A stretch of 64,000 nucleotides of DNA from an uncultured Verrucomicrobiae bacterium (GTDB lineage: Bacteria; Verrucomicrobiota; Verrucomicrobiia; Limisphaerales; Palsa-1400): contig OY969763.1 of the NCBI GenBank assembly GCA_963702845.1, forward strand, positions 3,360,001-3,424,000. Reading direction: 5' to 3'. Each line of letters opens with the position of its first letter. Within the stretch, counting starts at the first letter, position 1. This document shows, in pieces, positions 1 through 64,000 of the stretch. The position numbers were made by a program, and so were the translations under genes. The notes below the pieces were generated by a model. That model did no database searches and had not been told where the DNA came from. It saw nothing but the letters and a program-made list of their open reading frames with translations.

Positions 1-119
1 ATTATCCTTGGAACGCGTCTGACTTTCTTTCGTCCGTCTTTCGCATCCCAGCTCTTTCAATGAACTGAAATGACTTTATCAGGAAACTCACAACTGACTA
101 CTGAATCTTGCTCACAAGG

Positions 120-358
120 TTATTCACCGTTTCCAAAAATTATTCACAACCAAAAACCTCAATAAAATCAATGTTTTCGCGGCTTTTTTGACGTTTTGTG
201 TCAATTGCACAAACCGCATAATTCACAACTCGTGCCCTGACCGTGGATAAGTTTTACCCTGATGTTTGGTGGAATACTTACCTGATGAGTGCACGCGAAC
301 TTCACTGTGAGTTTCCTCAGGGGAAACTCATTTAGCTCTATTTTGTGTTGGTGAATAG
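120..358. promoter_or_regulatory. Cluster of DnaA-box-like 9-mers (candidate oriC element)
   Basis: TTATTCACC 120-128, TTATTCACA 140-148, TAATTCACA 219-227, reverse-strand TTATCCACG 242-250 and CTATTCACC 350-358 in an AT-rich non-coding stretch. Confidence 0.6.
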
Positions 359-522
359 AAAGGCCTCACCTCACCCCGACACTCGGGTCAGACGAGCTGT
401 GCCATGCCAACGTCCGAGGGTCCTGTGAAACCATATTGTGCCAAAACAGGGTGAAGACTGTTGTATTGACAGGGGTTTACCGGCGACATACCGTCAACAA
501 AATACTGCATCGGGTTACTATT

Positions 523-2010
523 ATGAAAACAGGTCTCTTCTTGCTCGGGCTTACGTCTGCTCTAATGACGGCAATCGCCGCAGACGCCCAAATCCTCATC
601 AGCCCAGCCAATCAGACTCTCTTGGCGGGCGACACCCTCACTCTCTCCAACTCCTCAGCGGCACCAAATCTGTCCTACCAGTGGACGCACAATGCTACGG
701 ACATTGCCGATGCAACGAATGATACCTTGGTCATCACCAACGTCCTTCGCGCTACCGCAGGTAGCTACACCGTTGTCGTTACCGGCGAATCGTCGACGAA
801 CAGTGATCCGGCATTCGTCACTGTCATTGACCCCGTTATCACGAATCAACCCACCAGCGGCAACGCGCCAATCGGCACGAAGTACACTCTGAGTGTGGGG
901 GTCGCCGGCACGCCGGTTCCAGGTTTCGCGACCGGATTACATTATCAATGGTACTTCCAAAAATTCGGTGGACCGGCCGCAAAGCCGATGCTCGGAAGAA
1001 CCAACCCGACGCTAAAGTTTACAGCCATCGACGTGATCAATGCGGGTTCGTATTTTTGTGTTGTGACAAATCGCTTTCTGCCCGGCGAAATCGTCGTGCC
1101 GAATGGCAACATTGTTACGAGTGCGGTGGCCACGATCACGACCTTCTATCCGCCAGCGATAAGGGCTCAACCCACCAACATCGTCAGGACCGCAGGCAAC
1201 AATGCTCCGTTCGTTGTTTTGGCTTTTGCCACCGCGCCCTTTCACTATCAATGGAGCTTCAACGGTGTAGAAATTCCAGGTGCAACGAACAGTTCATACA
1301 CACGGCTCGACGTTCAGCCTGCCGATGCGGGCACTTACATCTGCACCGTCACGAATACGCTGGGCGCAAGCACACACACCTCGATCTCGAACGGCCACTT
1401 GATCGTGAACCCGGACAGCAAAAACCCAGCGTCATTCATTACTTATCCTTCGACCGCAACAATTTTGACGAACGGCGTCGTTCGTTCGAACTCGATGGTC
1501 ATCGCCACAGCTCCGGATACAGTCATCGCCGGGCGCGTCACCGACGACGGGTCAATCACCAATGTCACGCTGGTTCGGACCTTCCCACCGTGGGCGACCA
1601 ATTCGCAGTGGGACGTAACGCCACACGGTCAATCGCCCACTCGGCAAACGTGGGTAACAAACGTCACGCTGGTTGATGGAACAAATACCTTCGTTGCCAC
1701 CGCCACCGACAACACCGGCAAGACCAACCAAAGCAATCCGCGAATCATATTCCTGCGCACGCGTGAGCCGTTGGTCGTAAACGTGAACGGCAGCGGAAAG
1801 ACTGTTCCGGTCGGCACGTACTTCGGCGCGGCAAAGAATGGTGCATTGTTAGATGTGAACCGCGGTTATGCCATAAAAGCTGTGGCGACTACTAACGGCG
1901 TCAACTTCGTCAGATGGACTGATGGCGACGGAACCTCGCTCACCAACGGCATTACTCTACAGTTCATCATGACGAATGGCCTGATCTTAAACGCCAACTT
2001 CGATCACTAG
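523..2010 (+). CDS. Secreted immunoglobulin-domain surface protein
   Basis: Signal peptide from ATG 523 (MKTGLFLLGLTSALMTAIAADA); three Ig domains with YQW...DAGxY motifs; further beta-sandwich domains at the C-terminus. Confidence 0.8.
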   Translation: MKTGLFLLGLTSALMTAIAADAQILISPANQTLLAGDTLTLSNSSAAPNLSYQWTHNATDIADATNDTLVITNVLRATAGSYTVVVTGESSTNSDPAFVTVIDPVITNQPTSGNAPIGTKYTLSVGVAGTPVPGFATGLHYQWYFQKFGGPAAKPMLGRTNPTLKFTAIDVINAGSYFCVVTNRFLPGEIVVPNGNIVTSAVATITTFYPPAIRAQPTNIVRTAGNNAPFVVLAFATAPFHYQWSFNGVEIPGATNSSYTRLDVQPADAGTYICTVTNTLGASTHTSISNGHLIVNPDSKNPASFITYPSTATILTNGVVRSNSMVIATAPDTVIAGRVTDDGSITNVTLVRTFPPWATNSQWDVTPHGQSPTRQTWVTNVTLVDGTNTFVATATDNTGKTNQSNPRIIFLRTREPLVVNVNGSGKTVPVGTYFGAAKNGALLDVNRGYAIKAVATTNGVNFVRWTDGDGTSLTNGITLQFIMTNGLILNANFDH

Positions 2011-2195
2011 TCAAACGACTCGCCAAAACACCATAGTGCTCGATGTCGACGGCACCAAACTTTCCAGCGACTGGTATCTGCGGTTTGCCGGTCAAATCAA
2101 CCCGATGCTTCTGAACACACCAACCGCGACGACGAGGTGAGTCCCCGGGCTGTTTGCGTTCTTGCGATTAAATAAATTCCGCTAACATCGCCGCG

Positions 2196-2942
2196 ATGCA
2201 TTTCGGTTTTATTCTTCTGCTTTTCGGCGCCGGCCTCTGGGCTGGCACCCAAAACGCATTGGCTGGTGGCGGTTCGTTTGTCACGTTGCCAGCGTTGATA
2301 CTGTCAGGATTAACCGCCCGCGCAGCAAACATCACTTCCACCATCGCACTCTTCCCCGGCCAGGTCACCACCGGCTGGGCGGGTCACAAATCTGCCACCG
2401 GCACCGCGCGCCTCTCCTTCAAAGCCTTCTTCATTATCAGCTTGATCGGCGGCGCATTTGGCGCGTTTCTGCTGCTGCTCACTCCGCCGAGTTTTTTCGC
2501 AAAACTCGTTCCGTGGCTCGTCCTCTTCGCCACCAGCATTTTCACCTGGGGCAGTTTTTTCCGAAAACAATCACCCGATCACGAACCGCTCAGTCCGTGG
2601 CTCGCCGGCGGCGCGCAATTACTCATTGCGATCTACGGCGGTTACTTCGGCGGCGGTATTGGATTTCTCATGCTCGCCGCTCTGACAATCGCCGGCCTAA
2701 AAGTCCGCGCCGCCGGTGCAACCAAAAACGTCCTCGCCGCGGTCATGAATGCTTCAGCGGTGGTCATCTTCCTTTTTTCAAAAGAAATTGCATGGCTCAA
2801 TGCCGTTATCGTCGGCTTGGGCGCAGTCATTGGTGGATTGATCGGCGCGCACCTGCTCCAGCGCGTCAACGAACGAGTCCTCCGCATCGGCATCGTTGTC
2901 CTCGGTCTCGCACTTACTGTCGGCCTGTTCCTGCGTCAGTGA
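2196..2942 (+). CDS. Sulfite exporter TauE/SafE family membrane protein
   Basis: NALAGGGSF and YGGYFGGGIG motifs; about 8 TM segments. Confidence 0.9.
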   Translation: MHFGFILLLFGAGLWAGTQNALAGGGSFVTLPALILSGLTARAANITSTIALFPGQVTTGWAGHKSATGTARLSFKAFFIISLIGGAFGAFLLLLTPPSFFAKLVPWLVLFATSIFTWGSFFRKQSPDHEPLSPWLAGGAQLLIAIYGGYFGGGIGFLMLAALTIAGLKVRAAGATKNVLAAVMNASAVVIFLFSKEIAWLNAVIVGLGAVIGGLIGAHLLQRVNERVLRIGIVVLGLALTVGLFLRQ

Positions 2943-3113
2943 CGCGAGCACGAGCCGTCGATAAAACACCCGACACCCGACGTCATCAAGTTCTCCTGAG
3001 CCGCACACAAGCGAAGCCTGAACGCCTCTCCGTAAAACCCGCATGCACCCGTTCATCCCGTGCCCGATTGGAGCCCACCTCACGTTTGTTAAACTCAAAA
3101 TGATTTACGACCT

Positions 3114-4247
3114 ATGATTATCGGGAATTACGGCAAATACGCTTTGTGCTGCGCCACCACCGCGCTGCTACTCACCCTTCTGCACGCCTCGGCCGCCGTC
3201 GCGCAGACCTTTGGCACCGGCACGTTCCAGGGCATCATTTACTCCGATAGCGACAACGATGAAGGTTTCGGTTCCATCAGGCTGACACTCAATAAAACCG
3301 GTTCATTTACCATGTCCTTTAACGTCGGCGTCAACAGCGTCGGCCATCATTACTATAGCCGCGTCGGCAAGTTCGATCAAAGCGGCCATTATTCATTTTC
3401 AGGCCCAGCGCCGACCGACACTCGCTACGAAATTCCAGTCAACATGGACCTGCAACTGGACTCGACCGATTCACCCACGCGCATCACAGGTCAACTAAAC
3501 GATTATACCCATTCATCGCACATCGAGTTGGAAAAGATTTTTGTCGCGAGCCGTTTCAATCCCTGCCCCGAAGCGGGCGTTTACACCTATCTCTTTTCCG
3601 CGACACATCAACCCGACCCGAACGGCACTGGCTACGGTCGTGTCATCGTCAATACATCAGGCTATCTCTACGCTTATGGATACACGCCGGATGGCCGTTT
3701 CTTCGCCCAGAGCGCAAACGTCACCGTCAATGACCGTTGGCCCGTCTTCACAAAAATGTCAGGCACGATTAACGGAGTCTTTTCTGGCTGGCTGAATTTC
3801 CAGGACCAATCTGATACCGATTTTAGTGGCCAACTCACATGGATTGGGCCCGAAGAACCTGGTCCCAACCACGCGTTCGTCCCGCAATTCGTCACCAGCA
3901 TCAATGTCGCCGGGAGCCGCTACGTCTACACTCCGCGCATGACCGCGCTCGACCTTAACTCCAGCACCAACAACATTCACCTCACTTTCACCGATGGCGG
4001 ATTGGAAAACGAAATCGATCGTGACCTAACGCTCAACCAATATAATCGAATCATTTTCTCCCCGCATCAAATGGGTGATTCAATGTGGGTCTCACCAACC
4101 ACTGGTTTATTCGGCGGCACTTTCATGCACACCGATGGCCGTATCTATGGATTTCATGGAGCCGTCCTGCAAAAGCAAAACATCGGCGGCGGCCAATTCG
4201 TCACTCGAGATCACAACTCCGGCGCCGTGAGTTTCACTGCGAATTAG
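3114..4247 (+). CDS. Secreted beta-rich hypothetical protein
   Basis: Signal peptide ending AVA-Q; Gly/aromatic-rich beta-strand pattern (GTGYGRV, GVFSGWLNF, TGLFGGTF). Confidence 0.7.
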   Translation: MIIGNYGKYALCCATTALLLTLLHASAAVAQTFGTGTFQGIIYSDSDNDEGFGSIRLTLNKTGSFTMSFNVGVNSVGHHYYSRVGKFDQSGHYSFSGPAPTDTRYEIPVNMDLQLDSTDSPTRITGQLNDYTHSSHIELEKIFVASRFNPCPEAGVYTYLFSATHQPDPNGTGYGRVIVNTSGYLYAYGYTPDGRFFAQSANVTVNDRWPVFTKMSGTINGVFSGWLNFQDQSDTDFSGQLTWIGPEEPGPNHAFVPQFVTSINVAGSRYVYTPRMTALDLNSSTNNIHLTFTDGGLENEIDRDLTLNQYNRIIFSPHQMGDSMWVSPTTGLFGGTFMHTDGRIYGFHGAVLQKQNIGGGQFVTRDHNSGAVSFTAN

Positions 4248-4263
4248 CGTTAAACAAGCGCGA

Positions 4264-7200
4264 TTACCAATTTGCGCTGTTGCTCCAAATCGGCACGGAG
4301 TTGTTGGTGGCTTTGCGAATAATCACGCCGTTGCCAGGGACAAATACCGGTGTGTTGCCGACATCCGTCGAACCCGCGCCGACCGATCGCCACGCGTTGT
4401 TCCAATAATAATAAACCGCCGCCGCCGATTTATTTTTCGCGATGACGGTGTTGTCGAACGTCAGCAGTTCGTCGGTGCGGCTTCCCGGGATGGGGCTCGC
4501 CATAAACGCGCCGCTGCTGATCAGTCCAGATTCGTTCAGGGTCAGAAAAGTGGGGCGAGCGAGGCCGATGAAGTTGTCTTGCCCGACAGACATTTGCGCG
4601 CGCAACGGGATGGAAATTTTCGCCGCGTCAACCATGCCAACCGCGGTCCAAGTGGTGTTCGTCGCCACGTTGTGACGAACTATAAACTGCGAGTTCGGCG
4701 GGATTATGTCATCGCCATGATCGGTATTCCCCTGCCCGACGATTTTCCAAACGCCGGCGTTGAAGAAATAAATTTTCGCGGCACTGAGATTGATGCCCGC
4801 GCTGGCCAAGTCCGGCATGAGCAATTCGCTGTTACGCGTACCGAGGGTTGGAGAGACGTTGATAGCCGAGGCGCCATTGAATACTGATGTAAACGACCAA
4901 TTTGGTTCGACCGACACGATATCGCCAGGTGAAAGCGTCGACAGATCGCTGGCCGACAAATCGACCGTGAGCGAATTTGCATTGTTCGCGACGACCGGCC
5001 AGATACGACCCTCGGCGGTGCCCGAGGTCAGCCGCACGTAATAATGATTCGTCTGCGTCCCGGCAGAATAGACAAACTGGTTCGCAGCCCAGTCGGGAAA
5101 GCCGGTAATGGCGATGACGTTGCTGGCGATGAAACTGATTTGCGCCGGTGTCGCTCCTGGCCGAACAAATGGGACCGATACGAAATTGTCCGAGTTGCTG
5201 AAAAACGGCAGACGCATGTAACCCGCGATTTCGCTGAATCCAGCCACGGATTCGATTCGATAAAAGCGCTGTGAGTTGGTGGCACTGTCGGTCACCGTGA
5301 TTCGCGAACCGGACGGCGTGAGCCCGTTGCTGAGCGTCAACCATTGCGGGTTAACTAATGTGTCGTTGTAACGAAGACTGTAGCTATTGCCGGCAATCGC
5401 GTTCCACGTGAACGTCATGCCGCCGCCTGAATTCGGTGTCGCATTGATAAGCCGCAAGCCGCCAAGAACGACGCTCATCGTATTCGTGACTGCGCCTTGG
5501 TATTGCGGGTCAACCACGGTTGCGACAACGGTGTAAGCGCCGGGGTTGGTCGGCGCGACGGACAAGCCGTTGTAAGTGACGTAAGTGTTGAGACTTGGCG
5601 GTATCGTAGCGACAGAAACGGTTTTGGCTGTGCCGTCGTAATTCTGGACAAGGTTCGACAGCGAGACCGTCGCATTGCTAACGACCGTCGCCATCGACCC
5701 AACAGTGAAACTGCCGCTGACGACGTTGCCGGATTTCAGCGTCAGGATTTGGTCTGGCACAATCGGGGTGGTGAAATCGTCTGGCAGACTGACCTGTTGA
5801 TTAACATAGAGCACCGTGCCCTGGCTGTTCGTACCACCGCGGCAATGGAACCGTTGTGATGAACTGAACGCAACGCGCAAACCATCGCCTTGCGACGAAG
5901 TAAGACCGGCCCAATTGCAGTCGTATTTGGTCGAGTCGAAATCAAACGAATTCGGCGCCCACATTCCAGTGATGTCAGCGTTCATGGACGCGGGTGTGGC
6001 AGCGCCGGTCGGTCGCGCGATGCTGGTGTTCGGATAATACGACCAGCGTGAGGCGCGGTCCCACGAAAAGTTCGTGTAGGTCGTCGGCATCTGGAACGTC
6101 CATCCGAGTTCTTGCACGATCCAATTGGCCCCAGTCCAATTGATAGCGTAAGAGAACTGATTGTTGGTGTATTGCGCCGTCAGTGTGCCGAGCGTTGACG
6201 CGCCGCCGTTGCCGCCAACGATGTTGCCGGAGAGGCTTTGCAGTTGGCTGAGGTTCGTTGCATTTACCGGCGTGATGACAACGTTCGCCAGCGTCGATGG
6301 ATACCGGTTTACTTTTTGCCAATAGTTGGGATCCGAAACCGTCTGCCGCACAATGACGTTGAGGTGCGGAATCGGCAGGTTTGCCGGAAGCGTGGTATTC
6401 AGTGAAGAGGTCGTGATGTTCGCGATGACGAACCGGCCGGCGACAATATCGTTACCATCGGGATGGATGAAGTCGACCTGCAGCGAATCAGCGATGGCCA
6501 GCGCGTTTGTCGGCACCGAAATTTGCACGACGCCATTACTGCGCGGCGGCACGGACGTAGTCGTAGTGCCGGATGCAAGGGTGACGGCACCACGTTGCAG
6601 TTGCCACGCGATTGTTAAATACGATAGGTCGGTGAACGAGTACCGATTCGTAATCGGAAAAGATAATTGGCCAGACGCTGAGATGGTCAGCACGTTGGCG
6701 AATTGAATCGGCGAATAAATCATTTTTGCCTCGTAAACACTCGGGCGCGGATTGCGGAAACCATCCGTCATCCCCTTGCATTTCAAAAGGTGAATGCCGG
6801 TTTGCGGGAAGTAGTAGAGCAATTGCACGCCAGTGCTTTGATACGTGTTATAGCTGGAGTCAGGATTCGGATCGGCGACGGCACGATCTGACCACTCGAA
6901 CGGGAACGTGCCGATGATCGTGTCGTATTGCATACAAACCTTCCAAACACGTTGCTGCGCCAGGCCCCAGCGTTCCCACATACTCGCATCGGCTGCGAGA
7001 CGGACATCCCACGTATTCGGCTGTTCCATATAAATATATGGATGACCCGTGGACGGTGCCGCGAGCGCATCACTGATCATCGTATTGGTTGTCGGATAAT
7101 GACGATCGCCGAGTTCGACGTTGTATTGCGACGCGTCGAACCTAGAGACAAGTCGCGGGCGGGTTGGGTCGATGGATTTGATCAAGTCCGCGGTAACTTG

Positions 7201-10200
7201 CAGGTTTGTCCCCGCGGCGTTTTCGTTGCCGATTGCCCAAATGACAACGGATGGATGATTGCGGTCGCGTCGAAGCGTTTCGCGCGTGCGTTGTTCGAAG
7301 GCGGAGCGGAAACCGAGATCAGGCGTTTCGTTGTCGCACCAGCAGAGCGGCAGTTCATCGGCAACATACATGCCGAGTTCGTCACAGAGATCATAGAAGC
7401 CGGCGCCAAACGTGTAGTGCGTGGTGCGGATGGCGTTAATGTTCGCCGCTTTCATTTGAAGAATGTCCGCACGCCATTGATTGGAGCCGATGGCGTTGCC
7501 GTAAGCAGCCCATGAATCGTGATTGCAAACGCCAGCCATTTTCACGGGAACCCCATTAAGCAGCAACACGGCGTTGCTGATGGTCAGTTCGCGAATGCCG
7601 ACGCGATTGATGACCGTTTCGAGAAGTTGCCCGGCGCCGTTATGGAGTTGAAGTGTGTATGAATACAGATTCGGAAATTCAGCGGACCAAAGTTTTGGTT
7701 GATCGACGATTTGTGAAAAAACGGCTTTGCCGTTAGCTGCATTCGTTGTGATGGTAACGTTGTTGAACGTCAGCGAAACGAGAGTTGAGGCATCGCCGCT
7801 GTTCACGGCAGTTGTGACGTCGACTTCGGCCTGGTTGTTCGGGAGCAGATACGTTGTGACCTGGACATCGGCGAAGTTGGTGTATGGGACTGAGAAGCAC
7901 GTGACCGGTCTGAAAATTCCGCCGAGCGCAAAATAATCGCCGGTATCGAGATCGACTGATGCCGCTTTTTTGACGACGCGCACCGCGAGAAGGTTGGACG
8001 TGCCGAATTTAATTTGCGGTGTCAGATCCACATTGAATGCCGACCAACCACCTTCGTGATAGTTGCTGATGCCCCAAGTCGGCTCGTCGACCGAAACCGA
8101 CTGACCGTTCAGCCAGATTTCGACGCTGTCTTGCACGCCATCAAAGTTCAGATAGATAAGCCGGCCGCGCCACGAATCAGGAACGGTCAGCCAATAGCGG
8201 TAGAGGCCGGAGGTGTTGTCGATGCCGGTGTAGGTGCAGGGTGAAAAGCCGCCCATTTCCCAATTACTCGGAACGGCGATGTTGGTCCAGGACGCCGTTT
8301 CGACATAGTTGGTTTGCTGGAACAATTCGCCTGAGTCGGTGATGAAAATGTTCGGCACTGAGCCGCTGAAGTAACTGGACATCCGCTCGAGGTCGAAACG
8401 CCACGTGCCATTGAGCGACATGACGTAATTGGTATCCGTCGGCACTACGGCCAACACATTTGAGCTTTTCAGGTCGAGATAAACTGTGCCGCTAGCGGTA
8501 AGTCGGCCATCGGTGATGGTGTAGTTAAAGGAGTCATCCGCGTAAAGCGGGCCGGCATAGTAAATGTTCGTGCCGTCGGTCGTGACGCTGATGCCGTTGG
8601 CGCTCGTCGAATTAACACCGTTGAACGAAACAGGATCGTGGTCTGGATCACTCCAGCCGGCGAGGGTCGCCAGATTAGTGATCGCAATTTGGTAGCTGCC
8701 GCCAGGCGTCGGATTGTTGGTGATATTGTTTGCGATAACGGGCGGGTGATCATTTGTGATGACGAGATACAACTCGCTCGTCGCGACGTTCAACGAAACG
8801 TATTGGCCTGACGCAACGCCCCCGCCGCTCACCGTCACTGGCGGAAGTCCGGCGCCGGAAACAGCACCAGCCGTCGTGGCTGAGATGATTTTGTAATTGC
8901 CGGAAGCCAATGGCGCGCCGGTATTGTTGATTTTGAACGTCGTGCTGGAATTCAGCGTGAGCGTGCCGTTTGAAATGGTGAACGATGGTGTGCCAGAATA
9001 ACGCAGCGAGAGGATGCCCGGGCCGGAGTTGATGTCGCCGGCGAGAATTGCGCCGGAACTGCTATTGCTAACCGTTTGGCCCGGAGCAATCGTCAGCGGA
9101 GACGTGAGGCCGGACGTGTCGAGAGTTGCGCCACCGGCAACAGCGATCGTTGATGTGTTGTTGATGTAACCGCCGCCGTTGAAGGCAAGCGTGCCTTGCG
9201 AAACCGTCGTGTTGCCGCTGTAAGTATTAGTTACCGCCATCGCGACGGTGCCCGGACCGTTGATCACGAAACTTCCGACGCCACTCCATTGGCTGCTCAG
9301 GGTGATTGTGCGCCCCGGTTCAGGTGCAAAGGACACATAACCAACCCCGCCAAGTCCGTCGATGGTATCGGTGAGATTCACTGATTGGCCGGACCACGTC
9401 CAATTCGCGCCATCACTGAGCACCGAACTGATGTCCCCGGGAAACGTTGGCACCTGTGCAACCATGTCTAGGGTGTGGAAGGTGCCGCCGGAAATGTTGA
9501 CCGATGAAATACCCGCTTTCGCACCGCTGATGCCGTCGGAGCCGATGTAGAGATCGCCGCCGCTGACATTGAATTGTTCGTTTTGCACAACGTTGCCAGT
9601 GCTGAATGCAATGCGATTGCAGTAGAGCGTGCCGCCGCTGATATTAGCGACTCCGTTGATACCAGCCTGCGCGAGATAAAAACCACGGGTGTTGTTATTT
9701 TCGTTGTTAGCGTTGCGCAGTACGTAAAGCGTGCCGCCGGTCATGTTAAAGATGCCCGAGCCAGTGAGTGTGCCTTGGCCACGGCCGGGCTGGAACCAGG
9801 AATGGGCGACCACGGTGCCGCCGTTGACATTGAATACGCCGGACCCGTAGAAGGCGATTTCAACTCCACCGAAGAAATTCGCTGCACCGTTGCTGATGGT
9901 AAAAATGCCGGTGGAATTCAGCGCCTGACCGAGAATCAACCCGTCGCGGACGCCATTCTTTTCAACATTGAGCGTGCCGCCAGTCATGATGAACGAGCCG
10001 CTGCTGCCAATGCCGGTGTTCTGGCCTGAGCCGCCAATAAACAGACTATTGGTGGAAACCCAAAGTGTCCCACCCATCATATTAAATGTGCCAGAGCTGT
10101 TGTTGACTGTTGCGATGTAAAGTTGGCCGTTGGTGTAGGAGCCGTTGAAACTGACCGTGCCGCCGTTCGTGATCCACGCATTGGAATTGTTGTCGGCGGG

Positions 10201-10431
10201 GACGGTGTTCGGGGACCAGTTGGCGCTGACTGAATAATTCGCCCCAGATCCAGCGGAATTGGTCCAAAAATAAGTTGTTGCGCCAGAGGCAGATTTGGCC
10301 AGCGACAAAACACTCACCACTGTGAAAATCGCGGTGAAAATAAACTGGCAACGACAACGATTGATAATCGTCAAGTAAACCAAAAATCGAGACCATCTGT
10401 CGATTTCAAAGCCGCGCCTCCCATAAGTCAT
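4264..10431 (-). CDS. Large secreted multidomain protein: beta-helix/autotransporter-type repeats + cadherin-like + GH2 glycosidase + MBG + TIGR02597-like C-terminal domain
   Basis: NTYSGNTTVSQGTL repeat; GH2 motifs LWSAEFPNLY, NINAIRTTHY, RDRNHPSVVIWAIGNE; MBG-like YDGTAK...PTNPGAYTV; C-terminal SDNFVSVPFVRP. Start codon uncertain. Confidence 0.85.
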   Translation of the reverse strand: MTYGRRGFEIDRWSRFLVYLTIINRCRCQFIFTAIFTVVSVLSLAKSASGATTYFWTNSAGSGANYSVSANWSPNTVPADNNSNAWITNGGTVSFNGSYTNGQLYIATVNNSSGTFNMMGGTLWVSTNSLFIGGSGQNTGIGSSGSFIMTGGTLNVEKNGVRDGLILGQALNSTGIFTISNGAANFFGGVEIAFYGSGVFNVNGGTVVAHSWFQPGRGQGTLTGSGIFNMTGGTLYVLRNANNENNNTRGFYLAQAGINGVANISGGTLYCNRIAFSTGNVVQNEQFNVSGGDLYIGSDGISGAKAGISSVNISGGTFHTLDMVAQVPTFPGDISSVLSDGANWTWSGQSVNLTDTIDGLGGVGYVSFAPEPGRTITLSSQWSGVGSFVINGPGTVAMAVTNTYSGNTTVSQGTLAFNGGGYINNTSTIAVAGGATLDTSGLTSPLTIAPGQTVSNSSSGAILAGDINSGPGILSLRYSGTPSFTISNGTLTLNSSTTFKINNTGAPLASGNYKIISATTAGAVSGAGLPPVTVSGGGVASGQYVSLNVATSELYLVITNDHPPVIANNITNNPTPGGSYQIAITNLATLAGWSDPDHDPVSFNGVNSTSANGISVTTDGTNIYYAGPLYADDSFNYTITDGRLTASGTVYLDLKSSNVLAVVPTDTNYVMSLNGTWRFDLERMSSYFSGSVPNIFITDSGELFQQTNYVETASWTNIAVPSNWEMGGFSPCTYTGIDNTSGLYRYWLTVPDSWRGRLIYLNFDGVQDSVEIWLNGQSVSVDEPTWGISNYHEGGWSAFNVDLTPQIKFGTSNLLAVRVVKKAASVDLDTGDYFALGGIFRPVTCFSVPYTNFADVQVTTYLLPNNQAEVDVTTAVNSGDASTLVSLTFNNVTITTNAANGKAVFSQIVDQPKLWSAEFPNLYSYTLQLHNGAGQLLETVINRVGIRELTISNAVLLLNGVPVKMAGVCNHDSWAAYGNAIGSNQWRADILQMKAANINAIRTTHYTFGAGFYDLCDELGMYVADELPLCWCDNETPDLGFRSAFEQRTRETLRRDRNHPSVVIWAIGNENAAGTNLQVTADLIKSIDPTRPRLVSRFDASQYNVELGDRHYPTTNTMISDALAAPSTGHPYIYMEQPNTWDVRLAADASMWERWGLAQQRVWKVCMQYDTIIGTFPFEWSDRAVADPNPDSSYNTYQSTGVQLLYYFPQTGIHLLKCKGMTDGFRNPRPSVYEAKMIYSPIQFANVLTISASGQLSFPITNRYSFTDLSYLTIAWQLQRGAVTLASGTTTTSVPPRSNGVVQISVPTNALAIADSLQVDFIHPDGNDIVAGRFVIANITTSSLNTTLPANLPIPHLNVIVRQTVSDPNYWQKVNRYPSTLANVVITPVNATNLSQLQSLSGNIVGGNGGASTLGTLTAQYTNNQFSYAINWTGANWIVQELGWTFQMPTTYTNFSWDRASRWSYYPNTSIARPTGAATPASMNADITGMWAPNSFDFDSTKYDCNWAGLTSSQGDGLRVAFSSSQRFHCRGGTNSQGTVLYVNQQVSLPDDFTTPIVPDQILTLKSGNVVSGSFTVGSMATVVSNATVSLSNLVQNYDGTAKTVSVATIPPSLNTYVTYNGLSVAPTNPGAYTVVATVVDPQYQGAVTNTMSVVLGGLRLINATPNSGGGMTFTWNAIAGNSYSLRYNDTLVNPQWLTLSNGLTPSGSRITVTDSATNSQRFYRIESVAGFSEIAGYMRLPFFSNSDNFVSVPFVRPGATPAQISFIASNVIAITGFPDWAANQFVYSAGTQTNHYYVRLTSGTAEGRIWPVVANNANSLTVDLSASDLSTLSPGDIVSVEPNWSFTSVFNGASAINVSPTLGTRNSELLMPDLASAGINLSAAKIYFFNAGVWKIVGQGNTDHGDDIIPPNSQFIVRHNVATNTTWTAVGMVDAAKISIPLRAQMSVGQDNFIGLARPTFLTLNESGLISSGAFMASPIPGSRTDELLTFDNTVIAKNKSAAAVYYYWNNAWRSVGAGSTDVGNTPVFVPGNGVIIRKATNNSVPIWSNSANW

Positions 10432-10548
10432 TTACCTGACGGGGCTCAAGGGTTTGTCCGCACGTAGAATCCGCTGCTCACCCGATTTGTTGGAAACATC
10501 AGATAAGCCATTATTCGAGTCACATCCGACAACAACGGAGTTTATCAA

Positions 10549-11379
10549 GTGACGGATTTACTGGCTTACTGGAATTTGCGCGAAAGGCCCTTTGAAGCAA
10601 CATGGGACACGCGTTTCTATTTTCAAAGCCGCGATCATGACGAGGCGCTCAATCGGCTCGCGTATCTCGTCGCCGAACGCACGATGAATCTCGGTATGCT
10701 GACCGGTGAGGTCGGTTGTGGCAAGACGCTGACGCGCGCGGTGTTCACGGCGCGGCTGGACCCGAAACAGTTTGCCATGATCGTTCAGGATACGTCGGCT
10801 TTTCCATTCAAAGACTTACTTGGAGCCGTTTTAGGGACACTCGATCCGACCGGCGAGGGGACGACGAAATTTGCGCGGTGCGATCGGCTGGCCAAAGCGA
10901 CCAAGCGTTTGAACGATGAAGGTCGGCACCTTGTTCTTATCTTCGACGAGGCTCAGGAGATGTCGCCTGCGACGATGAACGATCTGAAGATGCTTACCAA
11001 TTTGAACGGTGGCGGGCAGAACTACTTGACGATCATACTGCTAGGTCAACCTGAGCTACGCAGTAAGGTCGTCAAGCTGCCCGCTATCGACCAACGTATC
11101 AGCCTGCGGTTTCACCTCAATCCGTTGAACGTCACGGAAGCCGGGGCTTACCTCGTGCATCGCCTGAAAATGGCGGGGCATTCGAGCGGCGATGTGTTCG
11201 CTCCGGATGCGGTGGCGCAATTGTTCAGCGCGTGTCACGGAGTTCCACGTGAACTAAATCGTCTGGCAAAACTCGCGCTGGAAGTGGCGTGGTTGAGGCA
11301 GATGCCCCTGGTCGGCGTTCCGGCCGTGGACACTGTCATCCGCGACTTGAGCCGGCACCAAAACCTCTGCGCTGCGTGA
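10549..11379 (+). CDS. ExeA/GspA-type AAA ATPase
   Basis: Walker A GEVGCGKT, Walker B LIFDEAQ, LLGQPEL and GVPRELN motifs. Confidence 0.9.
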   Translation: MTDLLAYWNLRERPFEATWDTRFYFQSRDHDEALNRLAYLVAERTMNLGMLTGEVGCGKTLTRAVFTARLDPKQFAMIVQDTSAFPFKDLLGAVLGTLDPTGEGTTKFARCDRLAKATKRLNDEGRHLVLIFDEAQEMSPATMNDLKMLTNLNGGGQNYLTIILLGQPELRSKVVKLPAIDQRISLRFHLNPLNVTEAGAYLVHRLKMAGHSSGDVFAPDAVAQLFSACHGVPRELNRLAKLALEVAWLRQMPLVGVPAVDTVIRDLSRHQNLCAA

Positions 11380-11444
11380 AATGAAAACTCCAAGCTCAGA
11401 ACCGGAGCGAATTTTAACAGTGCTGCCGTCAGCACGAGTAAACG

Positions 11445-11492
11445 GCCCTCCTCTCCCCAACCTCTCCTCTCCCAAAGGGAAGAGAGGGAGAA
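11445..11492. repeat. Intergenic palindrome of CCCTCTCC...GGAGAGGG type
   Basis: cctctcctctcccaaagggaagagaggg; a related copy lies at 58628-58656. Confidence 0.5.
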
Positions 11493-11522
11493 GAAAGAGC
11501 CGAGGCACCAATTTTAACCCCT

Positions 11523-14500
11523 ATGCCTGAGACCACAGAGCTAAGTATAAGTGAATTGCGGAAGAACCGCGGTGCGTCCGTTTTGTCTTCTGATCAGCCT
11601 GATGGCAAGTCCGATGCGCACGACAATGACAATGGCAATGGTTCGACGTTCGCCAGCCGCTCACGCGCTTCGGCACAAGCCCATCCGCTAGCCACGCGGC
11701 CCGCGACACAGACGCGTGCCTTGCAGCGGGCGACGCCGCTTGAGTTCGATACACAACCGGAAGGCGAAGCTCCAATGAATCTGCCGTTCGACCCGATGCG
11801 CGTGGTCGAAGCAGTCTTGCGGAATTGGTGGTTGTGTTTGCTCATAGCCATTGCATTTGGCGGCGGGGTTGGCGCGTTCATGTTTACGCGTCCGCACACG
11901 ATTGCGACGATAGAGCTTATCAAAAAGGATGCTCCGACACTGTTCCGCGCCACGGAAGGCGGAGAATCTTACAAACCGCCGCAATACGCGGATGGAACGC
12001 TGGTCAATTTGATGAAGTCCCCAGAGGTGGTTCGGCGCGTGAGCGCTCGCACGCCAATGGTGGTGGGCAAGATGATTTCAGGTGCGGAACTGGGCCGCCA
12101 GTTGTTGGCGAACCAGGAACCGCAAAGTGATTTGGTGCAACTGGCCTACAAAGGTGACGAGAACATGACCGTCGCGTCGAAGCTCGTCTATATATTTGGC
12201 GAAGAAATCGTGCAGTTCATGCGCGAGTTGCAGGCGCGTGAGGGCAATGACATTGCGACCTTCATCGGCAAGAAATTGGAAATTGTTGAGCGTGATCTGG
12301 CCGACAACGAAAAGCAACTTGCGTCAGTTCCACCGGAGTTACGCACGCTGGATTCTGATCAACAGCTGCAAGCGTATCTCAAACAGTTAACCGAGTTGGA
12401 CACGCAATATTCAATGGCTGAAATCGATGTGCGCGCCGCGAATCCGCTGCAGGAAAAGCTTCAAACTGAGAAGGACGCGTTGGTCGCGCTGCAGGCAAAA
12501 TACACGGATGAAAATCCATTAGTGCAGGACCAGATGGCCAAGATCAAAGCCATGGAGAAACAGGCGGATAATCAGAACAAAGGGCCAACTCCCAAGGGAT
12601 TCGATGGAAAAACAGCGCTCAGCAACTACGCGCCGAGCAAAGCGCTCCTCATGAAGCTGGAGCAAATCGACAAACTTCGCAAAGAGACGCAGAAGAAAAT
12701 CGACGCGCTTTCACACAACAACATGGGTTACGTCATCATCGAAAAACCGGCACACGGCGCTCGATCTAATGCGCACGATGTTGATGAGCCGGCAACGCGA
12801 GGCACAACTTTACGCGCAGGATGCGTTGGGCTTTTACCAAATTTTTCCAAAATCCGAACGCGCCAGTGATAAGCCTGATCTCAAAAAAGGAATCATGTTC
12901 ACTTTCGCGGCGGCGGTTTTTGGATTGTTCCTGACAGCGGGTTTAGTGATGGCGCGTGAAGTGTTCGACCCACACATAAAATCACAGGCTGATTTGGAGA
13001 GAATCAGCGGGCTGCCGGTGCTCGCGACGTTGGGCGACCTGTCCAAAATGTCGGATGATGACAAGAAACGTTGGGCGTTCCGCACATGGACGATCCTTAA
13101 AGGGAAAATTACCGAAACGCAGAATCATTCGTTAGTTTGCGGGCTGATTTCGGCGCGACATGGCGAGGGACGGACAACGTGGACGCAAATGCTTGCGCAG
13201 ACCGCGTTTCAACGTGGATTGCGAGTGCTGGTCGCCACGACCAAGCCAAGCGCGGAACCGGCAATGCATCCGCACGAAAAGGCGGAAAAACCCAACGCAG
13301 CCACAGACGCGGTGACAGGCACTGCGGTTGCGCCGAGCGTGCTCGCATTTCCATTTCAGGCAGCGCGTCAATTGAACGATCCGAACACCCATTCCATTGT
13401 GCAAATTCCGTTGCCGGGATGGGTCTGGAATCTGGAACGCCGCGAACAATGGCAAGCTGCCCTCGCGGAATGGCAGAATATCGAGAACCTCGTTTTCCTT
13501 GTCGAATTGCCGCCCGCCAACGAGCCGGAAGCAATTCTGCTCGCCGAAAATGTTCCGCAACTCATCTGGCTTTGCCAAAGTGGCAAGGTCACCGTCTCGG
13601 AAGTGCGCAGCCAGTTGGAAACGTTAAGGCATGCGGGATGCAATCTGGTTGGCGCAGTGTTGAACCATGAGCCGACTTCTTTCGTGCGCCGGCAAGTTCT
13701 CAAAATTCGCCATCATTCTGGCGTTGGGCTTCGCATTTCAAAACACCATGGCGAACGATGCGCCCAAGGGTCGAAAATCTGCGCGCCGATGCTCCCGCCC
13801 CATTCAGCGCCGGCAGCGCACTTTGTGGACAACAAATACCGTCGCCACACATCTACTACACGAACGCCCCTGCCCCACGCTCGCAGTGGCAGCAGCGGCT
13901 TACGCTCGGTCCTGGAGATGTTTTGAATCTCGGTTTCTTCGGAGAAACAAACCTCGCCAAATTCGACGTGGTTGTCGGCATGGACGGCCGCATCAGTTAT
14001 CTGCAAGCCCAAGGCGTGATGGCGGCAGGACTGACCATCGACGAACTGCGCAATCGTCTCAACGAGGACCTGAAAAAATATCTTCCGCACACCGCGCGTC
14101 ATCGTCAGCCCGGTGGCATACCATAGCAAAAAATATTACGTCCTCGGCAAAGTCGGCCAACGCGGCGTCTATGTTTTAGACAGGCCCATCACTATTCTCG
14201 AAGCCGTGTCACGCGCGCGCGGTCTCGAAACAGGAATCCTGAATCGCGACGCCGTTGACCTCGCCGACCTGCAGCACAGTTTTTTGGTTCGCAGCGGCAA
14301 ACGCGTTCCGATTGATTTCGAGCGATTATTTTTCCAAGGTGACTTTTCGCAGAACGCGTACCTCGAACCAGATGATTTCCTGTTCTTCCCACCGGCAGCC
14401 TTGCAGGAGGTTTACGTTTTGGGTGAGGTCCGCAATCCCGGCATTGTCGTGTGGAACCCGAAATTGACGGTTATTAAGGCTATTGCTGACCGAAGTGGAT

Positions 14501-14778
14501 TCAACGATCAAGGGTGGAAACATCACGTGCTGGTCGTGCGCGGATCGTTGCAGCATCCGGAAACGTTCATCGTCAATACCTGGGCCGCGCTCGACGCGCG
14601 CGAAGCTGATTTCAAACTCAAATCGCGCGACATCATCTATGTGGCGAGGCGACCGTGGGCTCGCGCCGAAGAGTTGTTGGACACTGCGTGCATTGCTTTT
14701 CTACAATCGGCGGTGACCGAGTGGTCTGGAGCAAACATTGGGCCGATCATTGGCAAACCATTCGTCCCCAGCCTATGA
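11523..14778 (+). CDS. Wzc/GumC-like chain-length regulator with degenerate kinase, followed by (possibly fused to) a Wza-like poly_export/SLBB region; frameshifted
   Basis: Consecutive ORFs 11523-12869, 12769-13926, 13667-, 13758-14126, 14113-14778 read as: TM, coiled coil (YTDENPLV), TM, ISARHGEGRTT, GAVLN, hydrophobic stretch, LTLGPGD, YVLGKV/YVLGEV; shifts near 12741, 13690, 13770, 14095. Confidence 0.7.
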
Positions 14779-16001
14779 AGACCTCTATCGGAATGCTGAC
14801 TCTAGTCCGCTTCAACATCAAACCATTCAAGCCATGCTTGAATCGAAGTGGACTAAAGTCCGCGCTCCGTGGCATCGGTCTCTTAGCGGTATTCGTTCTT
14901 TTGACCGGCTGCCAATACCCCGGACCACGTAAATTTGATCCCACTATTCCGCCCGCCGCACTGACGTCTGACCAAATCGACATGACCGGCTTCACCACCA
15001 AGCTCGATCCAGGTTTGCTCAAGTTGCCGGACCAGCCCTTCACTCTCGGCCCTGGCGACAAGATCGAAGTGGATGTCATAGGTGAACCGGGCACTGCCGC
15101 CCTGCTCACCGTCGGCCCCGACGGAAGAATATATTATGGAATGTTAGCGGGCCTGGATGTTTGGGGCCTGACGATGGCGCAGACGCAGGAGCTTCTTCAA
15201 AAAGAACTCGGTCGCTACGTCCGCGGGAAAATAGATGTCGAAATTGTTTTGCGTGAAGTGGAAAGCAAAAAAGTCTGGATGCTTGGCCGAGTCGCGGCGC
15301 CCGGCGTCTATTCGATGAGCAATTCGATCACATTGATGGAAGCGATTTTTAACGCCGGCGGCCCGCTTAATCTTTTAGGTGCCACCGGCAGCGGAGGCAC
15401 ACGAGATATTAACACAATCGGCGTGAATGAAGACCTGGTGGATTACAAACATAGTTTTGTCCTGCGTGATCGACACATGCTGCCCGTAGACATCGGCCGA
15501 CTCGTTAAAGGCGATATGTCGCAGAATATATATATGCATCCGGACGACTACGTCTACCTAGCGCCGGGCTATTCCCAGGAAGTCCACATATTTGGAGCCG
15601 TAGGTGCGCCGCGAACGTTACCCTACCGCCCGGGTCTGACACTGCTTGCCGCCATCTCTGATTCTGGCGGCGCGTGGAACCGAGATGCCTACTTGCGCCA
15701 GGTCGCGATTATTCGCGGATCGCTTCATGCGCCGGAGATTGCCTTGATAGATCTTAACAAAATTCAGAGAGGCGAAGCGCCTAATGTATATTTAGCCCCC
15801 GGAGACATAGTGTACGTCCCTCAGACGCCATATAAGAAATTCAAACAGTATTGGGACATTGCGACTTCGACCTTCGTTGGGGCGGTGGCTATCAACGAAG
15901 GGGCTAATTCCGTATTATCGCACCAAGCCCAGCCAACGGGCGTTTTTATCCCTTTGGGCAGTGGCATTACCATTACGCCCCCTCCGCCTGTGCTTAAGTA
16001 G
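14775..16001 (+). CDS. Polysaccharide export lipoprotein (Wza/SLBB family)
   Basis: ATG overlaps the upstream TGA (ATGA); lipobox LLTGC; LGPGDKI, GRVAAPG and GAVGAP SLBB motifs. Confidence 0.85.
   Translation: MKTSIGMLTLVRFNIKPFKPCLNRSGLKSALRGIGLLAVFVLLTGCQYPGPRKFDPTIPPAALTSDQIDMTGFTTKLDPGLLKLPDQPFTLGPGDKIEVDVIGEPGTAALLTVGPDGRIYYGMLAGLDVWGLTMAQTQELLQKELGRYVRGKIDVEIVLREVESKKVWMLGRVAAPGVYSMSNSITLMEAIFNAGGPLNLLGATGSGGTRDINTIGVNEDLVDYKHSFVLRDRHMLPVDIGRLVKGDMSQNIYMHPDDYVYLAPGYSQEVHIFGAVGAPRTLPYRPGLTLLAAISDSGGAWNRDAYLRQVAIIRGSLHAPEIALIDLNKIQRGEAPNVYLAPGDIVYVPQTPYKKFKQYWDIATSTFVGAVAINEGANSVLSHQAQPTGVFIPLGSGITITPPPPVLK
14789..14869. repeat. REP-like inverted-repeat doublet inside the 5' end of the Wza-like ORF
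   Basis: 25-nt arms 14789-14813 and 14845-14869 pair at 20/25 positions; inner hairpin attcaagc-cat-gcttgaat. Confidence 0.65.
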
Positions 16002-16120
16002 TTTCGGGCTTTCAGACTTGAGAAACGTCGGATCAGGGGAATAGCCTACCATCCCTCGTATTTCCCCTGAGGCGACCCCCATTTGTAGTGTTGAACTATG
16101 GTTTTTCTTAAGATAGAACA

Positions 16121-16136
16121 TGGCACAGGGGTTGCT
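16121..16136 (+). promoter_or_regulatory. Sigma54 (-24/-12) promoter of the pilin gene
   Basis: TGGCAC-AGGGG-TTGCT matches TGGCAC-N5-TTGC(A/T), about 105 bp upstream of the ATG. Confidence 0.85.
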
Positions 16137-16240
16137 AAACCATAAGTGCGGTTCGTCAGAGGCAATAGAGTGAACGAATGTATTAATAATAACACGCCTC
16201 TGACACGTTCACTACCGCATAGAAAAGAAAGATAAATACT

Positions 16241-16630
16241 ATGCAAATGAAAACCAGCCGCAAATCGGGCTTCACCCTCGTTGAAATCATGATCGTTGTT
16301 GCGATCATCGGTCTGTTGGCCGCTATCGCGATCCCGAACTTCGTTCGTGCTCGCCAAACCTCCCAAACCAATGCTTGCATCAACAACCTGCGCTTGATCG
16401 ACGGTGCGAAGCAGCAATGGGCTTTGGAAAGCAAGAAGACCTCGACGGACTCCCCAGTTGATACCGACCTTCAGTCGTATCTCGGCCGCGGTACTGCTGG
16501 CCAATTGCCTTCCTGCCCACTGGAAAGCAACATCGACCCGGTAGTCGCCTTTAATGCCTCTTATACGATCGGCAGCGTGGGTATCTCCCCTGTCTGCAAA
16601 AAGGACGCGACGAACCACTTGCTCCCGTAA
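16241..16630 (+). CDS. Type IV pilin-like protein (probable major pilin)
   Basis: SG|FTLVEIMIVVAIIGLLAAIAIPNF class III signal peptide; 129 aa; own promoter and terminator. Confidence 0.9.
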   Translation: MQMKTSRKSGFTLVEIMIVVAIIGLLAAIAIPNFVRARQTSQTNACINNLRLIDGAKQQWALESKKTSTDSPVDTDLQSYLGRGTAGQLPSCPLESNIDPVVAFNASYTIGSVGISPVCKKDATNHLLP

Positions 16631-16663
16631 TGATATCTTAGTGAGTTAAAAGCTCACACCGCG

Positions 16664-16693
16664 AGACCCAGGAGAAATCCTGGGTCTTTTTTT
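16664..16693 (+). terminator. Rho-independent terminator
   Basis: AGACCCAGGA-GAAA-TCCTGGGTCT followed by a T run. Confidence 0.9.
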
Positions 16694-16746
16694 GTTTTTA
16701 ACGGGCCTTGAACTTTGAACGTTAACCCGTAAACTTTCTCCCGGTG

Positions 16747-16833
16747 GCCGATGTGGCGGAATTGGCAGACGCGCCAGACTCAAAATCTGGTACTCGTGAG
16801 AGTGTGTGGGTTCGACCCCCTCCGTCGGCACCA
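16747..16833 (+). tRNA. tRNA-Leu(CAA)
   Basis: GCCGATG...CGTCGGC acceptor stem, anticodon arm CCAGA-CTCAAAA-TCTGG, long variable arm, GGTTCGAC, encoded CCA. Confidence 0.97.
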
Positions 16834-16931
16834 CCTAACCGTTAATCTTTCTCCAGTTTTCAGCGGGGATGTCCCAAAAGTGGCATGTGAGAGTAAAAAC
16901 TGTGCGAAGGCACCCGTTTCCGAAACATAGT

Positions 16932-18248
16932 TTACGTTTTCGCTCGTGCACGTAGTCTTGCAAGTCGTTGAGTAAGGACTTCAACATCATGCAACGTAAT
17001 TGTCTGCTCGATTTCTCTGCCAAATATCAGATCCAGCGTCCAATCCATCATGACTCGCAATTTTTTCGACCACCTTGGCAGCTTGGCGAGATAGACGGTT
17101 CTCCAGAAAAACCACGCGATAAATCCCGAAAACTTAAATCCGAAAACCATTGCGACTCCCGTACGCCGCCCGATGGTCGCGAGTTGTCCCTGTGTTCGGT
17201 AAACGAATGCTTTAAGTGGGCGACCGAGAACTGTCGCTTCAATATTGCGTGCTGCGGCCAGAGCTTCGCGCAAGCCGTGTTGAGCGGTTGGTGGGAAAAA
17301 CTTGCCAGTTTTAACGTCCGGGACCGCCGCTGCATCGCCAGCGGCCCACATGCCGGGAAATTCCGCCACGGCCAAAAACTCGTTCACCAAAATGCGGCCT
17401 TTTTCTTTTCGGCAAGGAAATGAATCGATGACCGGGCTCGGTCTCACGCCAGCGGTCCATAAAAGCGTTTGGGCGGGAATTTCCAGTCCGTTATTAAGCG
17501 TAACCACATATCCGTCGTAGGCCGAAACGCGCGTGTGCTTTATCACGTCGACTTTGCGCTCGCGCAATTTCTTTTCGGCATAGTTGCCGAGTTCCTCGCC
17601 CAATTCCGGCAGCAAAAAACTGTCGGGATGCACGACGATGATTCGAACGCTGTCCTCGCTCAGTTCGGGGTAATAGCGCAACGCATCGCGGACGTAGTCG
17701 TTTAGCGAACCCGTGGTTTCGACTCCAGCAAAACCGCCGCCAGCCGTAACGAACGTGAGCAACCGCTGACGCACAGCCGGATTGGTCCGCAAACTCGCCT
17801 GTTCCAAAAGGGCCACGATGCGATTACGGAGAAACGCAGCGTCGTTCAACGTTTTGATGGTCACGGCCCAATCGCTCACGCCAGGAAGATCAAAGAACTT
17901 TGTTTCGGAACCCAGCGCGAGCAGCACGTGATCGTAATCCAGGTTAAATTCAACAGGTTCCACTCCCGATACGCACTTAACGAATTTCTCTTTGCGATCG
18001 ATCGATTGCACCTCGGCTTCGACAAATCTGACATGGCGAAGAACGCGTCTAATCGGGTTGATGATGTCGCCGGCGGAAAGTTCTCCAGATGCGACCTCAT
18101 GCAGCATCGGCGTGAAGAGCGTGAAATTCTCACGGCTGACAAGCGTCACCTCGATATCATTTCGTCGAGCCAAGCCTTTATCGAAATGTATCGCCGCACG
18201 AAGGCCGGCGAAACCTCCCCCAACAATGACAATTTTCGTCGTCTTCAT
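16932..18248 (-). CDS. ndh: Type II NADH dehydrogenase family FAD oxidoreductase
   Basis: IVGGGFAG, FTPMLHEVASG, GGGFAGVE, WTAGV, GDAA and PPTAQHG motifs; start set at MKTTK. Confidence 0.85.
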   Translation of the reverse strand: MKTTKIVIVGGGFAGLRAAIHFDKGLARRNDIEVTLVSRENFTLFTPMLHEVASGELSAGDIINPIRRVLRHVRFVEAEVQSIDRKEKFVKCVSGVEPVEFNLDYDHVLLALGSETKFFDLPGVSDWAVTIKTLNDAAFLRNRIVALLEQASLRTNPAVRQRLLTFVTAGGGFAGVETTGSLNDYVRDALRYYPELSEDSVRIIVVHPDSFLLPELGEELGNYAEKKLRERKVDVIKHTRVSAYDGYVVTLNNGLEIPAQTLLWTAGVRPSPVIDSFPCRKEKGRILVNEFLAVAEFPGMWAAGDAAAVPDVKTGKFFPPTAQHGLREALAAARNIEATVLGRPLKAFVYRTQGQLATIGRRTGVAMVFGFKFSGFIAWFFWRTVYLAKLPRWSKKLRVMMDWTLDLIFGREIEQTITLHDVEVLTQRLARLRARAKT

Positions 18249-18370
18249 TCCCCTCCCTATAACAATCACCCGTGCAGGCGGACGGGTCAAATGACCGTCC
18301 ATAGCGATAACTCATACCCAGCTGTAACCGCAGCTTCCACTCGTAGCGTCTCTTGCGTATAACAACTTAA

Positions 18371-20461
18371 ATGCACCGCATTCATTTCTCTACAGGCAGG
18401 CTTACACTCGCGTTTTTTCTGAGCGCTGTCCTCGCGGTAAATGCTCAAGCGCAGGCCACAACCATCAAACCAAACATCATTTTCATTTTGACCGACGACC
18501 TGGGATTCGGTGATCTCGGCACTTTCTTTCAGCATTTTCGAAAAGAACAGAACGACCGATCCAAGCCGTGGCAGAACACTCCGAACCTCGACAGGATGGC
18601 TGACGAAGGACTCAAGCTGACTGACCATTACTGCCCTGCCCCGGTGTGCGCACCGTCACGTGCGTCGCTGATGCTGGGCGTCCATCAAGGGCACGCGAAT
18701 GTGCGCGATAATCAGTTCGACAAAGCATTGGAAAATAATCACACGCTCGCGACAGTGATGAAAGCCGCGGGGTACAAAACAGCGGCGATCGGCAAATGGG
18801 GGTTGCAAGGTAAAGGCAAAGATCCGACTTCATGGGCGGCGTACCCGACAAAGCGAGGGTTCGATTACTATTTCGGATATGTCCGACACAGTGACGGTCA
18901 CGAACATTATCCAAAAGAAGGTCTTTACCAAAAGCCGAAACAAGTTTGGGACAATGACCACGAAATTTCGGCAGAACTGGACAAATGTTATACGGCGGAT
19001 TTGTGGGCCGCACGCGCGAAGAAATGGATTGTGGATGAACAAACCACAAATGCTGCACAGCCTTTCTTTGCCTATCTCGCGTTTGACACTCCGCACGCGG
19101 TCATTGAACTGCCTACGCAAGCGTATCCTTCCGGCAGCGGTGCAAAAGGCGGTTTGCAGTGGCTCGGCAAAAGCGGGCACATGATTAATACAGCAAGCGG
19201 GACGATCGATTCGTGGATTCATCCCGATTACGCGAATGCAACCTGGGACAATGACAACAATCCAAAAACGCCAGAGGTGGCGTGGCCTAATGTCTGCAAG
19301 CGTTACGCGACGGCTGTCCGGCGAGTTGATGATTGTGTCGGTGACGTTCTCCAACTGTTGCGTGATTTACATTTGGAGACGAATACCTTGGTTGTTTTCA
19401 GTTCCGATAATGGACCGTCAAAGGAATCGTATTTAACAGCGCCGTATGCGCCGACGTTCTTCAACAGCTTCGGGCCGTTCGATGGAATTAAACGCGATTT
19501 GTGGGAAGGCGGATTTCGCGTGCCGACGATTGTGTGGTGGCCTGGAAAGATCAAAGCCGGCACGACTTCGTCTCACCCGACCCAATCGCACGATTGGATG
19601 CCGACGTTTGCGGAAGTGGCTGGAGTTCCGGCACCAGCGCGTAGCGATGGCGTTTCGCTCTTGCCTTTGCTAACGGGCAACGGCGAGCAGCGCGATTCGA
19701 TCATCTATTCTGAATATTTCCACAACGCCAAAACGCCCGACTACTCACAATTTTCAGCGGCGCATCGTGGACGGGCCCGGCAGCAGATGCAGGCCATTCG
19801 CATCGGAGATTTTCAAGGCGTTCGCTACAATGTGCAGTCGCATTCCGACAATTTCGAAATCTACGACGTTGCCCATGATAAAGGCGAACGGATCAACGTG
19901 GGGGAGAGTGCCGAATATGCACGGCTACAGCAACAGATGAAGGACGCGGTTTTGCAATTGCGCCGGCCTGATGCTGAAGCAGCACGTCCTTACGACAAGG
20001 AGTTCGTACCTGCGGCAGATCCGCATGACGCCAAGCCAGGTGTCCAATGGTCCGCTTATGAAGGTCGATTTCCCTGGGTGCCACAATTTGCCGGGTTGCA
20101 CGTGACAAAGAACGGAATCGCCGCGCAGCCAACGACCGACGTTCGCACGCGAAACAACGACGTTGGCTTGCTTTTCACCGGGCTCATCAACGTTCCCTCC
20201 GATGGTAATTACACCTTTTATTTAGATGCGGACACCGCTGCACTTCTACGTATTCATGAGGCGACGGTGGTTGATGCGGATTTTGGTTACAAAGGTGGAG
20301 TGGAAAAGTCCGGCACAATTCGTTTGAAAGCGGGCAAACATTCTTTTCGTCTTTCTTACGCAAAACAAAGCAAAGGTGAGCCGTCGTTGAAAATGTCGTG
20401 GAGCGGACCGGGTTTTGAAAAACAAGTTGTGCCGGAGAAGGCTTACTTTCACAGCAATTAA
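18371..20461 (+). CDS. Secreted formylglycine-dependent sulfatase with C-terminal PA14-like domain
   Basis: PNIIFILTDDLG, CAPSR, GKWG, FSSDNG, EGGFRVP; C-terminal GNYTFYL...LKAGKH...SWSGPG. Confidence 0.9.
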   Translation: MHRIHFSTGRLTLAFFLSAVLAVNAQAQATTIKPNIIFILTDDLGFGDLGTFFQHFRKEQNDRSKPWQNTPNLDRMADEGLKLTDHYCPAPVCAPSRASLMLGVHQGHANVRDNQFDKALENNHTLATVMKAAGYKTAAIGKWGLQGKGKDPTSWAAYPTKRGFDYYFGYVRHSDGHEHYPKEGLYQKPKQVWDNDHEISAELDKCYTADLWAARAKKWIVDEQTTNAAQPFFAYLAFDTPHAVIELPTQAYPSGSGAKGGLQWLGKSGHMINTASGTIDSWIHPDYANATWDNDNNPKTPEVAWPNVCKRYATAVRRVDDCVGDVLQLLRDLHLETNTLVVFSSDNGPSKESYLTAPYAPTFFNSFGPFDGIKRDLWEGGFRVPTIVWWPGKIKAGTTSSHPTQSHDWMPTFAEVAGVPAPARSDGVSLLPLLTGNGEQRDSIIYSEYFHNAKTPDYSQFSAAHRGRARQQMQAIRIGDFQGVRYNVQSHSDNFEIYDVAHDKGERINVGESAEYARLQQQMKDAVLQLRRPDAEAARPYDKEFVPAADPHDAKPGVQWSAYEGRFPWVPQFAGLHVTKNGIAAQPTTDVRTRNNDVGLLFTGLINVPSDGNYTFYLDADTAALLRIHEATVVDADFGYKGGVEKSGTIRLKAGKHSFRLSYAKQSKGEPSLKMSWSGPGFEKQVVPEKAYFHSN

Positions 20462-20591
20462 AGCAATCTCACTTCGGGTTTGTCGCTCCTCTTCAGTTAA
20501 GATTTCCGCCGAAAACAACAAACCGGCAAAATGACGAGTTCGCAACACGCTCTCGACATTTCTCCACGAAGCGCTAATGTCGCGCCGCTGC

Positions 20592-21413
20592 ATGAATCTG
20601 GAAGACAATATTGGTGACATCATTCGTAAAGGCCGGTTGGCATCGAACGCAACTGCTGCGACTGCGACCGCAGCGGCAGGCCTTTCCGAAGCGGAATTGG
20701 CCGCGATCGAGGAATCCGGCCAGATCACAAAACAACCCAACTGGGCCGCGCTTGGCAAAGCTATTGGCCTCGACGCCATTAAGCTTCAGCGCATCGCCGG
20801 AGGTTGGAAACCCAGCGGCATCGATATTTCTGTTTGGCGCGAATTGCGTCAGATTACCACGGCTGGCAACGGCATAACCGTTAATTGCTATCTCGTTTGG
20901 GATGAAGTTAACCGCGAGGCCGCCCTCTTCGACACCGGATTTGACGCCGCGCCCATCTTTCAACTCATCGACGAGAATGGCTTGAACCTGCGCCATCTCT
21001 TCATCACGCATTTGCATGAGGATCACGTTGCCGCGATGGAACCGATTCGGCAGAAATATCCAAAAATTCATTTGCACGTGAACTCGAAAACCGTGCCGCC
21101 ACAACATCGCACGCGAGCGAATGACTTCCTGCACCTCGGCAGTTTGCGAATGACCAATCGCGAAACACCGGGGCACGCCGAAGAAGGTGTTACCTTTATC
21201 GTTGGAACCTGGCCCGAAGACGCACCGCACGTCGCAATCGTTGGCGATGCCATTTTCGCCGGATCGATGGGCAGCGGCAAAGAACACTGGGATTTGGCGA
21301 AACAAAAGGTTCGCGAACAAATCCTATCTCTACCGCCAGAGACTTTGATTTGCCCCGGTCATGGGCCAATGACAACCGTTGCACAGGAAAAGGAAAACAA
21401 CCCGTTTTTTTGA
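20592..21413 (+). CDS. MBL-fold metallo-hydrolase with N-terminal HTH-like segment
   Basis: THLHEDH, TPGH, GDAIF and PGHGP motifs. Confidence 0.85.
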   Translation: MNLEDNIGDIIRKGRLASNATAATATAAAGLSEAELAAIEESGQITKQPNWAALGKAIGLDAIKLQRIAGGWKPSGIDISVWRELRQITTAGNGITVNCYLVWDEVNREAALFDTGFDAAPIFQLIDENGLNLRHLFITHLHEDHVAAMEPIRQKYPKIHLHVNSKTVPPQHRTRANDFLHLGSLRMTNRETPGHAEEGVTFIVGTWPEDAPHVAIVGDAIFAGSMGSGKEHWDLAKQKVREQILSLPPETLICPGHGPMTTVAQEKENNPFF

Positions 21414-21415
21414 GC

Positions 21416-22249
21416 TCAGGCACCCGCGTGCGCGTGCTCAGGCTCGTTTTCCCGGCCGACATCGGCGTCCATTTCGTCCCACACCTTGCGCAAGACGTCA
21501 CGGCTGTATTGCAAGTAGTGGTGATCTTTCGCAAACACCTCGAGTGTGATCGTTTCATCGTAACCGGCTTGCTTCAGAGCACGAATGCAGCCGAACAAAT
21601 CCAAATTGCCTGTGCCTAAGGGCAAATGGAGATCAGCGGTGCCGCCTTTGTTATCGTGGAGATGAACGTGTTTCAGGCGTGAACCGTAGGCCGAAATAAG
21701 TTCTTCGTAGGAATTGCCGGTTTCTGATCCGAGCAAATTGCAGTGCCCGATGTCGAGGTGCAGCCCCAGATCCGGCAACGGATCCAAAAGTTCCGATAAC
21801 TGTTCAACGGAATTAAAATGCATCGGGACATTCTCCACCATCAGGCCAATGCCGGCATCACGCGCAATCGGCAACAGTTCACCAAACGTCTCTAGATTGA
21901 AGCCAATGATGTCTTCACGCTCGTGCAGATGTTGTTCGCGGTCGGGATGGATATTCATCCACTTCGCTCCGAGAAAAGCAAAAATCTCGATGCACTTTTT
22001 CAGCTCCTCACAGGTAGCCTTTCGCAAACTGCGGAAGGGGGAGCCGATCGGTAGATAGTATGCTGTGTGTCCGACGACCGGCAGCTTGCGTCGTTGCAAA
22101 ACGTCGCGAATAGCTTTTGGATTAATCTGCCACGACGCGGCGGACGGCGGCTCGAGCGTCAGGTCGACGAAGCCCAAGCCCATGTCGGCCATCCATTGAA
22201 TTTCCGTCAACGGATCGCAAGCCGGATGATTCATCGCTCCAATCAACAT
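21416..22249 (-). CDS. Sugar phosphate isomerase/epimerase (xylose isomerase-like TIM barrel)
   Basis: VENVP, LDIGH, HVHLHDN, DLHLPLGTG and ITLEVF motifs. Confidence 0.85.
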   Translation of the reverse strand: MLIGAMNHPACDPLTEIQWMADMGLGFVDLTLEPPSAASWQINPKAIRDVLQRRKLPVVGHTAYYLPIGSPFRSLRKATCEELKKCIEIFAFLGAKWMNIHPDREQHLHEREDIIGFNLETFGELLPIARDAGIGLMVENVPMHFNSVEQLSELLDPLPDLGLHLDIGHCNLLGSETGNSYEELISAYGSRLKHVHLHDNKGGTADLHLPLGTGNLDLFGCIRALKQAGYDETITLEVFAKDHHYLQYSRDVLRKVWDEMDADVGRENEPEHAHAGA

Positions 22250-22293
22250 GTTCCACTCCTTTTCGCCAAATCTCCCAAAATATTTCGGACGTT

Positions 22294-23148
22294 CTAAACC
22301 TGCAGCAAATCTGTTCCTTGCCCCAGCGGCGCAAACCAACTGCGCGAATCCAAGAGCGTCGCACGAATGCGGGTCACCTCATCGTCCTGACCAAGCATCG
22401 CTGGCGGAAGCCCCGCCCGCGCTCGCACAAATGCGGGGATCTTTCCCGCTCGATCGGGGCACAGCCATTCGAACATGTGCAACAAGCCGAAAAGCAGCGC
22501 CTCGTCTTCACGCGCACGGTTGATCAAATGCTCCCAATCCAAAAGATGCCCGGACACGTACAGAATATTGATCACATCTGGCCAGTCGCAACGGTCTCTT
22601 TGCATCACGTACATCTTCTGCCAAAGCATTTCCTCGGCAGGAATGACCCTGAGTTTGTCCCCGTGGATGGTCAGTTCGTGCGACCGTTCGAACCACACGT
22701 CGTCAATATCCGCCCGGCGGTTAGCCATCCGGAAAATCAGATCGACGATGAAATTGTCCATTACGCTGCGGTAAATCCAACGACGGTCGTACGCCACCTT
22801 GGGATAATAATCCTCAAATCCAGCGCGGGCCAAAGCGGCTGCAGCACGCGGCGCGTGTTCGGGAAGTATAAAAAAGTCGACATCCTTTGTATCCCGCAAC
22901 CGGCCAGTGTAGGACGCCAGCCCGTAAGCACCACCGAGGAGAAAATCCACCTGTTCTGCGCGCAAGACATCAATCGCCCGTTTACAAATCGCCCATTGCT
23001 GCGGGCTGATTAGACCGGTCCAAGCCGGCTCGTTGAATTCGCCTACTTCTAGCCTCTCGAGCCCCTCGGCCACCTCTTTCACACTACCAAGATACCCTTT
23101 CATCTCATTCGCGCAAATCGCCGCGTCTTTATCAACCAATCCGTTCAT
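22294..23148 (-). CDS. Nucleotidyltransferase family protein
   Basis: FLLGGAYGLASY...RDTKDVDFF signature and C-terminal RDRCDWPD. Confidence 0.8.
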   Translation of the reverse strand: MNGLVDKDAAICANEMKGYLGSVKEVAEGLERLEVGEFNEPAWTGLISPQQWAICKRAIDVLRAEQVDFLLGGAYGLASYTGRLRDTKDVDFFILPEHAPRAAAALARAGFEDYYPKVAYDRRWIYRSVMDNFIVDLIFRMANRRADIDDVWFERSHELTIHGDKLRVIPAEEMLWQKMYVMQRDRCDWPDVINILYVSGHLLDWEHLINRAREDEALLFGLLHMFEWLCPDRAGKIPAFVRARAGLPPAMLGQDDEVTRIRATLLDSRSWFAPLGQGTDLLQV

Positions 23149-23190
23149 ATACCTCCATCTCTTCTTTTTCGGCGTCTCAGGTGTGTGTAA

Positions 23191-23206
23191 AGCACGAGCT
23201 CGGCCA
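23191..23206 (-). promoter_or_regulatory. Possible sigma54 promoter of the nucleotidyltransferase operon
   Basis: Minus-strand TGGCCG-AGCTC-GTGCT with correct GG/GC spacing, about 45 bp before the ATG. Confidence 0.35.
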
Positions 23207-23300
23207 AAACAAAAATTTGCGTTGCGGCAAAGTGCGGCGATATTCCAGCGCCAAAAAGCTTAACGGAGAATCGGGGTTTGGCTTATGAGACATAAAAAAC

Positions 23301-23855
23301 ATGAGCAAATTGTTGAGAACGTTTCGCACGAAATATTGCAAGCTGGCGCTGCTGGTCGGCCTGGCTGGTCTCTCCGGCTCGTCTTACGCTGAAACTCCCG
23401 AGCATTTCGCTCATCGTTTCGCCAATTTCAAATTCGAATACCACGCCGATGTTCAGGACCCGGCTGTGTTCCTGAAAACGAAAAAAGGTGACTGCGACGA
23501 TTTCGCCACTTTGGCGCACGACACCCTGTCGCGCGAAGGTTACACCACCCATTTGATCACCGTCCGCATGCCCGGCGAAACTCACGTCGTCCTCTATGTC
23601 GACGAAGTTCACGGTTATCTCGATTACAATTTCCGCAGCGCCAAACATCCGTGCTTGCCGAGCGACGGCAAGTTGCAACACATCGCGTCGCAAGTGGCCA
23701 GTTCGTTTCATCAACCATGGTTGGCCGTTTATGAATTCAACTACTTTCGCAAGATGAAGCACCTCGTCACTGACATTGTCATGAACAACGACGGTCATTC
23801 GACACACGGCCCGATCCAAATCGCGGCCGCGGGTGGCCAGCATCCACGACACTGA
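23301..23855 (+). CDS. Secreted transglutaminase-like cysteine protease-fold protein
   Basis: Signal peptide; GDCDDFA...HVVL...LD suggests a Cys-His-Asp triad. Confidence 0.65.
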   Translation: MSKLLRTFRTKYCKLALLVGLAGLSGSSYAETPEHFAHRFANFKFEYHADVQDPAVFLKTKKGDCDDFATLAHDTLSREGYTTHLITVRMPGETHVVLYVDEVHGYLDYNFRSAKHPCLPSDGKLQHIASQVASSFHQPWLAVYEFNYFRKMKHLVTDIVMNNDGHSTHGPIQIAAAGGQHPRH

Positions 23856-23995
23856 CCTGACGGGTCACTCGGCGCTCAACTTTTATGTTGACAGCAACCA
23901 GGTATGGAACGATTGTGCCTCTCCCTTGCAAGCAACAGCCTGATTCTCTCCCTCTCGGAGGCTCCGGGAAAACCGTGGTATAAACTAAACGTGTC

Positions 23996-24436
23996 ATGTT
24001 GCAACTTCCTCCGCCGCATCGGCTTAAGGCCGTCGAATTGGGAATTATCGAGCCCGAAGCCGTCGTTCCTCGGGAATGGATCTACGACCTTTGCGTCCTT
24101 TGCCCGGCCTCTCCTGAAGATTTCGTCGGTTTCTTTCGGCACTATGGCGCGACAAGCGAAGTCGACGACAACACTTATATTGCACTCGTTGCCGGCGGAT
24201 TTTTCCGGAAGACCCTGGATGCCACGGCGGTCACCGCTCTTTTAGCCAAACGATTTGCTAACTACACAAGAGTCGACGCCGGTTTGCGCGGGTGCATGGA
24301 ACAGTTGAGCAACGAATTCACCAGCGCCCAACGTGCCACGGAAATTTGCGTCGAAGTTCTGACGCCCTATCAAGCGCTCGCCGATCGCCTTCTCGGCGAC
24401 TTACCCGCGCCGGACGAGTTTTCCTTTTGGCAGTAA
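23996..24436 (+). CDS. Hypothetical protein
   Basis: 146-aa ORF filling the gap, with plausible composition; no motif recognised. Confidence 0.55.
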   Translation: MLQLPPPHRLKAVELGIIEPEAVVPREWIYDLCVLCPASPEDFVGFFRHYGATSEVDDNTYIALVAGGFFRKTLDATAVTALLAKRFANYTRVDAGLRGCMEQLSNEFTSAQRATEICVEVLTPYQALADRLLGDLPAPDEFSFWQ

Positions 24437-24505
24437 TTGAATGCGGACGGGCAAAAAACTTGCGCAAGCCACAACCTGTGGCAACTTATCTTCAGCTTTT
24501 TCCTT

Positions 24506-24844
24506 ATGCAGAAACCTAAGATTGTTGCTTACCTGAAACCGACTTGTGGCTGGAGCCAAGGTGTTCGCGCCGTTATGCGCAAATACGAATTGCCCTTTGA
24601 AGATCGTGATATCATCAACGATCCCAATCAGCGCCAGGAGATGATTGAGAAAAGTGGCCAGATGCTCAGCCCCTGTGTTGAAGTGAACGGCAAAATGCTC
24701 GCCGACATCAGCGGTGAAGAAGTCGAAGCATATTTGCTCGCGAATACTTTGGTGCAGAACAATGACCGCGTGCCTGACGCACCGATCAATCAGGCTTGCG
24801 CCCACGAAATGCCGCAAGCTGCGCCGCTGAATTTCAAAGTTTAA
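24506..24844 (+). CDS. Glutaredoxin-like protein
   Basis: YLKPTCGWS (CxxS) and SGQMLSPCVEVNG. Confidence 0.85.
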   Translation: MQKPKIVAYLKPTCGWSQGVRAVMRKYELPFEDRDIINDPNQRQEMIEKSGQMLSPCVEVNGKMLADISGEEVEAYLLANTLVQNNDRVPDAPINQACAHEMPQAAPLNFKV

Positions 24845-24851
24845 TACTTTC

Positions 24852-24913
24852 GTAGCCGCCGACGTGAGGAGGCGGAGGCATTCCGTGAAGTGCCTCCTGA
24901 CGTCGGCGGCTAC
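24852..24913. repeat. GTAG-type REP inverted doublet
   Basis: GTAGCCGCCGACGTGAGGAGGC (24852-24873) and an inverted copy (24892-24913, 1 mismatch); third copy at 28728-28749. Confidence 0.8.
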
Positions 24914-24919
24914 ATTTTT

Positions 24920-26063
24920 ATGGAAGCTCCCTCGACTCTCACCGTCGGCACAAAGCTGACACTCACGATCGACGACATCGCCTTCGGAGGCGAAGGCGTT
25001 GGCCGTGTCGGTGAGTTTGTCGTGTTCGTGCCATTTGTGGCCGTCGGCGAGACGGTCGAGGCGGAGGTGATTGAGGTCAAAAAAAGTTTCGCGCGCGCCA
25101 AGCTTTTGCAGGTGACGCAACTTCCCCTCAGCGCGTCACCCCACAATGCCAATACTTCACTGCATGCGGCGGCTGCCAATATCAACATCTCGATTACTCA
25201 ACGCAACTCGCGTTGAAGCACAAACAAATCGTCGACTTATTCCAGCGCGTCGGCGCGTTTGAAAACGCTCCCATCGATCGCTGTTCTCCCCTGCCCTCAA
25301 CCCTACGGCTATCGCAATCGCATCATGATTCGAAGCCAATGGAATAAACCAGAGCAGAAAGCTAAACATCGGCTTCATCCGCGCCGACTGCGGTCTGGTC
25401 GAAGACATTCACGAATGTAAAATCGCTGAGCCCGCGCTGAACGAACAAATTCAGCACGTCCACAAAAACCCGCCACCAAAAGGCGGCATCAAAGTCGTGC
25501 TGCGCATCCAGCCCGAAGGTTGGGAAGTTCCGCGCGATTCATTTTTCCAAAACAACTTTTTCCTGCTGCCGACACTTGTCGACGTGCTGCGCGAGCGGAT
25601 CAAAGATGCTGGCACGAAACACTTGATCGATGCCTATTGCGGCGTCGGTTTCTTCAGTCTCGAGCTCGCGAGCGCTGTTGAACGCTTCACCGGAATCGAA
25701 CTCGATGCGCTGGCGATCAATGCCGCCCGTCGCAACGCCGAAACGCGCAACGCCACCAACGGCGAATTTATTTCCGGCAGCACGGAGCAATTTCTGCCGC
25801 AGGTCTTACAAAAAGCTGAACCGGCAAAGACGACGATCATTTTGGATCCTCCGCGCGTGGGGTGTCAGCCGCAAAGTCTCGAGCTTTTACGCCTGCTTAA
25901 ACCGGCGCAATTGATTTATGTCTCGTGCCATCCCGCAACACTTGCGCGCGACATCAAAATTTTGACCGAAGGCGGAGTTTTTAAGCTGAACAAAGTCATT
26001 CCGCTCGACATGTTCCCGCAGACCCAGCACGTCGAGTGCATCTCTGATTTGCGTGCGCAGTAA
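24920..26063 (+). CDS. rlmD: TRAM-domain 23S rRNA (uracil-C5)-methyltransferase RlmD family; frameshifted
   Basis: TRAM domain (IAFGGEGVGR), CGGCQYQH, SFFQNN, DAYCGVG, LDPPRVG, YVSCHPATLARD, DMFPQTQHVE; shifts between about 25120 and 25370. Confidence 0.85.
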
Positions 26064-27530
26064 TCAGGCGAGGATACTCTTCACCACGTTGCGTTCTTCT
26101 ACACCCGTCAGCCTTTGATCGAGGCCCTGGAACTTATAGGTCAGCCGGCGGTGATCGATACCCAGGCAGTGCAGAGATCGTCGCATTGATTTCGCTGATG
26201 TGCACCGGGTCTTTGACGACGTTGTAGCTGAAATCGTCCGTCTCACCGTGAACGACGCCGCCTTTAATTCCACCGCCTGCCATCCACATCGTGAAGCAGC
26301 GCGGATGATGGTCGCGGCCGTAATTGTCGCGTTCGAGTTTGCCCTGGCAATAAACCGTGCGGCCAAATTCGCCGCCCCAAACGACGAGCGTGTCATCCAG
26401 CATGCCGCGTGATTTCAAATCTTTGATCAGAGCCCATGCAGGCCTGATCGACATCGCGGCATTGCAATGGCAAGTCGCGCGTGAGATCGCCGTGATGGTC
26501 CCATTCGCGATGGAAAAGCTCGATGCAACGCACGCCACGTTCGGCCAAGTCGTCGGGCCATGAGTGCACTGTGGGCAAATGTTCCAGGCGTTGTGACATC
26601 AGGGCCATAAAGGTCGAGCGTCGCTTTAGTTTCCTTGGAGATATCGACCAGGTCCGGCACGGAGGCCTGCATGGCAAACGCCATTTCATATTGCGAAATG
26701 CGCGTGCTGATTTCCGGGTCGCCGACTTGCGGTGATATTCGATCTGGTTCAGCTTCGCCGAGCGCGTCGAGCATGTCGCGGCGTGCCTTTGCGATCAACG
26801 CCAGGAGGATCATTGATGTAAAGAACCGGATCGCCTTTGGCGCGCAGGCTCACGCCGGCGTGTTTCGTGGGCAGAAAGCCTGCGCCCCACAAGGCGTTGA
26901 TAAAGGGCCTGCGCATCGCGCTTAGCTGACCAACTCGGTGTCATGACGACGAACGACGGCAAGTTGTCCGCCTCGCTGCCAAGTCCGTAGGAGAGCCACG
27001 AACCAAGACTCGGTTTGCCAGGAATTTGGTTTCCAGTCTGGATGTAAGTTACCGCCGGGTCATGATTGATCGGCTTCGGTGTAAACGCTTCTTACGACCG
27101 CAAGTTCGTCGGCAACCTGCGCGGTTTGTCCATCAGTTCGCTGAACCAAATCCCGGATTTCCCGCGCTGCTTGAATTTGTATTTGGAAGGCGCAATCGGA
27201 AAACGCGTTTGGCCCGAGGTCATCGTCGTCAGTCGTTGCCCATGCGGATCGAGTCCGGCAAATCGGTGTCGTAAATTTTGTCGAGGCCCGGTTTGTAATC
27301 GAGCAAATCGATTTGCGACGGCCCGCCGTTCATGAACAGATAAATGAGCCGTTTCGCTTTCGGCGCAAAATGCGGAAGTCGCATTCAATGCCGCGATGCG
27401 CTTTGCCCGGCAAGCCTGTTCCAACGCCCGCAGCGCGCAACAAATCAGGGAACATCATTCCCGCCAGACGCGATGTGACCCAGCGCCATGCCGGTCGATT
27501 TAAAAAAGTGCCGACGTGTCAACGCATGTT
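26064..27530 (-). CDS. DUF1501 family protein; heavily frameshifted
   Basis: Fragments [69 protein letters not shown]; start approximate. Confidence 0.8.
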
Positions 27531-27570
27531 GATGTTGTTGAAATAGATCCACGAGTATTATCTAAGACGT

Positions 27571-28269
27571 TTATTCGCTGGGTAACATTCGGTATTTTAT
27601 GTCGCCGTGTTGCGCGGCGCAAGCGATTGCTCGTCCAATGTTTCCGATACTTCAAACATTCGGCTCGGCCACATCCTTCGCATTCAAAATCGCTGAAACC
27701 ACACAAATCCGCGTCGCACCTGCTGCCAGCACCTCATCGATCGTTTGCAAATTGATCCCACCAATCGCGAACCACGGAATTTTCACATTGTCTCCGCCCA
27801 ACTCACATACTCCAAAGTCACCGGCTTCGCCGTCGGCTTCGTCCCTGTCGCAAACACAGGCCCAATGGCAATGTAGGCTGGTTCAGCGGCGATCGCGCGC
27901 GCTGCTTGTTCCGGCGCATGGGTGCTTAAACCAATCGAACGGACGGCTTCCCGTCGCAAACCTGCGAAACATTGGTGAAGCCGGCATCAAAAAAGTCTTC
28001 CTGGCCTAAATGACAGATGTCCGCTCCAACTTTCACCGCCACGTCACAAAAATCATTGATGACCAACCGCACTTGGCCGCCCGCGTCACCGGCAGGATCT
28101 GTTCTGCCATGCGGCAGACTTCATCAGCAGTTGCAGTCTTTGCGCGCAACTGGATGATGTCGGAGCCGCCATCGCAGAGTCGGCGCGCCACCTCCGCCGG
28201 ATCGCGTCCGTGCAGGTACGCGGTGTCGACAAAGGTATAGAGCTGGCACTGGGCAAGCGGTTTCATCAT
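27571..28269 (-). CDS. thiE: Thiamine-phosphate synthase; frameshifted
   Basis: [39 protein letters not shown] and [11 protein letters not shown] fragments; 3' end approximate. Confidence 0.8.
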
Positions 28270-28286
28270 CGGTTCAAACAACATTC

Positions 28287-28749
28287 AGGTCGAATTAGGT
28301 CGAAATTACTCGAAATAGGCCCACTTTGACAAAGTTTTGTCAAAGAACGATCTCCAGTCGAGGTCGGCGACCCGGGTCGATTGTGATTATTTTTAACTCC
28401 CGTTTAGTCCCGTTAGCTCCCGTTGACTCTCGGTAACTCGGGTTTCTAAACTTTGGACCTAACATCTTTTTGTTTTAGTTTAAAAAGGGTTAAAAAGGTT
28501 GAATTGGCTGCGACTCGCGGCATCGGTGCGGTGACGAGTGACAAGTGGCGATAGGGCACTCCCCACCCACCCCCTCTGGACCCGTCACCCCGTCCCAAGG
28601 CCTGTAAACACTGGCGTTTTCTCGGTTTTGACCCGTCCCGTGGGACGGGTCACAGGGTCACGCCCGAAACTCGAAGCCCGAAATCCGAAACGGTTTTTGA
28701 GCGCAATTGAGCACGAACGGGCCATCCGCCTCATCACTTCGGCGGCTAC
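28287..28749. repeat. Composite intergenic repeat region (10-bp arrays, heptamers, palindrome, REP)
   Basis: 3x AGGTCGAA(T/A)T-like 28287-28316; 5x TAACTCCCGT-like 28394-28443; 2x TAAAAAGG(G/T)T 28481-28500; palindrome TGACCCGTCCC-GT-GGGACGGGTCA 28629-28652; REP 28728-28749. Confidence 0.7.
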
Positions 28750-29118
28750 ATCGTATGTCAAAGAACGATCCCCCAATTACGGGGATGCCGGTAGCGACTG
28801 GCTGCTTCTGCATACTGTGTAGTGAAGCTACGGTATTGTCAAGCGGAACGTCCGCCTCGCGACGAAAGATGGAACAACATGACTTGATGCACCTCTCGAG
28901 GATGCTGTCGGCTTCGGTATTTTGCGGAGACGGTTCCTCCTAATCTTGGGGGTAGTCGAAACGGACCATACCCTGGTTTGACCCATTTCACTTTCATTTA
29001 GACGAAACATGCTGAGGAGTAGGGATGAGCACTGGATACAATAAAGATTGTGCGCGCCCACAACTAATGTGAAGAAACCTGTAGCAACGGTGTAACGTCT
29101 CCTGAATGATAGTTTCGC

Positions 29119-30516
29119 ATGAATCGAACTGATAACAGAGTCTCCTACTGGTTGGTCGCGCTTATTTGCCTGCTGCTCAACATGCGCACGAATGCTGAAC
29201 CTGTGCCCTCGCGCGGAACTGTTGTGATTATCAGCATGGATGGCCTGGCCGCTTTTTATCTGAACGATCCGAAGGCTGACCTGCCGACTCTGCGGCAACT
29301 CGCCAAAGAAGGCGCATTCGCCGAGCGCATGGAAGCATCGCTGCCAACGATGACGTGGCCGAACCATACAACGCTCATCACTGGCGTCACACCGGCAAAA
29401 CACGGTGTCATCGGCAATCGATATTGGGATCGCGACACGCAAAAGAATATTCAACTCATCCCCGACCCGATCTATAACAAAGACGAAATCGTTAAAGCGC
29501 CCACGCTCTATGACGTCGCGCATGAAAATGGTCTGACGACCGCTGCTATTTGCTGGCCGGCGAGTCGCGGCGCGACGACGCTTGACTGGACGTTTCCCGA
29601 TGTCCAAAAAGACCAGCTCTTCCAGAAGTACGCCACGCCATCGTTCCTCGCTGAATGCAAAGCCGCAGGAATACCGGTTGATAAACAGGAGACATGGTGC
29701 AGACAACCCGATGGCGGCGAGTTGCGCGACAAGATGTACACGCAGATGGTGATTAACGCATTAACGAATCATCATCCAAATCTCGTCTTGCTGCATCTGG
29801 TCGAAATCGATCATAAGGAACACGCTTTTGGTCCACGTAGCGCTGAAGCTTATAAAGCGATTCACTTCGATGATGCGTGTGTGAATGAGATTCTGCAGAC
29901 GCTCAAAACGCATTTCGGCGCGAGCGCCACTTTGATTGTCACTTCAGATCACGGGTTCGCCTACATGCGTCAACAGATTCTGCCGAATGTGAAACTTCGC
30001 CAGGCCGGCTTGTTGAAGAGCAGAGCCAAAGGCAACGACCGGCGCGTCTTCTCCGTGGACCAGGGCGGCAGCACCTTCATTTACATCACCGACAAAGAGC
30101 ATCGCGGTGAACTGATCGAAAAGGCGGCTGATGCGTTCAAGGGCGTTGAGGGAATCGATGAAATAATCAAGCCCAAGGAATTTCATAAACACGGCCTTTC
30201 GACCGCGGACGAAGATCCTCACATGCCCGACCTCATCCTCACCGCGAAGAACGGCTACGCGTTCTCAGACGATGCGAACGGCGACACCGTCGTCACGGCA
30301 AAATCCGCGCAGACCAAAGGAGCTCACGGCCACAGTCCGACGTTGCCTGACTTGTATGCAACGTTCGTTGCGTGGGGATCTGGCATCAAACCCGGAACGA
30401 AAATCCGCGAAATCAAAAACGTCGATGTCGCTCCCACTGCTGCGACTCTGCTCGGCATCTCAATTCCAAATGCCGACGGCCGCGTGCTTAAAGAAATTTT
30501 GACGATTAACAAGTAG
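29119..30516 (+). CDS. Secreted nucleotide pyrophosphatase/phosphodiesterase (alkaline phosphatase superfamily)
   Basis: ISMDGL, PTMTWPNHTTLITG, DHKEHAFGP, VTSDHG and GAHGH motifs. Confidence 0.9.
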   Translation: MNRTDNRVSYWLVALICLLLNMRTNAEPVPSRGTVVIISMDGLAAFYLNDPKADLPTLRQLAKEGAFAERMEASLPTMTWPNHTTLITGVTPAKHGVIGNRYWDRDTQKNIQLIPDPIYNKDEIVKAPTLYDVAHENGLTTAAICWPASRGATTLDWTFPDVQKDQLFQKYATPSFLAECKAAGIPVDKQETWCRQPDGGELRDKMYTQMVINALTNHHPNLVLLHLVEIDHKEHAFGPRSAEAYKAIHFDDACVNEILQTLKTHFGASATLIVTSDHGFAYMRQQILPNVKLRQAGLLKSRAKGNDRRVFSVDQGGSTFIYITDKEHRGELIEKAADAFKGVEGIDEIIKPKEFHKHGLSTADEDPHMPDLILTAKNGYAFSDDANGDTVVTAKSAQTKGAHGHSPTLPDLYATFVAWGSGIKPGTKIREIKNVDVAPTAATLLGISIPNADGRVLKEILTINK

Positions 30517-30655
30517 GACGCGTCGCTCAATCTTTCAACGCTTCGCCGTCAAATCTCGCTTTCGTTTATTCTGCTACTCATCCAATATCGCTGGCGAATG
30601 ATCTTATTGGGAGTCGCATCAGTTAACCAGAAAATCGGTTGTCAATCTGCATAGC

Positions 30656-31279
30656 ATGAAAGGCGTCACCGTCATCTCGCACCCGTTAGTGCAGCACAAT
30701 CTCACCCGGTTGCGCGATAAGCGAACGCGTCCCCAGGAATTCCGCCGCGTCCTGAGCGAGATGTCCGCGCTCATGTTGCACGAAGCCACCCGCTCGTTCA
30801 CGCTGCGGCCCATAACCGTGCAAACGCCGCTCGCCAAAGCGAAGGGCTTCCAACTGGAACGCGAGATCGTGCTCGTGCCGATTTTGCGCGCCGGGCTCGG
30901 CATGCTCGATTCCATCCTGCAACTGATTCCCAACGCACGCGTCGGCTTCATCGGTCTCAAGCGCGAGGAAACCACCCAGCGCGCGATGTTCTACCACAAA
31001 AGCCTGCCACCGGATTTAACGGACTTTGAAGTGGTGCTCATCGACCCCATGCTGGCGACCGGCGGCAGCATCGTCGCCGCGATGGATTTGCTCGTTGAAC
31101 TCGGCGCCAAACACGTGCGCCTGGTCAATCTCATCGCCTCGCCCGAAGGCATCCGCCACGTCCGCAAATTCTATCCGCGTCTGCCGATCTTTACCGCTGT
31201 GGTCGATGAAAAGTTGAACGACAAAGGTTACATTCTCCCCGGCCTCGGCGATGCCGGGGACCGGTTATTCGGCGTGTAG
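30656..31279 (+). CDS. upp: Uracil phosphoribosyltransferase
   Basis: HPLVQH, PILRAGLGM, DPMLATGGS and YILPGLGDAGDRLFG. Confidence 0.97.
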   Translation: MKGVTVISHPLVQHNLTRLRDKRTRPQEFRRVLSEMSALMLHEATRSFTLRPITVQTPLAKAKGFQLEREIVLVPILRAGLGMLDSILQLIPNARVGFIGLKREETTQRAMFYHKSLPPDLTDFEVVLIDPMLATGGSIVAAMDLLVELGAKHVRLVNLIASPEGIRHVRKFYPRLPIFTAVVDEKLNDKGYILPGLGDAGDRLFGV

Positions 31280-31368
31280 ATCATTGGTAGTCGGATTACT
31301 GAGCCTCATTTTGCATTCTGCATTTTGAACTCGGAATTTGCGCAGGTGTGACTCGACACGCAGCTACT

Positions 31369-31539
31369 TCAGCACGCGATCTGAAACCATCCTATCGCTG
31401 CGGCGATCACGACCGCTACAACCAGCCCCAGGAAAATGCCCAATAGAAGAACTACGCAACGCAAAAAAGATTCCCATCCGGAGATGTTTTTATGTGGATC
31501 CACTTGCGCGGTTTTTGGAACGGAAACAGACTCGGTCAT
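31369..31539 (-). CDS. Small membrane protein (56 aa), absent from the ORF track
   Basis: ATGA overlap with the upstream gene; MTESVSVP...LRCVVLLLGIFLGLVVAVVIAAAIGWFQIAC*. Confidence 0.6.
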   Translation of the reverse strand: MTESVSVPKTAQVDPHKNISGWESFLRCVVLLLGIFLGLVVAVVIAAAIGWFQIAC

Positions 31540-32075
31540 GGCTTTTCCTCTTTCCGATGTTTTATGCGTTGGGTGATTTCGTTGGCGATGTCGTCAGCGG
31601 AAAATCCCGCCTGCTTGACCATCTTCAATATGGCTTCAGAGGTAGGGCCGTCGGGACGAGAGGCTTCTACGAGCGCAAACGTTCTCACGGCCCGACGGCC
31701 TGTGCGGCAATAAAGCAGGGCCGGCCGCTGTTTGTCAGAAAGCGCTTCCCGCAATACGGCGACCGACTCGTCTGGAATGCTTTCATGCGGCACGGGGATG
31801 TAAAAGAATTTGAGCCCGCGCGGTTCCGCAGCATTTCTCATGGCAGTGGAAGAAGGTTGATCCTTGGCTTCACCATCCGGGCGAAGATCGATGAGAGTCA
31901 TGATGCCCTGGTCGGTCAGCCTGCGGATATGTTTCGTTTGCAATTGAGCGGTAACAAAGACATGGTCGCTGATCCGTTGCAGTGTTGCGCTGGGAGGACG
32001 GCCAATGAAGAAGAGGATCAACACCACAGAGAGCGTCGCCGCAAACGAACCGAAAAATAGTTTTGTCTTCACCAT
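31536..32075 (-). CDS. DUF442/Blh-type phosphatase-like (sulfur transferase-like) protein with N-terminal TM
   Basis: IDLRPDGE, YIPV and LLYCRTGRRA (CX5R) motifs. Confidence 0.8.
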   Translation of the reverse strand: MVKTKLFFGSFAATLSVVLILFFIGRPPSATLQRISDHVFVTAQLQTKHIRRLTDQGIMTLIDLRPDGEAKDQPSSTAMRNAAEPRGLKFFYIPVPHESIPDESVAVLREALSDKQRPALLYCRTGRRAVRTFALVEASRPDGPTSEAILKMVKQAGFSADDIANEITQRIKHRKEEKP

Positions 32076-32385
32076 GCGTTTTACCACGATTCCCTGGCAG
32101 CGTGATTCAACCAAGCTGTTTCACAAACCCAGTTGACCATTGATCGGGATGTTTGAGAAGCGATAATTGGTCGCCACCCGGTGCTCCCCACAATGCACGC
32201 GAGAGGTCCTGCGCTTGAATTGAAAAGCTGATAAATACAGTCGTTAAAAGAAGCCACAGTTTGGTTGCCAGCGACAAGGGGCGAGGATAGGGCGTGAAGG
32301 GGCGAGGAGGCAATCACAGACAGATTGTTAACTCCTTCGTCGCGTCCCGCAGGGCGGGACAAAGTGAAACTTCGTTTTGGGCGTT

Positions 32386-32456
32386 TTACCCAGGGAAGCA
32401 CCCCCGCTGCCCTCTGCATCCCTGGGCTAAGTGACTAAACCCACTTTGGGGTTTAA
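32386..32456. repeat. Intergenic palindrome (CCCAGGG...CCCTGGG type)
   Basis: acccaggga...tccctgggct plus the taaaccc...gggttta hairpin. Confidence 0.5.
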
Positions 32457-32574
32457 CTACACGCAGAAGGCGAAGCGGCGAATGAGGGCTGCATGGACTC
32501 ACACGGACTTTCACGGACAGAGCGGAATGTCCGACTCACGACGAACGTCGCCCTCGCTATTTTGCGGGGTCGGT

Positions 32575-33336
32575 TCAATCCGCGCTCCATTGGTAATCGT
32601 AGCCAACCGGAGGGTCGTAATCGGCAGCATTTCGGACGTATGCGATTCCTCCAGATTCGATGCGGTTGGAGTTCCAATAAATTTTTACGTAGTTCACGTG
32701 GCCGTCCACGAAACTCATCATGTTTTTTGCGTCGTTGAAAACCGCGTTTTCCACTGCCAAAGGCTTTTTGGACTCGTGCCAGGACCAGGGAAAAAGCGAT
32801 GAGAGCTCCGCAATCAGAACGGTCTTCGCAGGTTCCCGAACGGAACTGACCTTTTTTCCGGCAAGGCCAGGTGTGTTGATTGCGAGGATCGGGTTAGTCG
32901 TTCCTGCGTTGAACCCGTAACTGGAATAATCGGAAAACGACTCGTCACGAAATCCGCGCTGGATGTAGCCGTCTCCGCCAAGCCTCAAGTCGTAGTAAAA
33001 CAGATCCGCCGGACAGCCAAACACCCGATCCTTCGACGATGATGCTGCCTTTAAACCGAGGTTGGTCTTGATGAGTTTTCTAAAACCAGTGAACGCAACC
33101 ATGTTCTGCAGCGATGGCGACTTATTAGTGGCGGGGGTGCTGGGCGACCAATCACTAAAATCGTCGGTATACATTCGTAATCCGCGATTCACTTCGCGCA
33201 GGTTATTCATGCACACCGTTCGCATTCCCTTTGCTTTTGCGCTGTTGAGCGCTGGTAATATTAAAGCCGCCAGAATCGCAATCACCGCTAAAACCACCAA
33301 CAACTCAGTGAGCGTAAATGCACGTTTCAAATTCAA
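32575..33336 (-). CDS. Prepilin-type N-terminal cleavage/methylation protein (pseudopilin-like), paralog 3
   Basis: RA|FTLTE, CMNNLR, FGCPAD, SSYGFN, SFVDGHV; TTG start overlaps the upstream TGA. Confidence 0.9.
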   Translation of the reverse strand: MNLKRAFTLTELLVVLAVIAILAALILPALNSAKAKGMRTVCMNNLREVNRGLRMYTDDFSDWSPSTPATNKSPSLQNMVAFTGFRKLIKTNLGLKAASSSKDRVFGCPADLFYYDLRLGGDGYIQRGFRDESFSDYSSYGFNAGTTNPILAINTPGLAGKKVSSVREPAKTVLIAELSSLFPWSWHESKKPLAVENAVFNDAKNMMSFVDGHVNYVKIYWNSNRIESGGIAYVRNAADYDPPVGYDYQWSAD

Positions 33337-34760
33337 TTGAGCGTCGTAAATTTCTGCCGTATCAATTCGACAGTGTTCGTCGTCTTTCGCTCCAGGCTCA
33401 CCAGTTCAAGACGCACTGTCGTTCCGGCCTTTCCACGGATGAGGCCAAGGCACTCCGTCATGCTTTTGCCCGAGGTCGGAACATCATTCACCTTTTGCAC
33501 CACGAGGCCAACCGACAAACCGGCTTGAGTCGCGGGAGAGTTCGGAAAAACTTTTGTAATCTTGAGCGCATGAGTTGGCCCATCAAAATTAAGTTCTGCT
33601 CCGATGCCGACAATTTCGGCCTGGTTGCCCGCCAGCAAAACCGCCGCGATTTGCGGCGTCAATCGCGTTCCTTCCAACAGAAGCCATCCGATCGAGTCAG
33701 CTTGCAGTCCGCCGGCGGTTTGTTGATTGAACAACACAACGACGCCCCGGTGTTTCTCTCGGTCAAAACCGACGAAGGCATTGTAGCCGACCGTTTGACC
33801 ACCGTGTCCCAGCGGTTTCGTTCCATCGTCCATTCCATGATCATACCAATCCATGGCTGTGGTGCGGTGCTTTGGTGGGGCACTATGACGAGGCCTCTGT
33901 GTTTTTTCCATTAGCGGTGTGAGGCTGGACTGCGTCAGACCAACGTTGGCATTGACGTATTTCAGCAGATCATTCGCGGTCGAACGCAAAGCGCTTGCAC
34001 CGGACATTGCGAGAAAATCCTGATTCGCCAGGGGATGGCCGGAGCGATCGTGGCCTTTCGCGACACGGGACTTCAGTTCATCCGTGAGTGTGATGCGCGT
34101 GCTGTCCATTTTCAGCGGCCGACAAATCCGTTCGACCACCAGCGACTCATAATCGGCCTTCGCTTTCAGCCTGATAACATGCGCCAGCAAGGCCATCCCC
34201 ACGTTGGAATACTCCCATTTGGCACCAGGATCGCGAGTGAGAGTGTAACCCGACAGAAAGGCATACAGTCTTTCGACCGTATAGCTGGAATAAGCCTTGT
34301 TCCCGTCTCCCTGCGAAAAATTGTTCGGGAATTCCGGGAGGCCGGAAGTGTGCGCGGCCAGTTCAAGCAGGGTAATTTCTTTTCCGTTGTGGATCGGCAT
34401 CGTGACCGACCGGGGCAGATACTTTGAAATCGGATCATCCAACTTCATCTCTCCACGCTCGACCATGTCTTGTAGTAACAATGCGGTGAACGTCTTTGTA
34501 ACCGAGCCGATTTCGAAAACGGTGTCGCCATCGATTTTCCTTCCCGTGCCGTTGTCTAAACCGCCAGCGCTGAAAGTCCTGCTGCCACGCTCGTCCACCA
34601 AGCCAACGACCATGCCGACGCTCTTGCCATCAAAGTTATCATGGAGGAAGGCTTTGATCGCAGTGTCGTCATTGAAGCCGTCCTGGGCTGCACGCGCAAA
34701 TTGACCAGCCAATAAAAAAAGCGCAGCGAAGCAGGAATATTTAACGATTATAACCTTCAT
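33333..34760 (-). CDS. Secreted serine hydrolase (class C beta-lactamase/PBP-like) with C-terminal PDZ domain
   Basis: FEIGSVTK (SxxK), YSN, HGG; PDZ GIGAEL...PNSPATQAGL...IRGKAGT. Confidence 0.9.
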   Translation of the reverse strand: MKVIIVKYSCFAALFLLAGQFARAAQDGFNDDTAIKAFLHDNFDGKSVGMVVGLVDERGSRTFSAGGLDNGTGRKIDGDTVFEIGSVTKTFTALLLQDMVERGEMKLDDPISKYLPRSVTMPIHNGKEITLLELAAHTSGLPEFPNNFSQGDGNKAYSSYTVERLYAFLSGYTLTRDPGAKWEYSNVGMALLAHVIRLKAKADYESLVVERICRPLKMDSTRITLTDELKSRVAKGHDRSGHPLANQDFLAMSGASALRSTANDLLKYVNANVGLTQSSLTPLMEKTQRPRHSAPPKHRTTAMDWYDHGMDDGTKPLGHGGQTVGYNAFVGFDREKHRGVVVLFNQQTAGGLQADSIGWLLLEGTRLTPQIAAVLLAGNQAEIVGIGAELNFDGPTHALKITKVFPNSPATQAGLSVGLVVQKVNDVPTSGKSMTECLGLIRGKAGTTVRLELVSLERKTTNTVELIRQKFTTLN

Positions 34761-34762
34761 AA

Positions 34763-35487
34763 TTAATCTCCGCTCCATTGGTAGTCGTATCCAGGAGGCG
34801 GATCGAATGCCAACGTCGGAGAATAAGTCATTTCCCAATACATTTCGATATAGCTCACATGGCCGTCCGCAAAACTAACCATGTTCTTCGCATCCTTAAA
34901 AAGCACCGATCCATTTTTTCCAAGTGGTTTCGGATTGTGCCACGACCAGGGATAAAATGCCGGCATTTCCGCAACGAGCACGGTTTTGGTTGGATGCCTT
35001 ATCGAACTGAGTTTTCGTCCGGCCAGTCCGGGGCTATTAGTGCCAAAGACCGTCAACGTTCCAGAGTTGAACCAATAACTTGAATAATCATTGGTAGCCT
35101 GATCGTGAAAGCTCTTAGCTACGTAAGTGTAATTCGTTTGGGTGAACTCGTAATAGAACGCGTCTGCCGGACAGGCGAATAATTTGTCGCGTGCCGACGA
35201 TTGCCCGTTAAGCCCGACATAACTCTTCATCAATTTTTTGTAACCTGCGAAGTCGATCAGATACGAATTACTCGTTTGCAGACTGGTTGGCGGGGTATCG
35301 GAATGATCATCGGAATACATCCGCAATCCCAAATTGATTTGGCGCAAGTTATTCATGCACGCCATCCGCCTTGCTTATCTTTTGCGCGGCTCAACGTCAC
35401 AAACAACAACGCGGCGAGAATCGCAACGATGGCAATTGCCACGAACAATTCGACCAAGGTGAATGCTGATTTCTGGTTGGCGTTCAA
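34763..35487 (-). CDS. Prepilin-type pseudopilin-like protein, paralog 2; one frameshift near 35372
   Basis: TTG 35487 gives MNANQKSA|FTLVELFVAIAIVAILAALL..., joining ORF 34763-35365 (CMNNLRQI, FACPAD, SFADGHV). Confidence 0.85.
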
Positions 35488-36245
35488 TCTCCGCACCATT
35501 TGTAGTCATAACCCGCCGGCGGATCATAGTGCCATGCTTCCTCGTGACCAACCCACACATTTTTTGTGTCGAGATACATTTTGATGTAGCTGACGTGTCC
35601 GTCGACAAAGCTAACAACATCCTGCGCGTTGTTGAAGTGACAGACGTTGATGGAATCGTCGCGGATATGCGGGTCGTGCCAGGAGTAAGGCCAAAACGCG
35701 GCGGCCTCGGCCAGCAGAATGGTTTTGCTCGGCTCTTTTATGCTCGTGAGACGCCGCCCCGCGATGCCTTGGAAATTGGTGTTGTAGTTTCCCGCGTTGA
35801 ACGCGTAGCTCGAATAGTCATTCCGCGCGCGCGAATGTTCACCCCCGGAAGAACGTGCGCCTTCAAAGTCGGTATAGCACCAGGTGTCCGATGGGCATGC
35901 AAAAAGCGCATCATGCTCTGACGAGGCACCCCGGAGCGCGACGTAGTGCTTCATGTATTGTTTGTATGCGCCCCAAACTCGGTCTGGATTGCTCCCAGGC
36001 GGCGGCACGGACTGATTAGCGTCATCGGCATACATACGAACGCCCGCGGTGATCTGTCGCAAATTATTGATGCACGCTGCCTTTCGTCCCTTTTCCCGGG
36101 CCCGGCTCAACGGCGTCAGTATCAACGCCGCCAGAATTCCGATAATCGCGAGGACAACGAGCATCTCAATCAAGGTAAAGCCGTTGTCGGCGCCGAAGAT
36201 TACTTGCCGCTTGCTACGGCTACTTTTTGTATCGGATGCTTCCAT
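35484..36245 (-). CDS. Prepilin-type pseudopilin-like protein, paralog 1
   Basis: NG|FTLIE, CINNLRQI, FACPSD, SSYAFN, SFVDGHV; start uncertain. Confidence 0.88.
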   Translation of the reverse strand: MEASDTKSSRSKRQVIFGADNGFTLIEMLVVLAIIGILAALILTPLSRAREKGRKAACINNLRQITAGVRMYADDANQSVPPPGSNPDRVWGAYKQYMKHYVALRGASSEHDALFACPSDTWCYTDFEGARSSGGEHSRARNDYSSYAFNAGNYNTNFQGIAGRRLTSIKEPSKTILLAEAAAFWPYSWHDPHIRDDSINVCHFNNAQDVVSFVDGHVSYIKMYLDTKNVWVGHEEAWHYDPPAGYDYKWCGD

Positions 36246-37350
36246 CAGCGTAGACGATGATTTTGGCGGTATCGGCGGGCACATCTTTTTGTTGAACCAA
36301 TACGACCTTGCCAAGGTCGGGGCGTTCCATCAAGCGCGCCATCTTTCCCGTCGCGCGAATCTCCCAATGCGCATCGTCAATCATAGCGCCGTTCGAGGGC
36401 AGATACTGTTGCAACTCCGCTAAAGTCGTAGGCAGTTCGTCGTTGTGAGCCGCGGCGAAGGCTCGAATAGCCGGCGACACCTCTCGCATCAAGTCCATCT
36501 GTTGCATAATCGCGGACTTCTTGCTCATTTTATCGATTAACCCGGTTGGTTGTCCGGCGCCAGAATGGCTGCTCGCTAGAAAGTTCGTCGCGGTACCCGC
36601 AGCCAATAAAGCCGCTGCGCCAATCACCAGTGTCGTTTTGATTTTAGTCCAAGCCATAATTTTCAGAGTGTTTGTGATGAGGTTTGATGTCGATGAGGCC
36701 AAAGCCGTTCCTTGTGCTGAAGCGGTAGTCACGGATGTCGCGAGGCCAGTTGGCGCAGCTTGAGTGCCTTGCGCCGTCATTATTCCACCCAAAACCGAGG
36801 CGGTGAGAGTCACGCCTCGTTTCGCGAACGACTTCCGCAACTTCTCCAACGCCCGGTTCACCCGCATCTGCGCCGCTTCCTCCGTTGCTCCTAAAATGGT
36901 GGCCACTTCTTTGTAAGCTTTGCCCTCGAGAAATTTGAGCACGATGGCGTTGCGATCTTTTTCACCCAGATCGGCAATGACATCGTTTAACACTGGCTCG
37001 ATTTGCTGCCACATATCCGGGGTGTGGTCTGGGGAATTGGATTGCATGAAAACCTCCTGTTCGCGACGGATCCGGCGCATTTCCGTTCGCGAATAATTGG
37101 CAGCCGTCAGCCGTGCGGTGCGAAACAACCAGCCAGAAAGAATTGTTTCCGAGCCGAGCGATTGCGCCTTGCGCGTCAGGATGACAAACACCGCCTGGGT
37201 GATTTCCTCGGCCTGATGATGATTTCTTACGGCTCGCAGAGCTGTTGAATAGACGAGGTTGATATGACGCGACACGAGCGTGGCGAACGCTGCTTCGGAA
37301 TTGTCCAAGGCATATTTGCGCAACAACTCGATGTCATCCAATTCTCCCAT
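36220..37350 (-). CDS. ECF sigma-70 factor with TM-anchored C-terminal extension
   Basis: Region 2 (AFATLVSRHINLVY, AEEITQAVF, GWLFRTAR), region 4 (YKEVA...RALEKLR), AAPTGL linker, TM helix, about 100-aa tail. Confidence 0.92.
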   Translation of the reverse strand: MGELDDIELLRKYALDNSEAAFATLVSRHINLVYSTALRAVRNHHQAEEITQAVFVILTRKAQSLGSETILSGWLFRTARLTAANYSRTEMRRIRREQEVFMQSNSPDHTPDMWQQIEPVLNDVIADLGEKDRNAIVLKFLEGKAYKEVATILGATEEAAQMRVNRALEKLRKSFAKRGVTLTASVLGGIMTAQGTQAAPTGLATSVTTASAQGTALASSTSNLITNTLKIMAWTKIKTTLVIGAAALLAAGTATNFLASSHSGAGQPTGLIDKMSKKSAIMQQMDLMREVSPAIRAFAAAHNDELPTTLAELQQYLPSNGAMIDDAHWEIRATGKMARLMERPDLGKVVLVQQKDVPADTAKIIVYADGSIRYKK

Positions 37351-38165
37351 TCATATATTAATGTCCGCTTCCGGCGAAACCCAACAGACAAATTCAGGGC
37401 GTTTATGTCTACCCAGAGTTCCGGCGCACTTTCATAACAAGTTAAACGAGGATGGTTCGCGTGAATCAATGATCAGCAGCTTGTTTGGTTTGGGGTGTGC
37501 CTTTTTCTATAGACATGTCGCCCCTAAAGAGGGTTCGGGCACAGGACGAAACGGGGAACAAGGACTTTTTTCACGGAACCCACACGGACTTTCACGGGCA
37601 GAGAGAAGGTAGAGACTTGCACGACGGAACAAATTATTTTGACCCACGCTCGCGCGAGCTCCTCGTCTCCTACGATAGTTGACGGAGGACGTGGCGCGAT
37701 CATCCCTACCTTATCCTTACGGAAGCGCGCTGGAAGGTTTGGACACTTGAGGTATCGAATAAATACAAAAAAAACCGGCCTAGGTGGTCAGGAGATGACC
37801 AAAAAGGCCGGGGAATTTTCGAATTTAGTACAATTAGTAGGATTAGGGGTTTCCCAATACTGGCCTGTACAACACCAATACTGAAAATTTACTCGGGCAA
37901 CAAAGAACAATTCCATTATCTTTGCCCGCAAAATCTATCCCAATCCGGTTCCTACCAAACCATATATGGGCTTCTTAGTCAATAGACATCTGTATCATGA
38001 AATTTATTCAAAGATTTTTCACGTAATCTTGTGCGTTTCGTTGAATTGGCTAAACCCATACAAATCATCAGGATAACTGATGCTTCGCCTCGGAAAAGAG
38101 TTTCCGCTCGACCTACTTTACGTGCAAACACATAATCTTCCGGCCTTAGACCAGGTCAGTAAACC

Positions 38166-41543
<3,378 letters not shown>

Positions 41544-41639
41544 CGGATTCGATCCGTCATCGAGTGATGGACGGATTATGTTTTTCTTTCCCTTAGTGTC
41601 CACATGTCCGCATTTTGAAAGTTGAATTCTGAATTTTTG

Positions 41640-43062
41640 ATGAAAATGATTACTCCTAAAAGTGTAATTGATAGTGCGAAGAAACAGGGTGCGAAGATGG
41701 TTGACGTGAAGTTCGTCGATACCTTCGGCACCTGGCAACACTTCACCGTCCCTATGGGCGAACTGACCGAAGAAGTCTTCGAAGAAGGTTTCGGTTTCGA
41801 CGGTTCTTCCATCCGTGGATGGAAATCGATCGAAGCGTCCGACATGCTCGCCATGCCCGACCCGACGACTGCCTTCATCGATCCTTTCTGCGCTGACCCT
41901 ACGCTGTCGCTGACCTGCACCATCGCCGAAACCGGCACCAAAGAAGCCTATAACCGCGATCCTCGCGGCATCGCGCAACGTGGTCGAGAAATATCTGCAA
42001 TCGCACCAAGATCGCCGATACCGCCGTGTTCGGTCCCGAAGCTGAGTTCTTCATTTTCGATAACGTCCAGTATGATTCCAAAGCCAACGGCACCTTCTAC
42101 TCCGTTGATTCCGAAGAAGCGATTTGGAACTCCGGCCGCGATGAAATGCCCAACCTCGGCTACAAGATCCGCTACAAGGAAGGTTACTTCCCGGTCGCGC
42201 CCGTCGGACACGCAGCAGGACATCCGCACCGAGATGTGCCTGGTGATGGAACAGCTCGGCGATCAAAATGGAACGTCAACATCACGAAGTCGCCACTGCC
42301 GGGCAGGCCGAAATCGATTTTCGTTTCGACACCCTGGTTAAGACCGCCGACACGATGATGCTTTACAAATACATCATCAAGAACGTCGCGCGTAAACACG
42401 GCAAGACAGCCACCTTCATGCCCAAGCCTTTGTTCGGAGATAACGGTTCTGGCATGCACACGCATCAATCGTTGTGGTACAAGGGCAAGCCGTTATTCGC
42501 TGGTAAAGAATATGCCGGCTTGAGCCAGATGGCGCTCTATTACATCGGCGGTATTTTGAAACACGCCAAAGCCTTGTGCGCAATCTGCAATCCGACGACG
42601 AACAGCTATAAGCGATTGGTTCCGGGCTATGAAGCGCCGGTTAACCTCGCTTACAGCGCCCGTAATCGTTCCGCAGCGATTCGTATTCCGACCTTCAGCG
42701 AAAGCCCGAAGGCCAAGCGCATTGAGTATCGTCCGCCGGATCCGGCGGCGAACCCTTACCTCGCCTACACCGCCCTGCTCATGGCAGGTCTCGATGGCGT
42801 GTTGAACAAGATTGAACCGGGCGAACCGCTGGACAAAAACATCTACGAACTGCCTCCGGAAGAACTGAAGAAGGTTCCGAATGTCCCCGGCAGCCTCGGC
42901 GAAGCGCTGGACTGTTTGGAGAAGGACAATGCATTCCTGCTCAAGGGCGACGTATTCACCGCTGACTTCCTGGAAATGTGGATAACTCACAAGCGCAAGG
43001 AACATGATGCGCTGCGTTTGCGTCCGCATCCGTATGAATTTTTCCTTTATTACGACGTATAA
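41640..43062 (+). CDS. glnA: Glutamine synthetase type I; frameshifts near 41985, 42200 and 42265
   Basis: [56 protein letters not shown]. Confidence 0.95.
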
Positions 43063-43457
43063 TTGAAGTGAACATCACAGAACCCTTGATAATCGGGCAC
43101 GAAACTGAGGTGACCTTAATGGAATGCCTGATTTTGAAGGGTTTTCTGGGTTGTGAATAACTCGTGAATAAGACTTTATATATTGTCCTAGTCACGGAAG
43201 CAAAAGACGCTTAAAAACTTCCCACACCCATTCGGTGACGGGCATGTGGAATTTATTCGATTGAAAACTAACTAAATGTCACCTGCCCGAGTGGAATAGA
43301 ATTTACTGTGTATCAAAGACTTACAACGAAGATAGTTTGCTTCGTCCCGAAGAATGGCGCGCATCGACAAATCAGGGTAATTAGTGTGAATTTTTCTGAA
43401 TTTTTGCGTCACTCTGCGGAAAGCCTGAAAAAGGGCGTTTTTGGTGCCGGTGAATAA
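42977..43457. promoter_or_regulatory. DnaA-box cluster upstream of dnaA
   Basis: Reverse-strand TTATCCACA 42977-42985 (inside glnA), TTATTCACA 43152-43160, TTATTCACG 43163-43171, TGATACACA 43307-43315, TTATTCACC 43449-43457. Confidence 0.7.
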
Positions 43458-43473
43458 AACGGGTTAATGGGTC

Positions 43474-44862
43474 ATGGAAAGAAAACAAATGCAAGCATCC
43501 GCGGAAACAATCTGGCAGGCAGCTCAGCAAGTGCTGCGCACAACGCTGAACCCCGACATCTACAATCTTTGGTTTCATCCGCTCAAAGCAGTCATGCTCG
43601 AGACGGACACGCTCACGCTCGAAGTCGGCGACGATTTTTGTGAAGTATGGCTGAAGGACAACTACGCCGGTTTGCTGCGTGACGTGCTCTCGACCGTTTC
43701 GAGCCAGCAAATGAAGGTGAAGTTTATGGTGGCCAACGGCGCTCCGGCGTCGGTCTCGACACCGAAACCCACGGAAGAGATCAAAGCCAAAGCGAAGATT
43801 TCGATTGAAGTAGCCGAACGCAGCACCACCAAAACAACTGAAGGTTCTTTCAACCCCAAGAACACGTTCGATACGTTCGTGGTCGGCGAAAATAACAATC
43901 ATGCTCATGCGGCGGCGCAAGCCGTTGCTTCGGCGCCCGGAAAATCTTACAACCCGCTGTTCCTCCACGGAGGCGTTGGTCTAGGTAAGACTCACCTGCT
44001 CCATGCCATCGGCCAGCACGTCGCCAATCATAAGAAGGGCGCGCGCGTCATGTATTTGTCTTCGGAGAAGTTCACGAACGAATACATCGACGCCATCCAA
44101 AACAATTCAGTGGTTAAGTTCCGCCGCAAATATCGCCAGGCGGATGTGCTGTTGATCGACGACATCCAATTTCTCGCAGGCAAGGAACGTATCCAGGAAG
44201 AATTTTTCCACACGTTCAACGCCCTTCACGAAGCGCACAAACAAATCGTGCTCTCGTGCGATCGTCCGGCGAGTGAAATTCAAAATCTCGAACAGCGCCT
44301 TGTCTCGCGTTTCGAATGGGGTCTGGTTTGCGAAATGCAGGCGCCCGATCCCGAAACGCGCATGGCCATCTTGCGCAAAAAAGCCGCGGCGATGGGCGTC
44401 GAGTTGCCGGAAGACATTCTACAGTTCCTGGCGAACAGGATTCGCACGAACATTCGTCGCCTTGAGGGCGCGCTGATTCGCGTGGCTTCGTTTGCGTCAC
44501 TTACGGGCAAGAAGCTCACTCTTCAAACGGTTGAGAGTCTCCTGCGCGAAGTGCTGCACGAAGAAGGCCGGTTCGCCATCAACATCGATTCGATTCAAAA
44601 GCGCGTTGCCGAACATTTCGACATTCGTCTTGCCGACATGACAAGCAAGCGCCGCCCGGAAAACATCGCTTTTCCCCGCCAGATCGCGATGTTCCTGTCG
44701 CGCCAAATGACCGAAAGTTCGTTGAACACCATCGGCGAAGCCTTCGGTGGCCGCGATCACGGGACCGTGCTGCACGCGTGCCGTTTGGTGAAAGACCGGA
44801 TGGAAGTTGATTCGCACGTCCGCCAGGTCGTGCATTATCTGGAAAAGCAATTGATGCGCTAG
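43474..44862 (+). CDS. dnaA: Chromosomal replication initiator DnaA
   Basis: YNPLFLHGGVGLGKTHL, LLIDDIQF, QEEFFHTFN, RLVSRFEWG, GGRDHGTVLHA. Confidence 0.98.
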   Translation: MERKQMQASAETIWQAAQQVLRTTLNPDIYNLWFHPLKAVMLETDTLTLEVGDDFCEVWLKDNYAGLLRDVLSTVSSQQMKVKFMVANGAPASVSTPKPTEEIKAKAKISIEVAERSTTKTTEGSFNPKNTFDTFVVGENNNHAHAAAQAVASAPGKSYNPLFLHGGVGLGKTHLLHAIGQHVANHKKGARVMYLSSEKFTNEYIDAIQNNSVVKFRRKYRQADVLLIDDIQFLAGKERIQEEFFHTFNALHEAHKQIVLSCDRPASEIQNLEQRLVSRFEWGLVCEMQAPDPETRMAILRKKAAAMGVELPEDILQFLANRIRTNIRRLEGALIRVASFASLTGKKLTLQTVESLLREVLHEEGRFAINIDSIQKRVAEHFDIRLADMTSKRRPENIAFPRQIAMFLSRQMTESSLNTIGEAFGGRDHGTVLHACRLVKDRMEVDSHVRQVVHYLEKQLMR

Positions 44863-44865
44863 GCG

Positions 44866-45909
44866 TCAGTTGTTGACGTCCACAGTTCGCAACGCGCGGT
44901 AGAATAGTTTCCCGCTATTGGTCACTGTCACGCTCGCCCGCCTCGTTCCATCGAGCACGTTTGTGCTGAACGATTGCCAGTCCACAAGATTACTGGACGA
45001 TTGCAGGACGTGGGTTGCGTTCAGCGCGCCGTAAAGGGTGATCTGCGTCCGATTCGTCGCAGTCGACTGCAGTGTGAAATAAAAGTCGTCGTTGATAATC
45101 GTGCACTTCGGCTGACTCACAAATACGACTCCGCGCGCATTTTGCGGGTTGGTGTCTTTGGGCCGAAGGCTGAAGCGGCCAAACCCCAACGAGGGATTTA
45201 ACAAAAACGTTTCGTCGTCTTCATTGGTGTCGTCACCGTTCACGACGACGATGCAGCAAGCCACGTTGGTTCGTGCAGGTCCGGGATCGAGTTGCCAGCG
45301 ACTTGGAAAGGTGGAATAATCCACATTGGCCGCCGCGGTTCCGCCAGAAGGCGAACAAAGGGCATATACTTCTTGTTCGGTTGCTTCGTAGGTCGTCAGC
45401 GTCACGTTTACAATAGTCGTCGCGCCTGCAACGCCCTCAGGCGTCGTGACGTCATTGACGTAAATCTCTAACGGATCGTCATCGAGAATCATGCATTGGG
45501 CGCTGGAACGTCCGAGTGTCCCCTGCCCTTGAAGCGAAAGACCGAGGCCAAATGGTTCGTTCGCTTCATTGACAGTGTCGCCGATGACCTTTATGTAGAC
45601 CGACTTGTTAGTCTCATCGGGCGCAAATGTAACTGTCCCGTTCGTCGCCACGAAATCCACGCCGCTACGCGCGGGATAGGGCTGGTTCAAATAGTCGTAA
45701 GGAACTTCAAACGTCGTATAAGCAACCGTGAGAGCATTCGTCCACGGAGCCGAAAGCGTGATGACGAACTCAGCGTTCGTCGTGCCGGAATTACCTTCGA
45801 TCACTTGTGTGTCATTGATATCAACAGTCGGCTGCGATTGCGCAATCGCTAACATACCGGAGCACGCAATCCATGCCAAACACACCGCATTCTGCATCCC
45901 AAAGCCCAT
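44866..45909 (-). CDS. Secreted Calx-beta domain protein
   Basis: Two Calx-beta repeats (VIEGNSGTT...GTVTFAP...GDTVNEANE); C-terminal LQSSSNLVDW...FYR module. Confidence 0.85.
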   Translation of the reverse strand: MGFGMQNAVCLAWIACSGMLAIAQSQPTVDINDTQVIEGNSGTTNAEFVITLSAPWTNALTVAYTTFEVPYDYLNQPYPARSGVDFVATNGTVTFAPDETNKSVYIKVIGDTVNEANEPFGLGLSLQGQGTLGRSSAQCMILDDDPLEIYVNDVTTPEGVAGATTIVNVTLTTYEATEQEVYALCSPSGGTAAANVDYSTFPSRWQLDPGPARTNVACCIVVVNGDDTNEDDETFLLNPSLGFGRFSLRPKDTNPQNARGVVFVSQPKCTIINDDFYFTLQSTATNRTQITLYGALNATHVLQSSSNLVDWQSFSTNVLDGTRRASVTVTNSGKLFYRALRTVDVNN

Positions 45910-46001
45910 GCTCCTGAGTATGAGCTTTGGGAGGGCTGCGGAAAATCGAGAAGCCTACTCAAACCTTTCTGAGAGAATGCTCGATTTTCTGTGCTTGATT
46001 G

Positions 46002-46265
46002 TCAGACATCGACGCGACGGTTGCGCACGAACAGCATCCGATAGAGCGCGAGCAGAACAATGGCGCCAACCACCGATGCGATGAACCCAGCCGAATCACC
46101 TTCCCGATACCATCCAACGGCCCGGCCAATGTAGTAAGCCACAAACGAGCCGGCGATACCGATCAACGTTGTGATGATAAACCCGCCGGGATCGCGGCCA
46201 GGCATCAGTAGTTTAGCAATAATTCCGACGATTAATCCGATTATGATCGTTCCTAACACATGCAT
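46002..46265 (-). CDS. GlsB/YeaQ/YmgE family stress-response membrane protein
   Basis: IIIGLIVGIIAKLLMPGRDPGG...ASVVGAIVLL. Confidence 0.9.
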   Translation of the reverse strand: MHVLGTIIIGLIVGIIAKLLMPGRDPGGFIITTLIGIAGSFVAYYIGRAVGWYREGDSAGFIASVVGAIVLLALYRMLFVRNRRVDV

Positions 46266-46347
46266 ATAGTTCCTCCTGTTATTGCAACCGTACCTCCCCA
46301 CATAAACGGAACAACTCCTTCCGCGGACTACAACAATCCCCGATGTC

Positions 46348-47604
46348 CTACTGTTCGATTCGGTAGAGGTGAGTTTTGGTGCGAATGATTAACGCATGAC
46401 CGCTTACCGCTGGTGAAGCCATCAAGCCGGAATCCAGTTTGTTCGTCGCAATCACGGTGCATGTGCGTCCCGGTTTAAGCACGGAGGCGGTTCCCTCCAG
46501 GTCGAAGAAATACAAATGCCCATCAGCATAAATTGGCGAGCCTTCATAAGTTCGTCCAAATCGTTCGGTCCAAACGACGTTTCCATCCGCCGCATCAACG
46601 CACGAAACAAAACTTTCTCCAGCCGCGGTATAAATCAAACCATCGACAAAAATCGGTGACGAAAATTTCCCGACGTGCGTGCGCAAATGCCATTGCACGT
46701 GTGTCTGGGTAACGTCGCCACTGCCGTCCGGCTTGACGGCGAATAGATCTGTCTTCGTAGTGCCACTCACGAAGTAGGCAAGGTTGTTGTGGAAGATTGG
46801 CCGCGGTGCGGACGAAAAATCCAAATGTGTGACTTTCCACAGTTCCTTTCCGCTTTTCACATCATAACCGTACGCTGCCTTTGCGCCGGAACTGAGCAAC
46901 TGAGCGTGGCCATTTACCGTCGCAATGATTGGAGTGCTATGTGCTTTGCGATGGTCACCCTCTTTTGCGAACCCGCCTTCGTTTGCGTCATTCCAAATCG
47001 CCGAGCGATCGGTTTTCCAAATCGTCTTGCCCGATCCCTTTTCGAGGCCGGTGATGTATTGCAGGTCGACGCCATCCAACGTGACGATCAACAGGTTTTC
47101 AAATAGAACCGGCGATGAAGATGGGCCACGAAATAGGCGACATTGCAAGTCCTCACGTTTCCAAATCACCTCGGCGGTTTTGGTATCCAGACACGCAGTT
47201 CCATAGCATCCAAAATTGACATAGACGCGTCCGGGTTCGATGACCGGCGATGGTGTCGCGTAACTGTTCACATCGTTACCGAGCGATTCCGGGTTATCGC
47301 AGTGGAACAGCTTTTTGTTCACGAGAATTTTTCCAGAGGACTCGTCGACCGAGATGACGTAAAAATCGTGACCGCCAGGATCGGCAGTCGTCATCCAAAT
47401 TTTTCCGTCTGCAATCGCCGGCGTCGACCAACCGCGCAATGGAATTTCAGTTTTCCATTTGATGTTTTCCTTTTCGCTCCAACGCAATGGCAAGCCCGTG
47501 TTCGGCGCGTGGCCATTCTGAGTCGGGCCGCGCATTTCAGGCCAATCAACGTTGGCACGCGCGGCAAGGCAAGCCATGAAGAGCAACAGGAAAATGAAAC
47601 GCAT
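46348..47604 (-). CDS. PQQ-like/BamB-type beta-propeller protein
   Basis: DWPEMRGP, WSTP, SSPV, GKTIWK and ASPAV repeats. Confidence 0.88.
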   Translation of the reverse strand: MRFIFLLLFMACLAARANVDWPEMRGPTQNGHAPNTGLPLRWSEKENIKWKTEIPLRGWSTPAIADGKIWMTTADPGGHDFYVISVDESSGKILVNKKLFHCDNPESLGNDVNSYATPSPVIEPGRVYVNFGCYGTACLDTKTAEVIWKREDLQCRLFRGPSSSPVLFENLLIVTLDGVDLQYITGLEKGSGKTIWKTDRSAIWNDANEGGFAKEGDHRKAHSTPIIATVNGHAQLLSSGAKAAYGYDVKSGKELWKVTHLDFSSAPRPIFHNNLAYFVSGTTKTDLFAVKPDGSGDVTQTHVQWHLRTHVGKFSSPIFVDGLIYTAAGESFVSCVDAADGNVVWTERFGRTYEGSPIYADGHLYFFDLEGTASVLKPGRTCTVIATNKLDSGLMASPAVSGHALIIRTKTHLYRIEQ

Positions 47605-47684
47605 AGAAAAAGAATGATAGGATAACGCGGCAAAGCAAGTCTCGGAATGACAACTCTCCCGCGATGCGATAGCGTCGCTTCGAA

Positions 47685-49097
47685 ATGTTGACCCGCATCC
47701 TGTTGCTATTTCTCGCGATCATCCTCCCTGCTTCATCAGCACAGTTGCAAAAAATCCGCATCGCAAAGGACGGTCGCACGTTTGTGACCGATGACGGGAA
47801 ACCATTCGTCCCATTCGGTGTAAATTACTATCGACCCGGCACTGGCTGGGCACCGCAGATTTGGAAAACGTTCGATGCCGAAGCAACCCGTAAAGATTTC
47901 GCACGGATGAAAGAACTGGGCGTGAACTGCGTTCGCGTGTTCGTGACTTACCACTCGATGCATTTTGAGCCCGGCGAACTCAACACCAACGGCATCGCCA
48001 AATTCGACCAGTTCCTCGATATCGCGGAAAGCGCCGGTATTTACGTTCATCCGACCGGACCGGAATTTTGGGAAGGCCCGCCGCACTGGAAGCCAGTCGC
48101 CCTCGAGGACGAACGCACGCTCGACTATACCTGCGAATTCTGGAAAAAGTTTGCGGCGCGGTATCGCAATCGCCACGTCATTTTCGCCTACGACCTCAAC
48201 AACGAGCCGAGCATTACCTGGAACAATGAAATTATCCTACGTCGTTGGAACGATTGGTTGAAAAAGAAATACGTCACGACACAAAGCCTGAATATCGCGT
48301 GGAGGACCAACAACAATACCGCGTTTGGAAATATTCCCGTGCCCAAAGCCCACGATGCCGTGAAGAACCCGGAGCTTCTCGACTTCCAACATTTCCGCGA
48401 AGATATCGCCGACGAATGGACCAGCCGACAGGTCACGGCGATCAAATCCGCTGATCCCGAAGCCCTGACTACGGTTGGCTGTTTACAAACGACCGTGCCA
48501 TCGCGCTTTTGGGGCGGCATCGAAGATTTCACCGGCTTCGTTCCCAAACGTCAGGCGCGATATCTGGACTTTCTTGAAATCCATTTTTATCCATCCGAAG
48601 GCGGCGGCTACGAATACAAGTCTCACGCCAGCGAATTAGCGAACCTCGCGTATCTCGAAGGAATTGTTCGCGAGGTTGCAAAGGCGGGCAAGCCGGTCGT
48701 TATGGCCGAATTCGGGTGGTATGGCGGCAAAGAGAAACCAAAGTTCGATCACGGAGCCCACCCGCTCGGGACTGAAGAACAACAGGCTTCGTTTTTAAAG
48801 AACGAAATTGAAACGACGTCGGGTTTCGTGGTCGGCTGGCTAAACTGGGGTTTGTATGATCATCCTGGCGCAGGCGATTGCAGCGAACTTACCGGGTTGC
48901 TCGGCGTTGACGGTCACGTTAAAGAGTGGGGCAAAACATTTCACGAGCTCTCAACGCACTACGCGGGCACCGTTATCCCACCGAAGAAAATCGGGCCACG
49001 GCCCGACCTTGATTGGGATGCGTGTATCACCAGCGGCACCGCCGGTAATGCTTTTCGAAAAGCCTACCGCGAAAAGTTTCTTGCGGAGCATCGCTGA
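47685..49097 (+). CDS. Secreted clan GH-A glycoside hydrolase (GH5/GH42-like)
   Basis: PFGVNY, MKELGVNCVRVF, YDLNNEP (acid/base), IHFY, PVVMAEFG (nucleophile). Confidence 0.85.
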   Translation: MLTRILLLFLAIILPASSAQLQKIRIAKDGRTFVTDDGKPFVPFGVNYYRPGTGWAPQIWKTFDAEATRKDFARMKELGVNCVRVFVTYHSMHFEPGELNTNGIAKFDQFLDIAESAGIYVHPTGPEFWEGPPHWKPVALEDERTLDYTCEFWKKFAARYRNRHVIFAYDLNNEPSITWNNEIILRRWNDWLKKKYVTTQSLNIAWRTNNNTAFGNIPVPKAHDAVKNPELLDFQHFREDIADEWTSRQVTAIKSADPEALTTVGCLQTTVPSRFWGGIEDFTGFVPKRQARYLDFLEIHFYPSEGGGYEYKSHASELANLAYLEGIVREVAKAGKPVVMAEFGWYGGKEKPKFDHGAHPLGTEEQQASFLKNEIETTSGFVVGWLNWGLYDHPGAGDCSELTGLLGVDGHVKEWGKTFHELSTHYAGTVIPPKKIGPRPDLDWDACITSGTAGNAFRKAYREKFLAEHR

Positions 49098-50843
49098 TTA
49101 CTTTGGCGGTTCGATGTTGTGTTTTACCGCCGATGAACTCTGGCCCGAAGGTTTCGCGGCCTCGTCAAGCGGATGCTCTTCTTCGTACAACTCCTGTGGC
49201 ACTTTTCCTGTCACAGCCGCACGACTATAGGGATAAATATCGGGATCGAAGATGACACTGTAGAGATGCCACACCAGAATCGCCAGACAGGCAAGGATCG
49301 CTTCGTAGAAGTGCACGGTGGTCGCCGCATCGACACACCACCGCTGCAGGAAGCGCGTCACATCCATTTTAAACCAAATCATAAAGCCGGTCGCGCCCAT
49401 GATGATCGTTCCCCAAACCACCGCCCAGTATTCCATCTTTTCGATGTAGGAGAACCGTCCGAACCGCGGTTTCAGCGGACTCATGCCGAGCAGGTACTGC
49501 GCTTGCTCTGAGATATCGCGGGCATCTTTCAGCGCCGGCAACATGTCTTTGACCAATCGGCGACCTTCCCTCGAACCCATGATGTAGCCCAGGTGGTAGA
49601 CACCACCAGCGAGCATAATGATTCCAGCAATGCGATGCGTCCAACTGCGCACTGCTTCGGTGCCGAGCGCATGCGCCCACCAGTTGTCCGGGAACTTGAG
49701 CGCGAAACCCGTCCAGGCCAGCACAATGAAACTGAGCGCGAGGATCGCGTGTTGAGTGCGTTGCGAAACGTACATGCGCACCACACTCGCGCCGTTCACA
49801 TGGCGACGCGCTGCAACTTTTCGTCCCATCAACAGACCGTTGTGAGCGATCATTGCGCCAATCACTCCGATGATCATCGCGAGATAAATTTTGCGTATCC
49901 ACCAATTCACTTTTTCGCCGAACCCTGCGCCGGCTTTGCTGCTGGCGACATCCACGTGGACTTTGCTCAACGCAAATCGTTCGTTCGCTCCCGGGTGACA
50001 TTTGCCGCAGGTCTGGACCAAATGGTCCTTGTTAATCGTCGAATGCGGATCAGATGACGGCAGAATTTTGTGAAACCCATGGCAACTGCTGCAATCAGCA
50101 GCGACCGCCGACCCGTAGGTCGCCGCAAGCCCATGATAACTTTCAAAAAACGTCTTCACACGATCGCTCGGCATTCGGAATTTGGTGTTAATCCGCTCCG
50201 ACGCGTGGCACTTGCTGCAAACCATTCTCGAAATATCCAAAGGCGAACGAGCTTTCAGCACCTCGATCTTATGTTCTGCATGGCAATCGGTGCAGGTGGC
50301 TGCTTCACGTTTGCCGTGCAATGATCCCTGGCCGTGCACACTCACGGCCACGTCTGCGGCTGGGTCCTTGTGACATTGTCCACAGGTTTGAGTGATGTGC
50401 TCAAAATTCAGAGGCGAATCGGGCAATGCCGCCGTGATTACGCTATGGTTTCCGTGGCAAGTGACACAACTGGGCGCGTTGGTTGCCCCTTTCTTCGCGG
50501 CCAAGCCATGAACGCTCGCTGCGTAATAGTCCGATTGCGTCTGGTGACAGCGCGCACAATCGACCGGCTTTGCTGCGAGATTGTCATCGGGATGCTTGTC
50601 GGTAAGATCGCTGTGACAACTCATACACGAGTTCGTTTTGTGCACCGACGCGTTCAGCTTGCTCACGTCACAGAAAACCGAACGAACGATGCCGGTTTTG
50701 TTAGTGGCGGTGAGAGTCTTGTCCTCGTGACATTGCAGGCAGTCTGCGTTGCTGATTTCGGCAGCGAGGATTTTCGCTCCGCACCAGAGCAGAAGCGTCA
50801 GCACGAACAACGCGGCACCGCGTGTCCGAAGTTTTATTTTCAT
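49098..50843 (-). CDS. CbcL-like 9-heme cytochrome c fused to an FdnI/HydC-type cytochrome b domain
   Basis: 9 CxxCH; TM region with His ligands (TQHA, WTHR, TVHFYEA, VWHLY); FSYIEKMEYWAVVWG. Confidence 0.85.
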   Translation of the reverse strand: MKIKLRTRGAALFVLTLLLWCGAKILAAEISNADCLQCHEDKTLTATNKTGIVRSVFCDVSKLNASVHKTNSCMSCHSDLTDKHPDDNLAAKPVDCARCHQTQSDYYAASVHGLAAKKGATNAPSCVTCHGNHSVITAALPDSPLNFEHITQTCGQCHKDPAADVAVSVHGQGSLHGKREAATCTDCHAEHKIEVLKARSPLDISRMVCSKCHASERINTKFRMPSDRVKTFFESYHGLAATYGSAVAADCSSCHGFHKILPSSDPHSTINKDHLVQTCGKCHPGANERFALSKVHVDVASSKAGAGFGEKVNWWIRKIYLAMIIGVIGAMIAHNGLLMGRKVAARRHVNGASVVRMYVSQRTQHAILALSFIVLAWTGFALKFPDNWWAHALGTEAVRSWTHRIAGIIMLAGGVYHLGYIMGSREGRRLVKDMLPALKDARDISEQAQYLLGMSPLKPRFGRFSYIEKMEYWAVVWGTIIMGATGFMIWFKMDVTRFLQRWCVDAATTVHFYEAILACLAILVWHLYSVIFDPDIYPYSRAAVTGKVPQELYEEEHPLDEAAKPSGQSSSAVKHNIEPPK

Positions 50844-50851
50844 ACAACCTC

Positions 50852-53023
50852 TCAGTGGACCAGGCGGGTGACCATGGCGTAGATAATCAGCGCCAACAGC
50901 ACCAGTCCTAAACCGAAGAACAAATATCCAAAGCTGCGCGCGATGCCCTTCCAGCGCTCCCACTCGTCTTTGACGCGGTATTGGTCCAACTTGCCCGACG
51001 AGAGCAGCCGGTCATACCAGCGCTTGCGTTCGTGGAGCATTTCCGCTTTTGAAATGCGTCCTGAGAAAATCACTGTGTCCATGGGGAATTTTTCAATACG
51101 GAAGTGCGTATTGAAAAAGTGCACCGTGAAAATGAATCCAGCGGCAAGGAGCGCCTCGTCAGAGTGAACGATCAGCGCGATGTTAATGGCCCAGCTTGGC
51201 AGGAACTTCGAAAAGAATTGCGGGAACCACATGATCAAGCCCGACACGCCGATCGCGAACACGCCCCAAAACACCGCGAAGTAATCGAACTTTTCCCAGT
51301 AAGTCCAGCGATCGAACTCCGGTTTCGGTCCTTTGCCGAAGAACCATTTCTGATGTGCGATGAAATCCTTTACATCCTGCCACGTCGGAATCATGGAATC
51401 TGGACCAAACAAAACGTGTAGGAGCCGTGAAACCGACCACTTGCCGGTCGCCGGGTCACGCAATGCCTCCCGCTTGCTCCAACTGTTCACGAGCAAGCGA
51501 CCGACGTGCAGCCCAAAATACAGGAACGTGATGATTGCGCCGAAGTGATGCAATACGCGGGCGACTTGCGTTCCGCCGAGGATATAGAAAATCGATTTGG
51601 CCCAACTCGTGTAATAGAACTTCAGTGGCATTCCGGTCACAACGAGGAGCAGAAAACTTGTGACGACCAGGAAGTGCAGGAATCTCTCGTATGGCTGGAA
51701 TCGCGTGAACCATTCGCCGCCGCGTTGATGCGCATGAACCTTTGCTTCGCGGAACGTTTTCGAATCATTCACGTATAGATAACCAGATCGGAAAATCCAC
51801 AGCGCCGTGTGACCACCGAAAAATGCAAATACACCGATCAACAATCCCGTCATCCCGAAAAACACCGCGTTAAGTGCTGGATAGTTTTTGTGATCCAACG
51901 GATTCGCATGCGGCACGTATTGCGCAAAGCTCTCACTGGCATCGGCATGACATTTTTTGCAAGTGCCGACGATGTTCGCATTCGATAACCGCGAAGCCGG
52001 ATTGGATCGCGGCAAAACATCGTGTGCGCCGTGGCAGTCGTAACAAGCGGCCACTTCTGGCGCGGCGTTCGGTTTTCCTAGCGCCATCGCTTTGCCGTGA
52101 TACGTGTCGCGATAATGTTCGAGCCGGTCCTGGTGGCATTTTCCACAGCGCTCGTCACTAATTTCCTTGAAGCTACTTAATTCCGGTGACCCGATAGTGT
52201 GCGCCGTATGGCAGTCCGTACAAACCGGCCCGCGTTTGTCACCTTTGGCCAAAAGCTGTCCGTGCACACTAGCGTTGTATTGTTTTTCAATACCCAGATG
52301 ACACTTGCCGCATGTTGTCGCGACATTCGCGTGGTTTACCGTGGAACTGCGGTCAACACTGCGTTTTATATCATGCACCCCATGGCAGTCGTTGCACGAG
52401 GGCGCGACGATCAACCCCATCTTCAATAGCGCCTTGCCGTGCATACTGTCCGTGTATTGCGCCGCGACCTCCGGATATTTCATCCGATACTCCGTCGTGA
52501 TGCCCTCGTTGCTATGACACTTTGCACAGGTGCGCGGCAGGTTGAGTTTGTAAACAGGTGACTCGGGATCTTTCACCGCCATGATGTTGTGCGTGCCGTG
52601 ACAATCCGAGCAGCCGGCGGCCGCTGAAGCGCCCATTGATTTACTCACGCCATGAATACTTTCAGCGTAATTTTTTACGGCGTTGTCGTGGTCCGATTTC
52701 GCTTCATGACAATTATCGCAACGCGGTGCCGGCGGATGCGCTTCGTGAACCAGATCTTTGAAGCCGCGGTGGCAATCGACGCAGTTCAGTTTTCCGTGAA
52801 TAGATGCCTTAAATATATTGGTTGGAAAAACGGCCATCGGCACGGACTTGCCCTTCACCATGCGAGAAGTGGTTGGGTCGGTATGGCAATCGAGACAGTC
52901 CTGATTAGAAAATGTTTCGGTGACAGCAACAGATGTACCGTTGAATAAGAGCCAGATAACCGCAGCAAAGAGCAGAATAGTACATCGTCGAGAGGCCGCA
53001 ACAACACCACCACTTTTACTCAT
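50852..53023 (-). CDS. CbcL-like 11-heme cytochrome c fused to a cytochrome b domain
   Basis: 11 CxxCH; FLHFL, VLHHF, IVHSDEA, TVHFF; WTYWEKFDYFAVFWG; start uncertain. Confidence 0.85.
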   Translation of the reverse strand: MSKSGGVVAASRRCTILLFAAVIWLLFNGTSVAVTETFSNQDCLDCHTDPTTSRMVKGKSVPMAVFPTNIFKASIHGKLNCVDCHRGFKDLVHEAHPPAPRCDNCHEAKSDHDNAVKNYAESIHGVSKSMGASAAAGCSDCHGTHNIMAVKDPESPVYKLNLPRTCAKCHSNEGITTEYRMKYPEVAAQYTDSMHGKALLKMGLIVAPSCNDCHGVHDIKRSVDRSSTVNHANVATTCGKCHLGIEKQYNASVHGQLLAKGDKRGPVCTDCHTAHTIGSPELSSFKEISDERCGKCHQDRLEHYRDTYHGKAMALGKPNAAPEVAACYDCHGAHDVLPRSNPASRLSNANIVGTCKKCHADASESFAQYVPHANPLDHKNYPALNAVFFGMTGLLIGVFAFFGGHTALWIFRSGYLYVNDSKTFREAKVHAHQRGGEWFTRFQPYERFLHFLVVTSFLLLVVTGMPLKFYYTSWAKSIFYILGGTQVARVLHHFGAIITFLYFGLHVGRLLVNSWSKREALRDPATGKWSVSRLLHVLFGPDSMIPTWQDVKDFIAHQKWFFGKGPKPEFDRWTYWEKFDYFAVFWGVFAIGVSGLIMWFPQFFSKFLPSWAINIALIVHSDEALLAAGFIFTVHFFNTHFRIEKFPMDTVIFSGRISKAEMLHERKRWYDRLLSSGKLDQYRVKDEWERWKGIARSFGYLFFGLGLVLLALIIYAMVTRLVH

Positions 53024-53158
53024 GCAACGAGCATGAATTTTAAGCCCTCCTAATACTCTCCGTTGTTTGTGGAACGATCCCCATTTTTTGCATTGCAAAC
53101 TCTTGACCCACAACAACGAGCAACTGTTATTGCGACCTGCAGCGCAATTTCGGCGAAG

Positions 53159-53605
53159 CTATGCTGCAATTTCCTCAATCTGGTCCGCTATTTCACACAG
53201 CAGGTTGTAGTAATCCTCCTTGGACATCCCCAGCGCGTAGGCGCCAAACACTTCTGCGTCTTCCGCTGAAGCAAACTCGCCGTAGTTCACCAGCACGAGT
53301 TGATAAAGCACTACAGCCGGAACTTCTTTCAAACGGGTCATCAAAAGCGGATGAACGAAAATCTTGAAGCCATCTTCCGGATTTTCGCCCAGCGGTTCAG
53401 GATGTGCCATTTCGCCGAGGTGCAGACCGGCCGTATCGAACACAATTGTGCACGGATACCGCACGCACATCCGATCTTCCAACAGCAGTTGAAGTTCGTT
53501 CCAACCGATGTGCGGGCCATATTTTTCAAACACCTGCGCGCCTTTGTCACCGGCGTGTGCCGTAAGAGATTGGCGGGCATCTTCGACGGTTAATTTCTTT
53601 TCCAT
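53159..53605 (-). CDS. Hypothetical cytoplasmic protein within the cytochrome operon
   Basis: 148-aa ORF starting 4 bp after the NrfD stop; no heme motif. Confidence 0.7.
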   Translation of the reverse strand: MEKKLTVEDARQSLTAHAGDKGAQVFEKYGPHIGWNELQLLLEDRMCVRYPCTIVFDTAGLHLGEMAHPEPLGENPEDGFKIFVHPLLMTRLKEVPAVVLYQLVLVNYGEFASAEDAEVFGAYALGMSKEDYYNLLCEIADQIEEIAA

Positions 53606-53609
53606 ACAA

Positions 53610-55355
53610 TCACACTTTAGCTGTCGCGACTTCCCTGCTTAGGTCGGTCTCAGTGGGCATCACCAGTTCATGCAATGAAACGCTCTCATTTACTTGCAAG
53701 AGACGGCCCTGCAGGATCGGAACGGCCATTCGTAAGAACAGAGTATAGGCCATAATCCCAAACGCCCAGATGCCTACGCAGACTAATGTTTCGTTCATGC
53801 TCGGCGAATATTCGACGATTTCGCCCAAGGGGGTTGGGATGAATCCAGGCACCACCAGCCCCATGCCTTTTTCGATCCAGATGCCCACAATGGACAGGAC
53901 ACAAGCAACGTCGAGCCATTTCAAGCTCCGACTAATGGGTAGAATCAGCAGAACCATCGCGATCAGGTTAAAGGCAACCGCGGTCCAAATCCACGGCACC
54001 AATGCGTGGTGACCGTCCAGACCGAAGAACAGGTAAGTCGCCGATGAGACATTCTTGGACTTGCTGTAAAACTCCTTAAACACTTCGTTAAGCAACAGGA
54101 AAACGTTAATCAGCATCGCGACCTGGACAATGCTGCGCAAAGTCATCAATGACCGGTCAGTGATCATCAATCGTTCCGACATCCTCGCGTGGACAATCTG
54201 GTTCAGCCGTGGAGTTTTCATCAACTTCCTCAGGCCTTCCGCTGAGACGCACAAGATAGTTGAATGCTCTTCCGCGATGGCCGTGGCCGTCCGCACCGTT
54301 CCGGCAAGAGCAGAGACTTCTCCAAATTGATCTCCCGGACCGGCCGTGCGGATAATTCGATAGCGCCCATTCTCTTCGCGCTTGATGACGACGCGGCCAG
54401 TTAATACGAAGAACGCTTCCTTCTTCATTTGTCCCTGGGTGAGCAAAATATCTCCCACAGATGCTTCCAGGACCGTTGCATCCGCCGCTACTTCCTGCCT
54501 GATCGCCTGGCTGACGCCTTCCATTTCCAACAAATGTTTCGCCAGGTGTTTGAGGTCGTCCAATGTCGCTGGACGGCTGGGTAAAACTTCGTGCGGCGAC
54601 GGCCCATACCGCAACGCCGTTGAGGAGGTGACTCGCCGCACCACTTGTAGCGCCAAAATGATCAGCGCCGGGCCAGCCGTAAACGCCGACGCCAAAAAGC
54701 GTGGACCGACTATCGCCGAGTTCCAAAAATGTCTTCCACCCAACCCGACATACAGAAAGGCGGTTACGGTATGAATCGAAATCGCCCAAACAATTGCGAT
54801 AAATACGAATGGAATGTAAAACCACTTTGATGGCTTCCGATTGCGATACCGACAATAGAGCAGATACCCGCAGATATAGACGTTAAGAAACAAGTAGCCG
54901 TTGAGAACGACGACGTCCCAGCTCAACATCGAGTGAGGGAAATTGAATTGTCCAATGCCAGGGATGAGGTGCCAGAAGCGGTCGGGTCGGCCAAGGTCAA
55001 CCGTCACAAACGCCAGGCACATCAGAATCGCAGCCACCGCCAACAACTCGCCGAAAATGACAAGATCATGCAGGTCCTCATTGCTGTATATATAGACAGG
55101 GATGACCAACATGGCAGCCGCAGCCGCAACGCCAACGATAAATGTGAAGTTGGAGATATAGACGCCCCAGGACACCTGGTCGCTCATGTTCGTTGTAATC
55201 AATCCATGCACGAACTGTTTGCAGTAGGCATTTAACCCCACCATGCAGAGGATAAATAAAACGCCCAGCCAAAGGTAGTAACGCCAGTCACCGACAAATG
55301 CCACCCTCGCACAGCGGTACAAAAACCGCAGATAATTTTTTGCAGCAGTAATCAT
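53610..55355 (-). CDS. NrfD/PsrC/DsrP-family membrane subunit with inserted cNMP-binding domain
   Basis: SWGVYISNF, VDLGRPDRF, SMLSWD, IHTVTAF, WIEKG motifs; insert with GDILLTQG...GRV...FGEVSAL...RTATA. Confidence 0.9.
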   Translation of the reverse strand: MITAAKNYLRFLYRCARVAFVGDWRYYLWLGVLFILCMVGLNAYCKQFVHGLITTNMSDQVSWGVYISNFTFIVGVAAAAAMLVIPVYIYSNEDLHDLVIFGELLAVAAILMCLAFVTVDLGRPDRFWHLIPGIGQFNFPHSMLSWDVVVLNGYLFLNVYICGYLLYCRYRNRKPSKWFYIPFVFIAIVWAISIHTVTAFLYVGLGGRHFWNSAIVGPRFLASAFTAGPALIILALQVVRRVTSSTALRYGPSPHEVLPSRPATLDDLKHLAKHLLEMEGVSQAIRQEVAADATVLEASVGDILLTQGQMKKEAFFVLTGRVVIKREENGRYRIIRTAGPGDQFGEVSALAGTVRTATAIAEEHSTILCVSAEGLRKLMKTPRLNQIVHARMSERLMITDRSLMTLRSIVQVAMLINVFLLLNEVFKEFYSKSKNVSSATYLFFGLDGHHALVPWIWTAVAFNLIAMVLLILPISRSLKWLDVACVLSIVGIWIEKGMGLVVPGFIPTPLGEIVEYSPSMNETLVCVGIWAFGIMAYTLFLRMAVPILQGRLLQVNESVSLHELVMPTETDLSREVATAKV

Positions 55356-56314
55356 ACGTCAAAGTAGTAATAAAATCGTGGGTTGTTCCCGACTTCCTCT
55401 TTCAATTGAATAAACACGCGCTTCTCCCGAAGGATGTGATAAACCTCGCTATTCGGATCGAGCACGTTGCCAAATTTTCGAGCGCCCGCCGGGCAGACGT
55501 CGTGGCACGCGGGCATCTTTCCGGCGCGCGTCCGTTGAATGCACCAGTGGCACTTTTCCATCACGCCTTGTCGGCGCGGACGATTACCAAGATAGGACAT
55601 GTTCGGGTTAAGCCGCTCTTTCGGCACTTCCGGTTTCGTCCAATTGAAGCGACGCGCAAAGTAGGGGCACGCGGCTTCGCAGTAGCGGCAGCCAATGCAC
55701 CAATCGTAATCGATTACAGTAATTCCATCCGATTCCGTCCACGTCGCTTTGACAGGACAAACCTGGCTGCAAGCAGAGTTGCGGCATTGCTGGCATGCCA
55801 CGGGCATGTAGAAGAAGCCTTTTTCCGGCACTTGCGCCGTATCATAATTGTGTTGGCCCTCTTCCGGATTGAGCGAGCCATGCGGCATCTTCAACACGCG
55901 GATGTATTGCATCTCGGGATTGCGTGACAAATTATTTTCCTGGGCGCAGGCGTGAACGCATTTACGACAACCGATGCAACGCGTCAGGTTCAGGCAATAG
56001 ACAAACTCCACCCCGTCCATCGGCTTGTAATCCTTCACATGGGGACGGATGCCGTATTGTTTCTCGACTTCTTTCTCGATGCGCTTTAGCACCAGGCCCA
56101 TTTCGTCCGGCGTCATCTCGCGATAATGCTTTTGGAAAAACTTTTCCATGGACGTGTAATCCGTCAGGTCACGCAACGGCTCTAGCGCGGCCGCCATTGC
56201 CGCCACGCCGGCAATTGCCACGGCTGACGTGCGCAGGAAACTGCGACGATCAACCCGTTGTCCGCCTGAAGAACATCCACCCGAACTCGAATCGGTTTTG
56301 CAATTGCAGCTCAT
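55352..56314 (-). CDS. Tat-exported 4Fe-4S dicluster protein (NrfC/DsrO-like)
   Basis: DRRSFLR Tat motif; CIGCRKCVHAC, CQQC...CSQVCP, CIGCRYCEAACP, EKCHWC...PACHDVCP; ATGA overlap. Confidence 0.92.
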   Translation of the reverse strand: MSCNCKTDSSSGGCSSGGQRVDRRSFLRTSAVAIAGVAAMAAALEPLRDLTDYTSMEKFFQKHYREMTPDEMGLVLKRIEKEVEKQYGIRPHVKDYKPMDGVEFVYCLNLTRCIGCRKCVHACAQENNLSRNPEMQYIRVLKMPHGSLNPEEGQHNYDTAQVPEKGFFYMPVACQQCRNSACSQVCPVKATWTESDGITVIDYDWCIGCRYCEAACPYFARRFNWTKPEVPKERLNPNMSYLGNRPRRQGVMEKCHWCIQRTRAGKMPACHDVCPAGARKFGNVLDPNSEVYHILREKRVFIQLKEEVGNNPRFYYYFDV

Positions 56315-57012
56315 GAGTAAAATTCCTGTAGTGAGGTTACAGCTTTGGTCGTTGAAACTTCTTTGGAAGCAGGTTCCTTCGAACCTTGCGCTTTGCGCGT
56401 CTCTGGCTGTGGATGCAACAAGTGCGGCCCCGGCGCGGGTTTGCGTCCGGGAAATTTCGGATGATGCGGATCGTGGCAAGCCGTGCAAACCTCGCGCTTC
56501 ATTTCGCCGAGTTGCGTATTCCAGTAGCCACTGGTCCGGCCATGCATACCAGCTTCCCAATCGCGATAAGTCGGTCCGTGGCAGCTGCCGCACAACGCTG
56601 GACTATTGGTAATACTAATCTCGCGGCCGTCACGTGCCTGCAGCGTGTCCAGCTTCGATTCGTTGTGACAATTGAAACAATTATTATTTCGATCGTGCGT
56701 GCCGTGTCCCATCACAATGTCTTTATGTTCGACCGGCACTACGATCTTCCCTTCCTTATCGAATTGGATTTTCGGCGGTTTGGCTTTGTCGTGACAGGCG
56801 TAACAGTCAAAGTCGGAAAGGTCGGCTCCAGTGCGGTAAAGAAATTCTGCCGGAACACGCGCGGTCGCGGTGCTCAGAAAGTTCGTGTCAACCAGATCGA
56901 TATGCGGGAGCACTGGCGCCTTGCCCCAGAGGTTCAACAGGAACGATCCCGCAAGGCCGAATAGGGCAATTGTCAGTCCGGTCAATACTGCGTTAGTTTT
57001 CGAACTTTTCAT
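56311..57012 (-). CDS. Membrane-anchored tetraheme cytochrome c
   Basis: N-terminal TM; CYACH, CFNCH, CGSCH, CTACH. Confidence 0.88.
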   Translation of the reverse strand: MKSSKTNAVLTGLTIALFGLAGSFLLNLWGKAPVLPHIDLVDTNFLSTATARVPAEFLYRTGADLSDFDCYACHDKAKPPKIQFDKEGKIVVPVEHKDIVMGHGTHDRNNNCFNCHNESKLDTLQARDGREISITNSPALCGSCHGPTYRDWEAGMHGRTSGYWNTQLGEMKREVCTACHDPHHPKFPGRKPAPGPHLLHPQPETRKAQGSKEPASKEVSTTKAVTSLQEFYS

Positions 57013-57104
57013 TTGCTGGTAGTAATTTGCTCGTTTGACACCAATTTTGACTCAACTTTACTTGTCAGAGGTTTCGCATTTTTTGCTTAGTAGTCCCCAC
57101 CCGT

Positions 57105-58577
57105 TCACAGACCGCCGTTGTGACAATCCGTGCAGAGATACGCCGGGTCATATTCCTCTTCAGGATGTTTGAATTTCTGCCCGAGGCTGAGCTGTTCCAA
57201 TTCCTTGCCCTTTCCTTGCGCGATAATTGTGTGACATGCATCACAGTCGTTGGACTTTATGCTCAGCGTACGGTCGCTCGTTGTGTGTTTGCCGTCATGA
57301 CAACGGAAGCAGCCCAGCCAATCCTTATGCCCGATGTTATCCGGATAGGCTCGCCAGCTGGCTTTCATTTCCGGGAAAAAATTGTCACTGTAAATCCGTT
57401 GTACGGTGTCGATGGCCGTGCGCACGCGCGGCTCATCACCAAATTTGTTCAATAGTGTGGTCGCGATTCCTTGCATCGCCTCGGCGTCGTCTTTATAGGG
57501 CTTTACCAATACCCCGATGGCGTTCGTTTTTATAAAAGGCAACGCGCGATCAATTTTTCCAAGCGAGAGAGCCATGTTGACTGCATTCTCAGGAGTCTCG
57601 TAACGGTGCGCCGGTCGATTGTGGCAATCCATACAATCCATTCTCCGGACCGCAAACTGGGTCAAATCATTGGTATATTTTGAATCGCGGAATTCGCGCA
57701 CCACGCCTTGCGGATCGGTCATGCGGACCCATGGAATTTTCTGCCGCGCATCGTCCACCGCGGTGTACTCAATCTTGTTGCCAACATTCATGTGCCAATG
57801 AATTCCTCCCACCGGCCCATGTGTTGCATCGCCACCACCAACCTTCAGCAACATGCGAATCGAAAACGGCGAATTGTCTTTGTCGGTTAAGAAATAATTA
57901 AAGGTTCGCTCAACATTGCCGACAAATTTTTTTGGCCAGTGACATTCTTCGCATGTCTCTTGAGCCGGGCGCAGATTCTTCACCGGCGTCGGAATGGGCG
58001 TCGGATACTTTTTTGCGAGAGTCGCGTAAACCTGGTAGCTGCCGGAAAGCTTTGAACGCACATACCACCCTGCCCCTTTGCCGATATGACATTCTGCGCA
58101 CGCGACGCGTGCATGTGGCGAGTGCTGATAGCTGACCATCTCTGGCTTCATCACACCGTGGCAAGCCTGCCCGCAGAATTGCACCGACTCCGTATAGTGA
58201 TAGCTGTGGTAGCTGCCCACCGCCGTCGCCAGCAGAAACGCCACGCTGCCTGTGAGGAAGCCGGCCAACAGCCGCCGATCACGTGGTTTTGATAAATCAA
58301 TGCGTATCGGCGCAGTTCCATCCGTGGACACTACCTTGCGCCGCCACAAGACAGCGCCCACCACAAAAATGACAAACCCGAGCACCAAAAACATTGGCGC
58401 GACGAGGTAAGTAAGAATTCCAACATACGGATTCGAAAAATGCGAAAACGAATCCAGCACAAACAACAGCACAAACGCGAAGACGCTGGCCACCACGATG
58501 GTCAGGCCGCTCAGGCTGATCCAATTGCGAAATAAAGAGGGGCGTTGCGCAGAAGCGGGTGTTGGGATTGCGGACAT
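57105..58577 (-). CDS. ImcH-like NapC/NirT-domain 7-heme membrane cytochrome c
   Basis: 3 N-terminal TM; FCGQACH (CX3CH) plus 6 CxxCH; RSKLSG, LRPAQETC, MDCMDCHNRPAH. Confidence 0.85.
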   Translation of the reverse strand: MSAIPTPASAQRPSLFRNWISLSGLTIVVASVFAFVLLFVLDSFSHFSNPYVGILTYLVAPMFLVLGFVIFVVGAVLWRRKVVSTDGTAPIRIDLSKPRDRRLLAGFLTGSVAFLLATAVGSYHSYHYTESVQFCGQACHGVMKPEMVSYQHSPHARVACAECHIGKGAGWYVRSKLSGSYQVYATLAKKYPTPIPTPVKNLRPAQETCEECHWPKKFVGNVERTFNYFLTDKDNSPFSIRMLLKVGGGDATHGPVGGIHWHMNVGNKIEYTAVDDARQKIPWVRMTDPQGVVREFRDSKYTNDLTQFAVRRMDCMDCHNRPAHRYETPENAVNMALSLGKIDRALPFIKTNAIGVLVKPYKDDAEAMQGIATTLLNKFGDEPRVRTAIDTVQRIYSDNFFPEMKASWRAYPDNIGHKDWLGCFRCHDGKHTTSDRTLSIKSNDCDACHTIIAQGKGKELEQLSLGQKFKHPEEEYDPAYLCTDCHNGGL

Positions 58578-58627
58578 ATTGATTTGTTCCAATTTGAAAA
58601 TCTGATGACAACGCCCTTTGCACCCTT

Positions 58628-58656
58628 ATCCCCTCTCCTCAAATGAGGAGAGGGAT
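58628..58656. repeat. Hairpin/palindrome, possible terminator or mRNA-stabilising element
   Basis: CCCTCTCCTCA-AA-TGAGGAGAGGG between the monoheme and ImcH-like genes. Confidence 0.55.
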
Positions 58657-58673
58657 TAATTCACGGACGATTA

Positions 58674-59006
58674 TTACTTCTTGAAACTGCGCATTTTGGC
58701 CACGAGCGCTTTGATTTGATCGTCGCTCAGACCGTCAGCCGGTTTCATCAGCGTCTTGCCGTCCTTGTCTTTCAATCCTTCCTTCACGGCTTTGACCGCT
58801 TCATCGTCCTTCACTTCTCCTTGAACCTTGGCGTCGGTGTAATCCTTCGCGCCAAGTTTCTTGCCCATCTTTGTGTCGCCTTTGCCATCGGGTCCATGGC
58901 ACTTGGCGCATTGTTTGTCATAGTTGGCCTGGGTATCGTCGGCACGCACGCTGATCAGGCCGAGTGCCGAGAGTGCAATTCCCAGTATCAACAGGTTCTT
59001 TTTCAT
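58674..59006 (-). CDS. Periplasmic monoheme cytochrome c
   Basis: Signal peptide; CAKCH; distal Met in LMKP. Confidence 0.92.
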   Translation of the reverse strand: MKKNLLILGIALSALGLISVRADDTQANYDKQCAKCHGPDGKGDTKMGKKLGAKDYTDAKVQGEVKDDEAVKAVKEGLKDKDGKTLMKPADGLSDDQIKALVAKMRSFKK

Positions 59007-59117
59007 GTTTTTCTCCTGAGCTTATGTTTTCATCCCGGCGCCAAGCTCTAGCTCGTCGGGCGATTTCCTGCGGGAAATCGTTGCCGGCCGGGACCCGATC
59101 CAAGACCGGCACCGAAA

Positions 59118-59447
59118 TTACTTCTTGAACGAACGAATCTTGGCGACGAGTGCTTTTGCATCCTCATCAGTGGCGGCTTCCAGGGGTTTCATGCGGACTT
59201 TTTCACCTTCTTTCACCCCTTCCTTAATGGCGGCGATCGCCTTCTCGTCTGTGAATGTGGCTTGATACTTCGCATCGGTGAAATCCTTCACGCCGATCTT
59301 TTCACCCATCTTTGTTTTGCCTACGCCGTCAGGGCCGTGACATTTGGCGCAGGTCTTTTCCCAGATTGCATTGGCATCCCCCGCGCAAACAGAGGCGGTA
59401 ATGGTTCCAAATGCGACGAGTGTCGCAACTAATGTTGATACTTTCAT
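59118..59447 (-). CDS. Periplasmic monoheme cytochrome c (paralog)
   Basis: MKVSTL signal peptide; CAKCHGPDG; RMKP. Confidence 0.92.
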   Translation of the reverse strand: MKVSTLVATLVAFGTITASVCAGDANAIWEKTCAKCHGPDGVGKTKMGEKIGVKDFTDAKYQATFTDEKAIAAIKEGVKEGEKVRMKPLEAATDEDAKALVAKIRSFKK

Positions 59448-59926
59448 ATGTGGTGGTTGATTTGTTGCGGTTGCACATGCCAATACTTTCTGGTCCGCTT
59501 GGCCTTCGTTAGCATTAGCATTGTTAACTTTCACACCATCAGAATGAAGCACAGGCTAATTATGGGCTTCTCGGTAATTGCCAATTAGTTGACGTTTCTT
59601 GCGCCATACCAAACCGCATTTGGTGATGTGCCTTTAGCTGACAGAGGAATGTGCTGTGAATACGACGTAAATCCGGTTTGAAGTGAACTACTGTAGGCAA
59701 AAATTATGTTGTCAAATTCACAATTCCCGCAGGCAAAAAATGCCTGGTCCCGCTTGGCCACCACCAGCTCGCCCGCTCGTTTAAATTATGAAAAGGAAAC
59801 TACCGACGCGTTGGTTTTCAAATTGACTGATGGGCCCAATCACATCCTCGCCACAATCCCGCATTGCATTAGAGGAGGTCAGAGCGCAAAACTGGTCCGT
59901 CACCACCACCAAAACTCAAAACCATT

Positions 59927-60103
59927 ATGGACAAAGTCACACGATACGAATGGCACGGCAGTTGGCTCCTGTTCCTCGTTCTTTGCGTATTCGGTATAAC
60001 AATCCCGTTCGCAATCCTTTACTTCATCACGAACCTTCTCACGATCCAAACACAGGTTGCCGACGGCACCAAACTTTCCGAATTCCTCGAAACACGAGCA
60101 TAA
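59927..60103 (+). CDS. Small membrane protein (58 aa), absent from the ORF track
   Basis: MDKVTRYEWHGSWLLFLVLCVFGITIPFAILYFITNLLTIQTQVADGTKLSEFLETRA*. Confidence 0.6.
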   Translation: MDKVTRYEWHGSWLLFLVLCVFGITIPFAILYFITNLLTIQTQVADGTKLSEFLETRA

Positions 60104-60119
60104 ACTCACTAGCCAGCAA

Positions 60120-61286
60120 CTACCTGGCCACGGGCGCACTCGTGCGCAGAACAGGCACAATGGTGTTGGTGCTCAAGGTAACAGCAGGAACATTATTGCT
60201 CACAACAACCACAGGCGCGACCGCCGCAAGATTCAACACCACGTTCGTATAACTTCGCGTCGAGTGGCATGTGCCCGTGCACGAGCCGCCATTGGGGTTC
60301 TGAATGAAATTGACCTTCAACATCCAGCCGCCCTTGCCGTATGGAACGGCATCGCGAATCTGATGTTTTTGCGATGACGCGTGGACCTCATGACATGCAC
60401 GGCAGGTCCGGCCACGCTCCGCCTTGTTGACGTGAACGAAGTGAAGGTTCTTTGAGCCATTGCGGAACTGCGTCAGGTTGGTCGTCGTCGCGCTGGTGAA
60501 AATCGTTTCCTCGTGGCATTGGAAACATAGCCCATAATTCTTCGCGTCGTATGGCGAATAGAACGTCGCGGGAAAGGCATCCATCAAAATGCTGTAATGG
60601 TCCGAACCATGCGGCTGATGGCACGCCGTGCAATCCTTCGACGCCACCGGTCCGTGCTGTTCCGGATTGTTCGCCAGCACCGTCTTGATGTTCTGCAACA
60701 GCTTACCGACGTGGTTCGTCACGCCGTCTTTGCCATGGCAATCCAGGCAAAGCTCGTAAGCTGGTTTCGCGAGCAAATGTTCGTGCTCCGACGCATGCGG
60801 ATTGTGGCAGTTAAGACATTTCTTGCCCGTGGTTAATGCGTCATGCTTCACCTTCGAATTGAGCGACGCATCTTTAATCGGGTCATGGCAGGTCAAACAA
60901 AGCGCATCGGGCTCATTCACGAGCAATTTTACCTTCATCGAATCGTGCGGGTTATGGCAAAGCGTGCAGTCGGCCTCCATTGGTTTGTGCTTGTACTTTA
61001 GCGTGATAAGCTTCTTGAAATCATCGTGGCACTCGATGCAGCTCGCGCTGATGTTCGTGTTCGACAACGCCCCGGGATTCTTCGGGTCTTTATTGACGTG
61101 ACAACTGCTGCAGTCGTTTTTGTCCGCGTCGTACGCCTGGTGCGACGACGCGCCCTTCACTGCCAATGGCAACAGTAACTTTTTGTCAGGGTGAACCATT
61201 GTTGCGACCGCGAGCGGATTCTTTTCCGCGCGGGCGACAACTGTCGCAGCCATCAAAGCCGCGAGCATCAGTGAAAGGTGTTTCAT
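60120..61286 (-). CDS. Periplasmic 10-heme cytochrome c
   Basis: 9 CxxCH plus CTGTCH; paired CHNPH...LCxxCH repeats. Confidence 0.9.
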   Translation of the reverse strand: MKHLSLMLAALMAATVVARAEKNPLAVATMVHPDKKLLLPLAVKGASSHQAYDADKNDCSSCHVNKDPKNPGALSNTNISASCIECHDDFKKLITLKYKHKPMEADCTLCHNPHDSMKVKLLVNEPDALCLTCHDPIKDASLNSKVKHDALTTGKKCLNCHNPHASEHEHLLAKPAYELCLDCHGKDGVTNHVGKLLQNIKTVLANNPEQHGPVASKDCTACHQPHGSDHYSILMDAFPATFYSPYDAKNYGLCFQCHEETIFTSATTTNLTQFRNGSKNLHFVHVNKAERGRTCRACHEVHASSQKHQIRDAVPYGKGGWMLKVNFIQNPNGGSCTGTCHSTRSYTNVVLNLAAVAPVVVVSNNVPAVTLSTNTIVPVLRTSAPVAR

Positions 61287-61994
61287 TTAGTGTTCCACAG
61301 TTACTTTGGCGTTCTCGATCATCACCGGCCACTTGTAACCGGAACCGAAATCGCGGTTCAGCGTGACTTTGCCCGTCACTAAAATAGTATCGCCAAGTTT
61401 CGCCACGCTTTCGGAAGTAACCATCAAATCATTATTGCCAGTGCCGCCGGTGCCGTCTTTGACGTGAATCCAGTTTTTGCCCAATATTTTACCGTTATAT
61501 TTCGTAACTTTGCCACGCACTGTGACGGTTTTACCTTTGAGACCGTCCTTCTTGGCAAAAATCTCCTCAACCGTGACGCCACCGTCGGCTTTCTTGACCC
61601 CGGTCAAATCGACCTTTGGCGCTTTAGTAATACTCGGATGTCCCGACGGCAATGGTTCATCACTCTTCGCTATCGGCCGCTCAACCCCCTCCGCCGCCGC
61701 GCCGTTCACTGAAACTTTGTCGGTAAAATAAACCGAATCAAAATCGCGGTCCAACGCGCGGCTGTGATAACCCGCCACCGACATTGAATTCACGATCACA
61801 ACGGCGTCACCAACCTCCACCTTAATCGTCGGCGTCGCTGCCCAGACTTTCGCCTTTCCCGTGTCGATCTGTATGTAGGTGTAGGACGCCACATTAGTCG
61901 TTTCGAGCACCTTGCCCGAAATCGTCTCGGCCGCGTTTGCGCAAATACCGGCCACAACCAGGCAACCGGCGATCAATATCATTTTAATTTTCAT
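61287..61994 (-). CDS. Secreted OB-fold protein in the cytochrome operon
   Basis: Signal peptide; GKVLET...YTY, LPSGHP linker, VTVRGKV...GKNWIHVKDG. Confidence 0.75.
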   Translation of the reverse strand: MKIKMILIAGCLVVAGICANAAETISGKVLETTNVASYTYIQIDTGKAKVWAATPTIKVEVGDAVVIVNSMSVAGYHSRALDRDFDSVYFTDKVSVNGAAAEGVERPIAKSDEPLPSGHPSITKAPKVDLTGVKKADGGVTVEEIFAKKDGLKGKTVTVRGKVTKYNGKILGKNWIHVKDGTGGTGNNDLMVTSESVAKLGDTILVTGKVTLNRDFGSGYKWPVMIENAKVTVEH

Positions 61995-62048
61995 AATTTC
62001 ATAGGTTCGGCACGTTGCTTCGCGCGCGCCTCAGTTTCATAATCGCAT

Positions 62049-63773
62049 TTAGTACCGCATCTTTTCATCGTGCGGCGTTCCGTGACACGTCAACGTGCAC
62101 GACCGACTCCCAACTCCGCCGTCATTAAACGAAATGACACCTTTGTTCGGAGTCACGTAAAGCTTGTTGAAATTAATCAGTGCTCGCGATGTCGCGACGC
62201 CATGCGAATCGTGGCAGGTCGTGCAGGCGGTCTGTTTATCAACGATGTGCTTGCGATGAGACTTAAAGCTATCCGGCTGATCACTCAGAATGGCCGTGCG
62301 GCTATGGCACTTGTAGCACAGCGCATAACTCGCCGGGCTTTCCGGACCGTTGTCGGTCGTGACAAGTTGCCGCTCCAATAACGGCGCATATCTCGATCCA
62401 TGCGGTCCATCCGGCCCGCCCCCACCGGCGCGTGGTCCCGAGTCATTGTTGTGACAATCCGTGCAATAAATAATGCTCGTCGTCTTCAACGGCGAAATCA
62501 GGCTCGGCACATTGGGATTGCGTCCTGCCGCCGCCACCGGATGAAAACTCTCGTTGGATGGTTGGAAATTTAGCCGTTTGTTCGTCTCATTGTACTGCCG
62601 CGGCATAACCGATCCGCCTTTCTGCACACTGTCACCATGGCAGCGGATACAAAGCTCATATTCCATTTCGATGTGCTTCGTGATTCCACCCGCCGCCGTC
62701 ACACCGGGCACCCCGTTCAATCCGCCCGCTGCATACGGCGCAACAGCTTTCGTCGTCGTCGCCGCGTGCGAGTTATGACAATCCGCGCACACGACGTGCC
62801 GCATCTTTGGATTGACCAAATCCTCAGTCTTATCATGGGCCTTGCCGTTGAATCCGCTGTAGTGCGCGCTCGTCTTTCGGAGTTCCGTCGCGATGTTGTA
62901 TTTCGAAACATTCCCGTCGTGACAGCTCAAGCAGTTGTCCTCCGGCGCATCGAATTTCATCAGGTTTTTCTTCCCGCCCGCGCGATGATTTGAATGGCAA
63001 CTCGCGCAACCCATCGCCGAAACGGTGGTCGTTTTTGGCATCGTTTTCACCCGCGCGCTCACCGCGATCTTCGTCGTTGCCAGTTGCGGCGAAGGTGTCG
63101 GTGCCATCGCATGCACCGAATCCGGCCACGTCGATGGCGAGTGGCACGACAGACAAATCGCCGATGCCGTGTTGTCCATCGCGAGAAAATTACCAAACTG
63201 ATTGTCATGCGGATCATGACACGACGTACACTGCATCCGCCCGTTACCATCCAGCCGCACCTTGCCGCCTTTCAAAGTCGCGGGATCTTTCAACGTCGGA
63301 TCCTTCACCATCAAATCATGGTCGTAAACGAACGAAATCGGATGATCCCCGGACAAATCGGTCCCGAGATTCGCATGCCCGACTGGCATCGTCGTTACAC
63401 CATTCTGCATCGCAATTGGATTCACCCGGCTGCTCACACTGCCGAGTGCAACCGTGCCGTCGTGACAGCTCAAGCAAAGCCGCGACGCTCCGTTCGGTTG
63501 TGGAATTGTCAAACCGATCGCATCGAGCGTCGGACTGCTATAAACGATGTAATTCGTCATGCCAGACGAATTGTGGTTCCACAGCGGCGATGCTCCCTGC
63601 GCGCGATGCGACGTGTGACAGAAAATGCACACATCCAATTCAATCGTCGCCTTGTTCGTCCCCGGCCCACTCGCAGAAAGATTGTGTACCGAATGCACAA
63701 CCGATTCAGCGCGACTCGCCATCGCAACCACCAGCGCAATCCAGCAAGCAATAATTTGGCGTTTCGTAATCAT
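62049..63773 (-). CDS. 12-heme cytochrome c
   Basis: 11 CxxCH plus CTLTCH; SRLCLSCHDG, DLSGDHPISF, CTSCHDPH. Confidence 0.9.
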   Translation of the reverse strand: MITKRQIIACWIALVVAMASRAESVVHSVHNLSASGPGTNKATIELDVCIFCHTSHRAQGASPLWNHNSSGMTNYIVYSSPTLDAIGLTIPQPNGASRLCLSCHDGTVALGSVSSRVNPIAMQNGVTTMPVGHANLGTDLSGDHPISFVYDHDLMVKDPTLKDPATLKGGKVRLDGNGRMQCTSCHDPHDNQFGNFLAMDNTASAICLSCHSPSTWPDSVHAMAPTPSPQLATTKIAVSARVKTMPKTTTVSAMGCASCHSNHRAGGKKNLMKFDAPEDNCLSCHDGNVSKYNIATELRKTSAHYSGFNGKAHDKTEDLVNPKMRHVVCADCHNSHAATTTKAVAPYAAGGLNGVPGVTAAGGITKHIEMEYELCIRCHGDSVQKGGSVMPRQYNETNKRLNFQPSNESFHPVAAAGRNPNVPSLISPLKTTSIIYCTDCHNNDSGPRAGGGGPDGPHGSRYAPLLERQLVTTDNGPESPASYALCYKCHSRTAILSDQPDSFKSHRKHIVDKQTACTTCHDSHGVATSRALINFNKLYVTPNKGVISFNDGGVGSRSCTLTCHGTPHDEKMRY

Positions 63774-63776
63774 GGA

Positions 63777-64000
63777 CTATGGCGCTCCGATGTATTTGAA
63801 AACTTGAACGCAATGGTTGTAACCGTCGGCTACATAAATTTCGTTCTTGCGCGATATGGCAATCCCACCCGGCATACTGAACTCACCCGGCCCATCGCCA
63901 CGCTCACCGAGGCTCAATAACAACCGCCCTCCCGAATCAAACACCTGGAAATTCGCAAACACCGCGTCGGCCACGTAAATATGACCGAATGAATCCGACG
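63777..64000 (-). CDS. NHL-repeat beta-propeller protein (3' end only)
   Basis: HIYVADA...FQVFD...GEFSMPGGI...IYVADGYNHCVQVF. Confidence 0.85.
   Translation of the reverse strand, partial: SDSFGHIYVADAVFANFQVFDSGGRLLLSLGERGDGPGEFSMPGGIAISRKNEIYVADGYNHCVQVFKYIGAP

Follow-up and report, generated by a model that had tools for sequence, protein, structure and literature searches.

A cyclic-nucleotide-binding domain inserted into the NrfD/DsrP-type subunit of a Verrucomicrobiota redox module

The window, a stretch of 64,000 nt from an uncultured Verrucomicrobiae bacterium (contig OY969763.1), contains a multihaem cytochrome island in which a small redox module is set. All genes of the module and the island described here lie on the minus strand. 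The module begins with a tetrahaem cytochrome c (56311..57012), membrane-anchored or exported, which has four CXXCH motifs and weak matches to multihaem Pfam families. It is followed by a DsrO/NrfC-type periplasmic four-cluster ferredoxin (55352..56314), by an NrfD/DsrP-like membrane subunit with an embedded cyclic-nucleotide-binding (CNB) domain (53610..55355) and by a conserved 148-aa cytoplasmic protein (53159..53605), which follows the NrfD gene after a 4-nt gap. The ferredoxin ATG overlaps the cytochrome stop, and the ferredoxin stop overlaps the NrfD ATG (ATGA), so the translational coupling of the NrfD and ferredoxin genes proposed in the first-pass annotation is upheld. In most related loci the cytochrome gene likewise precedes the FeS gene, provided that the contig extends far enough.

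The true start of the ferredoxin corresponds to Met94 of the listed 413-aa ORF, giving a length of about 320 aa. Its twin-arginine signal reads DRRSFLR and its cysteines form four clusters, and the RR motif was found in 74 of 75 orthologues. In NCBIfam it scored 158 bits against DsrO, below the cut-off of 200, and QrcC, ArrB and other families were also matched. The 148-aa protein, recognized by synteny and modelled with a pLDDT of 93.4, accompanies insert-bearing and insert-less forms of the NrfD gene alike. It had no match in Pfam or NCBIfam, its Atlas matches were unnamed Verrucomicrobiota clusters only, and its fold matches were small zincin-like metallopeptidases of middling to weak score (Z 6.6-8.3).

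On one side of the module lies a NapC/NirT/NrfH-type membrane multihaem cytochrome (57105..58592), ImcH-like by architecture (Pfam Cytochrom_NNT; NCBIfam NrfH-like), with six CXXCH and one CX4CH haem motifs, which is often located near the module in relatives. On the other side are two CbcL-like fusions (49098..53116) of a multihaem c domain and an FdnI/HydC-type dihaem cytochrome b (Pfam multihaem and Ni_hydr_CYTB; NCBIfam formate-DH gamma-like). They span 50852-53116 and 49098-50963, with uncertain starts, and their c domains have 11 and 9 CXXCH, respectively; the CbcL architecture used for comparison was taken from 10.1101/2021.04.15.440034. We lean slightly towards an extracellular-electron-transfer type as the best explanation of this island.

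The NrfD-like gene is a 581-aa ORF without internal stops. Residues 55-243 matched NrfD (PF03916, profile 3-202) with E 3.7e-34 and 119.2 bits against a gathering score of 25.8, and the remainder of the profile falls beyond the insert. The best-scoring named family in NCBIfam was DsrP (NF045798, equivalog; 409.2 bits, cut-off 350), matched in two stretches with the insert between them, and an ActC profile was matched with E 6.5e-31. The AlphaFold2 (AF2) model (pLDDT 92.5, pTM 0.91) has ten transmembrane helices, 24-50, 65-89, 93-121, 143-170, 177-203, 216-243, 400-430, 453-476, 478-505 and 520-548. In fold comparisons its membrane part matched ActC structures with Z 36-39 over all ten helices (model 9-550) and PsrC (2vpw_C) with Z 21.9 over 240 residues (model 58-509). 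The NrfD fold has a core of eight helices arranged as two bundles of four, which PsrC and ActC also show (PMC8076601), and this core is present in the model. In this family the quinone site includes, where core helix 2 reaches the P-side, an acidic residue or a His that is conserved. D120, at the outer end of TM3 (core helix 2), is nearly invariant (at least 90% of 86 rows) and is a putative counterpart of Asp106/110 of DsrP (PMC8076601). NrfD-like subunits are cofactor-less, and whether they move ions, and how, is still debated (PMC8076601).

Alignment to insert-less orthologues placed the insertion at 54165..54623 (residues 245-397, 153 aa). In 19 such orthologues the BLAST segments q1-244 and q398-558 abut, with a two-residue turn at the insert site. 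Among 74 full-length rows, 55 have 153-163 extra residues, which is the total length range of the insert in these rows, and the other 19 have two. The first 17 residues form a variable tether (54573..54623, residues 245-261), with an identity of 17-24% against 81-85% for the core and 76-77% for the phosphate-binding cassette, and with a pLDDT of 76-80, lower than the rest of the model. The CNB fold proper (54165..54572, residues 262-397) comprises N-terminal helices, a beta-barrel, the cassette helix, alpha-B and alpha-C. Residues 301-381 matched cNMP_binding (PF00027, profile 7-88 of 89) with E 1.9e-17 and 63.5 bits against 27.5, and thus both Pfam families exceed their gathering scores within one protein. 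The insert matched the cGMP-bound MloK1 domain (3cl1_B) with Z 17.3 (125 residues, rmsd 2.0 A; model 261-395), and PKG CNB-B with TM 0.77-0.80 in a fold search. The translation holds all of the motifs quoted at first pass (LQVVRRVT, GDILLTQG, FVLTGRV, GPGDQFGEVSAL, RTATA and MITDRSL). The first-pass annotation had read the locus as an intact NrfD/DsrP-type ORF interrupted by a canonical CNB domain at 54165-54630; the frame, the agreement of Pfam, NCBIfam, ActC profile and fold matches, and a nearly identical insert span all bear this out.

The phosphate-binding cassette GDQFGEVSALAGTVRTATAI (54276..54335, residues 341-360) retains the FGE...RTA pattern, and no other part of the insert is conserved better. 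Among 175 distinct insert-bearing homologues, G345 was kept in 175, E346 in 174, R355 in 174, A357 in 153, T358 in 162 and A359 in 174. The cassette is therefore intact, as had been stated, and its conservation suggests that selection acts on the predicted ligand-binding residues. The residue following the cassette arginine biases CNB domains towards cAMP or cGMP. Position 356 varies in the family (T55, M42, V25, A22 and L19 of 175), so the threonine of RTATA was rejected as a family signature for cGMP.

The variability of position 356, together with the dispensability of the insert in close orthologues, could also mean that the domain is no longer a cyclic-nucleotide sensor and that it binds another small molecule or none, acting in the structure, oligomerisation or assembly of the complex. 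CNB folds of CRP/FNR-type proteins can bind haem, 2-oxoglutarate, c-di-GMP or nothing. We consider this unlikely, since the Gly-Glu and Arg of the cassette persist in 174-175 of the 175 homologues and the nearest sequence and fold matches of the insert (PKG, PKA-R, MloK1 and Epac) are true cyclic-nucleotide binders.

The insert lies between TM6 and TM7 (core helices 5 and 6) of the ten-helix model. In NrfD proteins with ten helices both termini are on the N-side and the helices follow the order A, 1-4, 5-8, B (PMC8076601). The loops assigned as inside contain 10 Lys and Arg in 66 residues versus 5 in 83 residues of the outside loops, in line with the positive-inside rule. The AF2 helices, the published topology, this charge bias and the Tat signal of the partner ferredoxin concur, and the insert is therefore predicted to be cytoplasmic, as helix counting had first placed it. 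A proposed gate residue is located mid-membrane in TMH5 (PMC8076601), the helix that runs into the insert, which favours direct control. At the other end, alpha-C (382-393) runs into TM7 through a six-residue conserved link, ERLMIT. Within residues 391-401, R391 was kept in 171, M392 in 174, E394 in 164, R395 in 175 and L396 in 172 of the 175 homologues.

Of 78 related loci, drawn from many assemblies made independently, 59 have the NrfD+CNB architecture, and so do all of the best 120 database matches, whose records carry generic names. The insert-bearing form is common in Verrucomicrobiota metagenome-assembled genomes (MAGs), where it occurs in the same four-gene module, and the record titles refer to Verrucomicrobiota from soil, peat, groundwater and lakes. 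Two of the related loci, L035 and L039, have Pedosphaera in their record titles and come from MAGs. Chance is far from explaining the inserted domain, which also recurs in 175 distinct homologues. An assembly or annotation artefact, such as a chimera at a junction or a wrongly joined gene, was also considered, and occasional frame errors are possible in this genome, as the glnA gene is broken, at about 42268-42341, into two frames. However, the ORF has no stops, the model is confident across both junctions and, at 54165, the downstream junction is spanned by an exact 151-nt contig of a different public run. At the upstream junction there is an exact contig of 222 nt, but as just 22 of its letters fall on one side it was not counted as bridging. 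In total, 14 public sequencing runs shared words with the region, none with a share of the words above 0.14, and no RNA run was among these 14. Because the same architecture occurs in independent assemblies, an artefact is refuted and its residual probability is negligible; a chimera, one of the concerns named at first pass, is not what the junctions reflect.

Natural insert-less orthologues share up to 87% identity over residues 1-243. Among the 74 rows they comprise 8 from Verrucomicrobiota, 9 from Planctomycetota and 2 from Elusimicrobiota. Because such close orthologues exist without the insert, the CNB domain appears, on sequence comparison, to be an accessory outside the core mechanism. 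A core-only tree, from which five rows that were fragments or carried frameshifts (L018, L047, L050, L058 and L062) were excluded, implied 7 changes of insert state, and its starred branches force at least two. In the AU test, however, a single clade of all 55 insert-bearing rows was not rejected (p 0.108, lnL difference 60.4). A junction Tyr and Lys are common to all 8 insert-less Verrucomicrobiota rows and the Elusimicrobiota outgroup, and the Lys position is occupied by R162, H10 and K1 of 175 in insert-bearing forms. Repeated loss of the insert is therefore not claimed.

These results suggest the following model. The NrfD-like protein would be the quinone-site and putatively ion-conducting subunit of a small redox module facing the periplasm, made up of the tetrahaem cytochrome c, the Tat-exported 4x[4Fe-4S] ferredoxin, the NrfD subunit and the 148-aa cytoplasmic protein. 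Electrons would pass through the module between the membrane quinol/quinone and periplasmic cytochromes. The CNB domain interrupts what is otherwise a tight hairpin on the cytoplasmic side, between core helices 5 and 6 (TM6/TM7). It is held on the TM6 side by the floppy, variable tether, and on the TM7 side its ligand-responsive alpha-C is joined to the helix via the short conserved link. The genome encodes two class III cyclases, one linked to CHASE2 and the other to a receiver, and 10 cNMP_binding matches, 7 of them over the family cut-off, at about seven loci. A blastp search with the cyclase ORFs of this genome (E <= 1e-5, a search of low sensitivity) detected no cyclase gene near the module in the 78 related loci (L001-L078). 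Presumably cAMP or cGMP from one of these cyclases would bind the conserved cassette and shift the N-terminal helices and the alpha-B and alpha-C helices, with a probable allosteric effect, of either sign, on the NrfD subunit. Direct control of quinone or ion turnover by a cyclic nucleotide is the best reading of the locus, and the balance tips in its favour.

A cyclic nucleotide might instead be bound with an output other than allostery of the NrfD subunit, such as recruitment of a cytoplasmic partner, control of assembly or turnover, or service as a membrane-anchored cyclic-nucleotide sensor or buffer. The flexible, variable N-terminal tether would suit such a role, and the conserved cytoplasmic protein encoded 4 nt downstream offers a candidate partner. 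However, this protein is equally present with insert-less forms, and alpha-C is joined to TM7 by a short, strongly conserved link. The pTM of 0.91 indicates a defined domain arrangement, and an insertion into a two-residue hairpin is mechanically coupled to both helices. An output of this kind is accordingly rated improbable beside direct control of the NrfD subunit.

Control of bacterial respiration is usually ascribed to transcription and to substrate and redox availability. If direct control is correct, a diffusible second messenger acting post-translationally on a quinone oxidoreductase would represent a new regulatory layer. More tentatively, since the odds fall somewhat short of even, a second messenger may directly gate a redox-driven and possibly ion-translocating quinone module. 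This would be the first respiratory-chain enzyme with a built-in cyclic-nucleotide switch and, together with a CBS-bearing sister family, would make modules of DsrOP homologues and a tetrahaem cytochrome general allosteric control points. A ligand-operated handle on core helices 5 and 6 could serve as an experimental tool for the debate on ion movement in NrfD proteins, and the natural insert-less orthologues would be built-in controls. Because the family sits among ImcH-like and CbcL-like cytochromes, it may also bear on the choice of electron acceptor in abundant, poorly cultured Verrucomicrobiota. The architecture had been annotated as one with no described example. A full-text literature search found no published description, which agrees with that statement; the architecture is not a singular case but belongs to a widespread Verrucomicrobiota family filed under generic database names.

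Among known systems, the dsrOhPh-tetrahaem locus has three components in common with the window module, namely a cytochrome c with four haems, a Tat ferredoxin resembling DsrO and an NrfD subunit resembling DsrP. This locus, earlier named 'candidate alternative complex III', was described from cable bacteria, some Desulfobulbales and Gamma- and Betaproteobacteria, where it is encoded apart from dsrMKJ and is present also in genomes without sulphur metabolism (PMC13047784). The window module fits this gene content, with a DsrO homologue, a DsrP homologue and a four-haem cytochrome c together and apart from dsrMKJ. The loci of cable bacteria are described with a one-helix TMH1 protein, whereas the window module has the 148-aa soluble protein. 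The main text of PMC13047784 mentions neither a cyclic-nucleotide domain nor Verrucomicrobia.

The DsrP of DsrMKJOP has ten helices and a DsrO-type partner, as does the window protein, which is set apart by its 153-aa CNB insert. DsrJ carries three haems, compared with four in the cytochrome of the window module. No DsrM/K-like genes were found among the window neighbours, which are cytochromes, and a search of the genome, a single contig of 6.03 Mb with 89.8% marker completeness, gave no match to dsrA (TIGR02064). Because dsrA was not detected in the genome, the locus is assigned, by gene content, to the modules of DsrOP homologues plus a tetrahaem cytochrome and not to DsrMKJOP.

Alternative complex III has two NrfD-like subunits (ActC and ActF), a large ActB and the penta- and monohaem ActA and ActE in one operon. 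This make-up is absent here, as the locus has one NrfD gene and a ferredoxin of about 320 aa with Fer4-type matches only. Pfam detected no ActA, ActE or ActF equivalents at the locus, and neither Pfam nor NCBIfam detected a molybdopterin-like domain among the neighbours. ActC (6btm_C, 6f0k_C, 8k9e_C and 6lod_C) provides the closest solved structures to the window protein, and both are quinone-site NrfD-like subunits. Ion half-channels have been proposed for ActC (PMC8076601), which, unlike the window protein, has no CNB domain.

Geobacter Cbc4 has a cytochrome/FeS/NrfD composition. It (CbcSTU, GSU0068-0070) is listed as an inner-membrane quinone oxidoreductase cluster together with CbcL and ImcH (10.1101/2021.04.15.440034). 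Its likeness to the window module is one of description, and no CNB domain is reported for it.

A sister family (P0126 and relatives) belongs to the same NrfD subfamily, with a core 52% identical to that of the window protein, and 114 of its best 120 matches have a C-terminal CBS pair (PF00571). Its record names include Geoalkalibacter, Malonomonas, Thermodesulfovibrionales and Desulfobulbaceae. The CBS pair differs from the CNB insert in fold and in position; since it is C-terminal, it would be cytoplasmic and thus on the same membrane face. No published description of an NrfD/DsrP homologue with a C-terminal CBS pair was found. This family is, as far as domain content indicates, an independent parallel to the CNB insert as a putative cytoplasmic sensor of the nucleotide type.

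MloK1, SthK, the CNG/HCN channels and the sperm Na+/H+ exchanger SLC9C1 place the same CNB fold on an ion-conducting membrane protein, and CNB structures of such channels and of the exchanger were among the fold matches of the insert. In these proteins the CNB domain is appended at the C-terminus of a channel or exchanger, whereas in the window protein, a redox-linked quinone subunit, it interrupts a loop. By analogy, cyclic-nucleotide-regulated channels and exchangers appear to be the best functional counterpart of the window protein.

The NrfD-CNB gene, in which a cyclic-nucleotide-binding (CNB) domain is inserted into an NrfD/DsrP-type membrane subunit, was located at 53610-55355 (minus strand) as an intact ORF of 581 residues. 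Its product matched both NrfD (PF03916, residues 55-243, E 3.7e-34) and cNMP_binding (PF00027, residues 301-381, E 1.9e-17) in Pfam, each far over the gathering score, and scored 409 bits, split over two stretches, against the DsrP equivalog model of NCBIfam (cut-off 350). The ATG overlapped the stop codon of the upstream ferredoxin gene (GTATGATT), the ferredoxin ATG overlapped the stop of the tetrahaem cytochrome gene, and a 148-aa ORF began 4 nt after the NrfD-CNB gene. The first-pass annotation had described an intact ORF translationally coupled to its ferredoxin gene and had proposed an HMM scan for the two domains; these points were all confirmed in one ORF, and every motif it quoted was found in the translation.

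At least 585 relatives were confirmed in a species-representative genome collection, and 78 loci were kept. The orthologues from 19 of these loci lacked the insert and aligned as two abutting segments (query 1-244 to 1-244 and query 398-558 to 247-407). When the window protein and 73 full-length loci were aligned with MAFFT, 55 rows carried 153-163 extra residues where the other 19 had two. Five fragmentary or frameshifted loci (L018, L047, L050, L058 and L062) were left out of this alignment; all five contained insert sequence. Therefore, the insertion comprises residues 245-397 (nt 54165-54623, minus strand), and the alignment to close homologues proposed in the earlier reading indeed bounded the insert. 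The aligned sequences indicate a clean domain insertion at the site of a very tight turn. According to record titles, the 19 insert-less rows belonged to Verrucomicrobiota (8), Planctomycetota (9) and Elusimicrobiota (2).

An AlphaFold2 model built on an 86-row alignment (mean pLDDT 92.5, pTM 0.91) displayed ten long helices (24-50, 65-89, 93-121, 143-170, 177-203, 216-243, 400-430, 453-476, 478-505 and 520-548). Between helices 6 and 7 it contained an alpha/beta domain with strands within 294-371 and helices at 265-292, 346-351, 372-378 and 382-393. Foldseek candidates were realigned with VIA-align. The membrane part (about 9-550) matched ActC of four alternative complex III structures (Z 36.3-39.0), which was also nearest to the core profile (6f0k_C, E 6.5e-31), and the eight-helix core (58-509) matched PsrC of polysulfide reductase (Z 21.9). 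The insert (261-395) matched the CNB domain of MloK1 (3cl1_B, Z 17.3, rmsd 2.0 A) and those of PKG, PKA-R, Rv0998, SthK and HCN, in agreement with Foldseek; the nearest sequences were the CNB domains of PKG and PKA-R.

In the NrfD review text, 10-helix members (ActC, DsrP, HybB, QrcD) consist of helices A, 1-4, 5-8 and B and start and end on the N-side, and the quinone site lies on the P-side of bundle 1-4, adjoining the iron-sulfur subunit (PMC8076601). Mapping this topology onto the model puts the insert in the loop that links core helices 5 and 6, on the N (cytoplasmic) side. The cytoplasmic side was independently backed by the twin-arginine signal of the ferredoxin (DRRSFLR, after Met94), which was kept in 74 of 75 orthologues, and by the bias in Lys plus Arg, which made up 10 of 66 residues in predicted inner loops versus 5 of 83 in outer loops (insert left out). 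The cytoplasmic TM6/TM7 loop suggested by the first-pass annotation was thus supported by model, topology, Tat signal and charge bias.

Conservation was analyzed in 175 distinct insert-bearing sequences, comprising the window protein, 121 database proteins and the locus orthologues, with identical ones removed. The cassette residues were near-invariant (G345 175/175, E346 174/175, R355 174/175, A357 153/175, T358 162/175, A359 174/175), and mean identity to the window protein was 81% in the membrane core, 58% in the CNB fold, 77% in the cassette and 17% in the N-terminal tether (245-261). The C-terminal junction was conserved (R391 in 171, M392 in 174, E394 in 164, R395 in 175, L396 in 172, I398 in 171, T399 in 167 and D400 in 172); here the ligand-responsive alpha-C helix (382-393) is joined to TM7 by only six residues in the AlphaFold2 model. 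The position after the cassette arginine was occupied by T (55), M (42), V (25), A (22) or L (19), among others. Because of this variation, RTATA in the window protein was rejected as a family-wide cGMP signature.

The best 120 hits in a collection of 5.8 billion proteins all carried both Pfam domains (71-92% identity); those with a name were recorded as "NrfD/PsrC family molybdoenzyme membrane anchor subunit" or "HybB-like". Clustering at 50% left essentially a single full-length representative of the insert-bearing form, P0121. The phylum was also sampled evenly, and 15 of 401 genomes had a match at E <= 1e-30. Four of them were insert-bearing (G000, G117, G285, G291) and ten clearly insert-less, while G069 matched only the first half in a 420-aa frame. 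The architecture is real, conserved and widespread. The core-only tree required seven changes of insert state; the AU test did not reject the insert-bearing rows as one clade (p 0.108), and a junction Tyr and Lys were common to the outgroup and all 8/8 insert-less Verrucomicrobiota rows. From these two results, a single gain of the insert would be compatible with the sequence data, and we do not claim repeated loss. The NrfD genes of five loci (L007, L034, L036, L045, L006) nested among Verrucomicrobiota under MAG titles of Bifidobacteriaceae, Klebsiella pneumoniae, Proteobacteria or Candidatus Acidoferrum, probably through mis-binning or mislabelling of the records and not through gene transfer.

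The order tetrahaem cytochrome (4 CXXCH), Tat ferredoxin (four Cys clusters), NrfD with or without CNB, and 148-aa protein was kept across related loci, including insert-less ones of three phyla. The ferredoxin gene (55352-56314, minus strand) encoded a Cys-rich stretch (MSCNCK...GGC) before the twin-arginine motif. Similar stretches occurred in some relatives (e.g., L017, L030, L039, L048) and were missing from most; a scan of the 32 residues preceding the motif showed at least two Cys in 13 of 74 rows, in several of which they lay before the likely start. The conserved 148-aa protein (53159-53605, minus strand) had a confident predicted fold (pLDDT 93.4) weakly resembling minimal zincin-type metallopeptidases and ImmA/PprI/CapP-like proteins (Z 6.6-8.3), and its nearest named Atlas clusters were Peptidase M48/U49/SprT (0.81-0.82). 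The expected HExxH helix carried YQLVLVNYGE, with Y101, Q102, N107 and Y108 invariant or nearly so, and many orthologues added a Cys/Gly-rich C-terminal tail. A pseudo-protease is one possible role for it, an assembly or Tat-proofreading factor another.

The module lay inside a 15-kb same-strand cytochrome island (49098-63773, minus strand). Upstream were two multihaem proteins (62049-63773 and 60120-61286), an ORF of 235 aa (61287-61994) and a monohaem cytochrome c (59118-59552), all on the minus strand. The island encoded an ImcH-like multihaem protein of the NapC/NirT/NrfH type (6 CXXCH and 1 CX4CH) and, downstream of the module, two CbcL-like fusions in which an FdnI-type cytochrome b is joined to a c domain of 11 and of 9 haems, respectively. 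Such a fusion is the architecture of Geobacter CbcL, and ImcH is described as a seven-haem inner-membrane cytochrome (10.1101/2021.04.15.440034); homologues of both were listed in Verrucomicrobia by Zhong and Shi (PMC6295460). In many relatives, the module again had both gene kinds close by. The island looks like the extracellular-electron-transfer type, and an outer-membrane porin was not identified in it.

The single-contig genome of 6.03 Mb, with a marker completeness of 89.8%, encoded two other, distant NrfD genes and gave no match to dsrA; thus, the DsrP label reflects sequence kinship, not sulfite reduction. There were ten cNMP_binding matches, seven over the family cut-off, at about seven loci, and two class III nucleotidyl cyclases, of which one carries a CHASE2 sensor and the other a receiver domain. 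Both cyclases lay away from the window, and a low-sensitivity blastp with them against the ORFs of the 78 related loci found no cyclase beside the module. Elsewhere in the window, dnaA (43474-44862, plus strand) stood about 9 kb away from the module, which may place the window close to the replication origin. Glutamine synthetase (41622-43062, plus strand) was split into overlapping ORFs in different frames (Gln-synt_N 41622-42341, Gln-synt_C 42268-43062), from either a frameshift or an assembly indel, with a P-II gene just upstream (40923-41543).

In CNB domains, ligand at the cassette moves the N-terminal helical bundle against the alpha-B/C helices. In the window protein, the domain is pinned at both ends to a hairpin that was two residues long in the ancestral form, with alpha-C to TM7 as the rigid end, so that ligand binding would be expected to alter the geometry where core helices 5 and 6 end on the cytoplasmic side. 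In the NrfD review text, a gate is proposed within helix 5 at mid-membrane, and both bundles have ion half-channels (PMC8076601), so ligand binding could act on ion conduction, on quinone turnover or on both. The results support the structural interpretation, and the putative regulatory mechanism is plausible.

The first-pass annotation knew of no described example. In line with this, the open-access full texts searched gave no account of NrfD, DsrP, HybB or polysulfide reductase with a cyclic-nucleotide domain, and the architecture is so far undescribed in the literature searched. The main text of the NrfD review (PMC8076601) did not contain "cyclic", "regulat" or "domain". Among named systems, the module comes nearest to the dsrOhPh-tetrahaem locus, which cable bacteria and other organisms carry; this locus is also found in genomes without sulphur metabolism, and the authors call its function elusive (PMC13047784); "cyclic nucleotide", "cNMP", "cAMP" and "Verrucomicrobi" were absent from the main text of that paper. 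Within the same NrfD subfamily, P0125 (616 aa) had a C-terminal multihaem cytochrome c domain and P0131 (859 aa) some 440 additional C-terminal residues that matched nothing in Pfam. Another member, P0126 (52% identical), carried a C-terminal CBS pair, as did 114 of its 120 best relatives, under record names including Geoalkalibacter, Malonomonas, Thermodesulfovibrionales, Desulfobulbaceae and Desulfuromonadales-type; no description of this large DsrP-like sister family was encountered in the literature searched. Since the CBS-bearing C-terminus is cytoplasmic, the subfamily has, counting the CNB insert, gained nucleotide-type sensor modules on the cytoplasmic side on at least two occasions, each with its own fold and position. 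This argues for the module as a point of allosteric control.
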